Origin: Eledone cirrhosa | Taxonomy: Eukaryota | NCBI GenBank assembly: GCA_964016885.1 | Contig: OZ024742.1 | Coordinates: 267,220,001-267,284,000, forward strand | Length of the DNA stretch: 64,000 nucleotides | Direction: 5' to 3' | In this document: piece by piece, positions 1-64,000 of the stretch | Layout: each line of letters opens with the position of its first letter | How positions within the stretch are numbered: the first letter of the stretch is position 1 | Program-made: the position numbers and the translations under genes | Notes under the pieces: model-generated | Database searches by the model: none | What the model was told of the DNA's origin: nothing | The model's input: the letters and a program-made list of their open reading frames with translations, nothing else

Positions 1-1148
1 CACAAAATAGGATACTCCACATTCAACGTATTACGTTGTACTACTTGTAGTCATCCAAAGTGAAGGCGTCCAGGGCATTTGACACGGCTTCCTTCATCCT
101 CTCCACATCCTCAAAGCGGATACACCTGAGCTTCTCCTTCAGTTTCGAGAACATCCAGAAATTGCACGAGGCTATGTCTGGTCTTTAGGGAGGATGAGGT
201 ACAGTCTTGACTCCAATAACGGCTACGTAGTTGGTAATCAGGATGAATTTACGGTAGAGGGCAGTGGACACTGACCAGATTTAAAGAATTCTGGTCTCTG
301 AACTGCCTCAGAACCTCTATATAATACTCTGTGTTCTCTGCCTGACCGTGGAGGACCCAGTGGATGTAGATGATGTTCTTGCTATCGAAGAATGGGGTCA
401 TCATGAGCTTCCCAGTGGACCTGCCTTGCCTGCCCTTCTAGGGTATTGGAGAGTTAGAATGTTTCCACCTTTCACTATTCGTCTCTGGATCAAAACAATA
501 GACGCAGCTCTCATCACAGATTACGAATGACTCAAGGACATTTGGATTTGAGGCGATCCATTCGAACATCTCCCTGCTGTCATCAACGCGCCTCTCCCTT
601 TGATCTTCATTGATCATCCTGGAAACAAGCTTTGCACAAATTGCGCGCATGTTCTGATCGTCAAGAATGACTGTGCACAGTGCTCTCAGCCACTTCAAAT
701 TATTTAGCAATCATTAGAAGAGATACACGACGGTCCTTGTCCAGAAAGTTGTGAATACCTTTGACCGGTTTTGGCGTCCTGCTGTACTTTTCCTGCCACA
801 TCTCTCATCATCCCTCATCTGCTCGCTGCTCTCCTGGAATCCCTTGTGCCAGCGGAAAACAGTCTCCCGGCTCGTGAATGTTAGTCCGTAAAAAGGTTTG
901 ACAATTTTATAGGTTTTTGCAGCGATTTTGCCGAGCTTGAGACAAACCGTTATTGCATATCGAGTTTACAAGTTGTCCTCACGTCCCAACTGCATTGTGT
1001 ATCCATTCTGTTGTGACACGGCGTGTATTCAAAGTGCTGTAGCGGTTCGAACCTTCAGCCTGGAAAAAAGATTTGCATGTTAGCTTTATAATCATATCAA
1101 GGATGTATTAGAGTGACATTTACCCAGGTCAATTAAAAGTGCCTCATA
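1..1148 (-). mobile_element. Decayed mariner (Tc1/mariner) DNA transposon, transposase pseudogene
   Basis: Minus-strand translation gives the mariner N-terminal HTH (RYAITVCLKLGK...RETVFRWHKGFQE, ~840-965), ICAKLV (WVPxxL-like), ICDESCVYCFDPET (TGDETW motif, ORF 438-710) and HPP*RPDIA (HPPYSPDLAP) near 170-200. Stops and frameshifts are present. Probable TA-flanked terminus at ~1145. Confidence 0.85.
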
Positions 1149-1509
1149 TAGTATTTTGCGTGATGCTTCTAGTTTGGGGATGCTCATTTGCATGTAGGAA
1201 ATAGAAAACATCAAGTGGTCATTTGCATATCGTGCTTGGCTATTTATGTTTAATTATAGGTAGAATTAAGGCAGCAAAATATCATATAGACTATAGTCTA
1301 ATATATGCCAGTATGTTCTGAGTGAGTGTTACTCATGAAAGATAAACAAATCTTGAAACATCGTTGTCTGATACTCTCAGAATATACTGGCAACTCTATA
1401 GTATATTCATAGTGGAAAATAGAGAACAATCTATTTATTTCTCGTTTCATTTCGTTACGAAAAAATATTTCTTTTTGGCAGCGAGGTTACCTATATGTTT
1501 ATTGTATAT

Positions 1510-1600
1510 AATTGTTTCTACGTTAGGCACAAGGCCAGAAATTACCCAGTGTATTACTGGTACTTTATTTTATCGACCCCGTAAGGATGAAAGGCAAAGT
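1510..1600 (-). mobile_element. tRNA-derived SINE, 3' fragment
   Basis: Carries the ttgtttcta..ggcacaaggccag..ctggtactttattttatcgaccccgtaaggatgaaaggcaaag block shared with about ten other copies in the window. Confidence 0.8.
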
Positions 1601-4600
1601 TTATTGTGTATAATGCACCTATATCATGGTTAAACGCTGTCTTACAGCTACCGCTAGTTAAATATAACCAGACTCACATATTGTATGGTCGTGAGTCGGC
1701 ATGGCAATTACGTTAAGGGTACATATGTTTGTGAAACAAGTAAATTCACGAGTTAGACGTTCAGTTGGTCGAACAACTGAATGCTCAAGTTTGAAATCGA
1801 AGGAGAGACTCTTCATGATCATCATCACTAGCAGATTATCCAGTGTGTCACTCCTTAACCAAGATAGTAAAATGTATAGTAAGGTATAGTTGGTTGACAT
1901 TTTATCAGTTCTAGTGATCATAATCTCGTGTTAATGAGTTGCATTATCACGATGCATCTGCTCATCGTTTGATTTGTGCAAGAAACATTGTAAATGCATG
2001 TTTCACTATATATCAATACGGAAAGAGATAAATTCACAGCGTCATTGGTGGGTCAGTTAAGGCAACTTTAGGCTTTTCCGCACTCTAAATTCAAATCCCA
2101 CCAATTTTGCTAATGTCGATAAAAAAAAATTAATCCTAGGCGGTTTATTGTCGGAAATGAGCTCGATTGCACTGACAGCGTTGCCAAGATATAGTAGCTA
2201 CTGCGTTTCCTTTCGTGTGGCGTCATATACATATTTAATTACATATTGCATATGTTTCATTGTCGATCAGCTCGAGGAGCGATCGAACCTGACTCTGGAA
2301 TCGGAAGCTCCTCAGATATGTGTTAACATGTAGACTCACGTTATAATTGTATATAATATCTTGTTTATATATAAATCCATATATATTTGTCTGTGTATGT
2401 GTTCGATTGTTTTGTGTGCTTTCGTGTGAACCTCCCTACTCTAATATATATGCACAAACACGGATGTATTTAAGTATGCACATTCATATGCAAATATATT
2501 ACAACTGATACATTCATATCCTACACACCGGTAATTGAAAATTATCAGTAACCTATAAATAGTTATAGCTATTAATGATATTATGCCTCTTTCCATGTTC
2601 TTGTACCATCAGAAAGTTTACAAAACAATTTGCAATTATTTGACGTTGCGTTGTGTATCTATTGGGTAAATCAAATCTCTGTAACATAATGGAATTAATG
2701 CAGGTTTATAGACTGAAAAATAATGCTACAAATAAGATATATTTGATTAGACCAAATTTGATATAATAATTTGGTATAGCCGTAATTATATTGTCAGTGG
2801 AATATATAACGTTTACATCGTAGTTTTAGATATTGGGAGAAAATTTCCTTCAATTTAAGACACAACTTTGTTAATCTCATAAATAGTGTAGATTATGAGA
2901 CAGTTTATATACAGAAATATTTGATATAATTTATGTTTTACATGGAATCGAGGCAATATTTCTAAAATTGAGGATGAGTAGTCGTCATTTGAATATGCCG
3001 CAGTATATTACTGATTATCATATGTCAATACGTGACCATGTAAATGGTCACTCAACTCTATAAAAGTATCTGCTAAACCTATTTCCATTCATACACTACC
3101 GTCTCACATATTTACATTTCACAAATTCATGGTTCGATAAATAAACTCATTCAAACCTGGAAGAATTGTAACATAGTTAAAGCGTCAAATGAGATGTCTT
3201 GTATTATCTGTTCCGGCTTTTGTACTTTTTGTTTCAAAACCACACTGTACCTTACTAGAATCAAACGCTGAATTCTTTAACCGTTTTACCAAAATCACTC
3301 ATTTCTTGGGCGGATTTAGACGAATTCACTCCACTGGAAGCGTTTAAAGCTGGAATCCAGTTTACAGTACCTTTTTCCATCTCATCCACCAGATTTGGAT
3401 GTCCTCAAAATTGTCTTCGGCAGTGCTGTTCCTTCCCTGACGCGACAGTGAAAAAAAACAAATTTTTTCAAGCTACAAAAATTAACGAAGGTCCATTTGT
3501 TGATGACGTCATGGATACAAATGAAAATATGCCATAGCTATGGATGCATACATTATATAACCATGTTTACTCGATGATAAAAAAAGTTGTTTTAATAAAT
3601 GTTAAAGACAGTTTTGATCTATTTCAAGGCATCTGAGATTGGAAAGGGAGAGAGAGAGAGAGAGAGGAGGGAGAGAAAGAGAGAAAGAGAGAGATATAGA
3701 GGGGGGGGGGGGAGACAGCGGGTAGACATGACACCAATTCTTACAGCATAGTGGAATTTAGTAGTGGTACACAGGATCAAGATGACGAATTAAGTCTAAT
3801 TTCCCGGTAAGCTACAGGAACATTTGAAGTGAGAATGCAAAAAGCCGGAAGAAACGCTGTAAGCCATGTCATCCAGCACCCTTACATTTTCTCCAGTCTT
3901 AGGTTGATACTTTATTTTTCGACACCGAAAAGAAACAGATAGAGTTGGTTGTAGTTGTATTTGACCACAGAGTTGTCGCAAAATAACTGCAACTCCACCA
4001 TATAAAATAAGCATAAGATAACGTAGCTCATAACACTGGTTAAAAACTACCACGAAATTCGCATCTATGTTTGCAACTGAGTTGAAAGATTCTTCACTAA
4101 TCGTCGTACTCAATTGATTCTTAGAAGGGAGAAAAGTTATATTATTTACCTTTTATGGGTCTTCCTTAGGGCTCTCTTCCTCTTTCTATCTTAGACAACG
4201 TATTTGTTTATTTATGTTATATCAAGTTTGAGCGCTATTGGTAACATGTAACCCAGTGCAAATTTCTGCATGGTTGATCGTAGGCAAACAAACTGGCAAT
4301 ACAAATGATCAAGGATACCATCACTCTAAAACATCATTGATTGATTTCCACAATCTAATATGACGAAATATACATAACCAACCAGCTATTAGCACCGCAA
4401 TAATCCATAACGCTACTATGTATTTCATAAAGTAATTTGAAAGCGGAATCCCATCTCAAGTATTCATTGAAAAGATGACGTCAACATGGCATATCATTAA
4501 ATGCATTTAACAGATATACAACCGCCTAACAGATGAACGCTTGCGATTACATGACAAGGGAGTAATCAACGCTCAATTATGGTATGCCAGCAAGGTATGG

Positions 4601-6594
4601 TGACAAACAAGTAATAGTTATCTTCGACAAATCTCGCATTCAAATACGGAATATTAATATCTACTCTCAAATTAGCTATTTTTCTTGAAGCAGGGTTAAC
4701 TTCAAGACACTCGTTGATAGAATAATCTAGGAAGCGTAAATGGCTAACTGATCAGTTTAGTCGGGGTGAAAAATAGCATGGTATTTGTGTTCCTCCACGG
4801 GTTGAACAATAACGATCATTCAAAGTAACAATTAAAGAAGAGTTAAAAGGATACCATAACATTACACCTTCAAACGGTTTTACGAAGTTGGTCGGTTGTA
4901 CAGATGGGGCTCATTCAGATAATAGTGTAGGGGAGTGGAGCTACTGAATTTTAAAAATTAATAAAACAGCTATGATGCAGAGTAGTGGTTATCTGTTTGT
5001 CAAAGTTGTACACAGGGAATCACTTAGCCCGACTTCCTTGACAAACTTGTTCAGCAATAGGATCATACTCAAAACCGCATGGCTAGAATGTGAAGTTCTT
5101 AAGAACAGAGGTGACCAATATTTGAGTGAGAGCAGATTTTGTCGATTCAATGAACTTCAGTACATGTAAGGGATTAGTTTGCTTGTCCCAGTATACAAAA
5201 CATGTAAACTATTTTTTTTAAGATGTAAATTCTGACGTCACAGTTTCGGCTCTGGCATGAAAGCCCTTTTGATAAATGGCAAAATTCGCATTACACAAAA
5301 CACTGACATTTTCATTATTTTACCAATTTCATTAGCTGATTTCTTTTAATAACGACCATCATTAGTTTTATATGATTCTGAGTTTTCTCTTAAATATTGC
5401 AAAATTTCCTCTGCCTACATACATAAGTAGAAATATCTGTACTTATCCACATATATTCACTCAGAAACACACACACATCGTCACTATATTCTGAGTTGAA
5501 GTAGCAGACATTAGTGAAGTCGATTCATATCGATTATAGCTATTCGTTATAACTGTTTGGTTCTGTGCCAATATTAAAAATCAATATTGGTTTCTTTCTT
5601 CGTATTTAGGCAAAAAGTTTGGTTAGGTTTGTGAAATGTGGTGGGCTGGTGGTGGAGGTTACAGGGAGAATTGAAACTACTGCATTATCTGCTTGCATGA
5701 TTCTTAGGTTTTACATAACAACGCTGGTCATAAGATAGATATCAATAATATTTAATGAGAATATGTTGATATAGTAGATATCGTAGAACATCAAGCTTCC
5801 CTTTCATTCCTCTTGGGTCGATGAAATGTGTGCAAGTAATAAACCCGAGTTGAACCATCGACTAAAAGACTCTTTCCTATAAAATTCAACTTTCTAAGTT
5901 GTAAAGAACTCGACATTAACTGATTTTTGTTGGGAATCAATACGCTAGAATTGATGAGAGATCAATGCAAACAGCTCTAATCTGCTCCCATTGATACGGA
6001 ACTGGTAGTTTAACAGCATTGATTGCGACATTTTAGGTTAATGAAGCGGACAGAGATACGGTATCCTTTCCATGTGGAAAACTATTACAATATTGATTGT
6101 TGATTTAATACCTTCCCCCTTCACTCTGTTTCTCTCTTTTTCTCTCTGCTTCTATTTGCCTTTCTCCTTTGTGAAGTGGGAAATCGCTCTTGATGCTTAA
6201 ATGTTGTTTGTTCGTTTTCCAATAACTAATGAGAGATCGTAGCTTCATTTAGTTCAGCAAAGCTATTATAACCGCTACTGTTGCTTTTTACAACACTTAA
6301 TCGTTTTCTCCACACATAGTATGGTGGCGGTTCACTCGCTTGTTGAATATTTGATTGATGGATTCTATTGACATAATGAGAAAAAAAGATCGTTCCGAAA
6401 CATTTAAAAGAAATAGAATATCAGTTTATGGGGCAACCTTCCTGTATTTGTGTAATATGTTGCAGCAGCTACCCTTTGTTAATTGCAGGTAGCTGGGAAG
6501 TGTAAGAATTTTGACTTAAAGCTCAAGTTTTGAGGATGATATTTTGTCAGAATATAAAAGTAACATATTACAAATGTAACACATTAAATATATA

Positions 6595-6949
6595 TATTTC
6601 TTTATTTGCCACAAGGGCACAAAAGATGGGGACAAATACAAATACAAAGTGGGGAGTTTACATACAAGCGTATGAAAATATAACTAATAAATAAATAACA
6701 AATAACAATTGAAATCCCCAATAGCGGGGAGGCGTTACACATGGGTTGTACACACCCCGAAAAAATGTACAACCCTCATCTCCAGGAGCACGAAGAGCGA
6801 GCGTTCCTTTCATTTCTTCCTCTTTTTCCTGAACCTCCAGGTTTATATAGAGAAAAGGCCCAACCACTCGGGCCATTTATGCCACATTCACCCACCTTTC
6901 ATAAAATGTACTGGGGTGCAGCACCTCTCTCCACTCTGATTCTTCTTCT
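6595..6949 (-). mobile_element. 5'-truncated Tx1-clade LINE (ORF2 C-terminus + 3'UTR) with 12-bp TSD
   Basis: Encodes ...MARVVGPFLYINL (cf. MARVNGPSLYIRL of ORF 56185-58377). Its 3' end gcccttgtggcaaataaagaaat matches the young copies. The direct repeat attaaatatata lies at 6583-6594 and 6950-6961. Confidence 0.85.
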
Positions 6950-9185
6950 ATTAAATATATAATGGATGTGACATTCGAACCCAGGCTGAAGATTCACGAA
7001 ATTTCAAAATCGCCATCAGTAGTATACTTCAAAGGTGAACCGAGATCTCATTGTTATTTAACTGTAGACTATTGTTAAAATAACCTATATATTTGGCAGC
7101 ATGGCTACGCTACTTTATCAATCAATCCGATATACAGTTCGAAACATACTGAAATTGACATTGATTTGATCATTAGCATTCCGGAATCGATAAAATAAGC
7201 TTCCCAGAAAATGTGTTTCCTTGGATGTTTGCCTCAAATCAGTTATAAAATTGCGATGGATAGCTGAAAGTATAGTGCATTATAGTAAACTCTTCGCAGT
7301 ATATGCTTACTTCAGTTTACGTTCGTATTTCTTATGTGAAATCCTCATAAGCCAGGTTCGGAGCATTGTATCAATATAAGATGTCAACATATTTTATAGC
7401 AAGGTGTAAGTTCGACTATTGCTATTCAACTCCCCGCATTCTATAAAATAAATTACCAGTCAGGTAGTGGATTCGAACTTACTATATCTTTCCCCCAATC
7501 TTGTCCCCAAATCTATCGCTTCGTGTTAATCTTAGAAACCACTATTATTTATAGCAGGACGTATACTTCAAGTGGATGCCAGAATATCTGTTTCACACTT
7601 TAATGAAAGTAATTTCACGCATAGACGATTTTGGTGGTTATGCAGTTCATGTGGATAGGGCAGTGTACATTTCAGGGCCTACAGTTCAATAACTGGAAAC
7701 GAACTCTGATGAAATTCCATACGGCTTCCGTCCATTAACTGTACTTCAAAATGCTTTATTGACCGGGGAATTTGCAAGTGCATACTTTCTAAAGAGCAGT
7801 GGAGGTGAACTAGAACAAAATCCACATGTTCATGAAACAACCTCTGCTGTACGTATTCCTTCTGTTAATAACCTCGAGTATGACATAAACGTTTTCTTTC
7901 TAATGTTTCATACTCTAATATAAAGAGTTGTTTATAGAGAAAAATAAATCGACAAATCTCAGAGCACCGAGGCAACAGGAATATTTGTGTATATCTGATT
8001 AAATAACTTCCAATATAAAATATTATTTATTCTGCAGACGAAAATAAATTGAAATAACTCCGGGCATTGACATAGTAGAACTATTGCTGTGTGTTTCACA
8101 AGTTAAGTTCCAACATAATATATCATCTTTTCTCTTTATATATTTCTAACTATATTTGTGTTTATAGTTGTTCAGAAGCATTGCAGCAGCAGAACAGGAA
8201 ATAGTTAGTTTTACTAATTGGTTTGTAGTTTTAAAAAAGAGCCATTTTATGGTTCCAGTTTGCATTCTATTTCTTGGCGAAAATTCCTTAGAACTGAGAG
8301 GCAGTTAAGAACATATATTCTAGCCAATGACATACCGTTATGTTTTCTTTTGTACACTTGATTATACAAATACATCAAAGGTTTATAAGGCACAGATATC
8401 ATAGAGACTGGGTTACATGCATCGTAAACTACAATAAATTGGTCTGAACGGTGGCTTCAAGAATGAGATGTAGATGCTTTATATGTGGATTACATAGCTA
8501 CGTAGTGGTTTTTAATGCTTTATGTCAAGTGGAGTAAAGTCATAGAAACGAAGTCTTCGAAGGCGATAAAACAACACAAGCGAGAATCTGCTAGATCGGG
8601 CTTTGAGGAAACCGTATTGGGTTATATACTCAATGAAGGGGATATACTCAATGAACTGAAGGAGTAGATTGATTATAACAGCCAACATCATATATGACAT
8701 CTTGAAAATACCTTTGGCTGATTGATATTGCAGTTCATAAAAAAATCATACAACTCGTTTTCGTAATATAAAGACTCTTTGTCTAGACAAATATAAAGAA
8801 CATTTATTGTTATGCCAATATAATAAGTAATGCATATTTTCTGAATAATATTTATCGATCAAGGATTAGATTATTATTCTTTATTACCATTTTCAGAATT
8901 AGTTTGCAAGCTGTAGTTACAATGAAAATAAAATAGCACTGTACAAGTCAATGAAAATCTTATTAAGTCCGGTATATACTGAAATAAATTATTCTTAATG
9001 TTTGCAATATTACACCACCGAATGATGGAACTTTGTATTCGGTTTGGCGTACATAGTTCGTTAATTCTGTTTATGCCTTGCTGTAAATGCAAGTTAGATA
9101 TTTTCCAAATGAAAGATTGTGTAAGTCTGAAGCAAAATCTGCCGCTGACTGACTGCATTTCTTTCATACACTCTCTCATTCTCTC

Positions 9186-9198
9186 AATATATATATAA

Positions 9199-9258
<60 letters not shown>

Positions 9259-9425
9259 TAATCTGGTAAAGGATATCCGAAAGTGGAAGAGCACTCAGTC
9301 TGTGGGACGAGTTTCATTTTAACACAGTTCGATCGATGTGATCCTTCTTCAGAAATATCTAAAAGAGGAACCCATCAATACACATGTACTTGAAGTGATA
9401 GCATAGATAGTATAATAAATAACGG

Positions 9426-9497
<72 letters not shown>

Positions 9498-9540
9498 CAT
9501 ATATATACATATATATATATATATATACATATATATATAC

Positions 9541-9611
<71 letters not shown>

Positions 9612-9628
9612 TATATGTATATATATAC

Positions 9629-9724
<96 letters not shown>

Positions 9725-9850
9725 CTGTGTGTATGTATGCATGAGTGCACACGCGTATGTATGCATGTATCTATCTATCTATCTATCTATATATATATAC
9801 ATATATGTGAAGTATTGTGTGTGTGTGTATGTGTGTGTGTGTGTGTGTGA
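9186..9850. repeat. Compound (TA)n/(CT)n/(TG)n/(TATC)n microsatellite block enclosing a short unique insert (9256-9424)
   Basis: Seen directly; source of the spurious YIYI ORFs. Confidence 0.95.
9301..9356 (-). ncRNA. Degenerate minimal hammerhead ribozyme motif (Penelope-type terminal repeat)
   Basis: Minus strand reads CTGAAGAag...GAAACtcGTC, followed by tgagtgc and a (TA)n tail. Stems I and II pair poorly. Confidence 0.4.
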
Positions 9851-11257
9851 GTGCGCATTCGTACATCATGGTGATATTTTAGATATGCCTTCACAATGTG
9901 GCACAACTTTGATTTTTGTTAAACTTGTTTTGTAGGAATAGCTGCTTCGAGATCAAATGAGAACCGCGGCAGTTACTCTAAATTATACAATATACAATGC
10001 TCTCCAAATTCCCTTATATATGCCCCCCCCCCCAGTACGCAAAATAGTTTGTATGAATGCGGTTATTTTTTAAATTCCTTTCATCAACACAATTGTTATG
10101 ACACTCTGGCGGGTATCTGTTTGAACCAAAGAAATCGTAATTATAAAAGTTGTTCATTGTAACGTACTTTCATATGAAACGGGTATTTTATTCTATTTTA
10201 TTCAATTTACTTTATTATATATTAGCATTTGCTTCTCCACTCAATTAATTTTGACTATTTTTTCCTTTAGGCGTTGGTATTTCAAAAGATAGAAATTTCG
10301 TTTAAATTCTTTGAAATTTATGGCATAACCATATTTTTGTTGTTAAATCAATGATGTAGTGAATAAATGTTTAGCACTAACTAGTTTGTAGATAGAAACG
10401 GCATAGTGAATGAATGTTTACTGCTCGTTTGTAGATAGCTGCAGCATTCATTAAATTGTTTCCATTTATAGGTCTATTTTGCAAGGAACACACTATTTTA
10501 GTTATAAAATTATAGCAATTAGAATGTGGAGTTTGTCATTGAAGAGGGAGAATGATCGAATTTCAGTATCGATTGGTATTTTGAGGTGAAACAACTACAA
10601 TTATACTCCAGAACTAATTCTGCGGATAAACGTATGAACAGCATATATTACTTCTCCTCATCTAAATTGAAAAGCCAGAGGAATAACTACAACAAGGTAA
10701 CTTGCACGTTTCTTTCAATTTGTTGGTTACTTTTGGAAAAAACAGGCTGAACGCAACACCTTCACCATTCTTCTGGAAATTAGATGATGTTGCCCAAAGT
10801 ACCTGTAATTAGCTCGGTATAGTTATGGCTGGAAAGTCACTGATTATGCAATCAGATTCATCCTGACGTGAATCATCAACAAGAACTACAACATCGATAA
10901 CAATAATAAGAACAAAATACTCAGAGAAATAGAAAATTGCAATATACATACACTAGAGGAAGAGGGGAATTTATGTTACACAATAGTTGCAACTGTAGCG
11001 TTGCTTCAAATTATATCACCAGGTGCGTTCCCCATGTATTCCGTAATCATAATTATCAAAAATTGTTAATCCTTACATTACTAACTAGATTGAAGTAGAA
11101 TCTAAACACTTTACTTTAGTGTCAATTGATATCTGTATTAAAAAAAAGAAGATATTCGTATGTTTTAATGTATACAAAATGTATATCCTTATATACATAT
11201 TAGATTATATTCCGTGAGTTATATTCGGAGTATTATGCACTCTGTGCTATCATATAA

Positions 11258-11392
11258 AAGGTAGCGAATTGGACAGGTCATTAGCCCGCCGGATAAAATA
11301 CTTTGCCGTATTCCTTCCGACTCTCTGCGCTCTCAGTTCAAAGCACGTCGAGGTAAATAAAAAAAAGTACCAATCAAATCCGGTCGCTCTCC
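11258..11392 (+). mobile_element. tRNA-derived SINE, 5' part, interrupted
   Basis: aaggtagcgaattggac..ttag..ccggataaaatac head, cagttcaaa B-box-like sequence, then aaagtacca. Confidence 0.65.
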
Positions 11393-11600
11393 GACAGGTT
11401 TGCAGTTGTACCCCTGGCAGTGGAGACTTCTGGTGTCCTCGGTCCTAGGGCTACTCACCACCATAGGCGCTGAGCTGGCCAGCTGGAGGTGTGAGCCCCG
11501 CGAGTTGGAGTGGCTTTTCCAGCGCGTCTCCCTTGCCGTCCTCCGGGGAAACGCCTTCTCCATTCTGACCACCGGGGCTGTGTGTGTGTAGGGGTGGGGG
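11393..11600 (+). mobile_element. CRE-clade non-LTR retrotransposon 3' fragment (RLE C-terminus)
   Basis: GC-rich island translating (with a frameshift) to DRFAVVPLAVETSGVLG...WLFQRVSLAVLRGNAFSIL, matching the CRE-type FxPxAxETxGxxG...QRxSxAxxRGNA C-terminal motif. Confidence 0.75.
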
Positions 11601-12979
11601 GCATCGCGTATCATTCCATATTTAATTATGGTCAGTATGTGTATGTTTATGTTTTAGATGTTGACGAAGACAGAATGTTAATTATTACTGTTGTACTGCA
11701 GAAAACTAATACTGCAAATTTTGAGAATGGTTTGTCTACGACTAATATTCTATTTAGGTAGATAGATATATTGATAGATATAAGCACATAGATTCTCTTA
11801 TAGATGTCAGAAGGATGTGCATTAACTGTCACATTTATTGTAGCTGTAAGGTTTACCCCCAATTTAGCTCCCCAAGTAGTGCTGTCAATCAGTCTTCATT
11901 CTATGATTGCAATACGTAATAGAAGGCATAAATAAAGAGAACAGAATGAAGATGCATACACGTGATTTCAGCTGTTAAAATAAAAAATAAAAATACCTAA
12001 TCTATATTTCGTCTTTATTATATCCGAACATATCGTAGGATGTAAGTAGCTTCATTGATATCATTTTCTCTTGAAACAAAGAGATGGTATGACTGACAGT
12101 TGTAATTTATTTGATTGTTAATCTAGCATTCGAATAAAGTTATTAGTCTCAACATATTGAGTTCTGTATTGATTCAAACTTTTACAACTTAATATTCACT
12201 GACACTCACACATATGCATATATGTATGCGTATGTGGTTGTGTGAGTGCATAGAAACGTGTGTGTGTGTGTGTGATAATTTATGTATTGCTCCAACTGAT
12301 CAATGAAATATGAGAGCGTACTTCCATACACTAACATTCACATTGAATTTCAGTCTGATTGTACAAGAAGAATCGCCGCATGTAAGTTCATTAAATGAAA
12401 TAGGCTCGTACAAGAAGTAAACATATTAACGTACATCTACATAATTGTTCATTTTGTTAGAAAGTGAAACCAAATCTCCATTAAATCTATCTCACCGTAA
12501 TACCTCTAAAAATGACAGATACGTACAAAGTACGAAGAGGGTGGGATAGCCATGTCTGGAATATCTTTCAGTATAGGCAGGTCATGTAATTAAATTATAA
12601 TCATCATGTACTGAATTCATATGTTGCAACTCTTTTTCATACATCTAAGCATAAACACATACAATCACATGCATATATACATACTCCAAAACTCATATAT
12701 ACATACAATTGCAATCACATACACATACGTACATACATATATTCCAAAATCACATACTCAGTTGTGTACATATATGTTCCTAAATTCCAACCCGACTCCA
12801 CTGCAACCACCATTCTTATTACATGATGTAGAACCATCACAGCTAGACATCCAAACACAGACACTAGTGATTACAATACCATCAAATAGAAAATAGTTAT
12901 GGAACATTTTTTTAATCTAAAATCATGTAACACTTGAAATGTCAGGAAAGATCTATAATTTTAATCTTTAATATTTTCA

Positions 12980-13025
<46 letters not shown>

Positions 13026-13439
13026 ACTTTTTCAAATAAAAATTGTAGATTTTATTGAATAAAAGGATAAGAAAATAAAATACTGATAAAGTACAAATAA
13101 TGCTATCAATATAGTAAACACGTCTATGGTGATCTTGTGCCTGAGATATAAATCAATATATACATTACATATTATAGTACAATACTTAGTCCTATAGAAT
13201 AGCTACAATAAACGAAATTGTAACACCTCAATATTGCTAAAGTGATGTTTGATGTTTACGCCATTTGTGTTTAATGACAATGTCATGGCTATAATTATAT
13301 ATGTAAAAAAAGTCTCGCAGATTCCTACTTCTCAAATTTTAGGAGATAGAAAAATTAGATTATTCATATACACAAAATAAAGCTGACATACACAAGCAAA
13401 CAAACACACATACATACACAGACACACACACGAAATATA

Positions 13440-13889
<450 letters not shown>

Positions 13890-13890
<1 letters not shown>

Positions 13891-14580
13891 TGGAGGTAGT
13901 GGGTGACAGGGTTTTGACGTGGTCAGTATCACGGGCGTGGGTAAGGGCAGTTTGAATGACAGAGCGAGCATATCCACGCTGGATGAAGCGAGAAGCTATG
14001 CATTAAGACTGGATCTCAAAATCAGATTCCTGGCTGCAGAGCAGACGAAGATGGAGGAATTGGTAGTATAGAATAGAAAGTTTGGTGTATGCGGGTGGGA
14101 GGAGGTGAAGTCAAGTTAAGAGTGGGAGTCAGTGGGTTTGTAGTAGAAGGAAGTAGAAAGGGTGTGGTGAATATGGTCGATAGAGAGAGAGAGAGAGAAA
14201 TGTCGAGAAATTGGACGGAAGAATCGGAAACGGAGGCCTTGATGTTGAGAGAAGGAGGACAAAAACTAGACGAAGGAGAGAAAGCAGTCAAGCTGTTCAG
14301 TGGAGACAGATGTGGCACTGATACTGTTGTCGATGTAACGATCGTATAGTGCAGGGTTAGGTCCAGTGTACTGGGAAAAGATCTGGGTGTCGACGTAGCA
14401 AACAAATAATTTAGCATAGCTCGTGCCCATTCTGGTTCCCATGGCTTCCCCATAGACCGTCTGGTAAAACTCTCCAGAAAAGTAAAACCCATCTAGGGTT
14501 AGAACAAGCTTAGTAACATGGAGATGAGTGGATGTGATAGAGCGTTGGTCATAAAAGTATCGGAGGCAGTCACCTTGGGG
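13890..14580 (-). mobile_element. Penelope-like element RT/thumb fragment, decayed
   Basis: Minus strand gives SVQFLDI, YYKPTDSHS*LDFTSSHP and QFLHLRLLCSQESDFEIQS...RFIQRGY, typical PLE RT thumb motifs. Confidence 0.75.
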
Positions 14581-15029
14581 GATGATATCTATCTTTTATT
14601 TTCTTTGTATCCTTTGTAAACCTGTCTCTATTTTTGTACTCCTTAATAAGGGCTATAGGCCGACACATCGAAATTTCGTTCCACTTTTCCATATAAAGCG
14701 TGAAACTAATAAGACGATTTTTACTCCTGTTTGTCGTTCCCTGAACTATATTTACACACTTACACGACAATCCTTGTATTTCAAAGCTGGATATTTACAC
14801 ACGCCCTGTGACTGCTCTATTTTACCATCTTGTCCAGCCAGCAGGTTACCCAGGGCCCTCGAATATTTTGATTTTTACTAATCACCCGGGACCTTCTTAT
14901 CGCTTTTCTTTTCTTTCTTCTTTATATAACTTCTATATTTATATAACCCTATATCCCTTGTCTTGTTGTTTTTACCACTAACTTGTCTGTGTCAAGTTGA
15001 GTTACTCACTCATTCCTCTTCTCTCACAT

Positions 15030-17110
15030 TACCTAGCCCCAAAAATGTCCTCTAACACCTGCGCAACTGATTAAAACTCTACCTTATCATGACACGCTCA
15101 TTCCATCTCTTGATTTATACAAAATTTCAACAAACAACTCTTCCACTTCTTAACCTACACTAAAGTCCGTAAGATACATCCTCTCCTTAGTTCCGCCCGT
15201 GCACTCAGGCACACACTTCCATTTCCACATAACGTCTCCCTCACCCCAAACTGAGCCCCTTCCCACCAATCCTCCCAATCACACCCACAACGTGTTGCCA
15301 CTCTACCGCAGGCCTTCCGCTGTCTTGTTCGAAGCATTTGCTCCTCAGTAGAGGTCTGCGTTTCATACAACCCTCGCATTGTGGCAACGAATTTCGGCCC
15401 AGCATGGTCGTTGAAAGATTCCTGCACCACACCAAATTTTACGCGCATTTTCATGGCAACGCTCCGAACGTCTCTAGACACCATGATGATGGGGTCCTGC
15501 GACCATCACACTGGAAACCGTCTCCCGGACAATTCAGTGCCCTGGATACGTTCATTGATTCCTACCACCACACTATGAATCGTTTAAATTTCCGTAAACG
15601 GTACAAACGATGCGCCATCTCGTGGGCCGAACTTGCTCCTCTCCGCTCCCTCTGTGACCGTGATGACATCGTCATTAATCAGGCCGACAGGGTGGTGCCG
15701 TGGTCGTGTGGTTCACGGACCCCTAAAAAATGGAGGCTTATCGGCAACTCTGGAACCCTCTCTTCTACGGTCTCCTTGCCGCCGATCCCACTCCTCAATA
15801 CCAGCAACAGGACAAATCTACTATACGCCAGCTCGTCTCTTCCTCTCTTCTACCCCACTCGGCACAAAATCTTATCGTCCGCATCCCACGTACCTCTACT
15901 ATCTACTTCCTCTCCAAATTACACTAGCCTGACAAACACGGCCGCATCATCGGCTAAGCCTCTAGGTGCCCCACTGAACTTGTTTCAGCTTTTCTTGATT
16001 CCGGATTGGACCCACTGGTCGTTACCCTACCGTCTCACATAACCGACACCAACCACGCCCTCCACCTCTTCGACTCCTTTATTTTCCCACCTGGCTCCCC
16101 AGCCCTATTCTTTACCTTCGACATCAAATCCCTATACACTGTCATCCTCCATACCGAAGGTCACCGGGCCTTGCAACACTTCCTTAAACTTCACCCCTCC
16201 CCTCAAACTTCCACCTCCACCCTTATCCCCTTAGGCGAGTTGGTCCACTCCCTCAACTTTTTCTCCTTCTCGTATGAGATTTACCATCGTTTCACCACCT
16301 CTATTTCTACGTCTGTTAACTTCCTGGAATTTCTGTAACCATTAACCCCTCCAATCGCTCCCTCTTCACTTCAGCCTACTTCAAGCCATCGGGCTTCCAC
16401 GCCTACGTCAACTTCTCCTCCGCATATGCCACAATACAGCAAACACTCCATCCTCTATTCCCAATTCATCTCACTACGCCACCTATGTAGTCGAACGCAT
16501 AATTTTGAGATTCAGTCTCATTACATGGCCAGACATTTCGCTAAACGTGGATACCCCCGACCCTGATTCAAGCCACCCTCACCCGTGCCCGTTGCGTCGA
16601 TCGCACCATTACCCTTACTCCACGCCACCGAGAGCTCTTCCCCCTTACCTACCACCCATCAGAAAACGATCCTCCGTCTTTTCTGCCGCCTACAGTCTGA
16701 TCTCTCTACCTCACCCATTTTTCACGTCCCATCCCTCCCGTAACCTTCTGAACCTTCAAGCCCGCTCGTAACCTTCTGAACCTCCTCCTCCTCAGCGCTC
16801 TTAATCCCCCCAACACCTCTCCTGGATCCTACCCCTGTTGCCAACCCCACTGCGATACATGCAGTTTTATCTCCCACACTACCACCCTTTTCCGATCCCA
16901 AAACAGGCTTGCCCCGTTAGGAACTCCTTGGGCTGCACCTCCACCAGCCACGTCTATGGGTTCCGTTGTACTCTGTATGGAATTATCTTCTTTGGTCAGA
17001 CTGGCTGACAGATTTGCAACCCGACTCCTATCTCCTTACATTTTCGATCTGCCGGCCACTCCACACGCCACCTCTGTGTCTTCGGGCTCGCCCATTGTGC
17101 CGGACATTCA
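15030..17110 (+). mobile_element. Penelope-like retroelement (RT + C-terminal GIY-YIG endonuclease), pseudogenised
   Basis: LLSRGLRF, DIVINQADR (KxADK), IYFLSKLH (YxLPKxH), FFTFDIKSLYTVI.H.EG..AL..FL, thumb SIxYSQFxxLRxLCS...RGYP, a CxxxxCxxC linker (~16835) and CTSTSHVYGFRC...FGQTG (GIY-YIG, ~16930-17005). Confidence 0.85.
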
Positions 17111-17721
17111 TTTGGTTATCCAATAGTTTTTTTTAACGCCCATTCGATCGCGTAATTTGTTATTTCGTCTTGGTGCTACCATACAATTCAGATGTCGATA
17201 CTACTAGCACTCTATTTCCTGTTTGTGAATCACGTATTCTTTGTTATTTTCTTGTCTCCATAAGCCTAAGAGATCGTTTTCGTCACACATTGATCGGCTT
17301 TAGTATCGCTCATATATTTAGGTATATATTTGTACTTACCATGTAATTTAATGTAAGTTCTTCGTTTGTCACGTTTACTGTATAGTTCATGTCTGTATTC
17401 CGTACTGTTTCTTCTTCTTATCGTCATCCGTCTCCACTAGGACAGCGTTCAACTAGCTCTTTAGACACTGCCCACAAACGAACCTCCTTGCAGGAGTTGA
17501 ATTTTGGTAAATTGGCCTCGACTAACGTTGTGCTCGAAGTTCTTGTTTTTGTTAGCATATTGTACCGTCTATATACTATCCCGTCCATTTTCTTCCGTCC
17601 CCTTGCTTGTGTCAGGTTATATATATGTATGTATGTAAAAGGTAAACAGAAATAACAACACAATCGGGAGAGTATATGGAAGGGATATATTAGGTTAACG
17701 CTTGATATAGCAGGAAGAGGG

Positions 17722-17757
17722 TCTTAACGTTTCAGACGCCAGTCTTTCATCAGAAGA
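17722..17757 (-). ncRNA. Minimal type I hammerhead ribozyme (Penelope-type)
   Basis: Reverse complement: tctt-CTGATGA-a-agac(tggc)gtct-GAAA-c-gt-t-aaga. Stem I is tctt/aaga, stem II is agac/gtct, and helix III is the palindromic AACGTT. Confidence 0.7.
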
Positions 17758-18284
17758 AAGCATGAGAAATAAGATAGATTGAGGGGATGGGCGGGTATAC
17801 ATACATATATTGGGTCTCATACAATGGAAACTATGTCACATTTATATGCTGGAAATACCTATTGAATTATTATTAAAACTGCTCAGTTTAATTGCACACA
17901 GAAAAAATTTCGAAAAACAGCAGGAGGGGAATGTCTCCTAATCGATTTATCAACTACTAATTGACTACTACAAATTTCCCAAGGAAATAGTGATCGGGGA
18001 AGATAGCCAAATACAGGGCCTAAATTCACAACAATCTACTGAACAATATGTGATTTGGAAATTATTAAAATAAATATACAACTAAAATACATAATATGTA
18101 AACACATTCACGTGATACAGGCACTGCATACATATTTTGTAGAGTAATTTTCATACAAAAGACGGTAACACAGACAAAAACAAATCCCAGTCCATACCCA
18201 AGGCAAAGAGATTGTGAAGTGAAAGCACGTAATAAATAAAAACTACTGAAATAATAACGATTTTCATATTAAATGAAATAAAAT

Positions 18285-18597
18285 TAATAATTGCTTCTAC
18301 GTTAGGCACAAGGCCAGCAATTATCCAGTGCATTACTGGTACTTTATTTTATCGACCCCGTAAGGATGAAAGGCAAAGTCAACATCGGCGGGATTTGAAC
18401 TCAGATCATAAAGGGACGTAACTATGCTGGAAAGCATGGCGTCCGGCCCTCTACCGATACTGCCAATCCACCATTAATACTATTAATAATAATTGTTTTA
18501 ATAATTGTTTCTACTTTTGGCACAAGGCCAGCAATTACCCAGTGCATAACTGGTACTTTATTTTATCGACCCTGTAAGGATGAAAGGCAAAGTTAAC
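18285..18597 (-). mobile_element. Two tandem tRNA-derived SINE copies (18285-18475 near full-length; 18500-18597 partial)
   Basis: Shared SINE body; reverse complement contains the B-box gagttcaaatcc and a tRNA-like head ggtggattggcagtatcggtagagg. Confidence 0.85.
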
Positions 18598-18620
18598 AAA
18601 TAATTGTTTTAATAATAATA

Positions 18621-21049
18621 GTTTCATTTATTGACCACCAGGGCCGACATTTAGGGCACAATGCAAAAACAGGGTTAATGGGGATTTACAATAAAATCGA
18701 GTAAAAAAAACAACCCCAAAACACAATTAACAATAAGAATACATATGAATTCCCTTATAGGAGGCGGAACCACCCAGGGGGGTGGGGGGCTCAGGCACCT
18801 CACCTTCCTGAACCACTCGACGCTACGAGGGCATCCTCCCCCCTCAAATTAACCAGCCTATAGGTGCATGCTCAGATAGGGCCATTCACATGGGTCATTC
18901 TCGCCACATTCAACCAGCTTTTTAGCAAATGTCCTGGGAGGCAGTACTTCTCTCACCACCCTAACCTACCTTTCCAAGTGAAACTTGAAAAAGTTGAGGG
19001 ATTGGCCGAAGAGAAAAGTGTATGTCTTCAGTCCTTTCAATCTGGTCAACCATACAACCTCTTTCGTTACTGCCACCAGACAGAAGATCATTGCCTGCCC
19101 TTGCTGGCCAAAGGAATGCGGCGTGTCGATCTTCACTATGGTCCCGGCCGATAGCAGGATTTGTTTTACACGCGACAACAGCTGTTCGACTTAACTCCAC
19201 AAGTCAGTAATGCACGAACACTGGACAAGTGCGTGCAGAACGGTTTCGTCGCTCTGTGTGCACTTGTTGTTGACAACCACTTCCTGTCAACCTTTGCTTA
19301 ACTAAATTGTTGACCCGGTGTCTGTGTTTGTTGTGGATGTGGTGTCTGCAATTTCAGATGTCTGTTTGTTTATTTGTTCTTGTGTCTGTTTAGATTGTTT
19401 GCGTTTTGGTGATTATGGTGATGGTTGTGTTGGTGTTGTTGGGATGTGTTTGTGTGAGCAGTGTGTGCATTTGTTGCTGTGGGTGTGTTTGTGCTTTGTG
19501 GGGGCTTTTACTTTTTATTTGGTGGGGGGGTGGGGGTTACCTCATCTTCACCACAGGAAGATGAGTAGCCTGTGGCTGTAAGTGTGTCAGTGGCAGTGGG
19601 AGGGTGAATGTGACAGCTTTCTTCGTTTCCCTCCTGGGTGGCCAATGTTGGTGGGTTGCGTTTCGGTTGGTTTTGTTGCTGGTGGTTTTGCAGGTGCTGG
19701 TATTGGTGGTGGTCCTCGCCTCGGCGTCAGCAGCAGTGGAGACCTTTGACTCCTTCTACCTTTCAGAAGTTGAGGGCAGAAGGCTCGCAAACAGATTGTC
19801 TCCCCGTAAACGAAACAATGCGGGCCTTTTGCGCTAGGTCATTATATATAACACCATCCCGTTCTGGATGCGTATGTGGTCCGGTATTTTTGTATATCCT
19901 CGAGCCTGATCTAGTGAAGTATCTCTAGGTTAACTCCAGACCAGTCCTCACTGGCAGTTCTCGTAAACTCTATCGGAACTACATCCGTCCACTCCATGAT
20001 CACACATCCCAAGAGCCTCCACATGACAGGTCCGGGGGTAATCCCGGGAATGCAACACGAGCAGTTATGTTTCCAATGTAGGAGGTGTACATAATGACCT
20101 TGCTGTTTTGCAAGGGGTCATTGCATGATTCATAACGAGGGCTTCTGACTTAAACAGCACCGAAATGGTGCCGTATTGTCTGCACCTCACTATGTACACG
20201 GTATCATCCCTGATGCGCACCAAATCGCAGCTTCAATATCTGTCTGAGCAATTAAAGCCACCCTCTTTATTTCTTCTGAAATGCATCTGTAATGCACTGT
20301 TCTACACTCCACTGCTTCAATGGCTTCTGCCGGGACAATTACGTTGGCCCAAGTTTGCTCTTTTTTGATGAGCTTCCAGGCCTGGGCCACCTTTTTATCT
20401 TTATCCGTGAGGTCCATGCTGAAGCATGACCTCTTTTTGGATGCTGCGCAGCGAAAGAGTTCATGTTGTTGGTAATGTTCTTGTTGTTCTTGGTGTTGTT
20501 GTTGTCGCTGTTGCCTTTGGTTATATATTTGTTGCCGTACTTGTTCTCGGTGCAGTTGGTGTTGTTCCTGTTGCTGTTCATGTTTTTGTTGTTGGTGTTA
20601 TTGTCGTTGTTGTTTTTGTTCTCATTGTTTCTGTTGTCTGTGTTGTTGGTGTCGTTGTGACTGCAGTGGTTGGTGTTGTCATTTTTTTTAGGCTGGTGAT
20701 CTCAGTGTTGCTGTCATTGTCATCTATTTGTGGTGGTGTTGCTAAATATGATGTAGTATAAAGTTTTGTTGTATCCCTCCTCTAAACATTTAAGCCGTTG
20801 TCACACGACAGCAGACTTAAAGCTTGGGGGATGGGCGTGGCTCAGCCATGTTTCTACTTTTGTTTTATGAAAAAAACTAAAAAATGCAAAATTCAAATAT
20901 TTGGGCCAAAAGTCCCAAATATTATAGCGTCTCCCCTTCACAGGACAAAGATGGAAGTCTTATGACCCTTTTCAAATAATGCAACAAATATTACAAATGA
21001 AAACAAAACTGAAAATTTACCGAAAATACGTCTACACTGTCTGACAGCC
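18621..21049 (-). mobile_element. Internally deleted Tx1-clade element (5'UTR + decayed ORF1 + ORF2 scraps + 3'UTR) in a (TTA)n site
   Basis: ORF1 start MAEP at ~20849, an Asn/Thr-rich tract, a decayed zinc knuckle region near 19800, ORF2 C-terminus AVTKEVVWLTRLKGL, and 3' end gccctggtggtcaataaatgaaac. (TAA)n lies on both flanks. Confidence 0.8.
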
Positions 21050-21203
21050 AATAATAATAATTTATAATAATAATAACTATTATAATTATTATTATTACTT
21101 TTGATGTTATATGTATTATGTGCACTACTAATATTAGTAGTGGTCGTATATTTCATTTTCTTTACTATATTAGGAAAACTAAAAGAAGCCATTTCCTTTA
21201 TAT

Positions 21204-21324
21204 TTCTTCTTCTTCTTCTTCTTCTTCTTCTTCTTCTTCTTCTTCTTCTTCTTCTTCTTCTTCTTCTTCTTCTTCTTCTTCTTCTTCTTCTTCTTCTTCT
21301 TCTTCTTCTTCTTCTTCTTCTTCT
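21204..21324. repeat. (TTC)n trinucleotide microsatellite
   Basis: About 40 perfect units. Confidence 0.98.
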
Positions 21325-22499
21325 AAAATGATGCTACAAATAATAAGTCTTCTTAATATTTCTTGGCAGTAATTTCAATAAATAAATATATTTTATTATT
21401 AAAATTCAGAAGCAATGGTAACAATATGAAAATAAAACAAAAAATTAAATAGTTGAAAATCAATTTCTCAAATTGCATATTGCCATAATTCTTGCCTAGA
21501 TATATTTATTATTAAAGTTACAGAGCACAAACATAAAAATATGTATAAATATAGTAAAAGCAATTGTCTAGTTTTGAGCACTGTTACCAATATGATTCCA
21601 GTTACAACTTTACATTGGGTTTGTGCTTGACTTTAGGACGCAGTCGTGGTCAATCGGAAGGTATGGTTACCATAGTATTCAGGTAGTGCGTCGACGCTTC
21701 AAATCCTAAATCCTCTTATTCTGAAGACAAATTCTCAACTACACTGACCTACTTGACCCTTGTGTAAACATTTGGAGAAAATCTACTTTATCACACTAAA
21801 GATATTTAATGTGACGGCTCAACCATATCCTGATGGATTCTGAAACAAAGTTTCTGTTTTGGTTTACTATACAGTGAGACAATTTCAATTTTCTTTATTC
21901 TTTTATGATATTTTGAAATGAAATATAATTAATGGTTATTTCTATTTCTGTTATTTCTATTTCCTCTTTTTCTTTTTCTCCTCCCTTTTCTATTCCTCTA
22001 AGAAGGCTACATATTTTGCTTTGGGTCGAAGGCAAATTTGTACGAGGTAGTCTAGTCATTTATCGATGACATCACGTGGTGTTGTTTATGACAGTAGAAC
22101 TATAATTTACTTTTAGAAATCTTTTTGTGTGGTAACGAGAAATAACGGATGTGTGATATTCTCTGGCCTATCTTAGACGAGAAAAATCATTCACAAAGAA
22201 CATTTTATGTTGAAATATAATGAATAAAATCATTATCTGCAAAAATGTATTATTTGTTAGTATACCTGAACAACCAATGCTTCTAAACACAAAATCCTCA
22301 GAGCATTTTATGTGGAAATATGAAAAATAATGAGTAAATATAATTGCCTGACCTAATGCCAGTTTGTGAACCCGGCTTGAGAAGATCCCTGCCGGTAAGA
22401 TGCATGTAATATGATAACTGAACACAGAATGGACAAGAAAATTAATTGGGCTCTTCCGCCAAAAAGCAGAGACAAATACATATCTGTATATATGTAAGT

Positions 22500-22660
22500 A
22501 TAAAGAACGTACTCAAGCTCAGAAATGCTATAAATATAGCTTATAAAATAGAGTGAAGACCCTTAAAAGACAGAAAAGAATTTTCCAACGACCACTATGA
22601 GGAATTGAACTCAATAACTTCTATATACCGGCTAGGAAGGCAATGACTACATTCTTCCCG
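22500..22660 (-). mobile_element. Second SINE-like interspersed repeat (also at 27320-27450)
   Basis: The two loci share ctataaa.atagcttataaaata...gaagacccttaaa.gacagaaaa; the minus strand has a B-box-like g(a/g)gttcaatt. Confidence 0.5.
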
Positions 22661-22880
22661 ACATTTTATCTATATATAACTTGACAACGGTTTCATATAT
22701 CAGCAGGCAGGCGAGGATCTGACAGACAGACATCTGTGTTTAACCAAAATAATGTACGAAGCCGAATTTTTGGCTTTTGAAACGGAGAGAATGTATGTAT
22801 GTATGTATGTATGTATGTATGTATGTATGTATGTATGTATGTATGTATGTATGTATGTATGTATGTATGTATGGTGACAT

Positions 22881-23488
22881 GTCAGGTCACCAGTTGGTGC
22901 TACTGGTAACATGTATCCCAGTACAACCTGTCTCAGGGTCGGGTCATTGGCGACTAAACTGGCAACCCCACCAAGGTTTCTTGGTGAGGAGGGTGACTTT
23001 GGACATCCTGCAGGACTAAAAACAAAACTTGTCAAAGAGCAAGGGAGCTCTTAAGACTCAATAGCCATCCAAAATCACCGGGAGAGATGACCCCTTAGCC
23101 TTTGTCAAGGCAGAATTCTAGGAGAAGGAAAACTCTGATATAACACCTGCAACCCTGATGGTATCCAATGATGTTGACTTGTTCTTCTTTTTGGTAAATA
23201 TCATCTTGGTTAAGAGAGTGGGACTGGCTTTGTGCAGTGCCTTTGCTCACTATAAAAGCTTCACAGCACAGGCATTGCTTTATATCTGGAGATCTCTCTG
23301 CACTTGTCATCACATGGTACCATGGGCCCTGCACTATGTGTCAATAATGGTCACAAGTGTAGTGTTTGTACCAGAGTTTTCAAGTCGCTGGCTGGACTAA
23401 AAAGTCACATTCATTCAGCGCATCGGTTGGGGTTCTCCTACATGGATATAAAGTAGTGGCCGTACTCGAAAACGAGTTGGCAGCCACC
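22881..23488 (+). mobile_element. Non-autonomous RTE-type bipartite retroelement, full unit 1, flanked by (TATG)n
   Basis: 5' part has the RTE 5'UTR-like motif ctaggagaaggaaaactctgat. 3' part encodes an RTE-like C2H2 finger (CSVCTRVFKSLAGLKSHIHSAH), then a terminal stem-loop gtggc..actcgaaaacgagt..gccac and an (ATGT)n tail. Confidence 0.7.
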
Positions 23489-23547
23489 ATGTATGTATGT
23501 ATGTATGTATGTATGTATGTATGTATGTATGTATGTATGTATGTATG

Positions 23548-24002
23548 TTATCTCTTTCTTTTAATTTCGAGTATATTTTTTTTGACCGGCCACCTTCCTG
23601 GTGGCAAGGTTGTAAAAGAAAAGAAATTCTCATCCCTTGAATCGCAAGAATGTTTTGCAAATTTTGAAAGTGCCAGCTATCGCAGCCATTTGTAGACTGA
23701 ATTAGGGAGCTGCGCTTTTTGTCCGCATATCCAAGTTCAGTCATACTTTGGTCCAAGCGGGTTGGTATATAACCCGTAGCTCCAATAATGATGGGTATGA
23801 AGCTAAAGGTGTATCTTGGATACTGGATTTGTAAACTCCTCATCAATGGTCCGTAGAAGTCCTCCTTCTCCTAAATTTTTCTGACAACGTGTACATCAAG
23901 TGGGCAGCTGATCTCCACAACACAACACGTTTTCAATGTGTGGTCCCAAACAACAATATCAGGCCGGTTGTGCTTTAATTTGGTGGCAGTTTTTATTTTA
24001 AG
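23548..24002 (-). mobile_element. 5'-truncated R4/Dong-like RLE retrotransposon (endonuclease domain + 3'UTR) inserted in (CATA)n
   Basis: HNRPDIVVWD...VVEISCPLD...EKEDFYGPL...IPIIIGATG is a PD-(D/E)xK restriction-like endonuclease; both junctions are directly in TATG repeats. Confidence 0.8.
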
Positions 24003-24075
24003 TATGTATGTATGTATGTATGTATGTATGTATGTATGTATGTATGTATGTATGTATGTATGTATGTATGTATGT

Positions 24076-24293
24076 ATTGCTTTGTATCTGGAGATCTCTC
24101 TGCACTTATCGTCACATGGTACCATGGGCCCAGCACTATGTGTCAATAATTGTCACAGGTGTAGTGTTTGTAACAGAGTGGTCAAGTCACTAGCTGGACT
24201 AAAAAGTCACACGTGTTCAGCGCCACATCGGTAGGGGTTCTCCTACATGGATATAAAGTAGGGGCCTTTATCGCAAACGAGTTGGTAGCCACC
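24076..24293 (+). mobile_element. RTE-type non-autonomous element, 5'-truncated unit 2
   Basis: Matches the last ~215 bp of unit 1; (TATG)n on both sides. Confidence 0.75.
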
Positions 24294-24346
24294 TGTATGT
24301 ATGTATGTATGTATGTATGTATGTATGTATGTATGTATGTATGTAT

Positions 24347-24951
24347 GTCAGGTCACCAGTTGGTGCTAAAGATAATATGTATCCCAGTACAACCTGTCTC
24401 GTGGTCGGGTCGTTGGCGACTAAACTGGCAACCTCACCAAGGTTTCTTGGTGAGGAGGGTGACTTTGGACATCCTGCAGAACTAAAAACAAAACCTGTCA
24501 AAGGGCAAAGGAGCTCTTACGAGTCAATGGCCATCCAAAATCACCGGGAGAGATGACCCCTTAGCCTTTGTCAAGGCAGAATTCTAGGAGAAGGAAAACT
24601 CTGATATAACACCTGCAACCCTGATGGTATCCAATGATGTTGACTTGTTCTTCTTTTTGGTAAATATCATCTTGGTTAAGAGAGTGGGACTGGCTTTGTG
24701 CAGTGCCTTTGCTCACTATAAAAGCTTCACGGCACAGGCATTGCTTTATATCTGGAGATCTCTCTGCACTTGTCGTCACATGGTACCAGGGGCCCTGCAC
24801 TGTGTCAATAATTGTCACAAGTGTAGTGTTTGTACCAGAGTTTTCAACTCGCTGGCTGGACTAAAAATCACACTCGTTCAGCGCATCGGTAGGGGTTCTC
24901 CTACATGGATATAAAGTAGGGGCCGTACTCGAAAACGAGTTGGCTGCCATC
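24347..24951 (+). mobile_element. RTE-type non-autonomous element, full unit 3
   Basis: Near-identical to unit 1 with the same 5' start gtcaggtcac; (TATG)n on both sides. Confidence 0.75.
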
Positions 24952-24982
24952 ATGTATGTATGTATGTATGTATGTATGTATG

Positions 24983-25013
<31 letters not shown>

Positions 25014-25719
25014 CACAGATATTGAGAGAGCTTATAGATAGGACAACACACGCTGTCTTTTCGTGGGGTAAGTTTTTAATTAATATTTTGTATTCTGAAA
25101 AATACAACAATTTTTTGCTCACTGGTCTCGGGAATATTATGACAGAAGTTTGTGGAAGTTACACAAATATTTTTGTATATTTTGCCAGAGCAATCCTTAT
25201 TTATATTTTACATTTTACATTTACTTACATCTCAATATAACATGGCTAAATTCAAATTTTGCAAAGAGAAGAAAACGGACAAATGAATTAGATACATCTC
25301 ACAATAACGTCTACTCACCCTACCCACCACCACATCGACATTTACACATGTCATTACCCTATCTAGACTAAAGTCACCGGCCTGTTGTCAAACTCTCTAC
25401 TCTGTGTTGAATGTGTATGTGTATATATATATGTGTATGTATATGTGTGTATATACATCACTCAATCAAACGACCATATTTCAACCCCAACATCTACAAC
25501 AACACCGGCAAATGATGTTTACAGCAACAACAGCTTCAGAATGAATTGAAATGAACATTTACAACAACAGCGGCATCAAACGATATAAAAAACAAAACAA
25601 AAAAAACACAAAATAACAAAACACACACACACACACAACTCAACATCAATTGCCACCACCACCACCACCACCACCACCACCACCAGCGACCGGGCCTTAC
25701 GAAAACAACAACTTTAATA

Positions 25720-26070
25720 ATAATAATTTTTCTGCTTTTGGCACGAAGCCAGCGATTGTTCCAGCGCATTACTGGTGCTCTCTTTTGTTGACTCCGTGGG
25801 GATGAAAGGCAAGGCTGACGTTGGCGGGATTTGAGCTCGGAGCGTGGAGAGACATAGCTCTATGCTGTAAAGCAATTATAATAATTGTTTCTACGTTAGG
25901 CACAAGGCCAGCAAATAGCCAGTGCATTACTGGTACTTTATTTTATCGATTCTGTAAGGATGAAAAGCAAAGTTAACCTCGGCCGGATTTGAACTCAGAA
26001 TGGCAAGGGCCGTAACTCTATACGTTAAAGCATGGCGTGCGACCCTCTACCAATACTGCCAATCCACCAA
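25720..26070 (-). mobile_element. Two tandem tRNA-derived SINE copies (25720-25875, 25880-26070)
   Basis: Same SINE body, B-box and head as the other copies. Confidence 0.85.
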
Positions 26071-26168
26071 TAATACTGAACGGTAACACGAACGGCTTCA
26101 ACTATACGAACTCTTTTGAAAGTCAACAGTTGACATGATCTTGTAATCTTGTATCAGTAATGACGGTA

Positions 26169-26203
<35 letters not shown>

Positions 26204-26334
26204 AGTGAGTACCGTGTGTGTGTTTGTTTGTATGCATGAGTGTTGCTGTGTGCGCGCGTATGTATGTGTGTGTGCACGCGTGTGTGTATGTCGTACGTAT
26301 AAGTGTCAATAAGTGAGTTTTTTGTTTTTTTTTA

Positions 26335-26620
26335 TGCGCGGGGACATAGAAATAGTCGGGTTGGATACCCGATCGCGCAGTTAAACCACTGGGAGTGAAG
26401 GACCCCTAGCCCTTGTCAGGGCATTCTTCTAGGAGAAGGCATCTCAGGAAACTGGGTTAACTCCGACATAAAACCTGCGGCCCAGTAGTTACCGATGATG
26501 TTGATCTTTTCTTCTTTTCGAGTTATAGCTACTGTCGCTCAGAGAGTGGGATTGGCTCAGTGCACAGTCTTTCCTCACTTTAAAAATATTCGTCACGCAC
26601 AGACATTGCACGATTGCATT
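26335..26620 (+). mobile_element. Diverged relative of the RTE-type non-autonomous element
   Basis: gacccctagcccttgtcagggca..ctaggagaagg..acctgc..gatgatgttgatcttttcttctttt..agagagtggga aligns with the middle of units 1, 3 and 4. Confidence 0.65.
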
Positions 26621-26668
26621 AATTAAATTTTATTGATGTATGTATGTATGTATGTATGTATGTATTAT

Positions 26669-27276
26669 GTCGGGTCACCACTTGGTGCTACTGGTAACAT
26701 GTATCCCAGTACAACCTGTCTCATGGTCGGGTCGTTGGCGACTAAACTGGCAACCCCACCAAGGTTTCTTGGTGAGGAGGGTGACTTTGGACATCCTGCA
26801 GGACTAAAAACAAAACCTGTCAAAGGGCAAAGGAGCTCTTAAGAGTCAATGGCCATCCAAAATCACTGGGAGAGATGACCCCTTAGCCTTTGTCAAGGCA
26901 GAATTCTAGGAGAAGGAAAACTCTGATATAACACCTGCAACCCTGATGGTATCCAATGATGTTGACTTGTTCTTCTTTTTGGTAAATATCATCTTGGTTA
27001 AGAGAGTGGGACTGGCTTTGTGCAGTGCCTTTGCTCACTATAAAAGCTTCACGGCACAGGCATTGCTTTATATCTGGAGATCTCTCTGCACTTGTCATCA
27101 CATGGTACCATGGGCCCAGCACTATGTGTCAATAATTGTCACAAGTGTAGTGTTTGTACCAGAGTTTTCAAGTCGCTGGCTGGACTAAAATGTCACACTC
27201 GTTCAGCGCATTGGTAGGGGTTCTCCTACATGGATATAAAGTAGTGGCCGTACTCGAAAACGAGTTGGCAGCCACC
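26669..27276 (+). mobile_element. RTE-type non-autonomous element, full unit 4
   Basis: Near-identical to units 1 and 3; (TATG)n on both sides. Confidence 0.75.
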
Positions 27277-27291
27277 ATGTATGTATGTATG

Positions 27292-27323
<32 letters not shown>

Positions 27324-27454
27324 GGAAGTGCTCAAACGCAGAAACTCTATAAACATAGCTTATAAAATAAGGGGAAGACCCTTAAATGACAGAAAATGAA
27401 TTATCAATGACCGCCATGAGAAATTGAACCCAATATCTTGCCAACCATATGTCC

Positions 27455-29570
27455 TCTATAGAACTTGTGTTATGGGCCTGAAGTTATCTAACGTCCGTCT
27501 TTTCAACTTTCCTTATCAGCGTCACTACGCCCCGGCTCAGAGAACCGGGAATACTGCGGTTCTGCTCCCAGTTGCAATAGAGCGCTTCGATGTGATCAGA
27601 GAACAAGTCTGGCATATCTACATAAACCTCGTAGTGCAGACCTTCCAAACTGCGTTATTGCACTTCGTGCACTCGGAATCTCGGCAAAAGTTATCGGCTT
27701 TTCGCAGCGCTCATCATCTTCGGGTGTAAGACGCGGTAGGATGCTGAGATAGGGCCTGAAATCGGCCACAGTCTCTGACCTGAGACTCCCCACGAACAGC
27801 CGAGCAATATGCTGGCGAAAGTCCCCACAAATCTGCCTGGAATCGTTCACTTTAGATTCGTTTCGGTTTATCAAAGATCGAATTGTGGTTTAGTTACCAC
27901 GCTGCACCTCTTCCACGCGGGCCCATCGAACAGCTCTTGATCCCTCGTTTCTCATAGCACGCACCTTAGATCGTGCTACTATAGGACGAAATGGTCTAAT
28001 TCCATTCTCGCCGCTAGAAGGTAATTTGCAATGCCACTTCTAATCGCCTCGTCTAATTTAGTCACCAGCTCCCTCTTTTCTATTTTTCTCTAATCCTACC
28101 TCTTTGCCTAACCCTATCAAAATTACTCTAATCTCTCTACTGAGAGCCCCACACCACCCGTTGTTCACGACATTCCCTGTCAAATTTTGTTTAACTAAAT
28201 TGTTGACCAGGTCCCTGTAAGCCTTACGTACTGGAAAAGACATGTTCAGCTTCCACTAACCAGGTCCTAACCTTCGTGTCATATTTAGGTTGACCATACA
28301 GTTCACAAACTTGTGATCTAAATAGGCGACCGTTTGAAAGTGTGGACAGCATATATATACTTATCTATTGACCTAATAAAAATCTATCTATATACGAACT
28401 AGATTACACTATGTGGTTTGTCCAGGTCCACACTGGTGCATTAGGGAAATCTAGTTGGTACCTGTCACACAGTTTGAATTGGCTGAGCTTGTAGGCGAGG
28501 CTTTTGCACCACTAGCTCCTATCAGCTATTCTCACACAATCTCGGCGTGCATCTAAGATGCCGTCCCGATCCCTAGCTAACAGTAAAGGCGTCCAGGAGC
28601 CCAAAGAAGTCCGGCTCTCCGCCTCTGTTTAGGGCGTAGACGGCCACCAGTTTAAAGGCACCAACTTCGCTATTGTTCACGTCTAGGACTAATAACTTAC
28701 CATCCGGGTTTAGGAAGATCGACCTTACCTCGAGATCCAGGTCGTTCGTAAATAGCACTTACACCACACCTCCCATCTTCGGCCGACAAAGAGATGCGAA
28801 GATTTGATAATAGTCGAAACTGGTGGCTTGTGCGCGTGTGTCGGAAATCCTAGCCTTGCTGATGTGAATTACATTCATATCTAGTGACCTGAGGTCGTTC
28901 AGCAGGTGAACTTGCTTCCAGGACGACCCCAGGTCACAAGCATTGAAACATCCTATTCTTATGATGGCCATGTTGGCAGGCTAAAACAGGTAGAGGAAAG
29001 GTATACTTACCTCCCAGGTGCATGTGGAGGTCAGGTGGCTCGACCTCCATTTTTGGTGGAGTTTCTTTTGGGAAGCCCGTAAGCAATTTGCTTGTTTCTC
29101 TTATATTCGGGGTTCCCATGTCACGAGGATACCTCTCCCTAATCCCTTTGTAGGTATCGAGAAACATTCGTACCGGAAACAAATATTCTGGCACGTGAAT
29201 TGAGGTCGTTCCAAAGATCTTCCCATCTTTTTCGATATCTTGTCTTCGTATTATAAGGGCCATACATTGCCTGTTGGTCCTACTTACAACCACGAAATTT
29301 TGTGCGCTTCATTGTTGTTGTGGTTTTACTTGTTTGCGTTTGGGTGATTGTGGTTGTGATGGTGTTGTTGATGTTTTGAATGTGTCTGTGTTCGTTGTGG
29401 GTGTGGTGTTTGCGATTACAGTTGTTTGTGCATTATTTTGTTCTTGTGTTTATAGGTGCTTATTTGCGTTTGAAGGATTGTTGTGATGGTGTCTGCATTT
29501 TCTGTCGTGGGTGTTTTTGTGATGTGTGGAGATTTTGGGGGTATGAGCAGTGTAGTTTTTGCAGATGTTT
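27455..29570 (-). mobile_element. Decayed Tx1-clade LINE: ORF1 3' half + ORF2 APE endonuclease to start of RT
   Basis: MAIIRIGCFNACDLGSSWKQVHLLNDLRS (28971) is homologous to the ORF2 start at 60740; also FKLVAVYA, RSYID, DHK, PYLSILPRL and NFRPIT. Many stops. Confidence 0.85.
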
Positions 29571-29573
29571 TTT

Positions 29574-30070
29574 CTATTGTATTGATAGTACTTTTCGTAA
29601 TATGTGTGTAGTACCTTGTAGCGATATTTTTTGTACGCTGTATATATTTGTAAGTTCTTGTGTTTTGGTTATGTATTTTTCTGTGTTTTCTTTTTTGTCA
29701 TTCCGAGAGCACCTACTATTATAGGTATTGTTTCTCTTTTCATTTTCCACATTCCTGTTATTTCTATCTTTAGATCTTTATATTTGTAGAGTTTCTCTAT
29801 TTCCTTGGAAGATATATTGTCGTCTGTGGGGATATATACATCTATTAAAAGCCATTTTTTTTGTGGTTTTTTACTATAATATCTGACCGGTTGGATTTGA
29901 TCTCTCTGTCTGTATGTATTGGCATATCCCAGAGAATGGTTGCTTTGTCATTCTCTGCCACTTATTCTGGTGTGTGTTTGTACCATCTTTTTCTGTGGGA
30001 TTTCATAATGCTGACATAATTTCCAGTATATAAAGGTCCCAGCTCATCATACCTGTGGATATATTCTTTT
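29574..30070 (-). mobile_element. R4/Dong-clade RLE retrotransposon C-terminal fragment (second lineage)
   Basis: Minus strand: WYKHTPE*VAENDKATILWDMPIHTDREIKSNRSDIIV...LLIDVYIPTDDNISSKEIEKLYKYKDL...IPIIVGALG...LQGTTHILRKVL. Confidence 0.8.
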
Positions 30071-30244
30071 ATGGCTTTCAGTATTTCAGTTTACAGGAAA
30101 ATTCGTATTTTCTTATTTGTTTAAACGTCTACATATTGTAAATGTGTATATTTATTGAGACATTGTTGCCAATATTTATACAGATACAACTTCACCAATC
30201 ACTTCTGCTAGCGCTCTTCTAAATCACTCTTTCTATACATACAT

Positions 30245-31229
<985 letters not shown>

Positions 31230-31413
31230 TATATAATATATTGCAGAAGCAGAAATTAACCATGTGGATATATATAAATGTGCATATACTCATATACACG
31301 GAGTTAACTGAAGATAATTTAAAATTGCCCATCAATGATATATTTAACCTGAATATGTTTGTGGTCGTTGTTAGAAATATAGAATGGGTATCATTTAAGA
31401 ATAATAAAAAAGT

Positions 31414-31465
<52 letters not shown>

Positions 31466-32761
31466 AGAGGAAATACAACAAATTCAGTTGATAGAATTGC
31501 GTTCTTAAAACATTAAATACTTTAAAGTTAAGTATCAGTGATTGTTGTCTATTTTTAGAAACCTCATTGCCTTTCATTAACTCTTGGTATCGTATTGATG
31601 CTTCTGAGGATATTAAAAAATCACTTATACTTAACTATGGTCAATACATTTATGTTTCTTTATTTTATTTTATTATATTGTCCTGACATTCGTATTATTT
31701 GAATGATATATTGAAACAATTGTAAAGTATTAAATGATATAATAACTCTATTCTATCATCTGAATGTGTTATATATAAATATACATACATACACACACAC
31801 ACGCAGACACACACACACACACGCATATATATATATACAAATATAGATATTTATATATTCTTATTCTCGTAAATATTTATATTTGTGTCTGTGTGTCTGT
31901 CGCCTATGTATTTGTGTGTGAGTATGAGCTTGTTCAATTGTATATTGGGATGAGAAATTCATTGTGTATTCTATGTATTTATATGCATATATGTGTTTGT
32001 GTAAGGTTTCAAATTAGATAAAGGCAAATTACGTACGACATAAAATCTATTACGCTATATACATATTCTTGAATTTTCCATCTTGCTAATTGCTTTCAAT
32101 CAATTGTTTAACCTCGTGTCATTAGAAGAAAGTTGATTTTACTGTTTAGAGATTCAAATGCTGCAGGCAATATGTCAGCATTTCTATTAACCAATGTCTC
32201 ACCTTGTTTGCCTCATTTCATTTCAATTAGATCTTTACTTCTATAGATCAATTTAGTCATTATGGCTACCAACACTTACCAAGCACTGGGCCACAAACAT
32301 ACTACATCCTTTTTCCAGGGCATTTTATACTGCCTCTAGGGTATCCAATTCGCAGAGGAGACGGCTGGTCTCATCTCACCTTCACTACTCTCAATTACCA
32401 AGGATATTGCTTCAAAAACTAAACACCTATGCCTTCCTCCCTAGAATGTGAGCCTATTTTATTCCTGAAGTCATTTAATGTGCGGCTCTTCATAGAGAGT
32501 ATCATATATTTTGGAGCACACTGGCAAACCCTTGACAAATATTTTAACCCCAGTCAATACAAGGCTAAGGACACCTTTCAACATTTTATTTGGCTTGTTT
32601 AGATATCACATGTTCCCATCTCCCATCTATGCATGTTTGTTTGTATGTATGCATGTATGCATAAATGTGTGTATATACGTATCTCTATATGTATATATAC
32701 ATCCATATATATACAAAGTGTTAAAAGGATCAAATTTTAGTTTAGATCATTTTGATAAATG

Positions 32762-32991
32762 TTCTAGACTAAAATTTGATCGTTTTACCACTTTGTATCT
32801 CGGCTATGTAACACACTTGAAAATTTGCATTGAGCATTTTGTCATACCGATAACTGGCTAGTACTAAGTACTACTAAGGTAGTACTAAGTACTAGCCAGT
32901 TATCGGTATGACAAAATGCTCAATGCAAATTTTCAAGTGTGTTACATAGCCGAGATACAAAGTGGTAAAACGATCAAATTTTAGTCTAGAA
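32762..32991. repeat. Near-perfect palindrome, 104-bp perfect arms plus inner stem and 4-nt loop
   Basis: 32762-32865 is the reverse complement of 32888-32991; the centre is a-agtactac-taag-gtagtact-a. Confidence 0.95.
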
Positions 32992-33075
32992 ATACAAAGA
33001 CATACCCATGAAAATCATACCTTATCATACCTTATGATTTTGGTGGGTATGTCTCTATTTATAAAACAAACTTTG

Positions 33076-33139
33076 TATTTTATCTGATGAAAGCGTACCA
33101 ATGTTCTCTTTGTACCCTTGAAATATGTATAATAAAATA
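33076..33139 (+). ncRNA. Type I hammerhead ribozyme, intact core
   Basis: tattttat-CTGATGA-aagcgtac(13-nt loop)gtaccctt-GAAA-t(atgt)a-TA-ataaaata: 8-bp stem I, stem II with one mismatch, minimal helix III, predicted cleavage after 33131. Confidence 0.75.
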
Positions 33140-33145
33140 AATATG

Positions 33146-33181
33146 GTTTTATAAATATAGTATCCATTTATTTAATATCAT

Positions 33182-33220
<39 letters not shown>

Positions 33221-33253
33221 ATATTAAATAAATGGATACTATATTTATAAAAC
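33146..33253. repeat. Palindrome centred on (TA)n
   Basis: gttttataaatatagtatccatttatttaatatcattgt...(TA)n...acaatgatattaaataaatggatactatatttataaaac. Confidence 0.95.
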
Positions 33254-33265
33254 TAATCTGTATTG

Positions 33266-33331
33266 TATTTTATCTGATAAAAGCGCACCATAATTTGCCT
33301 TGGTGCCCCTTGAGATATGTATAATAAAATA
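33266..33331 (+). ncRNA. Second tandem hammerhead copy with mutated core
   Basis: Same stems I and III; core reads CTGATAA and GAGA; stem II is gcacca/tggtgc. Confidence 0.55.
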
Positions 33332-33462
33332 AATATGGTTTTATAAATATAGTTTCCATTTATTAATATATTGTATATTTACTCCACTAAATTGTTGAGT
33401 GCTTTATATCAGTTATAAACATTTTTAAGCTTGTTGAATCCCAACAAATTAAATATAACCTC

Positions 33463-33508
<46 letters not shown>

Positions 33509-33509
33509 T

Positions 33510-34075
33510 AAAAAACCCCAAAAAAACAAAATAACAAAGAGTGCAGTACGAAGAGTGTTGGTATTAGGTGCACACTTGAGAGTGGTGGCTGGGGGACGAC
33601 GTTTCGGGCATAAGCCCCTTATCAGGAGAAAGGTGGGAAGGAAAATAATTCCGAGGGTGTGAAGGGGAGTGGGGGAAAGACATTAAAAAGGGGGGAAAAT
33701 TTAAAGGAAGGAAAAAAAACTAAAATGAGAGAAAAAAAATTAAAATAAAAACATGTGGTGAAAGGGTGTGAGGCGTGTGGAGGTGGCGGTTCGCTGGAGG
33801 GAGAAGAGGGTAGAAGGTAACAGGGGGTCCGAGTGGGGAGGGTGGAAGGTGATGTGTGTGTATATGTGTAGGTGTACGTGTGTGTGTGTATGTGTGGATG
33901 TGAGTGTGAGCGTTTGGGGAAGAACGAGGTTCCATGCTTGGGTAGTAGGAAAACCAGTGTGTACATGGGGTGGGGTGTAATCAGTGTGTGTGTGCGTGTG
34001 GATGGAGAGAGGTCGGAGGGGGTGGGGGAGAGGGGCAGGCGGAGTCCGGAGGCAGAGTAGGTGTATGTCAGGATA

Positions 34076-34106
<31 letters not shown>

Positions 34107-34490
34107 TTGTGTGGTGTGGATATGTGGGAATGTATGGTTGCGTGTGTGCGAAAATTGTGTAAGTGTTTGTGTGTGTGTGTGTTCCTGAATGTTTTCCCGG
34201 TGAGTGTGTGCTCGGATGGTGAAAAAACCGGATGTTATCCTGTTGCGAGGCACGCCCAACAGGAAGTGTTCAAGAAGGTCAAGGTATGGGGTGGATAAGG
34301 GAGGGCGACGGATGCGAGAGAGAGAGAGAGGAGATAGCAGTCAAGTGGGTAAGTGACAGACAGGCGAGAGGTAGTTGGTATGTGTGGCCTGTATGTGTGT
34401 GTGGAATGTGTGTATGTTTGTGCGGAGGTGTGTTTGACAGGAGAGGAGGTGGATTAGTGTGAAAAATTGAGGGAGAGGGAGGCGGTGTGT
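33510..34490 (-). mobile_element. Probable Penelope-like terminal region with hammerhead-like motif (33591-33632)
   Basis: Reverse complement reads CTGATAAg-gggc(ttat)gccc-GAAAC-GTC after a pyrimidine/CA-rich tract similar in style to the PLE at 15-17 kb, ending at (TA)n. Confidence 0.5.
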
Positions 34491-34509
34491 GTAGGGGGAT
34501 ATATATGAA

Positions 34510-34645
34510 GTTATATCTGCATAAACACAGCGTGTGTAACTGGGACTGCACCAACGTGAATAAATATATACACATATCCAATTTGTAGGCATATAAACAT
34601 GCCAGAAAATATGAATTTCTCACTTATTTGAAAAAATGATAACCA
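34510..34645 (+). repeat. Unclassified interspersed repeat (also ~34840-34920 and ~45712-45846)
   Basis: Shared ttatatctgcata..gtgtaac.gggactgca..gtgtataaatat..acacat..acatgccagaaa..gaaaaaatgataa. Confidence 0.6.
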
Positions 34646-34924
34646 TCTTTAATCCAATTTCGGATTTTATTGAACCCGTAACCACAAGGAAACATTTATT
34701 TGATGGGTGTATATTCCCAATCGCTCTTAGTATTATTCCGAATTGGACATAGTAAGTTGCATATAATTAGCGACCGTATTGATAATTAATTAAGATCTAT
34801 AGTAAGAGGGGCGCTAGCAGCCGAAGTTTATGATACAATTTTATCTGTATAAATAGAGGGTGTAACAGAAACTGCACCAACGTGTATAAATATTTACACA
34901 TATCTAATTTGTATTTATACACTA

Positions 34925-35976
34925 AGGTCCAGTCCCACACAAATCCTTGCGTTTGCTATGGACCTCTTCTGGATCTCCCCTCGGGTAAAGAAACTGATTT
35001 TCAATTATTACACCTTCTATATGCACTTTACCACCAAGAACTTTACAGTTCAAGTTGGAAGTGGGGATTGCAGATTGCGCACTCTATCAGTCATAAAGTT
35101 CGAATTGGAATCGAAGTCATCCTGTGCGGTACAACCTTTCATGGCTGTTAAAGGAAGATACCTTCCTCAAATAAATCTCTCATGGACGATGTAGCATCAT
35201 TGGCAAACTCCTGCGTAGACAGCCTGAGCTAATACGTTGGACAAGGATGTATTTCAAAGCAAAGAAACCCCGCTGAGAAACAATTGTCAAAGGAAGGAAA
35301 AAAATAGGTGAATATGAGTTTTCATTGCAGGGAAGTCTGTAGGGATTCCAAGGAGGTTGTACTATGAGTCACTCAATGACAGAAATGAAAGTCTTAAAAC
35401 TCAGAAGATGGCAGAGCATGAACTTTCAGTGATAGGTAAACCAATACTGCCAAGTAAATTCAGGTGCAGGTGCATGCAATCTTTACTCTACTCCAGACTG
35501 CAGTGGCAAAGATGTAGGATGTAGCCCTTAATCATTTCTAGACCATTGAGCGAAAATGCAATCCCATTAATAGTCGAAGAGTGCAAGTGGAGTAAAATGC
35601 GGTCCGCCGACTCGCTCTGATGTCGTGGTGGACGACGCATTGCACCCTGTCATCGAGTTCTTCTCACTCGTGAGTTTCTCACCCAAAACATTATATTGCA
35701 TCCGCACTCACCCTATTCGCCAGATTTAGCGCTTACATCATCCCCCAAGCTGAAAATACAGCTCAAAGCTCACTGTTTGAATACCGTTGCCGAGATCCAG
35801 AATGAATCAAAGAAGGTCCTCGACTAGTTTACAGAAAACGACTTCCAGGCCGGAAAGTGACTGGTGTTTTGCTGCACAAGGTGACTATTTCGAAGGAGAC
35901 GATGTTAAAACTTAGGTAAATATATATTAGTTTCTTTAAAACATAACTAGTCCGGGATCTTTGTTACAACCTCGTA
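34925..35976 (+). mobile_element. Decayed mariner transposon
   Basis: HSPYSPDLA at ~35705-35730 and AAQGDYFEGD C-terminus (~35870-35900), ending in a TIR-like ...acaacctcgTA. The 5' boundary is uncertain. Confidence 0.75.
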
Positions 35977-37189
35977 CATCTTGCATTCGGAGACGGAGTA
36001 CAGCAGCACACATCAGCACAGATCTGTCCTTACCTAGCATCGCCAAATAAGCACTGCAGTTACTCCACAAATGTCTATTCCTCTACAGATACTTGTAAGT
36101 ACTGATTGACACGTTTTAACACAAAGTTAGAATATAATACAATGCGTAGCTACTTCAATTGAATGACAAACTCTATTCATTGTAGTCGAATTTTGATGTT
36201 GGATATATTTACATACTTTATACAGTCACCTAAATATCGTGTAACTGTTCAGTAAGTCTTCTAGAACGGGTGACATACTTTTTTAAGAGAAAAATATTTT
36301 AGCTAATGTATTCAGACGTTCATCGTTCGATGAAAGGAAGTGAAACTTTTGTCGATACCTATATCTTAAATATCTTCGGTAAAATGGATCCTCGATCAGT
36401 ACCAACCCGAGGATAAAAGATTACAACTTACTGTTTGAGTTGTTGCGTAAAACTTGCTTTGTTATTAAATCCTAAATTAGCGTTTATCACTCAGGAATTA
36501 TGCTCAAATGCTTTGCAGATGGCATCGCAATGTCTATTTTATTTATAGTCTCAATATGCGTTGGAGAACATAATACACAGATGCACTGTGCTATTTTATA
36601 AGAATAGACTGAGATACGCAAAGATTGAAAGACATTATTTGCCATTTCTCGCAAGGTGAATGACCATGCAGACGTCCCACGTTATCAAGAGAAAAGTTTT
36701 TATATTAAATTTTTATAAAGCTAACCTCCTACATTTCAATCGTATATCCATACAATTATTGTTCGAAATATTTTCTATTGGTGGTACATTATTATACCTC
36801 AATTGCATTTCTACACTAACAATTATTGTTCTGAATATATCCATATAGTGTATCTAATGGCTGTTTGTCTATTTTCGTATACTTTTATATACATCACAGA
36901 GTCATGTAACAATCAATGACAGTCTTTAATATAATATTTTTTATCTTATTTTTATTTCATTCCAAACGAAAGAAAAATATATTATTCCCAAAATAAATTT
37001 TTCTTTTGTAACTGCTGTAGTTTTGTGAGTCAGACTGGTATGGTGAGAGGGCATTTTGTACGAGTTTAAATGAAGTGGGAGGTGTACGTCTAACCATTAT
37101 AAATTACAAGTATCTTTCGCGTGACTATATTAATTTACTTTATACGTTTATATTGTACATATATACACGCATACGCCTGCGATACTCGC

Positions 37190-37275
37190 TCTCTCTATCT
37201 GTCCCTGTCTGTCTGTCTGTCTGTCTGTCTCTCTTTCTGTCTCCCCGTCTCTCTCTCTCTCATATATATATATAT

Positions 37276-37368
<93 letters not shown>
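37190..37368. repeat. Compound (CTGT)/(CT)/(TA)/(CA)/(GA) microsatellite
   Basis: Seen directly. Confidence 0.95.
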
Positions 37369-37371
<3 letters not shown>

Positions 37372-38081
37372 TGGAAGAGGCAAATTGAAGCAGAATCTTC
37401 TACGCCACTGTCGCATTTTCTTCCTAATGTTATTTTGCTTTATTTGTTCCATGTTTATTCTACTAATTTTTGCCTGTATTTATGTATAACTATACACATA
37501 ATGTATAGCAACAATATCAGGATACAGACACGTCTTTATAACCCGCAAATGGTGTAATCTACATCATTCACAAATACCATTTGTGCGTTATAAAAACGTT
37601 TCTGTGTCCTGAAAATATTGCTATCCACTGGTCTTTCAGCTCTTATTGACAAACAGATCTCGAACAGCTTCTGCCCGTCATAACAAAGGAAATCAATGTG
37701 TTTCTTTATTAATACCACTCTTTGCGATTTGCTTCCATGGGTCCGACTAGTATATAATCATTGCTTTAGTATATGCACAATGTGTATAGAAGATAAATCC
37801 GTTTTGCAATTATCTTGAGATACTAACTTCACATGAGATATGATGAAAATGATATGTACCGTTAAAACCAATGATGACCAAAACAAAAAATCAAAAGAAT
37901 GTTACTGAAAATTAAAAAGAAATTGATGTTGTTGAATGGGAGAACAAAATATCCTTTCTCTGTTGTGGTACTCATTTGCCTGCTTAACACACAAGCTACA
38001 AAACAAAACACACGAGAAAGATACATACTGGCCACTGAGGAGTATTCCAAATACATTTTGGACTGTTTAGCCTTTTAGAGA

Positions 38082-38527
38082 AGGGCAGTGGTTTGGTAAT
38101 ATCGGGAAAGCATCGGCCAATATGATTTACGGAATGTAGTTAGGGTGTTTTACATTCTGAGTTCAAAACCACCGAGCTTAGATTTGCTTTTCATCATTAT
38201 GGGATCGATAAAATAAAGTAACAGTAACGTTTATGTTCGATTTAATGGACGTTGTTCTCCCTTCAAATTGCTGGTCTTGTACCAAAGGTAAAAAAAAAAA
38301 ATATTAGACCAGAGAGGAACGAGATGTATTATAAGTATCGGTAGAGCGTCGGACACTATACTTTGCGGCCCTTTACATACAGAGTTCAAATCCTACAACG
38401 ATTAGCTTGCTTTTCATCCTTAGGGAGTCGGTAAAACAAGGTAAACGTAACACACTGGGGGCGATATAATCGACAATCTCCTTCACTTCAAATTGCCGGA
38501 CTTGTGCCAAAATTAGAAACAATCATT
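38082..38527 (+). mobile_element. Two tandem diverged tRNA-derived SINE copies
   Basis: gagttcaaa B-box, ttgcttttcatc, g(a)tcg(a/g)taaaa, aaattgc(t/c)gg..ttgt(a/g)ccaaa in both units. Confidence 0.75.
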
Positions 38528-39599
38528 AGACAAGAGTATGTACTAGCACACCTGGGTAAAAGCAGGGCTTATCATGAATTCTCCTGGAAAACACCAAATA
38601 CAGATTCGGGGCGTGGACACAACAGTTATTTACAAGTTTCTGAAAACAATGAAAATGCACGATTAAATTCTTTCTGTAGAACGATAACCTAACGGAAAAG
38701 AATATTCGGTAGTACCCTCACTATTTCGTAGTTATGGTGAATGAGGTAAATATATATTAGAAAATGCTGCTGATCGAAAATATTTTTATCATTTAAAAAA
38801 ATATATATAAAAAATATACCGACCATCTTTGTCTACACGAACACCCCGAATACCCCTACACACATACACTCGCATACACATAAAAACCAACGGAATAGCA
38901 TTAAACTATATATATACTTATAGATATATATGAAGAGAGAGGGGGAGAGATTGTGTGTGTTTTGATAAAAAGAAAATAAACAGTCACCTTTGTCAAGTAC
39001 ACGATACCACAAATAAACTGTTGCTAAATATATATAACAAAATGAAACAAAATAATACTAACAATAAGTAAATAATAATAAAAAAAAAATAGTCGTCCAC
39101 TTAACCAATTATTCTACCTCGCCAGATAGTCATCCAAATATTAACTCTAAACAGAGAAGTCGTAATGGAAGCTATAAAAACACAAGATCAGATCTTACGT
39201 TGCTAATTAACTGATTACGTAAAATACATCACCTTGTGGTCAATAAAACATTGGAGATCGTTTTAAAACATCTATAAAACCACAATGAAATATACACAGT
39301 GGAACGTACATTCAAAAACATTGTAGGTAGTAATGTATTTCCCACCCTTTTGATCTGTTTATGTTTTTTTTATTAAGTTGTGCTATATTCTTGCTTTTCT
39401 GCTTTTTATATTAAAAATTCTTCTCATTTTTGTGTTAAAGCAGCAAGGTGGGGAAAACTATAGACATAATTCTTCCTCGTATTTCGCTACAACACATTTA
39501 ACTCCAATTTCTAATATCTAGAGTGAAGTGAAAGTCCAAATTGTGCCTAATGTTTTGACAGCGATCACAACGGCATTGAATTTCTAAATGCATTTAATC

Positions 39600-39678
39600 A
39601 CCACCGCCATCACCACCACCACTACTACTACTACTGCTGCTGCTGCTACTGCTGCTGCTGTTACTGCTACTACTACTA

Positions 39679-39715
<37 letters not shown>

Positions 39716-39797
39716 ATGCTTCTGCTGCTGTTACTGCAGGCTTCTGCTGCTGCTGCTGTTACTGCTGCTGCTGCTACTACTACTACTACTACTACTG

Positions 39798-39838
<41 letters not shown>
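39600..39838. repeat. Compound (CAC)/(CTA)/(CTG) trinucleotide repeat
   Basis: Seen directly. Confidence 0.95.
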
Positions 39839-39839
<1 letters not shown>

Positions 39840-41294
39840 AAATATAAATAACAATAACAGAATAGCAAGGAAAATACAACAATGAAAATTCCCGAACAGG
39901 GGGGATAATCACCAACGGTTGACTTAAGTGCCCATCCAAACCTGTACCACCCGACACTTCGAGAGCACCCGAGAAAGAAACCCCTCTCCTTCTCAAATTA
40001 AACAGCCTACAGGCTCATGCTCAGAGTATGCCCATTCACACAGGCCATTCTCGCCACATCCACCCACCTTTTAGCAAATGAACTGAGGAGCAGCACTTCT
40101 CTCTCCACCTTCACCTTCTTTTTCAAGTGAAACTTAAAACGTTGAGGAGAGATTAGTCTCAAAGAAAGGTGTCTGTCTTCAGTCCTTTCAACCTGGTCCA
40201 CCATATAAACATCTCTCCCTACCGCCACTAGACAAGGAAAATTGTCTGCCCTTCCTGGCCAAAAGAAGGCGGCGGGGCGATCTTCACTATGGACTCGGCC
40301 GATAGCCGGATCCGTTCCACACGCGACAACAGCTGTTAGACCTGACTTCCCAAGTCAGTACTACACAGACATTGGACGAATGCTTGCAGAACAGTATCGT
40401 CGCTCTTCGCGAATCTCGGACAAGTCCGTCTGACTTCACTTCCGTGCCAGTAGAGTTTATTTCAAACCAGCAGTAACCCCACTCCCCAGGCGACCTGCGG
40501 AAAGGCCCGTCTGACAAATGGCGACCACACCTATTTACCATGTAGCCAGAATATCTGCAGCTGCTGCAGCCTCAGCGCATATTTGCACATCATTAGTCAC
40601 GGCATGTCCAGCCCTCTGTGTAGAGGGTGCTGGCAACAGATGGACCGCCTCACCAACTGAACCTGTCCCCTCCAGAAGTTGAAGAGGAGCCACTCCAATT
40701 TCGCGGGGTGCAAACTGGGGCAACTATCTATATGACCCTATGCAGTTGGTCCAGTTTCATGGGAAAACATTGCCTTTTCTTAGCTGCAATAGCAGCGAAT
40801 GTATTCTTGTAGATGTTGTTCAAGTTATTGTTTTTGTTGCTGCCGTTGCTGCTAGTTGTCATGTCATTGTTACCATTGTTGTTGTTGGTGATGGTGGTGG
40901 TGCTAATTTTGTTGTTGGTATTGTTGTCGGTGAGGTTGCATGTTATAGTTGTAATTTTTACATTGTTCGCATTGGTGCTTGTGGTGGGTTTGCCATCCCT
41001 TCTCTCAACGTTTGACCTGCTGTCACGCCACAACAGACTCAATGTGTGTGTGTGTGGGGGGGGGGGGGGCGTGTCTTGCATATGTTTTTTTAAGAAAAGT
41101 TATTTTCGAAAAAAATAAAGAGTAAATATTTGGGCCCGAAGGCCCAAATATTATGCTATTGCCTTCACACAGGGCAAAGACGGGTGTCTCATGACACCTC
41201 TGTCACAAAAATACAACAATTACTTCAATGCAAAAATTTGGAAATAAACCAACTCACGGAGCTCACAAAAACACGTCTTCACAGTCCGACAACC
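39840..41294 (-). mobile_element. Internally deleted Tx1-clade element (5'UTR, ORF1 N-terminus, ORF2 C-terminus, part of 3'UTR)
   Basis: Asn/Thr-rich ORF1 start (ORF 40728-41081) and KRWVDVARMACVNG..LSMSL C-terminus (ORF 40007-40228). The 5'UTR resembles 20880-21049. Confidence 0.8.
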
Positions 41295-41399
41295 AAGAAT
41301 AATATTTCCCTGCCTTCTTGTGAAGTGATAATAATGCAAGATTTAAAATAAACGAAATATTTCTAATCTGGTATAGGTCAAGAAAAGAACAGAAACACA

Positions 41400-42960
41400 C
41401 AGTCAATAGACGCCTAAGACAATGGGATTATTAACGAAAGAGACGTTAAAACAGAAAACACACGCTATACCAGATGAAAGCAGGCAACAATTGATGAGCC
41501 GAAGTTTGTAATATTGTCTCTTGAGTAGCTGACCAAATTACATACCCCAACAAAATGTCTATTAACAGAAGGATAAAAATTGCAAAATAATAAGCACGAC
41601 TGCTTAGAAGGAAAAATAGCAACGAAGGTGATAGGCAATCACTTACACGACATTCCAACCTCAGATATGGTGTATGCTATAGAAAAAGCAATTGTAAGCG
41701 GAAGCCATATTTTGTTTATCGATTAGTTGAAAGCTTACCAGGAGAATGAGGAAGTACTTGAAGTAGCAGATTGTTTGCAGGCAATTTCTGATACAGGAGC
41801 TTGTTATAGAGTTTCAAAGTTGGAATTCACTCGAGAGAAATGACTAAAGGGGCGGGAGATAATGTCTGAAAAGTTGGAAGCATATATATGTTGTTGGGAG
41901 TAGAGCAAATACATAAACACGATGTTCACAGAGTATTGTAGACAGCCAAATGAGAAATTTTGAAACGCTTACAAAATATTTTATGGAAAATATCAACAGG
42001 AAAGTAATCCTTGTAACTCCTTATCCAATGAATGTCTGCTATTTTCCAAGAATTAAAAGTATTTGTTATGCAAAAGTTTAGGACAAAGAATTTCATCTAG
42101 TGACGAAAGATTGTACTTATACCGTAAAAATGGAGGATGGGCATAACAGTATTTACATGATATATATAATGTGTCAAATTTGAGTGGACTTTTATTTAGC
42201 AAACGCAAGTAGTAAGTGGTTCTGAGTATCCGGTCCAAGAGAAACAACCAGTAAATACACATGTATTAAGAGAGAAGTAGGAAAATCTCTTGATGAAATA
42301 GATTTAAGCATCAAATTCATTGATCACCAGATAAACTTTGAAGTTGCCTGGAAAGAGTGTTTGGAGAAAGTTAAAAGAAAATGTATAAAGCACAAACCAA
42401 ACTAAAGATTAGAACTTATGGCATGAAGGAAGTGCAAATCAAAAAGCGTATCAGGTGGCTTGAAAGCAAGATGGATCCGGGAAAGACGGCATAAATACTG
42501 AGCATACAGGAAAAAATAGTGGCGACTAAGGTATGAAAAACCAGTAGAGATCAGCCAACAGAAACAGATATGTGTACATTTTGCATTGAGAAAAACGAAG
42601 CAGCTCACAATTCAGTATCGGGTTGCAAGGTATTAATTTCCTTTTATATTTGCATGGACAACGGAATAGGGGCTGTTTGATGAAAGTGCAATTTGGTGCA
42701 GAGGCAACTAGGAGAAGTGTAAAGTGCTAGAAAAGGACAAATCAAAATTTTTATTGGATTTTGAGTACCTATTCAGAAAAACTTGCACAACAAGGGAGTC
42801 ATACCTATGAAGCACAAAAGAAAATGTATTTGTGTGACATCCCATGCCATAGGAATAATTGAGATTAGCATTGGTGCAGGCATGGAAAGGACTGAAAAAA
42901 ACTTGAAGAAACTTATAAAAAACAAGAAAGCCCGTGATTCTACAGTGCAGGATATCTAGA
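41400..42960 (+). pseudogene. Very old LINE reverse-transcriptase remnant
   Basis: Purine-rich tract with HILFID*LKAY (FxDxxKAF/YD-like) at ~41705; otherwise heavily decayed. Confidence 0.35.
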
Positions 42961-43184
42961 AATTAGTTTTCAGGGTAAGTGGAACCATGTCCCAGTACGT
43001 AATCTCAATTGTAACAAGAAAAACAACAGAAAAAGAACAAAAAAAAAACAAAACAAGACAAGGAAAAAAAAACAATGAGAACTGTAGAGGTATCCATACG
43101 GTATTGACACTTTTGGATAAGAGCTAATAAATTTTGTTAACTGAAATCTCGGCTGAAATGAGCTATAACACATCCAATAATAAT

Positions 43185-43410
43185 GATGATACTGATTTCT
43201 ATTATAGGCGCAAGGCCAGCAATGCTGGGGAAGGAAACATTGATTAAATCAACCCTAGTGCTTTTCTGGTACTTTATTTTGTCGACCCAGTAAGGATGAA
43301 AGGCAAAGCTAACATCGACAGGATTTGAACTCAGAACGAAAAGGGCCGTAACTAAATGCCTCAAACAATTTTGTCCGGCGCTCAAACGATTCTGTCAAAC
43401 CACCACTTCA
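43185..43410 (-). mobile_element. tRNA-derived SINE, near full-length
   Basis: Head, B-box, body and (ATT)n-like tail. Confidence 0.85.
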
Positions 43411-45051
43411 TTTAGGATTTAACTGGTCCTATTTTATCGATGATGAGAGGCAAATTTGAGCTCTTTAGGATTAACACACAGAATATAAAACAGAATATAA
43501 AACCTAAAATGAAAGAAGATTATCTGACACCAGACTATGTTGTATCTGGGAGGAGACTATGTTATGTACAAGCAGGGTTGTTGAATTAGGTAATGTTTTC
43601 TTTATTGATCTCACAACGAGACTTACAGTAAATTATTATGGACAATCTAGAAAGAAGGGTAAACATGATTATTTTGCTCCTATAATGTTCTTAATTATAA
43701 TACTACGTATAATAGGGAATTGTGATGGAGATTGAGGGGTGAATGAAAAGTTAGTAAGAGGGATAACGAAGTAGAACGAGAAGGAAAACACTAGAGTTGA
43801 CAACAAAGCTATAGTTCAGTGCAGGTAAGGAATTTGCATTTGATGTGGGGTGTCATTGGAGGTAATTGTGAACTTTGTGTAACATGTTTTATCTCTGTCC
43901 TATGGTGTTGGTTATTTGAGTCAGTACAATTGTGTTACAGAATCGTATCAGATATCCAGTGACCTGTTTAAACTTGCTAAAAATATAAGATCTTTTTTTA
44001 GGTAAATCTCAGTCGTTTGATGCGGCTTTTTCTATGCACTACAAATATTTTTCTTCCCTTTGATATTGATTGATTTTTCTCTAATATTCTTCACATTATA
44101 TTAAACTTTGTTCCATTGTCATTTACTTTTAATATGTCTCGTCAGATTTATGCAATATTTTATTGTTGATCTAACAACTTGTAGCATTTTATATAACAGA
44201 GCTTAAATCTGTCCTTTGTCATAGGTATATACGTTTCGTGTTTATCATTAAGTTTAGGGCCAGTGGAGGAGACTTCATCTTCGAATACAACTGCTTGCGC
44301 GTTGAAGGACAGATTGTTGTTACATGGTTCTCACGAATGGTCCTTAGGTTTTTCGTGTAGGTTGTGGAACTGTAGATATTTTAGAGCTTCTGTGCATTGA
44401 GACTTAGACTGTATTAGTGGCATATGAGGAACAGTTTGTTTATTAAATCTAAAACGTTGCTAAATATATTTGACAACTACTCCTTATTTACAAGTACATA
44501 CAGTGTGTGTTTGTGGAGAAGTAAGGTGATTGAGAAAGAGATGGTGGTCTTCTACAGATGTGCGTTTTCACGATACACAACATTCAGAGGATACAACAAG
44601 TGGATATGCATGTAATTGCCCAAAGAGTTTGAAGCAGCAGCTACTTGCCGTTTTTGTTTATGAAAAAATATTGTAAAATATAGCCATGTAATCGTATCTA
44701 AAATTATAAAAATAGAATTTTACTCCCTATCAATGTACAAGGCGGGAGAAGGAAATGGCTTAGCATTTTATGTATTTCTGCAATTGCTCAAGTGTGAGCG
44801 TGATGCATTAATTATAGGTGAGTTAAAATATCTTGAGGCAAAATAAGATAACGTGGTATAATCTAAAATGGATAGAAAATTACAATCCAACCAGTTAATT
44901 ACATTTGTATTATATGTAATGACAGCAAAATCTTTTCAATGTATGCACAAGCATAAAACTGCACACACAGTCATATATATGTGTGTATGTGTAAATACAT
45001 ATGCATGCATATATATATGTATATATGTGTATATGCATATCATATGAATAC

Positions 45052-45099
<48 letters not shown>

Positions 45100-45201
45100 G
45101 CGCATAATAAAATATATGGAACTTTTTAAACCATCTTTTAATTTCTTCTTATATATCTCTCTCTATATATATACATATGTATGTATGTATATATGTATAT
45201 A

Positions 45202-45639
45202 TAAGAGTCGATGGCCATCCAAAATCACCGGGAGAGATGACCCCTTAGCCTTTGTCAAGGCAGAATTCTAGGAGAAGGAAAACTCTGATATAACACCTGC
45301 AACCCTGATCGTATCCAATAATGTTGACTTGTTCTTCTTTTTGGTAAATATCATCTTGGTTAAGAGAGTGGAGACTGGCTTTGTGCAGTGCCTTTGCTCA
45401 CTATAAAAGCTTCACGGCACAGGCATTGCTTTATATCTGGAGATCTCTCTGCACTTGTCGTCACATGGTGCCATGGGCCCAGCACTATGTGTCAATAATT
45501 GTCACAAGTGTAGTGTTTGTACCAGAGTTTTCAAGTCGCTGGCTGGACTAAAAAGTCACACTCGTTCAGCGCATCGGTAGGGGTTCTCCTACATGGATAT
45601 AAAGTAGTGGCCGTACTCGAAAACGAGTTGGCAGCCACC
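45202..45639 (+). mobile_element. RTE-type non-autonomous element, 5'-truncated unit 5
   Basis: Matches the 3' ~435 bp of units 1, 3 and 4; preceded by mixed TATG/TA repeat and followed by (AT)n. Confidence 0.75.
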
Positions 45640-45670
<31 letters not shown>

Positions 45671-46121
45671 TACATTCAGACACACACACACACACACAGC
45701 TATCTATATAAATTTATATCTGCATACATTCAGAGTGGGTAATGGGGACTGCAGACTTGTGTATATAAATATACACACATTTAATATGTAGTCATGTATA
45801 CATGCCAGAAATTTCAAATGTCCCTCTAGATTGAGAAAAATGATAAATGTATATTTATATACACACAGATCTTACACTTCTGCTACTAGCCCACGTCTTT
45901 ATTTATATATATATATAATTAATATATGTGATTATAGTGTGATAGCGCACTATTTTCATAGTTGAGATGAGTTTAGCTCAATGCACATTTTCACCTTCCT
46001 TCTTCAGTAGCAGAGCATTTATAATTCAAAATTCAATAAGACCAAGGATTAATATTATTCTTATTTATTTATTTATACATCTACAAATGTTTCAATGTGC
46101 CTAGAATATTTCATCAATTGT

Positions 46122-46161
<40 letters not shown>

Positions 46162-46434
46162 CATCAACTGTGGAGAAAAAACCGATATTTTCAGTTAAGT
46201 AACTCCTTTATACGTTTTTTATTCTAAGCCGTATCTCTTCGGAAAATATATTAAAAAATAACAATAACTTGTTTGAGACAAATTATCAAGAATTATGCAA
46301 GATTCTTAGTACAAAGGCAGACGTATAAACGTGTGAAATATATTTATTTGGACATGCAAGAGATAAAGAGTTATGGCTGTTGATAATTTGTATTATAATT
46401 TTAAACAAGTTATAATTGTTATTTATTATATTTC

Positions 46435-46610
46435 CTATCGGCAGATGGTCGGACGCCATGCTTTGCAGCAAAGAGTTACGGCCCTTTATGATCTGAGTTC
46501 AAATCCCGCCGAGGTTAACTTTGCCTTTCATCCTTACGGGGTAGATAAAATAAACTACCAGTAATAGACTAGGATAATTGCTGGCCTTGTGCCAAAAGTA
46601 GAAACAATTA
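46435..46610 (+). mobile_element. tRNA-derived SINE
   Basis: gagttcaaatcccgccgaggttaactttgcctttcatcc...gctggccttgtgccaaaagtagaaac. Confidence 0.85.
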
Positions 46611-47042
46611 TATTTCCTGAAGAGGTGCGGCCTAGAATAAAGCACTGAAAATGGAATTACTTAACTGATATCTTTTTTGTGTTCTTCAAAATTGATGAAA
46701 TATTCTGGTCGCGTTGAAACGTTGGGAGATGTAGAAATGTATAATAATAATATTAATACATGGTCACACACACACACACACACACACGCACCCCCCCCCC
46801 CCACATTTAAATTTGTTTCGCATCAATTAAGTGAAATTTACTATTCCTGTGCTCTTCTGCAGGTATCCAGAAATTGGTAAGTTTCACTTCAAAATACTTA
46901 AGAAGACTGAGAGAAATGTGTTGCTGAACGCACATGTGTCACAGCGCCTAGCTCGTCCCATAATCGTGCCGCTAAAAATAGCAGCCGGTTTTATGGGACT
47001 AAAAATTAGCTCTACGTATGGAGCCGAGAATATTGTACATAT

Positions 47043-47469
47043 AGTTATTAAATCAAATAGTCTTTTACAAATAAATAGCTCAAAGAAAGGAATATTTCCG
47101 AGCCGTGTAATACAAATGAATATATGATAAGGATAAACACTGATACAATTATACATGTGTTTGCATTGCAAATGACCAAGTTAGCTAGATTGAAAAATAC
47201 TAATTAAAATAATACGGTTTGCCTGTCTCTATTTAAAATAATATTATTATTTTAAAATAAAATAATATTATTATTTTAAATCGCGACAGGCAAACCGTAT
47301 TATTTTAATTAGTATTTGTCAATCTAGCTAACTTAGTCATTTGCAATGCGAACACATGTATAATTGTATCAGTGTTTATCCTTATCATATATTCATTTGT
47401 ATTACACGGCTCGGAAATATTCGTTTCTTTGAGCTATTTATTTGTAAAAGACTATTTGATTTAATAACT
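47043..47469. repeat. Long palindrome, ~200-bp arms with few mismatches
   Basis: ORFs 46884-47171(-) and 47341-47598(+) begin with nearly the same peptide; the centre holds two aaaataatattattatttt units. Confidence 0.95.
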
Positions 47470-47559
47470 CTCTATATAATATATATAAACATAGGTATTT
47501 TCAGGGAATGTAGGAATTCCAAGCACAGGAAAGACGCTAATAATAGTCGATTACAAAGA

Positions 47560-47725
47560 ATAATAATTTCTAATTTAGGCACAAGGACAGCAATTTGAAG
47601 GGGAAGGGAAGGTCAATTAAATCGACCCCAGTGCATTACTAGTACATTATGTTATCGATCCCGTGAAGGAGAAAGGCAAAGCTAACCTCGGCAGGAATTG
47701 AACTCAGAACATAAAGAACCGTATT
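47560..47725 (-). mobile_element. tRNA-derived SINE, 5'-truncated
   Basis: Same SINE body as the other copies. Confidence 0.8.
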
Positions 47726-47746
47726 CAAGGAATAATAACATAGGAC

Positions 47747-47856
47747 ATTGTAAAATAATCCAATGGATTTATGTTATATATTCCTTATATTAAGTTGAAT
47801 AATGGCTTAACTTGTGAAATCTCATCTACAGAAACAACCACAGATACATGCGCGCG

Positions 47857-47887
<31 letters not shown>

Positions 47888-47891
47888 TCAT

Positions 47892-47929
<38 letters not shown>

Positions 47930-47952
47930 TCATACACACACACATACATACA

Positions 47953-47990
<38 letters not shown>

Positions 47991-47996
47991 GTGTGT

Positions 47997-48045
<49 letters not shown>

Positions 48046-48194
48046 GTATGTGTGTGTGTATGAATATATATATATGTGTGTGTGAGCGCGCATGTATCTG
48101 TGGTTGTTTCTGTAGATGAGATTTCACAAGTTAAGCCATTATTCAACTTACTATAAGGAATATATAACATAAATCCATTGGATTATTTTACAAT
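47747..48194. repeat. Palindrome with ~110-bp unique arms and mirrored CA/TA/TG microsatellite core
   Basis: ORFs 47771(+) and 48170(-) start with the same peptide. Confidence 0.95.
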
Positions 48195-48199
48195 CCTTG

Positions 48200-48238
48200 T
48201 ATGTATAGGTGCATATATCCATCGAATTTTACAAATGA

Positions 48239-48286
<48 letters not shown>

Positions 48287-48325
48287 TCACTTGTAAAATT
48301 CGATGGATATATGCACCTATACATA
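48200..48325. repeat. Palindrome centred on (TA)n, ~43-bp arms
   Basis: tatgtataggtgcatatatccatcgaattttacaa..gagtg-(TA)n-cactc..ttgtaaaattcgatggatatatgcacctatacata. Confidence 0.95.
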
Positions 48326-50663
48326 TATACACATTCACACAAGGATCTGTGAAGAAATATTATCAACATTGAAAATAAATATGTCATCATTGCCGTTGAA
48401 AATACTTCCGGAAGCAAGTTGAAACGGCTGGGCATACCGTCGAGATATCTTTTAGTATACCCACTCGGCATCTCATCATGCATTGAGTAGTACAATCATT
48501 TGTTATCTTTCGGATCTTCATACCACAGGCCCTTTTCTATGTATTTAAGTTATTATTTATCTCTGCCTACCTCTCTCTCATTCACTCTCACTATCCCTTT
48601 CTCTCTCTCTTTCTTTATATATATATATATATGTATATATATACACCACACACATATATATATATGTATATATACACCACACACCACACACATATATATA
48701 TATATATATATAGTGAGAGAGGAAGTGGGTGGGTGTGTGTGTGTTTGTGTGTGTGTGAAAGATAGTGAGAAAACCAGTGATTAACAAAATGATAGATGCA
48801 TATAGAAAGAGAAGAAACATGGAGACATAGACTTACACCAACCAATTTTACTACCATTAAAACTATCACTTCCACCTTGACTACCACTATCACACTACTG
48901 CCATTACATCCACCCCTATCACGACTGTTGTCGCTGTAGGCACGACCACAACCACTTCTACTACAATTGTTCCACTAATATATTAATAAAATCTGAAATA
49001 AAATACAACACTGGTGAAAAGACTGTTATATTTCTTTCTGTAAGATAAGAAGAATGCCATTATGGAAATATGTCATGTTTTTCTTTTGCTTCGTTTTCAA
49101 TTTATTTAATATTTTATTTTCAAAATTTTCGTATGCAAAATAATTGTACAATCTGGAAAAATGTAAAGAGACGGTCTTTAAAATCCTATTGGTTGAATGA
49201 GATTATCTGAATTCTTAACGACCAAAGTTTAATTTCCGGTTTGGCCTTGAATTAAAGAAAGAGATTTTATGATAGGGTCTTGGAAACTATATTAACAAGC
49301 GAAAACAAAAATTAAAAGAGAAAGATGTGAGGAGAGCTAGCGCTGGTTGTAAATGAGTTGTGGATAAAGGAATGTGTGACAGTCAAATTAGATTAAAAAA
49401 ATTCCTTGGTTATATTGTTTATTATATGTGATTATGGGTAAAGATGGATAGTTTCATTGTCTTGCGCAGTCAAATATGAGCTAGATTGCTATATCTATGC
49501 ATGGATAAGGACCTGCATAAATAGATGAAGATTGTGGTGGTGGGAATTTAATGTCAGGCTAGGTGGATCAATAGACCAATATGTGGAGATGTATAGAATA
49601 TTATGTTTAGTTTGGTGAATATATGGAGGATAGTTGATGGATGAATGATTATGGGTTCGTCTATATACAAAATTAAGGGAACGATAGATAATTATTGGAT
49701 AAGTGGATGTGTGCCTGAATTGATTGGTATATGGGTGGATAGGAATAATTGAGTGGCTTGTTGGATAATATATAGGAATGATCGAAGAATCCACGTGTAG
49801 CTACGAATGTTAATGTTTACTTAAATCAGAGGTTCTGATAGTGGGCGCTACCACCCCGGGGTTCATTGAGAAGGTCCAGGGGCCGCTGGAGTCTAAGAAG
49901 GCTGTGTGCCGGTAGAATTGATATAAATGAATATTAAATATCAAATGATACATTTATATAAATATAGTAAAATAAAAAATGTATATTTACTTATACATAG
50001 TATATATTATATTATTTACTATATATAAGTTAACGATTTTATTATATTATTTACAATTTGCGTGTAGGCAGGTCTCTCTGGAAATAGCGGTGGGGGCGAT
50101 GAAGGTATTACGTGACATGGAGGGGGTGGGATGGCTCAAAAGACTTAAATGAATAAATGGAAAATGGAAAGGATATATAACAGAAGGATGGAAGGATGAG
50201 TCAAATATAATGATGAACAATGATAAAACATTGATGAATGAACAGAAGAATGTGAGAGCCAGTGGTGAGCCTTGATAGCCAACCCTTCATTATTTTCATA
50301 GTTATATGTGTATCAGAAATGATAAAATTGTTTTAGGAAGATTTGTTCCAACAGATACCGCAAACAAAATACAATTTGTTGCGAGCGTTTGGATCACTGG
50401 TCATTGGCGCTGCTTTTTCCTAAACTAAATAAAAAAAAAAAGAAAATATTCATAGTCAAGATATAACACTATACAGTAGATCAAAAACGGTAGATCGCTT
50501 GACAAATCTCCCCCAATATTCCGACTAAATAAGTCATGAGAGCACTGGACAAAAACCTTTATTTTTGTTTAGTTCCAGAAACGTGTAACCGTGACATGAG
50601 TCATTGGAAATGAGACCATCATGCGTTTATATACATATGTATGTATGACTATATGTATAGTCT

Positions 50664-50824
<161 letters not shown>

Positions 50825-51914
50825 GGAAAGTAGAAAGATATATTCAAATCCCGAATGAAAGTAGATATAGACATCCAAGATTAAATGCCAAGCATAGATG
50901 CAGCATGTAACTCAATGTTTATTTATGAAATCCTAATAAGCGCTGTGATATATGCAAAGTTAAAGCTTATGAGAGGTTAGTTATGCATATAGGAGATAAC
51001 CATTACGTTTTAGAATCAGAATTAAATGGAGGCGAATCAAGTAACACTCATTAAATAAGTTTATTCACTTACAATTGTTTCTAGTGTCAAATTTTAAGAG
51101 TAAGAATTCAAAACCAAATGGCAGGAATCTGATACTTTAACTAGAATTAATAATGGGTTCTTGGTATTTTAAGATATTAAGAACCTCTTTTGTATATGGA
51201 AAATGTCTGAATGATTACTTTTATAGGATAATATTTAAGAATTCTGTGTGTGTACTTTAATTTAAACTCAATAACATATATGAGAGAATAGTGCATATGT
51301 ATAATTTATGGTTTATATTTAATTTACTGTAAAGACCAATATAATTATGACAGAGTAATACAACATACGTAAATCTATACCCAGTAATATTTTACATGAG
51401 AGTAGAGTTATTAACCCTAAGTTAAATTTAAATATTATAACATTTAGAAATATCGTATATTTATTTTACTGTGAAGTCCAAGACTTTGCAACAGATGTAA
51501 TTTAAAAATCAATAACCAGGATATTAATCTACTGCCATTAACTCATTAACTTAGAGCTTAACAAACCATGCACAGTTACTTATCTCAGATATAAAAGTAT
51601 ATAATCAGTACAAGAGAATTAGTGTTCAAAAATTAGGAGTACATAATTAAGAGATTATAGGCATTATTGCAGGGCTGTAAGTTATATTATAGGAGAGGCA
51701 AGTGGTACATATGTAATTTAATAATTAATAATTTGTGTATTAATAAAGTCATTAACCTATAGCGAAACAAAATATCCAAACCTACATATCGTAATCATAA
51801 AGTTGTTCAATCAGTACCAAAGAATAGGTGTTCAAACTTATAGGTGTACATAGTTAAGATATTAAATGCGTTAGTTCAGGGCTATAAGTTATATTATCAT
51901 TACACAAAGCAAAT

Positions 51915-52100
51915 AATTGTTTCTACTTTTGGCACAAGGCCAGCAATTACCCGTTACATTACTGGTACTTTATTTTATCGACCCCATAAGGATGAAAGGC
52001 AAAGTTAACCTCGACGGGATTTGAACTCAGATCGTAAAGGGACGTAACTATGCTAGAAAACATTGTGTCCAACCCTCTACCGATACTGCCAATTCCCCCA
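51915..52100 (-). mobile_element. tRNA-derived SINE
   Basis: Same family as 18285-18475. Confidence 0.85.
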
Positions 52101-52139
52101 TGCAAAGTAAATAATAGTATGTAGGCTCAAGTATGGGGC

Positions 52140-54350
52140 TATAAAGAAGGTAGAGAAGCCTGTAGATTCAACTAACAGTATCTAACTTGTATCATAAACT
52201 CTATTGAAGAATAAATATGGGAGACGATGGGGGAGTATATAACTACCTCTTTACGATTATTAATAGGGTGGGGTGTTGACAGTGTGATGTAGTATGCTTC
52301 TGTCAGACATAATTTCATTTCTTATTACTATTGTAGGTGGTGGCTCTAATAATAATATCCCAGCGGGTTGTATAGCTAGTACTCGAAATAACTAATTCAG
52401 TTATGTAATTAGCTAGAGAGGTAGTATTTCTTAGTTTATTTTTAATTTTTAAAAGAATGGAGGTTGGAATTAAACCTAGTCTTAAATTTGTTAGTTGCGC
52501 CGCTGATGTATGACTTAGTACTATCTTGGGTAATCACCGTGCATTTGAATACTACATTATTAAGGAGACATAATCCGCCTAGTGCGGAATTATCTGGAAT
52601 CCTTCAATTACAAATTATATTACAAATGATGAGTTAATATTGGGAAAATTTTGTTCGCGTAGTCTATTGCGAGCTAGCCTGGTTGGTATAGAAGTATCAT
52701 ATGTATTAGTATAATTGCTAGGGTTTATGAGTAAAGGGTTCTGAGGTAAAGTTGTTCTATCACGAATAGAGGTTCTAAATGTAGAGGATTTTTGTGGTTA
52801 CGAAAAGGAATATAGTTAGCTAAGTTAGGAGTTGTAGAATAAGAAATTTCAACATTGTTCTTATTAATTTATAGTATTTATGGTCAGTTGGTAAATATTT
52901 CTGTATGATAATAAAGAATATTTTAGGAATATTAGAGGCCAAGTTGCGGGAGTACGGATGATTATAGCAGGACAAATTACTTTTGCATGATTTAGTATTC
53001 TAATACTTAGGGATACAATCTAATTTATTATGGGGATAATTTTTAATAAGGTTATTTTTTCGCGAAATTATCCTTATTACAAACTTTACTTATAAGCTGT
53101 GTTTTTACAACTTTAGAGCCATTATTAAACTTAATTCTGAATGCATTGCAGGGTGTTGGCAGTATGCCGTCACCTTTATTTATATTATACATATAGTAAT
53201 TAGCAGGGTTTACAAATTTACTATGAGGTACTGTCTTAAGCTCGCTAGTATTATGGGTACTATTTGGGTTATTACTGATAAGGTGATTATTACTAGTGCT
53301 TTTGTATTTACAATTATTTTTATTCTTACTAATTTTAGAGTTACTAGTTTGTGATATTATGTTCGGGTTTATCAAGGTATTATTCGAATTAGTGTCTGGG
53401 ATGTAGGTGATTTTATTAACATAGTTTTATCTAGGAAGTGCTTCATTGTAGTGTCCCGCAGCATCATTGAAGATTTCCTCATTGGCAGAAAGTTTAGAGA
53501 TTGTATGTGAGACGCCCTTTACAATTCTATAAATGGTAGAAGGGAGGATGATTTGAGAACTGTTTACGTAAGAAAGGATCTCACGAGGCTTGTGGTTCGG
53601 GTGGCGTGTCCTCTATGTAACTCTAATGTTATGTCCAGGAAATTAACCACCTTATGATTAAACTCTATAATAACTGTTTCTACTCTTGGCACAAGGCCAG
53701 CAATTATCCAGCACATTACTGGCACTTTATTTTATTGACCCCGTAAGGATGAAAGGCCAAGTTTACCTCGACGGGATTTGAACTCAGACCGTAAAGGGAT
53801 GTAACTATGCTAGAAAGCATGGCATCCAACCCTCTACCGATATTGCCAATTTAAAGAATCTATGTAGATGAAGTTTTTTGATTTTTCTATCCTACGAGCT
53901 TATTGTTACTAACTGTAAACAAAGCGTTGCCTCTATGTAAGCGTCCCTGTAGTATAGGTAAATCCTCCTTTAGTTCATATAAGAGGTAGATCCCAACCAG
54001 ATCAGTTACATGTGCAGAGTCACTAGACCCAATTGTGATGTCAAAATTGTCAGGACGGTTAGCTTTAGTACAATAGGATACATCAGACTCAATTGCAGTA
54101 CGTTTAGTAGTGACTAATATATTTATGTTTTTTTTAGTTAGGTTAGTATAAACGTTAGCTAAGATTAAGGCCTTATTCAATAAGATAGTTAATTAGATAA
54201 GTTAATTACATATGAGATCCTTAAGAGCAAATATTGAGGGCATTGGTTTGTAAGGGCTAATATATTTATCATTATCTAAATCTGCAACAATACAATTTCC
54301 TAATTTATTAATATCCTTAAGTATATTAATATGTTTTGTTTTTGTAATTT
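52140..54350 (-). mobile_element. Naiad/Chlamys-type Penelope-like element, decayed (RT + GIY-YIG)
   Basis: FDITIGSSDSAHVTDLVGIYLL (cf. FDVTMGSxDGAExCELVG), KVVNFLDI, and GIY-YIG LGGLCLLNNVVFKCTV...SYISGATNKFKTR ... KLCLTEAYYI. Confidence 0.75.
53668..53851 (-). mobile_element. tRNA-derived SINE inserted into the Naiad-type RT
   Basis: Same family; interrupts the RT between the catalytic region and VNFLD. Confidence 0.85.
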
Positions 54351-55326
54351 TTATCTAGTTCTTTTAAAATAAACTATTTATACGTAGTAATATCAATCTT
54401 ATATAAGTTCTTATATAAATCTGTGACGAAGTCATCGTATAGGACCGAAAAATCTTCGATCGTTTTCCCATACACTCAATACTTTAATTAAGCCAGTATC
54501 GTTAAGATACTAACCAAAAGGCAAGCAGAGTGAGCCCTTATACATTGAATAGTGAGAAAAGCGATTTCGTGTTGGGAGAGAATTAGATACTCTCGTCCCA
54601 GATTAATGCATTAGTTCCCACAACTCTATCTGCTGGCGTCAGAAGAAAGCATGAACAGGAGACGGTTGTCTTTAATGTGTAGAAATATACAAGATCCCTA
54701 GCAGACAACTGATAAAGGAACAGTTTTTCCCGTTCATGCTTTCCTCTTATTTTTAAGTATACCTTATCCAGCAACTACTCTTCTTCATATATTTTATCAT
54801 ATTTCGCTGTGACCTGTCTTCTCTCTCCTTCTACCTACCTATTTTGTTGGTATCTACTCTTCCCCCTCCATCTTACTCTCCATTTCTCCCTCTCTCTTTC
54901 ACTCACCCTCTCTCTGCTAGCCACCTCATTTTTTCCCTCGCCTGACCCTCTAGCAGTCTCTTTTCTCACTCACACTTGCAGAAGTCAGCCTTGTCTTTTT
55001 TCTCGTCCGCACATACTCGAATTTATGTTCAGTAATTGTCGTTGACTTTAATTTTCATTCTTCGAGTTGCTCACACACTCTTAAGTTTGTTGTTTCCCGT
55101 TTCTTTTCTCTGTTTTTCTCTTTTCGCTTTTATTTGCTTTTCCCTTCTGTTATCCTATATTTTCTTTCTCTCTCTCCTTTTTACCCCCAATAACTTACCT
55201 TAGTTATTGAACGCACAGGGGGAGGGGGGCGGATCTTGTCTTTATTGCGTAGTGATATCCAAGACCCCCAGTAGTCAACTGATGAAGGAAAACTTTCTCC
55301 CATTCATGCTTTCTTATTATTTTTAA

Positions 55327-55327
55327 G

Positions 55328-55370
<43 letters not shown>
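55327..55370. repeat. (TATC)n microsatellite, left boundary of the Tx1 array
   Basis: Seen directly; further (TATC)n tracts at 56121-56145 and 58641-58714. Confidence 0.97.
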
Positions 55371-56120
55371 AGGGGCTTTACCCGTTCGAGAAAGGCTCTA
55401 CAGACACGGGCGCCCGGGTAGGGACCCCGCCAAAAAGATCTGTCCCAGATGCGTGTGCGACGAGGAAACCGTTGCACACGCATTGGTACACTGCTCGGGC
55501 GTAGCCGATCTGTGGGGCTATGTCGAACAACTGCTGTCAAGGGTGGGACCGATCCGGTTGACCACCGAGTCTATTGTAATGATCAAGCCGCCTCCCCCCT
55601 TCAAAGATGAAGCAGAGGCGGTGTTTCTGTGCGTAATAGCCATGGCGAAAGAGGTTGTATGGTGGACGCGTCTGAAAGGACTGAGGTCAGGCACCTTTCT
55701 CTCTGGCCAACAACTGGTCCGTTTCTTCCGATATCATTTCGGAAGAAGGATCAGGATGGAGAGAGAGGTGCTGCACCCCAGCCGTTTCTATGAAAGATGG
55801 GTGAAAGTGGCGAGAATGGCCCGTGTGAATGGGCCTTCACTCTACATCAGACTATAGGTGAGGAAGATGAAAGACCAAGGGAGCACCCCTTCTCTGTGCT
55901 CCTGAGGAGAAGGGTTGCACACTTTTTTCGGGGGTGTGTGCGACCCCCCAAGGCGCCTCCTCTCTATTGAGGATTTTGTTAAAAATTTTATTTTTTGTTA
56001 TATCTTATTTTATTTTTATATTTTGTTATTGCCTCCTCCTTATTGAGGACGCCTTTTTGTGTAAACTCCCCCCTTTGTACTTGTCCCACTTTTGATGCCC
56101 TAGTGGCAAATAAAAGAAAC
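55371..56120 (+). mobile_element. Tx1-clade LINE copy A, 5'-truncated (750 bp)
   Basis: Almost identical to 57891-58640; bounded by (TATC)n on both sides. Confidence 0.92.
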
Positions 56121-56145
56121 ATATCTATCTATCTATCTATCTATC

Positions 56146-58377
56146 GCCCGACTGTTCGGGAGGGGCGGGGAGCCGGATGGGAACGTGGACTTCGGTCCAT
56201 ACCTCGACGGCCTGCCGCGCCTCTCGGACAGGGAGGCGAAGTCCTGCGAGGAGCCGATTTCGGCCGCTGAGATAGAGGACGTGCTGAGCCAATGCGGCAA
56301 ACGCAAATCCCCGGGTCTCGATGGTCTTCCTTACGAATTATATCTAGCTATGCCGGACTTGTTCCCCGATCTCCTCGAGGCGGTCTACTGCAACTGGCAA
56401 CAGAATGGGAGAATTCCCTGTACTGTGACCAAGGGCGTAGTCACGCTAGTGAGGAAGGACGAGAACAAGGGGGACGAAATAAGTAACTTCAGGCCCATAA
56501 CTCTGCTAAATACAGAGTTACAGATTTTGGCCAAGGTGCTAGCAAAGAGGTTGGCGCTTGTCGTGGGCAACCTGGTGGGAGATGCGCAGACATGCGCTAT
56601 CCCGTCCAGGTCCATCCATGACAACCTCCACCTCATGCGATACATCATAGAGAGGGTTGGGAACGAACCCGGCTTTGGTGGGGCTCTGATCAACTTGGAT
56701 CAATCTAAGGCGTTCGATAGGGTCGACCATGGTTACCTGGATGCGGTGCTAGCGGCGGCAGGCTTCGGACCCGTTTTCAGGGGCTGGATCACTGCTATGC
56801 ACAGCAGCCGCATCTGCTCTAGGGTCAAGGTGAACGGCTACCTCTCGGAGCCGTTCAAAATCGCGCGGTCCATCCGACAGGGGTGCCCTCTCTCCTCCCT
56901 TCTGTATGTGTTGACTCTCGAGCCACTACTGCGGAAGTTGGAGTTGTTGCAGGGCATCCCTTTGGAACCGGGATTGCGGAAAGCGGTGTCGGCCTACGCC
57001 GATGACGTGACAGTAATGGTGTCGACGGCCTCCGAAATCGAGGCGGTCGGCACCTTACTGGAGGAGTACGAAAAGTTCACAGGGGCTAAGCTGAACCGGG
57101 ACAAGTCGATCGGTTTGCAACTCGGCACGTGGAGGGGCAGACCGATGCCCTCCGATGGCGTCGTCGGACGCTGGACGGAGGGCCCGGTGAAGTTGCTCGG
57201 GGTCTGGTTCGGACCGGACCTCCAGGTGGAGAAAAACTGGGCGGAGGTTACGAACAGGGTGTTTGCACTGACCCAGAAGTGGGCCAGTTGCAAACTATCC
57301 CTGAAAGGTCGGGCGGAGGTGGCGAACACCTACATAGCGTCCGTCATCTACTACCGCCTGACCGTAGTGCCCTGCCCAAGGGAAACCCTCACCAAGATGG
57401 AGCGCGCGCTCTTCCAATTCCTTTGGAAGAGGCGGGCTCCTATGGTGAGGAGATCCATCTGCTGTCAACACCCTTCGAAAGGAGGGCTGGGGATGCCGTG
57501 GCTAATGATGCGTAAACACGCATTAAGGCTACGGCACCTCTACGTATTCCTCACCGGACAACCGGTGTGGGCCTCGTTTGTGAGGCGAACCTTTCCCAGA
57601 CTCGTCTCACTCACCGAGCTGCAATCCTGGGTCAAGCAAAGACCGAGAAAACTGGGCGCCTGGCACACTGAGTGTGCCCAGGCGCTCACCGCCTTCTGGC
57701 AGGCGGATCCGGTTATCAGTGGAGACTCCACCGCAACATTCTATAGAGGGCTGGTACGCAGCAGGTGCGACGACGCCCTCGGAGAAGCCCTAGACATGGA
57801 GGAGGACGAACTGGCCAGCCTGTTCGGTAGGACATTCAGCCCGGGACCTATGGACAACTTCCAGAAGTCCCTGGCCTGGCAGTGCTACCGAGGGGCTTTA
57901 CCCGTTCGAGAAAGGCTCTACAGACACGGGCGCCCGGGTAGGGACCCCGCCAAAAAGATCTGTCCCAGATGCGTGTGCGACGAGGAAACCGTTGCACACG
58001 CATTGGTACACTGCTCGGGCGTAGCCGATCTGTGGGGCTATGTCGAACAACTGCTGTCAAGGGTGGAACCGATCCGGTTGACCACCGAGTCTATTGTAAT
58101 GATCAAGCCGCCTCCCCCCTTCAAAGATGAAGCAGAGGCGGTGTTTCTGTGCGTAATAGCCATGGCGAAAGAGGTTGTATGGTGGACGCGTCTGAAAGGA
58201 CTGAGGTCAGGCACCTTTCTCTCTGGCCAACAACTGGTCCGTTTCTTCCGATATCATTTCGGAAGAAGGATCAGGATGGAGAGAGAGGTGCTGCACCCCA
58301 GCCGTTTCTATGAAAGATGGGTGAAAGTGGCGAGAATGGCCCGTGTGAATGGGCCTTCACTCTACATCAGACTATAG
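56146..58377 (+). CDS. Truncated ORF2: reverse transcriptase + C-terminal CCHC zinc finger (open frame, no genuine start)
   Basis: KSPGLDGLPYE, NFRPITLLN, LDQSKAFDRV, IRQGCPLS, AYADD, KLLGV, HPSKGGLG and CPRC-x8-H-x4-C. Confidence 0.9.
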   Translation, partial: ARLFGRGGEPDGNVDFGPYLDGLPRLSDREAKSCEEPISAAEIEDVLSQCGKRKSPGLDGLPYELYLAMPDLFPDLLEAVYCNWQQNGRIPCTVTKGVVTLVRKDENKGDEISNFRPITLLNTELQILAKVLAKRLALVVGNLVGDAQTCAIPSRSIHDNLHLMRYIIERVGNEPGFGGALINLDQSKAFDRVDHGYLDAVLAAAGFGPVFRGWITAMHSSRICSRVKVNGYLSEPFKIARSIRQGCPLSSLLYVLTLEPLLRKLELLQGIPLEPGLRKAVSAYADDVTVMVSTASEIEAVGTLLEEYEKFTGAKLNRDKSIGLQLGTWRGRPMPSDGVVGRWTEGPVKLLGVWFGPDLQVEKNWAEVTNRVFALTQKWASCKLSLKGRAEVANTYIASVIYYRLTVVPCPRETLTKMERALFQFLWKRRAPMVRRSICCQHPSKGGLGMPWLMMRKHALRLRHLYVFLTGQPVWASFVRRTFPRLVSLTELQSWVKQRPRKLGAWHTECAQALTAFWQADPVISGDSTATFYRGLVRSRCDDALGEALDMEEDELASLFGRTFSPGPMDNFQKSLAWQCYRGALPVRERLYRHGRPGRDPAKKICPRCVCDEETVAHALVHCSGVADLWGYVEQLLSRVEPIRLTTESIVMIKPPPPFKDEAEAVFLCVIAMAKEVVWWTRLKGLRSGTFLSGQQLVRFFRYHFGRRIRMEREVLHPSRFYERWVKVARMARVNGPSLYIRL

Positions 58378-58640
58378 GTGAGGAAGATGAAAGACCAAGG
58401 GAGCACCCCTTCTCTGTGCTCCTGAGGAGAAGGGTTGCACACTTTTTTCGGGGGTGTGTGCGACCCCCCAAGGCGCCTCCTCTCTATTGAGGATTTTGTT
58501 AAAAATTTTATTTTTTGTTATATCTTATTTTATTTTTATATTTTGTTATTGCCTCCTCCTTATTGAGGACGCCTTTTTGTGTAAACTCCCCCCTTTGTAC
58601 TTGTCCCACTTTTGATGCCCTAGTGGCAAATAAAAGAAAT
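56146..58640 (+). mobile_element. Tx1-clade LINE copy B, 5'-truncated (~2.5 kb)
   Basis: Starts abruptly at the position equivalent to 61946 of copy C; bounded by (TATC)n. Confidence 0.93.
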
Positions 58641-58641
58641 A

Positions 58642-58714
<73 letters not shown>

Positions 58715-58927
58715 CTGGGATGGACACACGCGTATAACTTGCTGAGTAAGTTCTGTTTAAATTTCTATAGAAATTCTTGTCTGATAACTTTAATTTTTGT
58801 ACCATTTTGTAGAGGGACTGCCAGGTCAAACTTTGATCTGGTCAGTCTCTCAAAATATTCTACGCCTTTAGGCGAAATAGTTAAACAAAAAAAAGTTTTT
58901 TCTTGTTGAAAAGTCAATATTTTTTAA

Positions 58928-60715
58928 ATGGCCGAAGCTTCTTCACCAAAATTCGAAGGAGGAAAGGGGAAGATGAACTTACAGCTTCCCCCTGCCACTG
59001 TCACAGTAGCAGAGGTCAAGAAGAAAGGTCAGCCAGAGGAAGAATTCTCTCCACCTGTTAACCGACAACTTGACGTTGCCATGGCAACAACTCAAAGAAC
59101 CAGCAGCAACAGCAACAACAACAATGCGACGGACGAAAACAACACCAATAACAATAACAATAACAACAACAAGACCAATAACGGTGACAACAACAACAAT
59201 GATAACAACAACACCACCAACGACAACAACAACACAAACAAACAAAATTTCTCCTTCGCCGAGACGACAAGGAAAACCCTCGACTATCTGCCAGTAGATA
59301 TAACAAAAGCGAAGGAGCTACTGGCGGATGCGAAAAAATATATAGTGTACGGGGAAAATGGTTCATTCACAATCCATTCCCCCCCGGAACTAAAAAGCCA
59401 GAGACTCCTAAACACGGTCATGTTTAGGACAATCTCGAACAAAAGTAAAAAACCAGCTCAACCATCACAGAGCGAGATAGAGCTGGTTTTAAAAGACGTC
59501 ATGAAGGACATCACCTTCATTCAGAAGGATAGACTCTACGGGAGTCTATCCATTCTCATGAAGGACAGGGACACAGCAGTGAAACTGTCCATCAAACCAA
59601 TCACATCCACCGCATACACCTTCTACCCTACGTACATGGGTAGAAGAACACAAAAAATAAAAATCCACACCATCCTGCCGATTATGGACATATGGTGGGT
59701 TTTGACAGGTTTTCTGGACCTGGAGGATGACATGCTGGTGTCCATGGGAAAGGCATCGGGTGACGCGTTCAGTGGAACGAGCCTCGAACTTGTAGTTCAA
59801 ATGAGGCCCGAAAGGATCGCCCAGATCCCTGAACGCGTCATACTGGATGATCTAACCTTCATCAACATTACCGTTGAGGGTAGACGGCCCTCGTGTTACC
59901 TCTGCGGAACCAGAGGTCACCTGAGGGCTGTCTGTCCCCAACTTAATAAGAAAACCCCAATCCTGCCTACACCACCAACAACTGCACAACCAACACAATC
60001 ACCACAACTACCACTACAAAAACAACCACCACAGCTCAAACCAAAACAAAACAATGTCCAACCCATCCCCTCCACTCAAAAAACAAAAACAATTTCCAAA
60101 ACACCCGTACCGCAAACACAACCCGAAAATATACCCCTCCCCTCCAACGCGGAAGATGACCCTAGTTCGTCGTCAGACGAGGAGGAGCACTTCCACACAA
60201 TCAAAAGAAAAAAAAGAAAACACACCTCAGACACACAAATGAAAAAAACCCCTCCCCAAAACATAACACTGACACCAACACAAAAGAGCTCACAACAACA
60301 GCAAACAAAAAACACCACACAAAAACAAAAACATGCATACACATACATAAATACAAGAAACAAAAAACTGTTAAACATTGTGTACAACAACAATCTAATA
60401 AAAACACAAGGGCCTAACTTCACCCAGGCAGGGGATTTCCCCCACCTCAAAATGATTAAGGCCCCACAGGACACCTATAAAACTTTAAAAAACAATTTTA
60501 AAGAGGACGTGGGTCCCCCCTGCGTCGGGCCCATTAACCGCGTCCTCCTAAAAAACTATCCCACCCCCTCCCCAAACACCCACACAACTCCAAGCTCCCC
60601 AACCACACATCACACTGATGCCCCCACACTTCCACAAACCACCACCCCACCCAACAACCCATCCCCCACCCTAATGGAAATTGTGCAGCCCGATACCCGG
60701 GACGCAGAGAGGTAA
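58928..60715 (+). CDS. LINE ORF1 gag-like nucleic-acid-binding protein (595 aa)
   Basis: ATG-initiated, poly-Asn tract, CCHC knuckle CYLCGTRGHLRAVC, Pro/Gln/Thr-rich tail, basic KRKKRK; lies immediately upstream of ORF2. Confidence 0.9.
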   Translation: MAEASSPKFEGGKGKMNLQLPPATVTVAEVKKKGQPEEEFSPPVNRQLDVAMATTQRTSSNSNNNNATDENNTNNNNNNNNKTNNGDNNNNDNNNTTNDNNNTNKQNFSFAETTRKTLDYLPVDITKAKELLADAKKYIVYGENGSFTIHSPPELKSQRLLNTVMFRTISNKSKKPAQPSQSEIELVLKDVMKDITFIQKDRLYGSLSILMKDRDTAVKLSIKPITSTAYTFYPTYMGRRTQKIKIHTILPIMDIWWVLTGFLDLEDDMLVSMGKASGDAFSGTSLELVVQMRPERIAQIPERVILDDLTFINITVEGRRPSCYLCGTRGHLRAVCPQLNKKTPILPTPPTTAQPTQSPQLPLQKQPPQLKPKQNNVQPIPSTQKTKTISKTPVPQTQPENIPLPSNAEDDPSSSSDEEEHFHTIKRKKRKHTSDTQMKKTPPQNITLTPTQKSSQQQQTKNTTQKQKHAYTYINTRNKKLLNIVYNNNLIKTQGPNFTQAGDFPHLKMIKAPQDTYKTLKNNFKEDVGPPCVGPINRVLLKNYPTPSPNTHTTPSSPTTHHTDAPTLPQTTTPPNNPSPTLMEIVQPDTRDAER

Positions 60716-60739
60716 GTGCCTTTTCTCTTCACTACCAAC

Positions 60740-63700
60740 ATGGCTATGCTAAGAGTAGGCTGTTTAAATGCGCGTGGCCTGGGCTCAACTTGGAAGCAAG
60801 CAATGCTTCTAAATGACCTCAGGTCACAACGTATAGATGTGATGGTTATTTGCGAGGCCCGGATCAGCAACGTGCGACAGCTGGCCCCCGCCTTTGATGA
60901 CTTTGAGATGCACGCATCTCTCTGTCAGCCCGGAGGCGGGGGTGGAGTTGTCGTTCTGCTGCAAAAACATCTGGGTCTCGCAACACAGATGGTACATTTG
61001 GACCCGGAGGGTCTACTAGTGGTTCTGGACCTTGGCAGTGGTAAAGGTGGAGCGTTTAGGTTGGTAGCCGCCTACGGCCCTTTCGGGTCAATGCGGCCGG
61101 ACTTCTTCCATCGTCTGGAGACTTTTCTAGGGACGTCCCGCTCCTTGCTATTAGTGGGGGACTGGAATGGTATCCTAGATGCACGCTGGGACTACGTAGG
61201 GGCCTGCCCCGATAGAGAGGGGTGTAATAGCCTCAAAGGGTTAATCGGTCGATTTGACCTGGCCGATAGATATCGACTAGATTTTCCGACTGCGCCAACC
61301 TGGACTTGGGCAAATCGTAGCGGATCATCTAGGTCGTACCTAGATAGGTTCTTAGTTAGAATTAAGGATAAGGACTTTTTAAGTTGTCCAAAAATGCGCA
61401 TGGTTGGCTATTCAGACCACAAATTAGTGACCTGCATGGTCAACCTTGACAGAACTCATAGACAGGGCCCCGGTTACTGGAAGCTCAACTTGTCCTTGCC
61501 GGCAAGTAGAGCCTACAGGAATCGGATTAGTACGTTAGTTAAGGAACGGTTGACTGGAGCGATCGTCAACAGCAGGTGGTGGGTATCTCTAAAGAGAGAG
61601 ATTAGAGTAGTCTCGATTGAATTTAGTAAGGTTCTAGCTGCGGATAGGAATAGGAAGGAAAGGGAGCTAATAGATAGAGTAGAAGAGGCAATTAGAAGCG
61701 GCGACGTGGCCAGAGTGCTAGCGTCGAGAACGGCTTTGAGCCAGTTTTTCGACGCGAAGCACGAAGGCTGCGTTGTCCGAAGTAAAATACGTGCTCTAGG
61801 GAACGAGGGGGCCAAAGCTGTTAGCTGGGCCCGCGTGACAGAGGCCAACAGTGGAACTAAATCCACCATCCGGTCTTTGCGAGACCTGGATGGACGGGCG
61901 ATTCTTGAGCCTAAGCAGATGTGTGAGGCCTTTCAAAGGCACTTTGCCCGACTGTTCGGGAGGGGCGGGGAGCCGGTTGGGAACGTGGACTTCGGTCCAT
62001 ACCTCGACGGCCTGCCGCGCCTCTCGGACAGGGAGGCGAAGTCCTGCGAGGAGCCGATTTCGGCCGCTGAGATAGAGGACGTGCTGAGCCAATGCGGCAA
62101 ACGCAAATCCCCGGGTCTCGATGGTCTTCCTTACGAATTATATCTAGCTATGCCGGACTTGTTCCCCGATCTCCTCGAGGCGGTCTACTGCAACTGGCAA
62201 CAGAACGGGAGAATTCCCTGTACTGTGACCAAGGGCGTAGTCACGCTAGTGAGGAAGGACGAGAACAAGGGGGACGAAATAAGTAACTTCAGGCCCATAA
62301 CTCTGCTAAATACAGAGTTACAGATTTTGGCCAAGGTGCTAGCAAAGAGGTTGGCGCTTGTCGTGGGCAACCTGGTGGGAGATGCGCAGACATGCGCTAT
62401 CCCGTCCAGGTCCATCCATGACAACCTCCACCTCATGCGATACATCATAGAGAGGGTTGGGAACGAACCCGGCTTTGGTGGGGCTCTGATCAACTTGGAT
62501 CAATCTAAGGCGTTCGATAGGGTCGACCATGGTTACCTGGATGCGGTGCTAGCGGCGGCAGGCTTCGGACCCGTTTTCAGGGGCTGGATCACTGCTATGC
62601 ACAGCAGCCGCATCTGCTCTAGGGTCAAGGTGAACGGCTACCTCTCGGAGCCGTTCAAAATCGCGCGGTCCATCCGACAAGGGTGCCCTCTCTCCTCCCT
62701 TCTGTATGTGTTGACTCTCGAGCCACTACTGCGGAAGTTGGAGTTGTTGCAGGGCATCCCTTTGGAACCGGGATTGCGGAAAGCGGTGTCAGCCTACGCC
62801 GATGATGTGACAGTAATGGTGTCAACGGCCTCCGAAATCGAGGCGGTCGGCACCTTACTGGAGGAGTACGAAAAGTTCACAGGGGCTAAGCTGAACCGGG
62901 ACAAGTCGATCGGTTTGCAACTCGGCACGTGGAGGGGCAGACCGATGCCCTCTGATGGCGTCGTCGGACGCTGGACGGAGGGCCCGGTGAAGTTGCTCGG
63001 GGTCTGGTTCGGACCGGACCTCCAGGTGGAGAAAAACTGGGCGGAGGTTACGAACAGGGTGTTTGCACTGACCCAGAAGTGGGCCAGTTGCAAACTATCC
63101 CTGAAAGGTCGGGCGGAGGTGGCGAACACTTATATAGCGTCCGTCATCTACTACCGCCTGACCGTAGTGCCCTGCCCAAGGGAAACCCTCACCAAGATGG
63201 AGCGCGCGCTCTTCCAATTCCTTTGGAAGAGGCGGGCTCCTATGGTGAGGAGATCCATCTGCTGTCAACACCCTTCGAAAGGAGGGCTGGGGATGCCGTG
63301 GCTAATGATGCGTAAACACGCATTAAGGCTACGGCACCTCTACGTATTCCTCACCGGACAACCGGTGTGGGCCTCGTTTGTGAGACGAACCTTTCCCAGA
63401 CTCGTCTCACTCACCGAGCTGCAATCCTGGGTCAAGCAAAGACCGAGAAAACTGGGCGCCTGGCACACTGAGTGTGCCCAGGCGCTCACCGCCCTCTGGC
63501 AGGCGGATCCGGTTATCAGTGGAGACTCCACCGCAACATTCTATAGAGGGCTGGTACGCAGCAGGTGCGACGACGCCCTCGGAGAAGCCCTAGACATGGA
63601 GGAGGACGAACTGGCCAGCCTGTTCGGTAGGACATTCAGCCCGGGACCTATGGACAACTTCCAGAAGTCCCTGGCCTGGCAGTGCTACCGAGGGGCTTTA

Positions 63701-64000
63701 CCCGTTCGAGAAAGGCTCTACAGACACGGGCGCCCGGGTAGGGACCCCGCCAAAAAGATCTGTCCCAGATGCGTGTGCGACGAGGAAACCGTTGCACACG
63801 CATTGGTACACTGCTCGGGCGTAGCCGATCTGTGGGGCTATGTCGAACAACTGCTGTCAAGGGTGGGACCGATCCGGTTGACCACCGAGTCTATTGTAAT
63901 GATCAAGCCGCCTCCCCCCTTCAAAGATGAAGCAGAGGCGGTGTTTCTGTGCGTAATAGCCATGGCGAAAGAGGTTGTATGGTGGACGCGTCTGAAAGGA
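60740..64000 (+). CDS. LINE ORF2: APE endonuclease + reverse transcriptase + zinc finger (3'-incomplete, absent from the ORF track)
   Basis: MAMLRVGCLNARGL..., ICEAR, LVAAYGP, VGDWN, TW, SYLDR, SDH (APE motifs), in frame with the RT (YADD at ~62795). Confidence 0.93.
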   Translation, partial: MAMLRVGCLNARGLGSTWKQAMLLNDLRSQRIDVMVICEARISNVRQLAPAFDDFEMHASLCQPGGGGGVVVLLQKHLGLATQMVHLDPEGLLVVLDLGSGKGGAFRLVAAYGPFGSMRPDFFHRLETFLGTSRSLLLVGDWNGILDARWDYVGACPDREGCNSLKGLIGRFDLADRYRLDFPTAPTWTWANRSGSSRSYLDRFLVRIKDKDFLSCPKMRMVGYSDHKLVTCMVNLDRTHRQGPGYWKLNLSLPASRAYRNRISTLVKERLTGAIVNSRWWVSLKREIRVVSIEFSKVLAADRNRKERELIDRVEEAIRSGDVARVLASRTALSQFFDAKHEGCVVRSKIRALGNEGAKAVSWARVTEANSGTKSTIRSLRDLDGRAILEPKQMCEAFQRHFARLFGRGGEPVGNVDFGPYLDGLPRLSDREAKSCEEPISAAEIEDVLSQCGKRKSPGLDGLPYELYLAMPDLFPDLLEAVYCNWQQNGRIPCTVTKGVVTLVRKDENKGDEISNFRPITLLNTELQILAKVLAKRLALVVGNLVGDAQTCAIPSRSIHDNLHLMRYIIERVGNEPGFGGALINLDQSKAFDRVDHGYLDAVLAAAGFGPVFRGWITAMHSSRICSRVKVNGYLSEPFKIARSIRQGCPLSSLLYVLTLEPLLRKLELLQGIPLEPGLRKAVSAYADDVTVMVSTASEIEAVGTLLEEYEKFTGAKLNRDKSIGLQLGTWRGRPMPSDGVVGRWTEGPVKLLGVWFGPDLQVEKNWAEVTNRVFALTQKWASCKLSLKGRAEVANTYIASVIYYRLTVVPCPRETLTKMERALFQFLWKRRAPMVRRSICCQHPSKGGLGMPWLMMRKHALRLRHLYVFLTGQPVWASFVRRTFPRLVSLTELQSWVKQRPRKLGAWHTECAQALTALWQADPVISGDSTATFYRGLVRSRCDDALGEALDMEEDELASLFGRTFSPGPMDNFQKSLAWQCYRGALPVRERLYRHGRPGRDPAKKICPRCVCDEETVAHALVHCSGVADLWGYVEQLLSRVGPIRLTTESIVMIKPPPPFKDEAEAVFLCVIAMAKEVVWWTRLKG

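Follow-up and report, generated by a model that had tools for sequence, protein, structure and literature searches.

Introduction

In a stretch of DNA from Eledone cirrhosa, 64 kb long and here called the window, several copies of one short repeat lie in the same orientation between (TATG)n microsatellite tracts, which raises the question of how the repeat and the microsatellite came together. The initial annotation proposed an array of a bipartite, non-autonomous RTE derivative that targets the microsatellite forming its own tail. There is no consensus on what the tandem-repeat tails of RTEs do (PMC13295347). Here we present a description of the copies and of the tracts, together with an evaluation of the ways in which the cluster may have arisen. 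The reading that we favour, with a modest degree of confidence, is that the copies were mobilised by an RTE and inserted independently, with a bias to TA-containing microsatellites already in place, and that the 'tail' is largely target-derived. If true, target preference would be extended to a clade described as non-specific; the reading would also help to explain how retrotransposons and microsatellite-rich genomes sustain one another, and why such loci are poor markers.

Copies and features of the element

Five copies of an element of approximately 610 bp were confirmed in the 64-kb window, all on the forward strand and 2-10% divergent from each other; three are full copies of 608-611 bp and two are 5'-truncated, in agreement with the four units and the additional one at 45.2 kb first annotated. 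U1 (22879..23489, 611 bp), U3 (24345..24952, 608 bp) and U4 (26667..27277, 611 bp) are full-length, and all three share a common 5' start. Truncation of the 5' end with an intact 3' end was observed in two of the five copies. U2 (24076..24293, 218 bp) consists of the 3' module only, is 8-10% diverged from the other copies and starts approximately at the inferred junction between the 5' and 3' modules; U5 (45202..45640, 439 bp) is shortened by about 175 nt, lies within a mixed (TA)n/(TATG)3 repeat and has the tail (AT)n.

The conserved core of an RTE 5'-UTR domain is located at 26905..26927 on the forward strand of U4 (23 nt, element position 239). It is identical to a 23-mer in OegopSINE and in RTE-1_HRo (position 215) (PMC5786205 supplement), and its position in the element is similar to that in RTE-1_HRo. 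The domain is not exclusive to RTE elements, as it also occurs in Ceph-SINEs, Ingi-3_AC and R4-1_ADi (PMC5786205). An older relative of this 5'-UTR half of the element (69% identity) lies at 26383..26609 on the same strand; its similarity stops where U2 starts, which would mark the module junction. The 3' part carries a C2H2 zinc-finger relic (forward strand, 27140..27211 in U4 and 23352-23423 in U1), which matches Pfam zf-C2H2 with an E-value of 3e-4, below the curated cut-off. This finger we take to be RTE-like, in line with the description of octopus RTE fingers (PMC9115989).

The 3'-terminal stem-loop, located at 27244..27275 on the forward strand of U4 (z -3.4, 0 of 200 shuffles as good), had been described as common to the units; it is kept in four of the five copies (z -2.8 to -3.6, equalled by 0-2 of 200 shuffles) and has decayed in U2 (z 0.1). 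At the other end a 128-nt domain (26667..26794, forward strand of U4) is predicted to pair its first 13 bases with positions 114-128, a helix present in all three full copies with z -1.7 to -3.4 and pair probabilities of 0.5-1.0. No known ribozyme matched this domain, which might at most be an undescribed fold.

Classification of the element

The features described above support the classification of the unit as a bipartite non-autonomous RTE LINE, a known kind of element. It would be an internally deleted RTE-clade LINE, in which about 400 nt of 5' UTR are joined to about 210 nt of 3' end retaining the C2H2 relic, the 3' UTR and the hairpin. The classification draws on the 5'-UTR motif, the relic and the hairpin, all of them noted in the initial annotation, and on the lack of a reverse transcriptase (RT). 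Six-frame translation of the units revealed neither endonuclease nor RT coding capacity, no RT match was obtained, and no RTE-type RT was seen within the 64-kb window. The derivation of the 5' part from an RTE 5' UTR is indicated by the 23-nt identity, in a domain that non-RTE elements also possess; at the 3' end, with its C2H2 finger, hairpin and tandem repeat, no RTE protein was matched.

The autonomous RTE with common ends that the initial annotation had called for was not found in the protein collections searched. A word-indexed search with the 3' peptide delivered two candidates, neither of which was confirmed, a HMMER scan of representatives delivered 360 matches, the best 150 of which were all multi-stretch zinc-finger proteins, and the ESM Atlas gave only generic C2H2 clusters. 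As no partner LINE was found, RTE membership rests on the 23-nt motif, a generic C2H2 finger and the hairpin. An 80-codon frame of U4 likewise found no homologue, and no other copies of the element were detected in GTDB contigs, plasmids or phages. The family may already be catalogued in Repbase, Dfam or the O. vulgaris repeat library.

Two other classifications were considered and rejected. A tRNA head containing an A and a B box would be expected of a tRNA-derived SINE (SINE2, Ceph-SINE). ARAGORN reported none, Rfam found no tRNA (nor did it in a control SINE), and the A-box-like motif at position 17 and the B box with 3-4 mismatches reach a score that was equalled by 54 of 500 shuffles for U1 and 220 of 500 for U4; a tRNA head is not supported, in agreement with the initial annotation. 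A ribozyme-headed RTE would carry an HDV-like or twister self-cleaving fold. The HDV-like descriptor gave no match in three copies, and neither a hammerhead or twister core nor an Rfam ribozyme was found. Visual inspection suggested partial resemblances to HDV-like, twister and tRNA motifs, which failed these tests.

Microsatellite tracts and neighboring elements

The window contains seven perfect (TATG)n tracts of at least four units, all of them touching U1-U4. These (ATGT)n tracts are T1 (22791..22873, 20.8 units, pure, with no element copy upstream), T2 (23489..23548), T3 (24002..24077, 19 units), T4 (24294..24348), T5 (24952..25012), T6 (26636..26666) and T7 (27277..27321). As originally annotated, (TATG)n both precedes and follows U1, U2, U3 and U4. 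Between tract and element, U1 is preceded by five extra bases, GTGAC (22874-22878), whose reverse complement is a 5' motif of the element, and U4 has a short imperfect junction on its 5' side. Elements occupy 45% of 22791-27321. The description as a (TATG)n-linked array holds for U2 and U3, which T4 alone joins directly, and for no other pair: an RLE fragment splits U1 from U2, 1.6 kb of other repeats split U3 from U4, and U5 ends in (AT)n.

The spacer between U1 and U2 (23549..24002, reverse strand, 454 bp) encodes the C-terminal restriction-like endonuclease (RLE) of an RT-RLE LINE. It is a 5'-truncated 3' fragment, flanked by (ACAT)n on both sides, in which a PD..E endonuclease region, interrupted by a single stop and a single frameshift, is followed by about 85 nt of 3' UTR. 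It shares 68% identity with RT/RLE proteins (E 7.5e-41), the tblastn match lying at their C-terminus, and a profile of its relatives matches R2 structures (E 2.7e-21). The fragment, which is without RT, is presumably R4/Dong-like. Dong-R4 is reported to show the highest activity of the RLE groups in O. vulgaris (PMC13282606). For the flanks of its relatives none of 42 candidate stretches in GTDB was confirmed. T2 serves as the 3' tract of U1 and as the 3' flank of this antisense fragment, and one tract is shared in this way by two unrelated elements on opposite strands. T7 likewise adjoins two elements: it forms the 3' tract of U4 and also the (ACAT)n end of a SINE-like repeat in antisense orientation (27322..27439, reverse strand), which has a B-box-like motif and a second copy, with 82% identity and a decayed ACAT/AT tail, at 22503-22620. 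Neither the RLE fragment nor the SINE-like repeat at these tracts had been recorded in the initial annotation. The window also holds a Tx1-like/(TATC)n array, likewise a microsatellite-bracketed serial insertion in one orientation. Rfam microRNA matches fall on the TATG tracts, far below cut-off.

Origin of the cluster

TA or TATG repeats adjoin both ends of all five copies, at three separate sites. Outside the cluster, such repeats account for 1.7% of the window, and the chance of these flanks under uniform insertion is about 5e-6, for five copies in one window picked for its cluster. These values hint at an insertion preference for TA-rich microsatellites, unusual for an RTE family, and to this extent the proposed microsatellite targeting holds as a bias in the window. 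The published threshold for microsatellite specificity is that more than 20% of copies genome-wide are flanked by one target type (PMC4494074); here it is 5/5, in the window only. A single motif in fixed phase was not observed, as (TATG)n flanks four copies and (TA)n one, and the phase of the 3' junction differs in U2.

Common orientation and bracketing repeats might also result from local duplication, be it unequal recombination of (TATG)n tracts, a read-through dimer (U2 and U3), segmental duplication or an assembly artefact. The neighbors U2 and U3 have a common variant at alignment column 586, and a 30-nt match connects the upstream flank of U1 with the downstream flank of U4. Neighbors are not, however, closest relatives: U2 and U3 differ by 9.4% and U1 and U3 by 4.3%, whereas U4 and U5 differ by 1.8% at a distance of 18 kb. 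The only shared flank is the 82%-identical repeat, on opposite sides of U1 and U4. Over 439 columns the divergence is star-like, with private substitutions in U1 (7), U3 (6), U5 (4) and U4 (3) versus two shared splits, which together with the unshared flanks argues against duplication, the alternative that the initial annotation had named as its refutation. Transitions of CpG type in at least 8 of 58 variable columns (counted by eye) point to biological decay and not to read error. We regard local duplication as improbable.

According to the self-targeting loop of the initial annotation, the RNA would carry an (AUGU)n tail, and each insertion would lay a new (TATG)n tract for later copies to target. 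Seeding of microsatellites by the tails of RTE and CR1 elements has been described (PMC2887409; PMC3157835), all seven perfect tracts touch an element, and U3 lies within the 3' tract of the older U2. This is the only copy of the five in the tract of a sibling, however, and the claim that insertions seed further insertions was not borne out beyond it. The 5' tracts of U1, U2, U4 and U5 have no preceding copy, so that another origin is needed for them, the tail of U5 is (AT)n without G, and T1/T2 and T6/T7 could just as well belong to the RLE fragment and the SINE-like repeat as their (ACAT)n ends. Poorly supported in this way, the loop is an unlikely origin of the cluster.

A common tract for both LINEs could also mean that the element was mobilised by microsatellite-specific, R4/Dong-like RLE machinery rather than by an RTE, hence its target. 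RLE clades are mostly target-specific (PMC4640811), and the same 5'-UTR domain is found in R4-1_ADi (PMC5786205). Yet the element and the RLE fragment are oppositely oriented relative to the repeat, and the element has no similarity to the 3' UTR of the fragment; we consider this origin very improbable.

Under the favoured reading, independent insertion into existing repeats, the unit would depend on an unseen autonomous RTE, which would copy it in trans via target-primed reverse transcription. The partner endonuclease would nick at TA, and the last RNA bases (AU, perhaps AUGU) would anneal to the nicked target and prime synthesis. Since (TATG)n and (TA)n offer sites for nicking and annealing at every repeat unit, they would collect insertions. 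The repeat 3' of each copy would be mostly duplicated and slipped target; within such flanking repeats target site duplications are not delimitable. RTE target duplications begin at the A of TA (PMC13295347), in line with which the 3' repeat starts with AT in four of the five copies, the 3' junction of U2 being without the A. Tail and local target agree, with (ATGT)n in U1-U4 and (AT)n in U5, and the latter suggests that the tail follows the target and is not a fixed (TATG)n. The cluster would then represent two pre-existing (TATG)n tracts, struck in turn, one by the RLE fragment, the older U2, U1 and U3, the other by U4. If a tract regrew after each insertion, the site would stay open, and the element need not create it. 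If the tail follows the target, be it (ATGT)n or (AT)n, the annealing model is directly testable from filled versus empty alleles.

The cluster might instead reflect the ordinary RTE signature, with insertion at T-stretch...TA sites holding one or two ATGT units and expansion of duplication and tail by slippage; the region would be gene-poor and gather mobile elements, with no true microsatellite preference. A run of at least three T residues lies 3-17 nt upstream of three of the four outer 5' tracts (background 23%, P 0.04); for at least four T residues P comes to 0.002 with one interval and to 0.19 with another, and as the interval was picked post hoc the signal is taken as weak. The long ORFs and the ten proteins scanned in the window yielded no recognisable host gene. 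This explanation would need the separate growth of pure tracts of 31-83 nt 5' of every copy, and an insertion of U2 that by chance fell precisely where the RLE fragment is truncated. We judge it unlikely. If flanks genome-wide proved ordinary, the element would be merely one more bipartite RTE derivative.

Comparison with known elements

Literal phrases for RTEs inserted into microsatellites, tandem self-targeting and octopus TATG retrieved no report from open-access text. Among the bipartite RTE LINEs compared are Bov-A, RTESINE1/2, WALLSI3, MAR4_MD and RTE-N2_Lch; like these, the unit combines an RTE 5' UTR with a 3' end and has neither RT nor pol III head (PMC5786205). Its 5'-UTR domain is the same as in Ceph-SINEs, RTE-3_BF and RTE-1_HRo (PMC5786205). 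Unlike these examples it keeps a C2H2 coding relic, has a microsatellite at both ends in 5/5 copies and is without an identified parent; it is also longer than the 195-470 bp of those for which lengths were compared (PMC5786205). RTE-2_OV of octopus and an RTE-8_BF-like element of O. bimaculoides resemble the unit in their C2H2 finger and 3' microsatellite (PMC9115989). Compared by description, the microsatellite of RTE-2_OV starts at the ORF end, whereas in the unit about 60 nt of UTR with the hairpin lie between; motif searches in five supplementary files gave no match.

With the Tn-TA signature and tail-target coupling of RTEs the unit shares TA at the junction, a tandem-repeat 3' end and the proposed base-pair priming (PMC6007223, PMC13295347), tail-target pairing being a published model for RTEs (PMC6007223); RTE microsatellite seeding has also been described (PMC2887409). 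Published RTEs have an overlap of 1-2 bases and targets that rarely resemble the tail (PMC6007223, PMC13295347), unlike the unit with its long repeats at both ends and a tail that varies with the target. For a different octopus RTE, a MELT table lists (TA)n-type targets in 9 of 211 rows and GTGTGT or ACACAC in none, which speaks for the favoured reading; against it, TATGTAT occurs in none of the 211 rows, most of the TA-type rows have a low-complexity flag, and seven of the nine called targets in 46 consecutive rows are not TA repeats.

Microsatellite-specific LINEs include Kibi for (TC)n, Koshi for (TTC)n and a crocodilian Tx1 for (TTCC/TTTC)n (PMC4494074), Togen for (TG)n (PMC4640811) and Dong for (TAA)n (PMC2887409), and the site-specific APE clades named are Tx1 and R1 only (PMC6007223). 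A tentative and less probable extension of our reading is that a family of the RTE clade has evolved genuine targeting of microsatellites, which would add a third clade to the site-preferring APE clades R1 and Tx1. The RNA end would guide the element by annealing to (TATG)n or (TA)n, the tract would be regrown with each insertion, and the (TATG)n pads would be shared with an opposite-strand R4/Dong-like element, in a genome whose LINE clades divide different microsatellites among them. As in the known microsatellite-specific LINEs, the copies are bracketed by microsatellite and inserted serially in the same orientation; those LINEs, however, belong to the Tx1 or RLE clades and owe their specificity to the endonuclease, whereas the unit described here tolerates at least two motifs.

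Copies of the element and their relationship

A BLASTN search with the first unit as query located five copies of the ~610-bp non-autonomous RTE-type element in the window, all on the plus strand. U1 (22879-23489), U3 (24345-24952) and U4 (26667-27277) begin at the identical base, and U2 (24076-24293) and U5 (45202-45640) are 5'-truncated with an intact 3' end. The same search returned an older relative of the element's 5' half (26383-26609, plus strand, 69%) and a 68-nt relic of its 5' domain (4234-4299, plus strand, 76%), the latter surrounded by non-repeat DNA and too old for its junctions to be read. (TATG)n lies on both sides of each of U1-U4, and all seven perfect tracts of at least four TATG units in the window adjoin these copies. 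The surroundings of U5 are a mixed (TA)n/(TATG)3 repeat, and its tail is (AT)n. The flanks of U1-U4 agree with the initial annotation, but the cluster is no simple (TATG)n-linked array: elements occupy 45% of the stretch and U2-U3 is the only pair joined by repeat alone.

Pairwise distances are 1.8% (U4-U5), 2.5% (U3-U5), 2.9% (U1-U4), 3.0% (U1-U5), 3.3% (U3-U4) and 4.3% (U1-U3), with U2 differing from all others by 7.9-10.2%; a read-through origin of U2 and U3 is possible. In 439 shared columns, 20 private substitutions stand against two shared splits. Segmental duplication, which shared flanks would indicate, had been named beforehand as the alternative; among eight flanks of 200 nt each the only cross-unit match is a SINE-like repeat (82%), which lies upstream of U1 but downstream of U4. 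Because private substitutions dominate and the flanks are otherwise unshared, separate insertions from a source element are favoured.

Anatomy of the element

A 23-nt stretch of the element, positions 239-261, matches the conserved RTE 5'-UTR domain at every base; according to part of the PMC5786205 supplement, this domain occurs in OegopSINE and RTE-1_HRo (position 215). The match upholds the 5'-UTR motif of the initial annotation; more specific motifs neighbouring the 23-mer gave no match in that part. A C2H2 relic, a UTR of roughly 60 nt and a hairpin at the very end lie within the 3' 210 nt. The relic agrees with a Pfam zinc finger at E 3e-4, below the cut-off, and the hairpin, with z about -3, recurs in four of the five copies. 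Position ~404 is probably the junction of two modules, since the match of the 26383-26609 relative ends there and U2 starts within a few bases of it. The first 128 nt are predicted to form a domain closed by pairing between bases 1-13 and 114-128, and each of the full-length copies has it (z -1.7, -3.4 and -1.9; 14, 1 and 16 of 300 shuffles, respectively).

No ribozyme was supported by descriptor, fold and Rfam tests. A tRNA head was likewise unsupported, as already proposed, the Rfam part of this result being weak since a control SINE also lacked a tRNA match. Protein-level searches with element-derived queries found no partner LINE, and membership in RTE is therefore graded only as likely. 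In the 3' UTR (27227-27290, plus strand), TACATGGATA pairs with the (AUGU)n tail in a predicted fold (z -2.0, 8 of 200 shuffles), which could be a tail-sensing helix or chance.

Other retroelements in microsatellites

U1 and U2 are separated by 454 bp (23549-24002) which, on the minus strand, represent the 3'-terminal part of an RLE-type LINE, presumably R4/Dong-like, with (ACAT)n at either end. This fragment is 68% identical to RT/RLE proteins (five matches among 30 candidates, best E 7.5e-41) and reaches the C-terminus of its relatives, with one stop and one frameshift; a profile built from these relatives matches R2 structures. As the target of Dong is given as (TAA)n in the portion of PMC2887409 cited, the specificity of the fragment may differ.

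The (ATGT)n tract 3' of U4 (27277-27321) is at the same time the terminal (ACAT)n of a SINE-like repeat in antisense orientation, a second copy of which lies 170 bp upstream of the tract 5' of U1 (22791-22873). Both the RLE fragment and the antisense repeat had been missed initially. Three L1 copies at 55-64 kb, presumably Tx1-like, are 99.4-99.9% identical with (TATC)n between them. Their array (55328-64000, plus strand) reads (TATC)10, a 750-bp 3' fragment, (TATC)6, a 2.5-kb truncated copy, (TATC)18 and a last copy, apparently full-length with a CCHC ORF1, which continues past the window end. Three of the four tracts of at least three TATC units in the window fall within this array, which seems to represent a young family specific for (TATC)n. 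Since RLE fragment, SINE-like repeat and Tx1-like array all adjoin such tracts, several unrelated retroelements of the window reside in microsatellites. Base composition, a SINE and the activity of RTE, Dong-R4 and Tx1 reported for O. vulgaris (PMC13282606) suggest that the host is probably an octopus.

Further repeats

A 200-bp SINE-like family of about 12 copies carries a motif resembling a B box and terminates in short (ATT)n runs. Its copies lie at 1506, 18280, 18498, 25721, 25879, 38088, 38334, 43257, 46436, 47628, 51912 and 53668, with tandem pairs at 18.3/18.5 and 25.7/25.9 kb. Older, decayed Tx1-like relatives occur at 27469-29300 (minus strand), 18843-19265, 39992-40722 and 6585-6948, and weak traces of further RLE-type relics (iE 0.002-0.04) at 42099-42647 (plus) and 29684-29967 (minus). 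Inverted repeats of MITE- or foldback-like type, long and nearly perfect (arms of 225 nt, 95%), are located at 47030-47482, 32711-33381 and 48200-48325. The GC-richer stretch 14000-17130 with broken ORFs appears Penelope-type by eye; four frames scanned gave no Pfam match. An 83% direct repeat (54666-54760 and 55236-55330) immediately before the Tx1 array carries a CTGAT(G/A)A motif, which to us recalls Penelope-type ends.

Target choice

All five copies adjoin TA-containing repeats, at three separate sites. Outside the cluster, such repeats make up 1.7% of the window, and uniform insertion would yield this with a probability of about 5e-6, a value to be read with the window having been selected for its cluster, so that U5 is the sole unbiased test. 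The initial annotation had proposed a self-seeding loop, in which copies insert into tails laid down by earlier copies. This is possible, and U3, inserted in the repeat that follows the older U2, is the only copy that fits, but in four of the five copies the 5' tract is not attributable to any sibling, and the tail follows the local target, as in U5. For these two reasons insertion into pre-existing repeats is favoured. By analogy with passages of PMC6007223 and PMC13295347, we infer that a nick would occur at TA within such a repeat, and that the last AU(GU) of the RNA would anneal to the nicked repeat and prime synthesis.

Outside evidence is mixed. Additional file 10 of PMC9115989, an unfiltered MELT table of 211 rows with a low-complexity flag on many of them, concerns another octopus RTE, at most a candidate partner. 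Nine of the 211 rows have (TA)n-type target calls, among them one that includes ACAT units, whereas GTGTGT, ACACAC and TATGTAT occur in no row; in 46 consecutive rows nine have a target call, two of them TA-type. This suggests bias rather than specificity for TA-type targets.

Comparison with known systems

The element family is real and of a known kind, and it probably has a microsatellite bias, sharing its tract with an RLE-type LINE; microsatellite targeting throughout the genome is doubtful. Non-autonomous RTEs of bipartite build are an established kind (PMC5786205), RTE and CR1 tails seed microsatellites (PMC2887409, PMC3157835), and Tx1 and RLE families specific for microsatellites exist (PMC4494074, PMC4640811). 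Literal phrase searches of open-access text, which take in neither Repbase nor Dfam nor the repeat library of O. vulgaris, returned no report of an RTE derivative in microsatellites. In the excerpts concerned, Bov-B targets seldom resemble the tail (PMC13295347) and the site-specific APE clades named are Tx1 and R1 only (PMC6007223), whereas the present element, a likely RTE derivative, is bounded by repeats 5' and 3'; in this it departs from the literature cited.

Follow-up and report, generated by a model that had tools for sequence, protein, structure and literature searches.

The closest described systems are two Tx1-clade families of teleosts, Kibi, inserted into (TC)n, and Koshi, inserted into (TTC)n (Kojima and Fujiwara 2004, cited in PMC4494074 and PMC3812793). 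The crocodilian Tx1-1_Crp group prefers (TTCC)n or (TTTC)n, and a family is treated there as target-specific when more than 20% of the flanks carry the target; GATA does not occur in the main text of that article (PMC4494074). Waldo (ACAY), Mino (AC) and Dong (TAA) are also given as targeting microsatellites, with Waldo and Mino cited to an R1-clade paper, and the choice of microsatellites by APE endonucleases is said to be poorly understood (PMC3812793). The Tx1L endonuclease is reported to cut almost exclusively at its own target, and L1 to end in poly(A) and to follow TTTT/AA as a loose consensus (PMC1950540). In Octopus vulgaris, 13 recently active L1-Tx1 families were described, with 421 insertions and 80 consensus sequences; the word «target» has no match in the text and supplement, which hold no target analysis (PMC13282606). 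No report of the GATA repeat as a retrotransposon target was found in a search of published papers. Microsatellite-targeting Tx1 families, from (TC)n to (TTTC)n, are already known; the TATC/GATA target may be new.

The element described here was found at the end of a window of 64,000 nt, i.e., the whole stretch of DNA that was analysed. It is probably a young non-LTR retrotransposon of the L1 group, likely of Tx1 type, whose insertions lie for the most part at (TATC)n, in a single orientation and with duplications of 11-23 nt, likely by way of an APE endonuclease whose nick in the GATA strand has a fixed register and serves for priming. In the window it forms a head-to-tail array of three + strand copies (749, 2,494 and 5,725 nt) joined by (TATC)n:

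55328..55371, + strand: left (TATC)10-TATA run; (TATC)10 itself is 55328-55367
55352-55371, + strand: 5' copy of the duplication flanking the array, i.e., the last 20 nt of the left run
55371..56121, + strand: copy 1, 5'-truncated, with ORF2 end and 3' UTR, 749 nt plus terminal CA; element span 55371-56119 (element positions 4977-5725)
56122..56145, + strand: (TATC)6 junction between copy 1 and copy 2
56146..58641, + strand: copy 2, 5'-truncated, with RT, zinc finger and 3' UTR, open frame, 2,494 nt plus terminal TA; element span 56146-58639 (element positions 3232-5725)
58642..58714, + strand: (TATC)18-T junction between copy 2 and copy 3; (TATC)18 itself is 58642-58713
58715..64000 in the window, + strand: copy 3, full length, 5,725 nt; its true end is 64439, i.e., 439 nt beyond the window

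The three same-orientation copies with differing 5' ends announced by the first-pass annotation are found at these positions. The final few bases of the junction 58642..58714 may be part of the element 5' end. The 3' end of each copy is AATAAAAGAAA followed by two variable bases (CA, TA and CT) and then by TATC; downstream of copy 3, CT precedes (TATC)4-TATA. As also annotated, every array junction lies in (TATC)n and poly(A) is absent at all three 3' ends, AATAAA being present just upstream of the end. The youth attributed to the element is borne out: copies 1 and 2 differ at 1/749 positions, copies 2 and 3 at 29/2,494.

Separate insertion events, as first proposed, are the likeliest origin of the array. 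The array contains three terminal dinucleotides and two 3' UTR haplotypes, thus its copies are not one collapsed or duplicated copy. It is very unlikely that the array comes from one event (template jumping across three RNAs), or from later recombination or mis-assembly. One 20-nt duplication brackets the entire array exactly; it has 4 units, fewer than the inner runs (6 and 18). Both observations speak for one event; however, slippage can extend inner runs, and other arrays mix families 80-99% alike, with nested duplications. Recombination is suggested by five full-length copies made of a 65-78% identical 5' half and an identical 3' half, and the array junctions, which reads did not bridge, would be compatible with mis-assembly.

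Such runs were also counted elsewhere, and those of the array exceed what chance would give. The rest of the window, array excluded, has a single run of at least three TATC/GATA units. In 19 random 10-kb stretches (190 kb), 3 runs of at least four TATC units and 97 runs of at least eight TA units were counted; 2 of 4 runs of at least three TATC units in random DNA lie next to a related element. A more distant relative within the window ends in (TAT)n, and the only match of the sequence pattern made for it is its own locus.

The 3' ends were counted by exact sequence patterns across the host genome, where the element has about 2,000 copies, mostly at the TATC/GATA repeat in one orientation; copy lengths are 44-5,725 nt, with one common 3' end. 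After two bases, TATC is found at 1,671 of 1,963 exact 3' ends and TATA at 242, i.e., one or the other at 1,913. The third base after the element end is other than T at only 12 of these ends, and A-runs follow 2 of them. The 5' flanks were read for the first 95 listed copies of contig C1, which is not a random draw; the 93 resolved flanks comprise 60 of TATC type, 9 of TA type and 24 others. None of these 93 copies has the opposite orientation relative to the repeat. Two copies of this sample (L085 and L086) look like a single insertion that was duplicated. The 5' and 3' flank classes agree (TATC/TATC 55, TA/TA 8, other/other 13; n = 93), and element-like downstream neighbours are co-oriented in 25/25 cases.

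The TATC repeat is the insertion target, not a tail. Among solitary 5'-truncated copies, i.e., those without a related 3' end within 400 nt upstream, TATC is the 5' flank in 25/53, vs. 0.26% of random positions, and neither TATC nor TA is present at the 5' junction in 19/53. TATC runs that grew after insertion may inflate this enrichment. That TATC represents nothing more than a templated tail at the 3' end of randomly inserted copies, with arrays formed since tails attract nothing in particular, is extremely improbable and largely refuted, although 8/93 copies do pair a 3' TATC with a 5' flank of the «other» class. Besides the solitary copies, the matching flank classes oppose it; at minisatellite or (TA)n sites (L017, L077, L085, L136, L012, L013, L081), moreover, no TATC unit follows the element, thus TATC is not an obligatory tail. 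The random 5' flanks named by the first-pass annotation as the contrary sign are therefore not what the two flanks display, and its strand-specific targeting of GATA repeats stands as a strong preference (25/53 solitary truncated copies flanked by TATC, 0/93 reversed). Its strictness does not stand: the core is TAT[C/A]T, and insertions also occur in (TA)n and in minisatellites. A specificity for GATA only is ruled out by the TATA ends (242/1,963) and by the rare non-T exceptions.

Of the 93 copies, 22 carry a non-periodic target duplication that is 11-23 nt long and begins with the third base; 31 have no duplication of at least 8 nt. Duplications of at least 12 nt number 20; across 200 shuffled pairings, their number averaged 2.35 and never exceeded 7. 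At L139, three copies reused one site, and the nested duplications include unique flank. The terminal dinucleotide CT is found in 16/21 copies of the type B 3' UTR subfamily vs. 6/64 of type A (Fisher p 1e-8); since the dinucleotide tracks the subfamily, the two terminal bases are element-derived. The upstream target copy already carries the non-T third base in L216, L218, L219 and L220. A small set of copies (n = 5) ends in an A-run, and at least one of these runs may have grown later instead of being a tail.

The proteins were read from copy 3:

58928..60715, + strand: ORF1, 595 aa, with Asn-rich N-terminus, one CCHC knuckle and Pro/Thr/Lys-rich C-terminus
59894-59935, + strand: CCHC knuckle of ORF1, read from the sequence
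60740-64177, + strand: ORF2, 1,145 aa, with Exo_endo_phos, RVT_1 and sub-cutoff zf-RVT (Pfam); its end lies past the window edge
60740..61450, + strand: APE endonuclease domain of ORF2, with catalytic motifs present; its model matches human L1 endonuclease
62273..63004, + strand: reverse transcriptase domain of ORF2 (RVT_1, residues 512-755)
63665..63835, + strand: C-terminal zinc-finger region of ORF2 (zf-RVT under the curated cutoff; CPRC...HALVHC)

Both frames, described as intact ORF1 (CCHC) and ORF2 (APE-RT-ZnF), are indeed open in copy 3 when read past the window edge. The ORF1 knuckle is CYLCGTRGHLRAVC; the Pfam search assigned no family to ORF1, and ORF1 look-alikes in the Atlas carry zf-CCHC. 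The best PDB sequence match of ORF2 is L1 ORF2p (E 2e-47; R2, 3e-19). The endonuclease domain alone has no significant match in PDB by phmmer; its predicted structure (pLDDT 93.7, model built from a 60-row alignment) matches the L1 endonuclease (E 2e-19).

An N-terminal APE domain, an RT and a C-terminal zinc finger (zf-RVT below cutoff) are the domains of the L1 group, and variable 5' truncation, a fixed 3' end and the duplications in 22/93 copies are the features of TPRT in this group. The ORF1 of the Tx1 clade carries a CCHC zinc knuckle, as is the case here, but plant L1 also has knuckles, thus the knuckle alone is not diagnostic of Tx1. In a 39-row RT tree, the element is apart from four plant L1 proteins and grouped with an Argonauta protein. 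Protein searches and cluster look-ups returned no named Tx1 protein that could anchor the clade in this tree; the named matches are an Argonauta hians protein (65%), plant L1s, proteins of Patella caerulea (near 30%) and a Pol-like protein of Phallusia. Near-identical pieces are also present at low depth in sequencing runs labelled as other organisms, which contamination or diet may explain; no RNA run is among the sequencing runs listed as containing the element.

Insertion would begin with an APE endonuclease nick at 5'-GATA^GATA-3', TATA and single mismatches being tolerated. Reverse transcription would be primed at this nick; the two bases that follow AATAAAAGAAA would be the first to be copied into cDNA, in the normal case with no poly(A) tail. 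The target duplication would come from a second nick on the TATC strand, 11-23 nt farther on, and would restore the target immediately behind the 3' end of the new copy. Later copies of the element and of sister families would thus be inserted there, giving one-way arrays.

The target could also be chosen by the RNA: a loosely specific endonuclease would nick numerous AT-rich sites, only primers pairing with a read-through UAUC RNA end would be extended, and donors located in TATC arrays would perpetuate the target. This is unlikely. TAT is near-invariant after the element end (93-94/95 at each of the three positions), and the terminal two bases are element-encoded so that the RNA reaches at least to the target; nevertheless, the last base of the primer can mismatch TAT, and an A-tail is absent from 10 of the 12 exceptions. 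The only A-run copy located in (TAA)n (L107) is explicable by poly(A) pairing, yet 4/5 A-run copies still precede a TATC- or TATA-type sequence. TCTCT precedes 22/30 full-length 5' ends (counted by eye), which suggests target-like 5' bases, and SART1Bm and R1Bm are reported to rely on short RNA-target pairing (PMC7265360); on the other hand, pure (TA)n and minisatellite sites receive no TATC unit. The site is more likely chosen by the endonuclease; short pairing of the RNA ends with the target probably does not select the site, and may sharpen the junctions.

Two families together have 8,118 exact 3' ends, and the target is unchanged in recombinant subfamilies, whose endonucleases are about 88% identical. 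A wider reading is tentative: a guild of octopod Tx1-type families sharing GATA-nicking specificity could occupy, and have partly created, a large share of the GATA microsatellites of the genome, TAT[C/A]T seeds being entered, duplicated and lengthened by slippage, with each copy leaving a better target. This bears on the origin of GATA repeats in cephalopod genomes, and GATA loci used as population markers may hold kilobase insertions. The family offers (i) intact, very young copies and about 2,000 sites fixing the nick register to one base; (ii) rare exceptions as natural controls; (iii) sister and recombinant families for domain comparison, the recombinant subfamilies and the (TAT)n-ending relative being a natural series for mapping the residues that set the repeat unit. 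The choice between protein and RNA is directly testable in it. The use of the APE domain as a site-specific integration tool, initially suggested, is of limited value, since the target repeat is common and multi-copy and is not strictly preferred.

Like Kibi and Koshi, the element is an APE-type non-LTR retrotransposon inserted specifically into a microsatellite; it differs by its unit (TATC, with TA as second choice) and its host, likely an octopod, a separation made on the description of the targets. The targets (TC)n, (TTC)n, (TTCC)n and (TTTC)n are not those found here, TATC or TATA being present at 1,913/1,963 ends. As in the Tx1-1_Crp group, related families share a tetranucleotide target, as a preference and not an absolute rule, and the share of TATC (1,671/1,963 3' ends, 60/93 5' flanks) is far above the 20% threshold of PMC4494074; the sense-strand targets given there are pyrimidine-only, unlike TATC. 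As for Waldo, Mino and Dong, simple repeats are interrupted by the element. These three are of other clades, Dong belonging to R4, and use other repeat units. Finally, human L1 ORF2p is the best solved-structure match, by sequence and by endonuclease fold, and L1 target duplications are of similar length; unlike human L1, the element has A-runs at 2/1,963 ends and an ORF1 with a CCHC knuckle.

The window contains three copies of the element, all on the + strand, as found by sequence comparison within the window:

55371-56119, + strand: copy 1
56146-58639, + strand: copy 2
58715 to window-equivalent 64439 (i.e., window numbering continued into the adjacent genome sequence, from which the end was read), + strand: copy 3, 5,725 nt

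The junction repeats of the array are, in order, (TATC)10, (TATC)6, (TATC)18 and (TATC)4-TATA. Copies 1, 2 and 3 end with AATAAAAGAAA plus two bases (CA, TA and CT, respectively) and poly(A) is absent from all three 3' ends. Copies, junctions and 3' ends thus bear out the first-pass annotation, which described three same-orientation copies in (TATC)n without poly(A). Relative to copy 2, copy 1 has 1 difference in 749 sites and copy 3 has 29 in 2,494, with 17 of these 29 clustered near the beginning of the 3' UTR.

The 20-nt sequence (TATC)4-TATA is found both ahead of copy 1 and behind copy 3. Sequential insertion is the likeliest origin of the array, its structure being known from the assembly, with junctions bridged by no reads; a single template-jumping event is a possible, less likely alternative. 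In the case of sequential insertion, copy 1 would have been inserted first, since it lies next to the outer duplication. That duplication is shorter than the inner TATC runs, thus slippage or added units are needed. The right flank (window-equivalent 64491-64864, - strand, locus L001) consists of the 5' portion of an older relative in inverted orientation, its ORF1 N-terminus being 67% identical. On the left, the array is flanked by a 95-nt unit with a second copy close by (window 54666-54760 vs. 55236-55330), and the sequence after that second copy continues with no TATC run. It is not evident that the two flanks were ever contiguous in a pre-insertion site.

The exact 23-nt 3' motif of the element occurs 1,963 times in the genome. 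It is followed by two bases and TATC in 1,671 cases and by two bases and TATA in 242; the third base after the element end is non-T in 12/1,963. The 5' junctions were sampled on one contig (C1): the first 95 of 100 listed copies were fetched, 93 junctions were resolved, and each flank was classed by the type of its last 30 nt. These flanks are TATC-type (60), TA-type (9) or other (24), and none of the 93 is TATC in the opposite orientation. Upstream repeats might be a neighbour's tail or the element's own 5' bases; for this reason a solitary set was used, i.e., those of the 74 5'-truncated copies whose 400 nt of upstream sequence contain no related 3' end (53 copies). It comprises 25 TATC, 9 TA and 19 other flanks, while random positions have a TATC flank in 0.26% and a TA flank in 7.1% of cases. 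The proposal that TATC is a target rather than a templated tail is upheld by these 25/53 copies. Moreover, 19 random 10-kb stretches contain 97 (TA)8+ runs vs. 3 (TATC)4+ runs; TATC is thus used far above its availability, although runs may have lengthened once the element was in place. At minisatellite or pure (TA)n sites the element is not followed by any TATC unit. Among 30 full-length 5' ends, which partly overlap the contig C1 sample of 95, 28 have a TATC flank and 22, by visual count, have TCTCT ahead of them. The strand-specific preference of this young L1-group element for (TATC)n is real and well supported.

Arrays exist elsewhere in the genome. A related 3' end lies at most 400 nt upstream in 27/92 copies, and element-like sequence lies downstream in 25/95, in the same orientation in 25/25. 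At locus L139 one site was reused by three copies, with nested duplications.

The third base beyond AATAAAAGAAA served as anchor for scoring target duplications. Among 93 copies, 22 have a non-periodic, hence readable, duplication (11-23 nt), 40 a purely periodic one and 31 none. Readable duplications of at least 12 nt number 20, vs. a mean of 2.35 for shuffled pairings. The two terminal bases vary with the 3' UTR subfamily (CT in 16/21 vs. 6/64), which indicates that they are copied from the RNA. In four clear cases a non-T third base is also present in the upstream target copy. Together these two observations fix the element/target boundary. Under the standard TPRT model, such a boundary would place the initial nick in the opposite strand, at GATA^GATA.

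The exact 26-nt 5' motif occurs 358 times genome-wide. Mean divergence among 12 full-length main-type copies is 0.6%, and both ORFs have full length in 4/16 sampled full-length copies. Five mosaic full-length copies (loci L070, L092, L102, L129 and L143) form a recombinant subfamily: compared with copy 3, the 5' half (5' UTR + ORF1) is 65-78% identical, the endonuclease about 88%, and the RT and 3' UTR >99%. Exact 3' ends of a sister family (about 84% identity) number 6,155; two bases and TATC follow in 24 of the first 30.

ORF2 of copy 3, annotated at first pass as intact, proves complete (1,145 aa) once the adjacent sequence is added. It matches Exo_endo_phos, RVT_1 and, below cutoff, zf-RVT in Pfam. 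Its closest solved-structure relative is human L1 ORF2p; the endonuclease domain has the catalytic motifs, and its model (pLDDT 93.7) fits L1-EN at a TM of about 0.8. ORF1, without a Pfam match, contains a CCHC knuckle; zf-CCHC is carried by its look-alikes in the Atlas. Among named proteins the nearest, at 65% identity, belongs to Argonauta hians, which makes an octopod host likely. The RT tree (39 rows, no named Tx1 anchor among them) separates the element from plant L1s, so that the Tx1 label is a tentative one, given by architecture and by features known of the clade. In Patella caerulea, 11 near-identical ORF2 relatives (protein cluster P0176) have nearly consecutive locus tags (SNE40_003393-003415) on one contig, which suggests that a related element forms a tandem array in this limpet.

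Copies with a 3' A-run are rare: 2/1,963 in the element family and 3/6,155 in the sister family, tails starting before the motif end being missed. In 4/5 the A-run is followed by TATC- or TATA-type sequence; the remaining one is in (TAA)n. Since pairing between an A-tail and a GATA primer is not possible, these few copies, one of whose A-runs is possibly a later expansion, lean towards the endonuclease rather than RNA pairing as chooser of the site. By analogy with SART1Bm and R1Bm, for which the available text of PMC7265360 documents RNA-target pairing, such pairing may contribute.

Other repeats occur in the window. Non-coding elements of about 610 nt lie head-to-tail in (CATA)n (22791-27321, - strand, and 45202-45672); they are a second repeat-bound system, unrelated to the TATC element. 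A 30-nt motif of this short element occurs 9,023 times, and most of its first 20 loci are flanked on both sides by (CATA)n or (TA)n. Within this system a 453-nt fragment (23549-24001) encodes an RPDIVV motif, typical of restriction-like-endonuclease LINEs. An older relative of the TATC element (18843-19265, - strand; 46% identical to the C-terminus of ORF2 at the amino-acid level) has a 3' end running into TATTATTATTA, not TATC, and may represent a sister lineage that targets (TAT)n; its exact end motif has no match beyond its own place. Other degenerate relatives (- strand) lie at 6585-6948, which terminates in (TA)n, 27469-28979 and 39992-40722. Near-perfect long inverted repeats with 113-225 nt arms, MITE-like or foldback, are located at 47030-47482, 32762-32991 and 47747-48194. 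An abundant SINE-like repeat (copies 60-87% alike, at 1488, 18267, 25703, 43227, 47600, 51893 and 53650) resembles an octopus SINE.

In the available text of the sources, the APE clades given as target-specific are Tx1 and R1 (PMC4640811), and Tx1 families described with microsatellite targets are Kibi for (TC)n, Koshi for (TTC)n and crocodilian families for (TTCC)n/(TTTC)n (PMC4494074). Listed microsatellite targets are ACAY, AC, TC, TTC and TAA (PMC3812793, in part). In Octopus vulgaris, young L1-Tx1 families were counted, without target analysis in the portion available (PMC13282606). The literature search, within such partial texts, found no GATA- or TATC-targeting family; an existing Repbase/Dfam entry is possible. 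TATC would be a new target unit for the known habit of microsatellite targeting.
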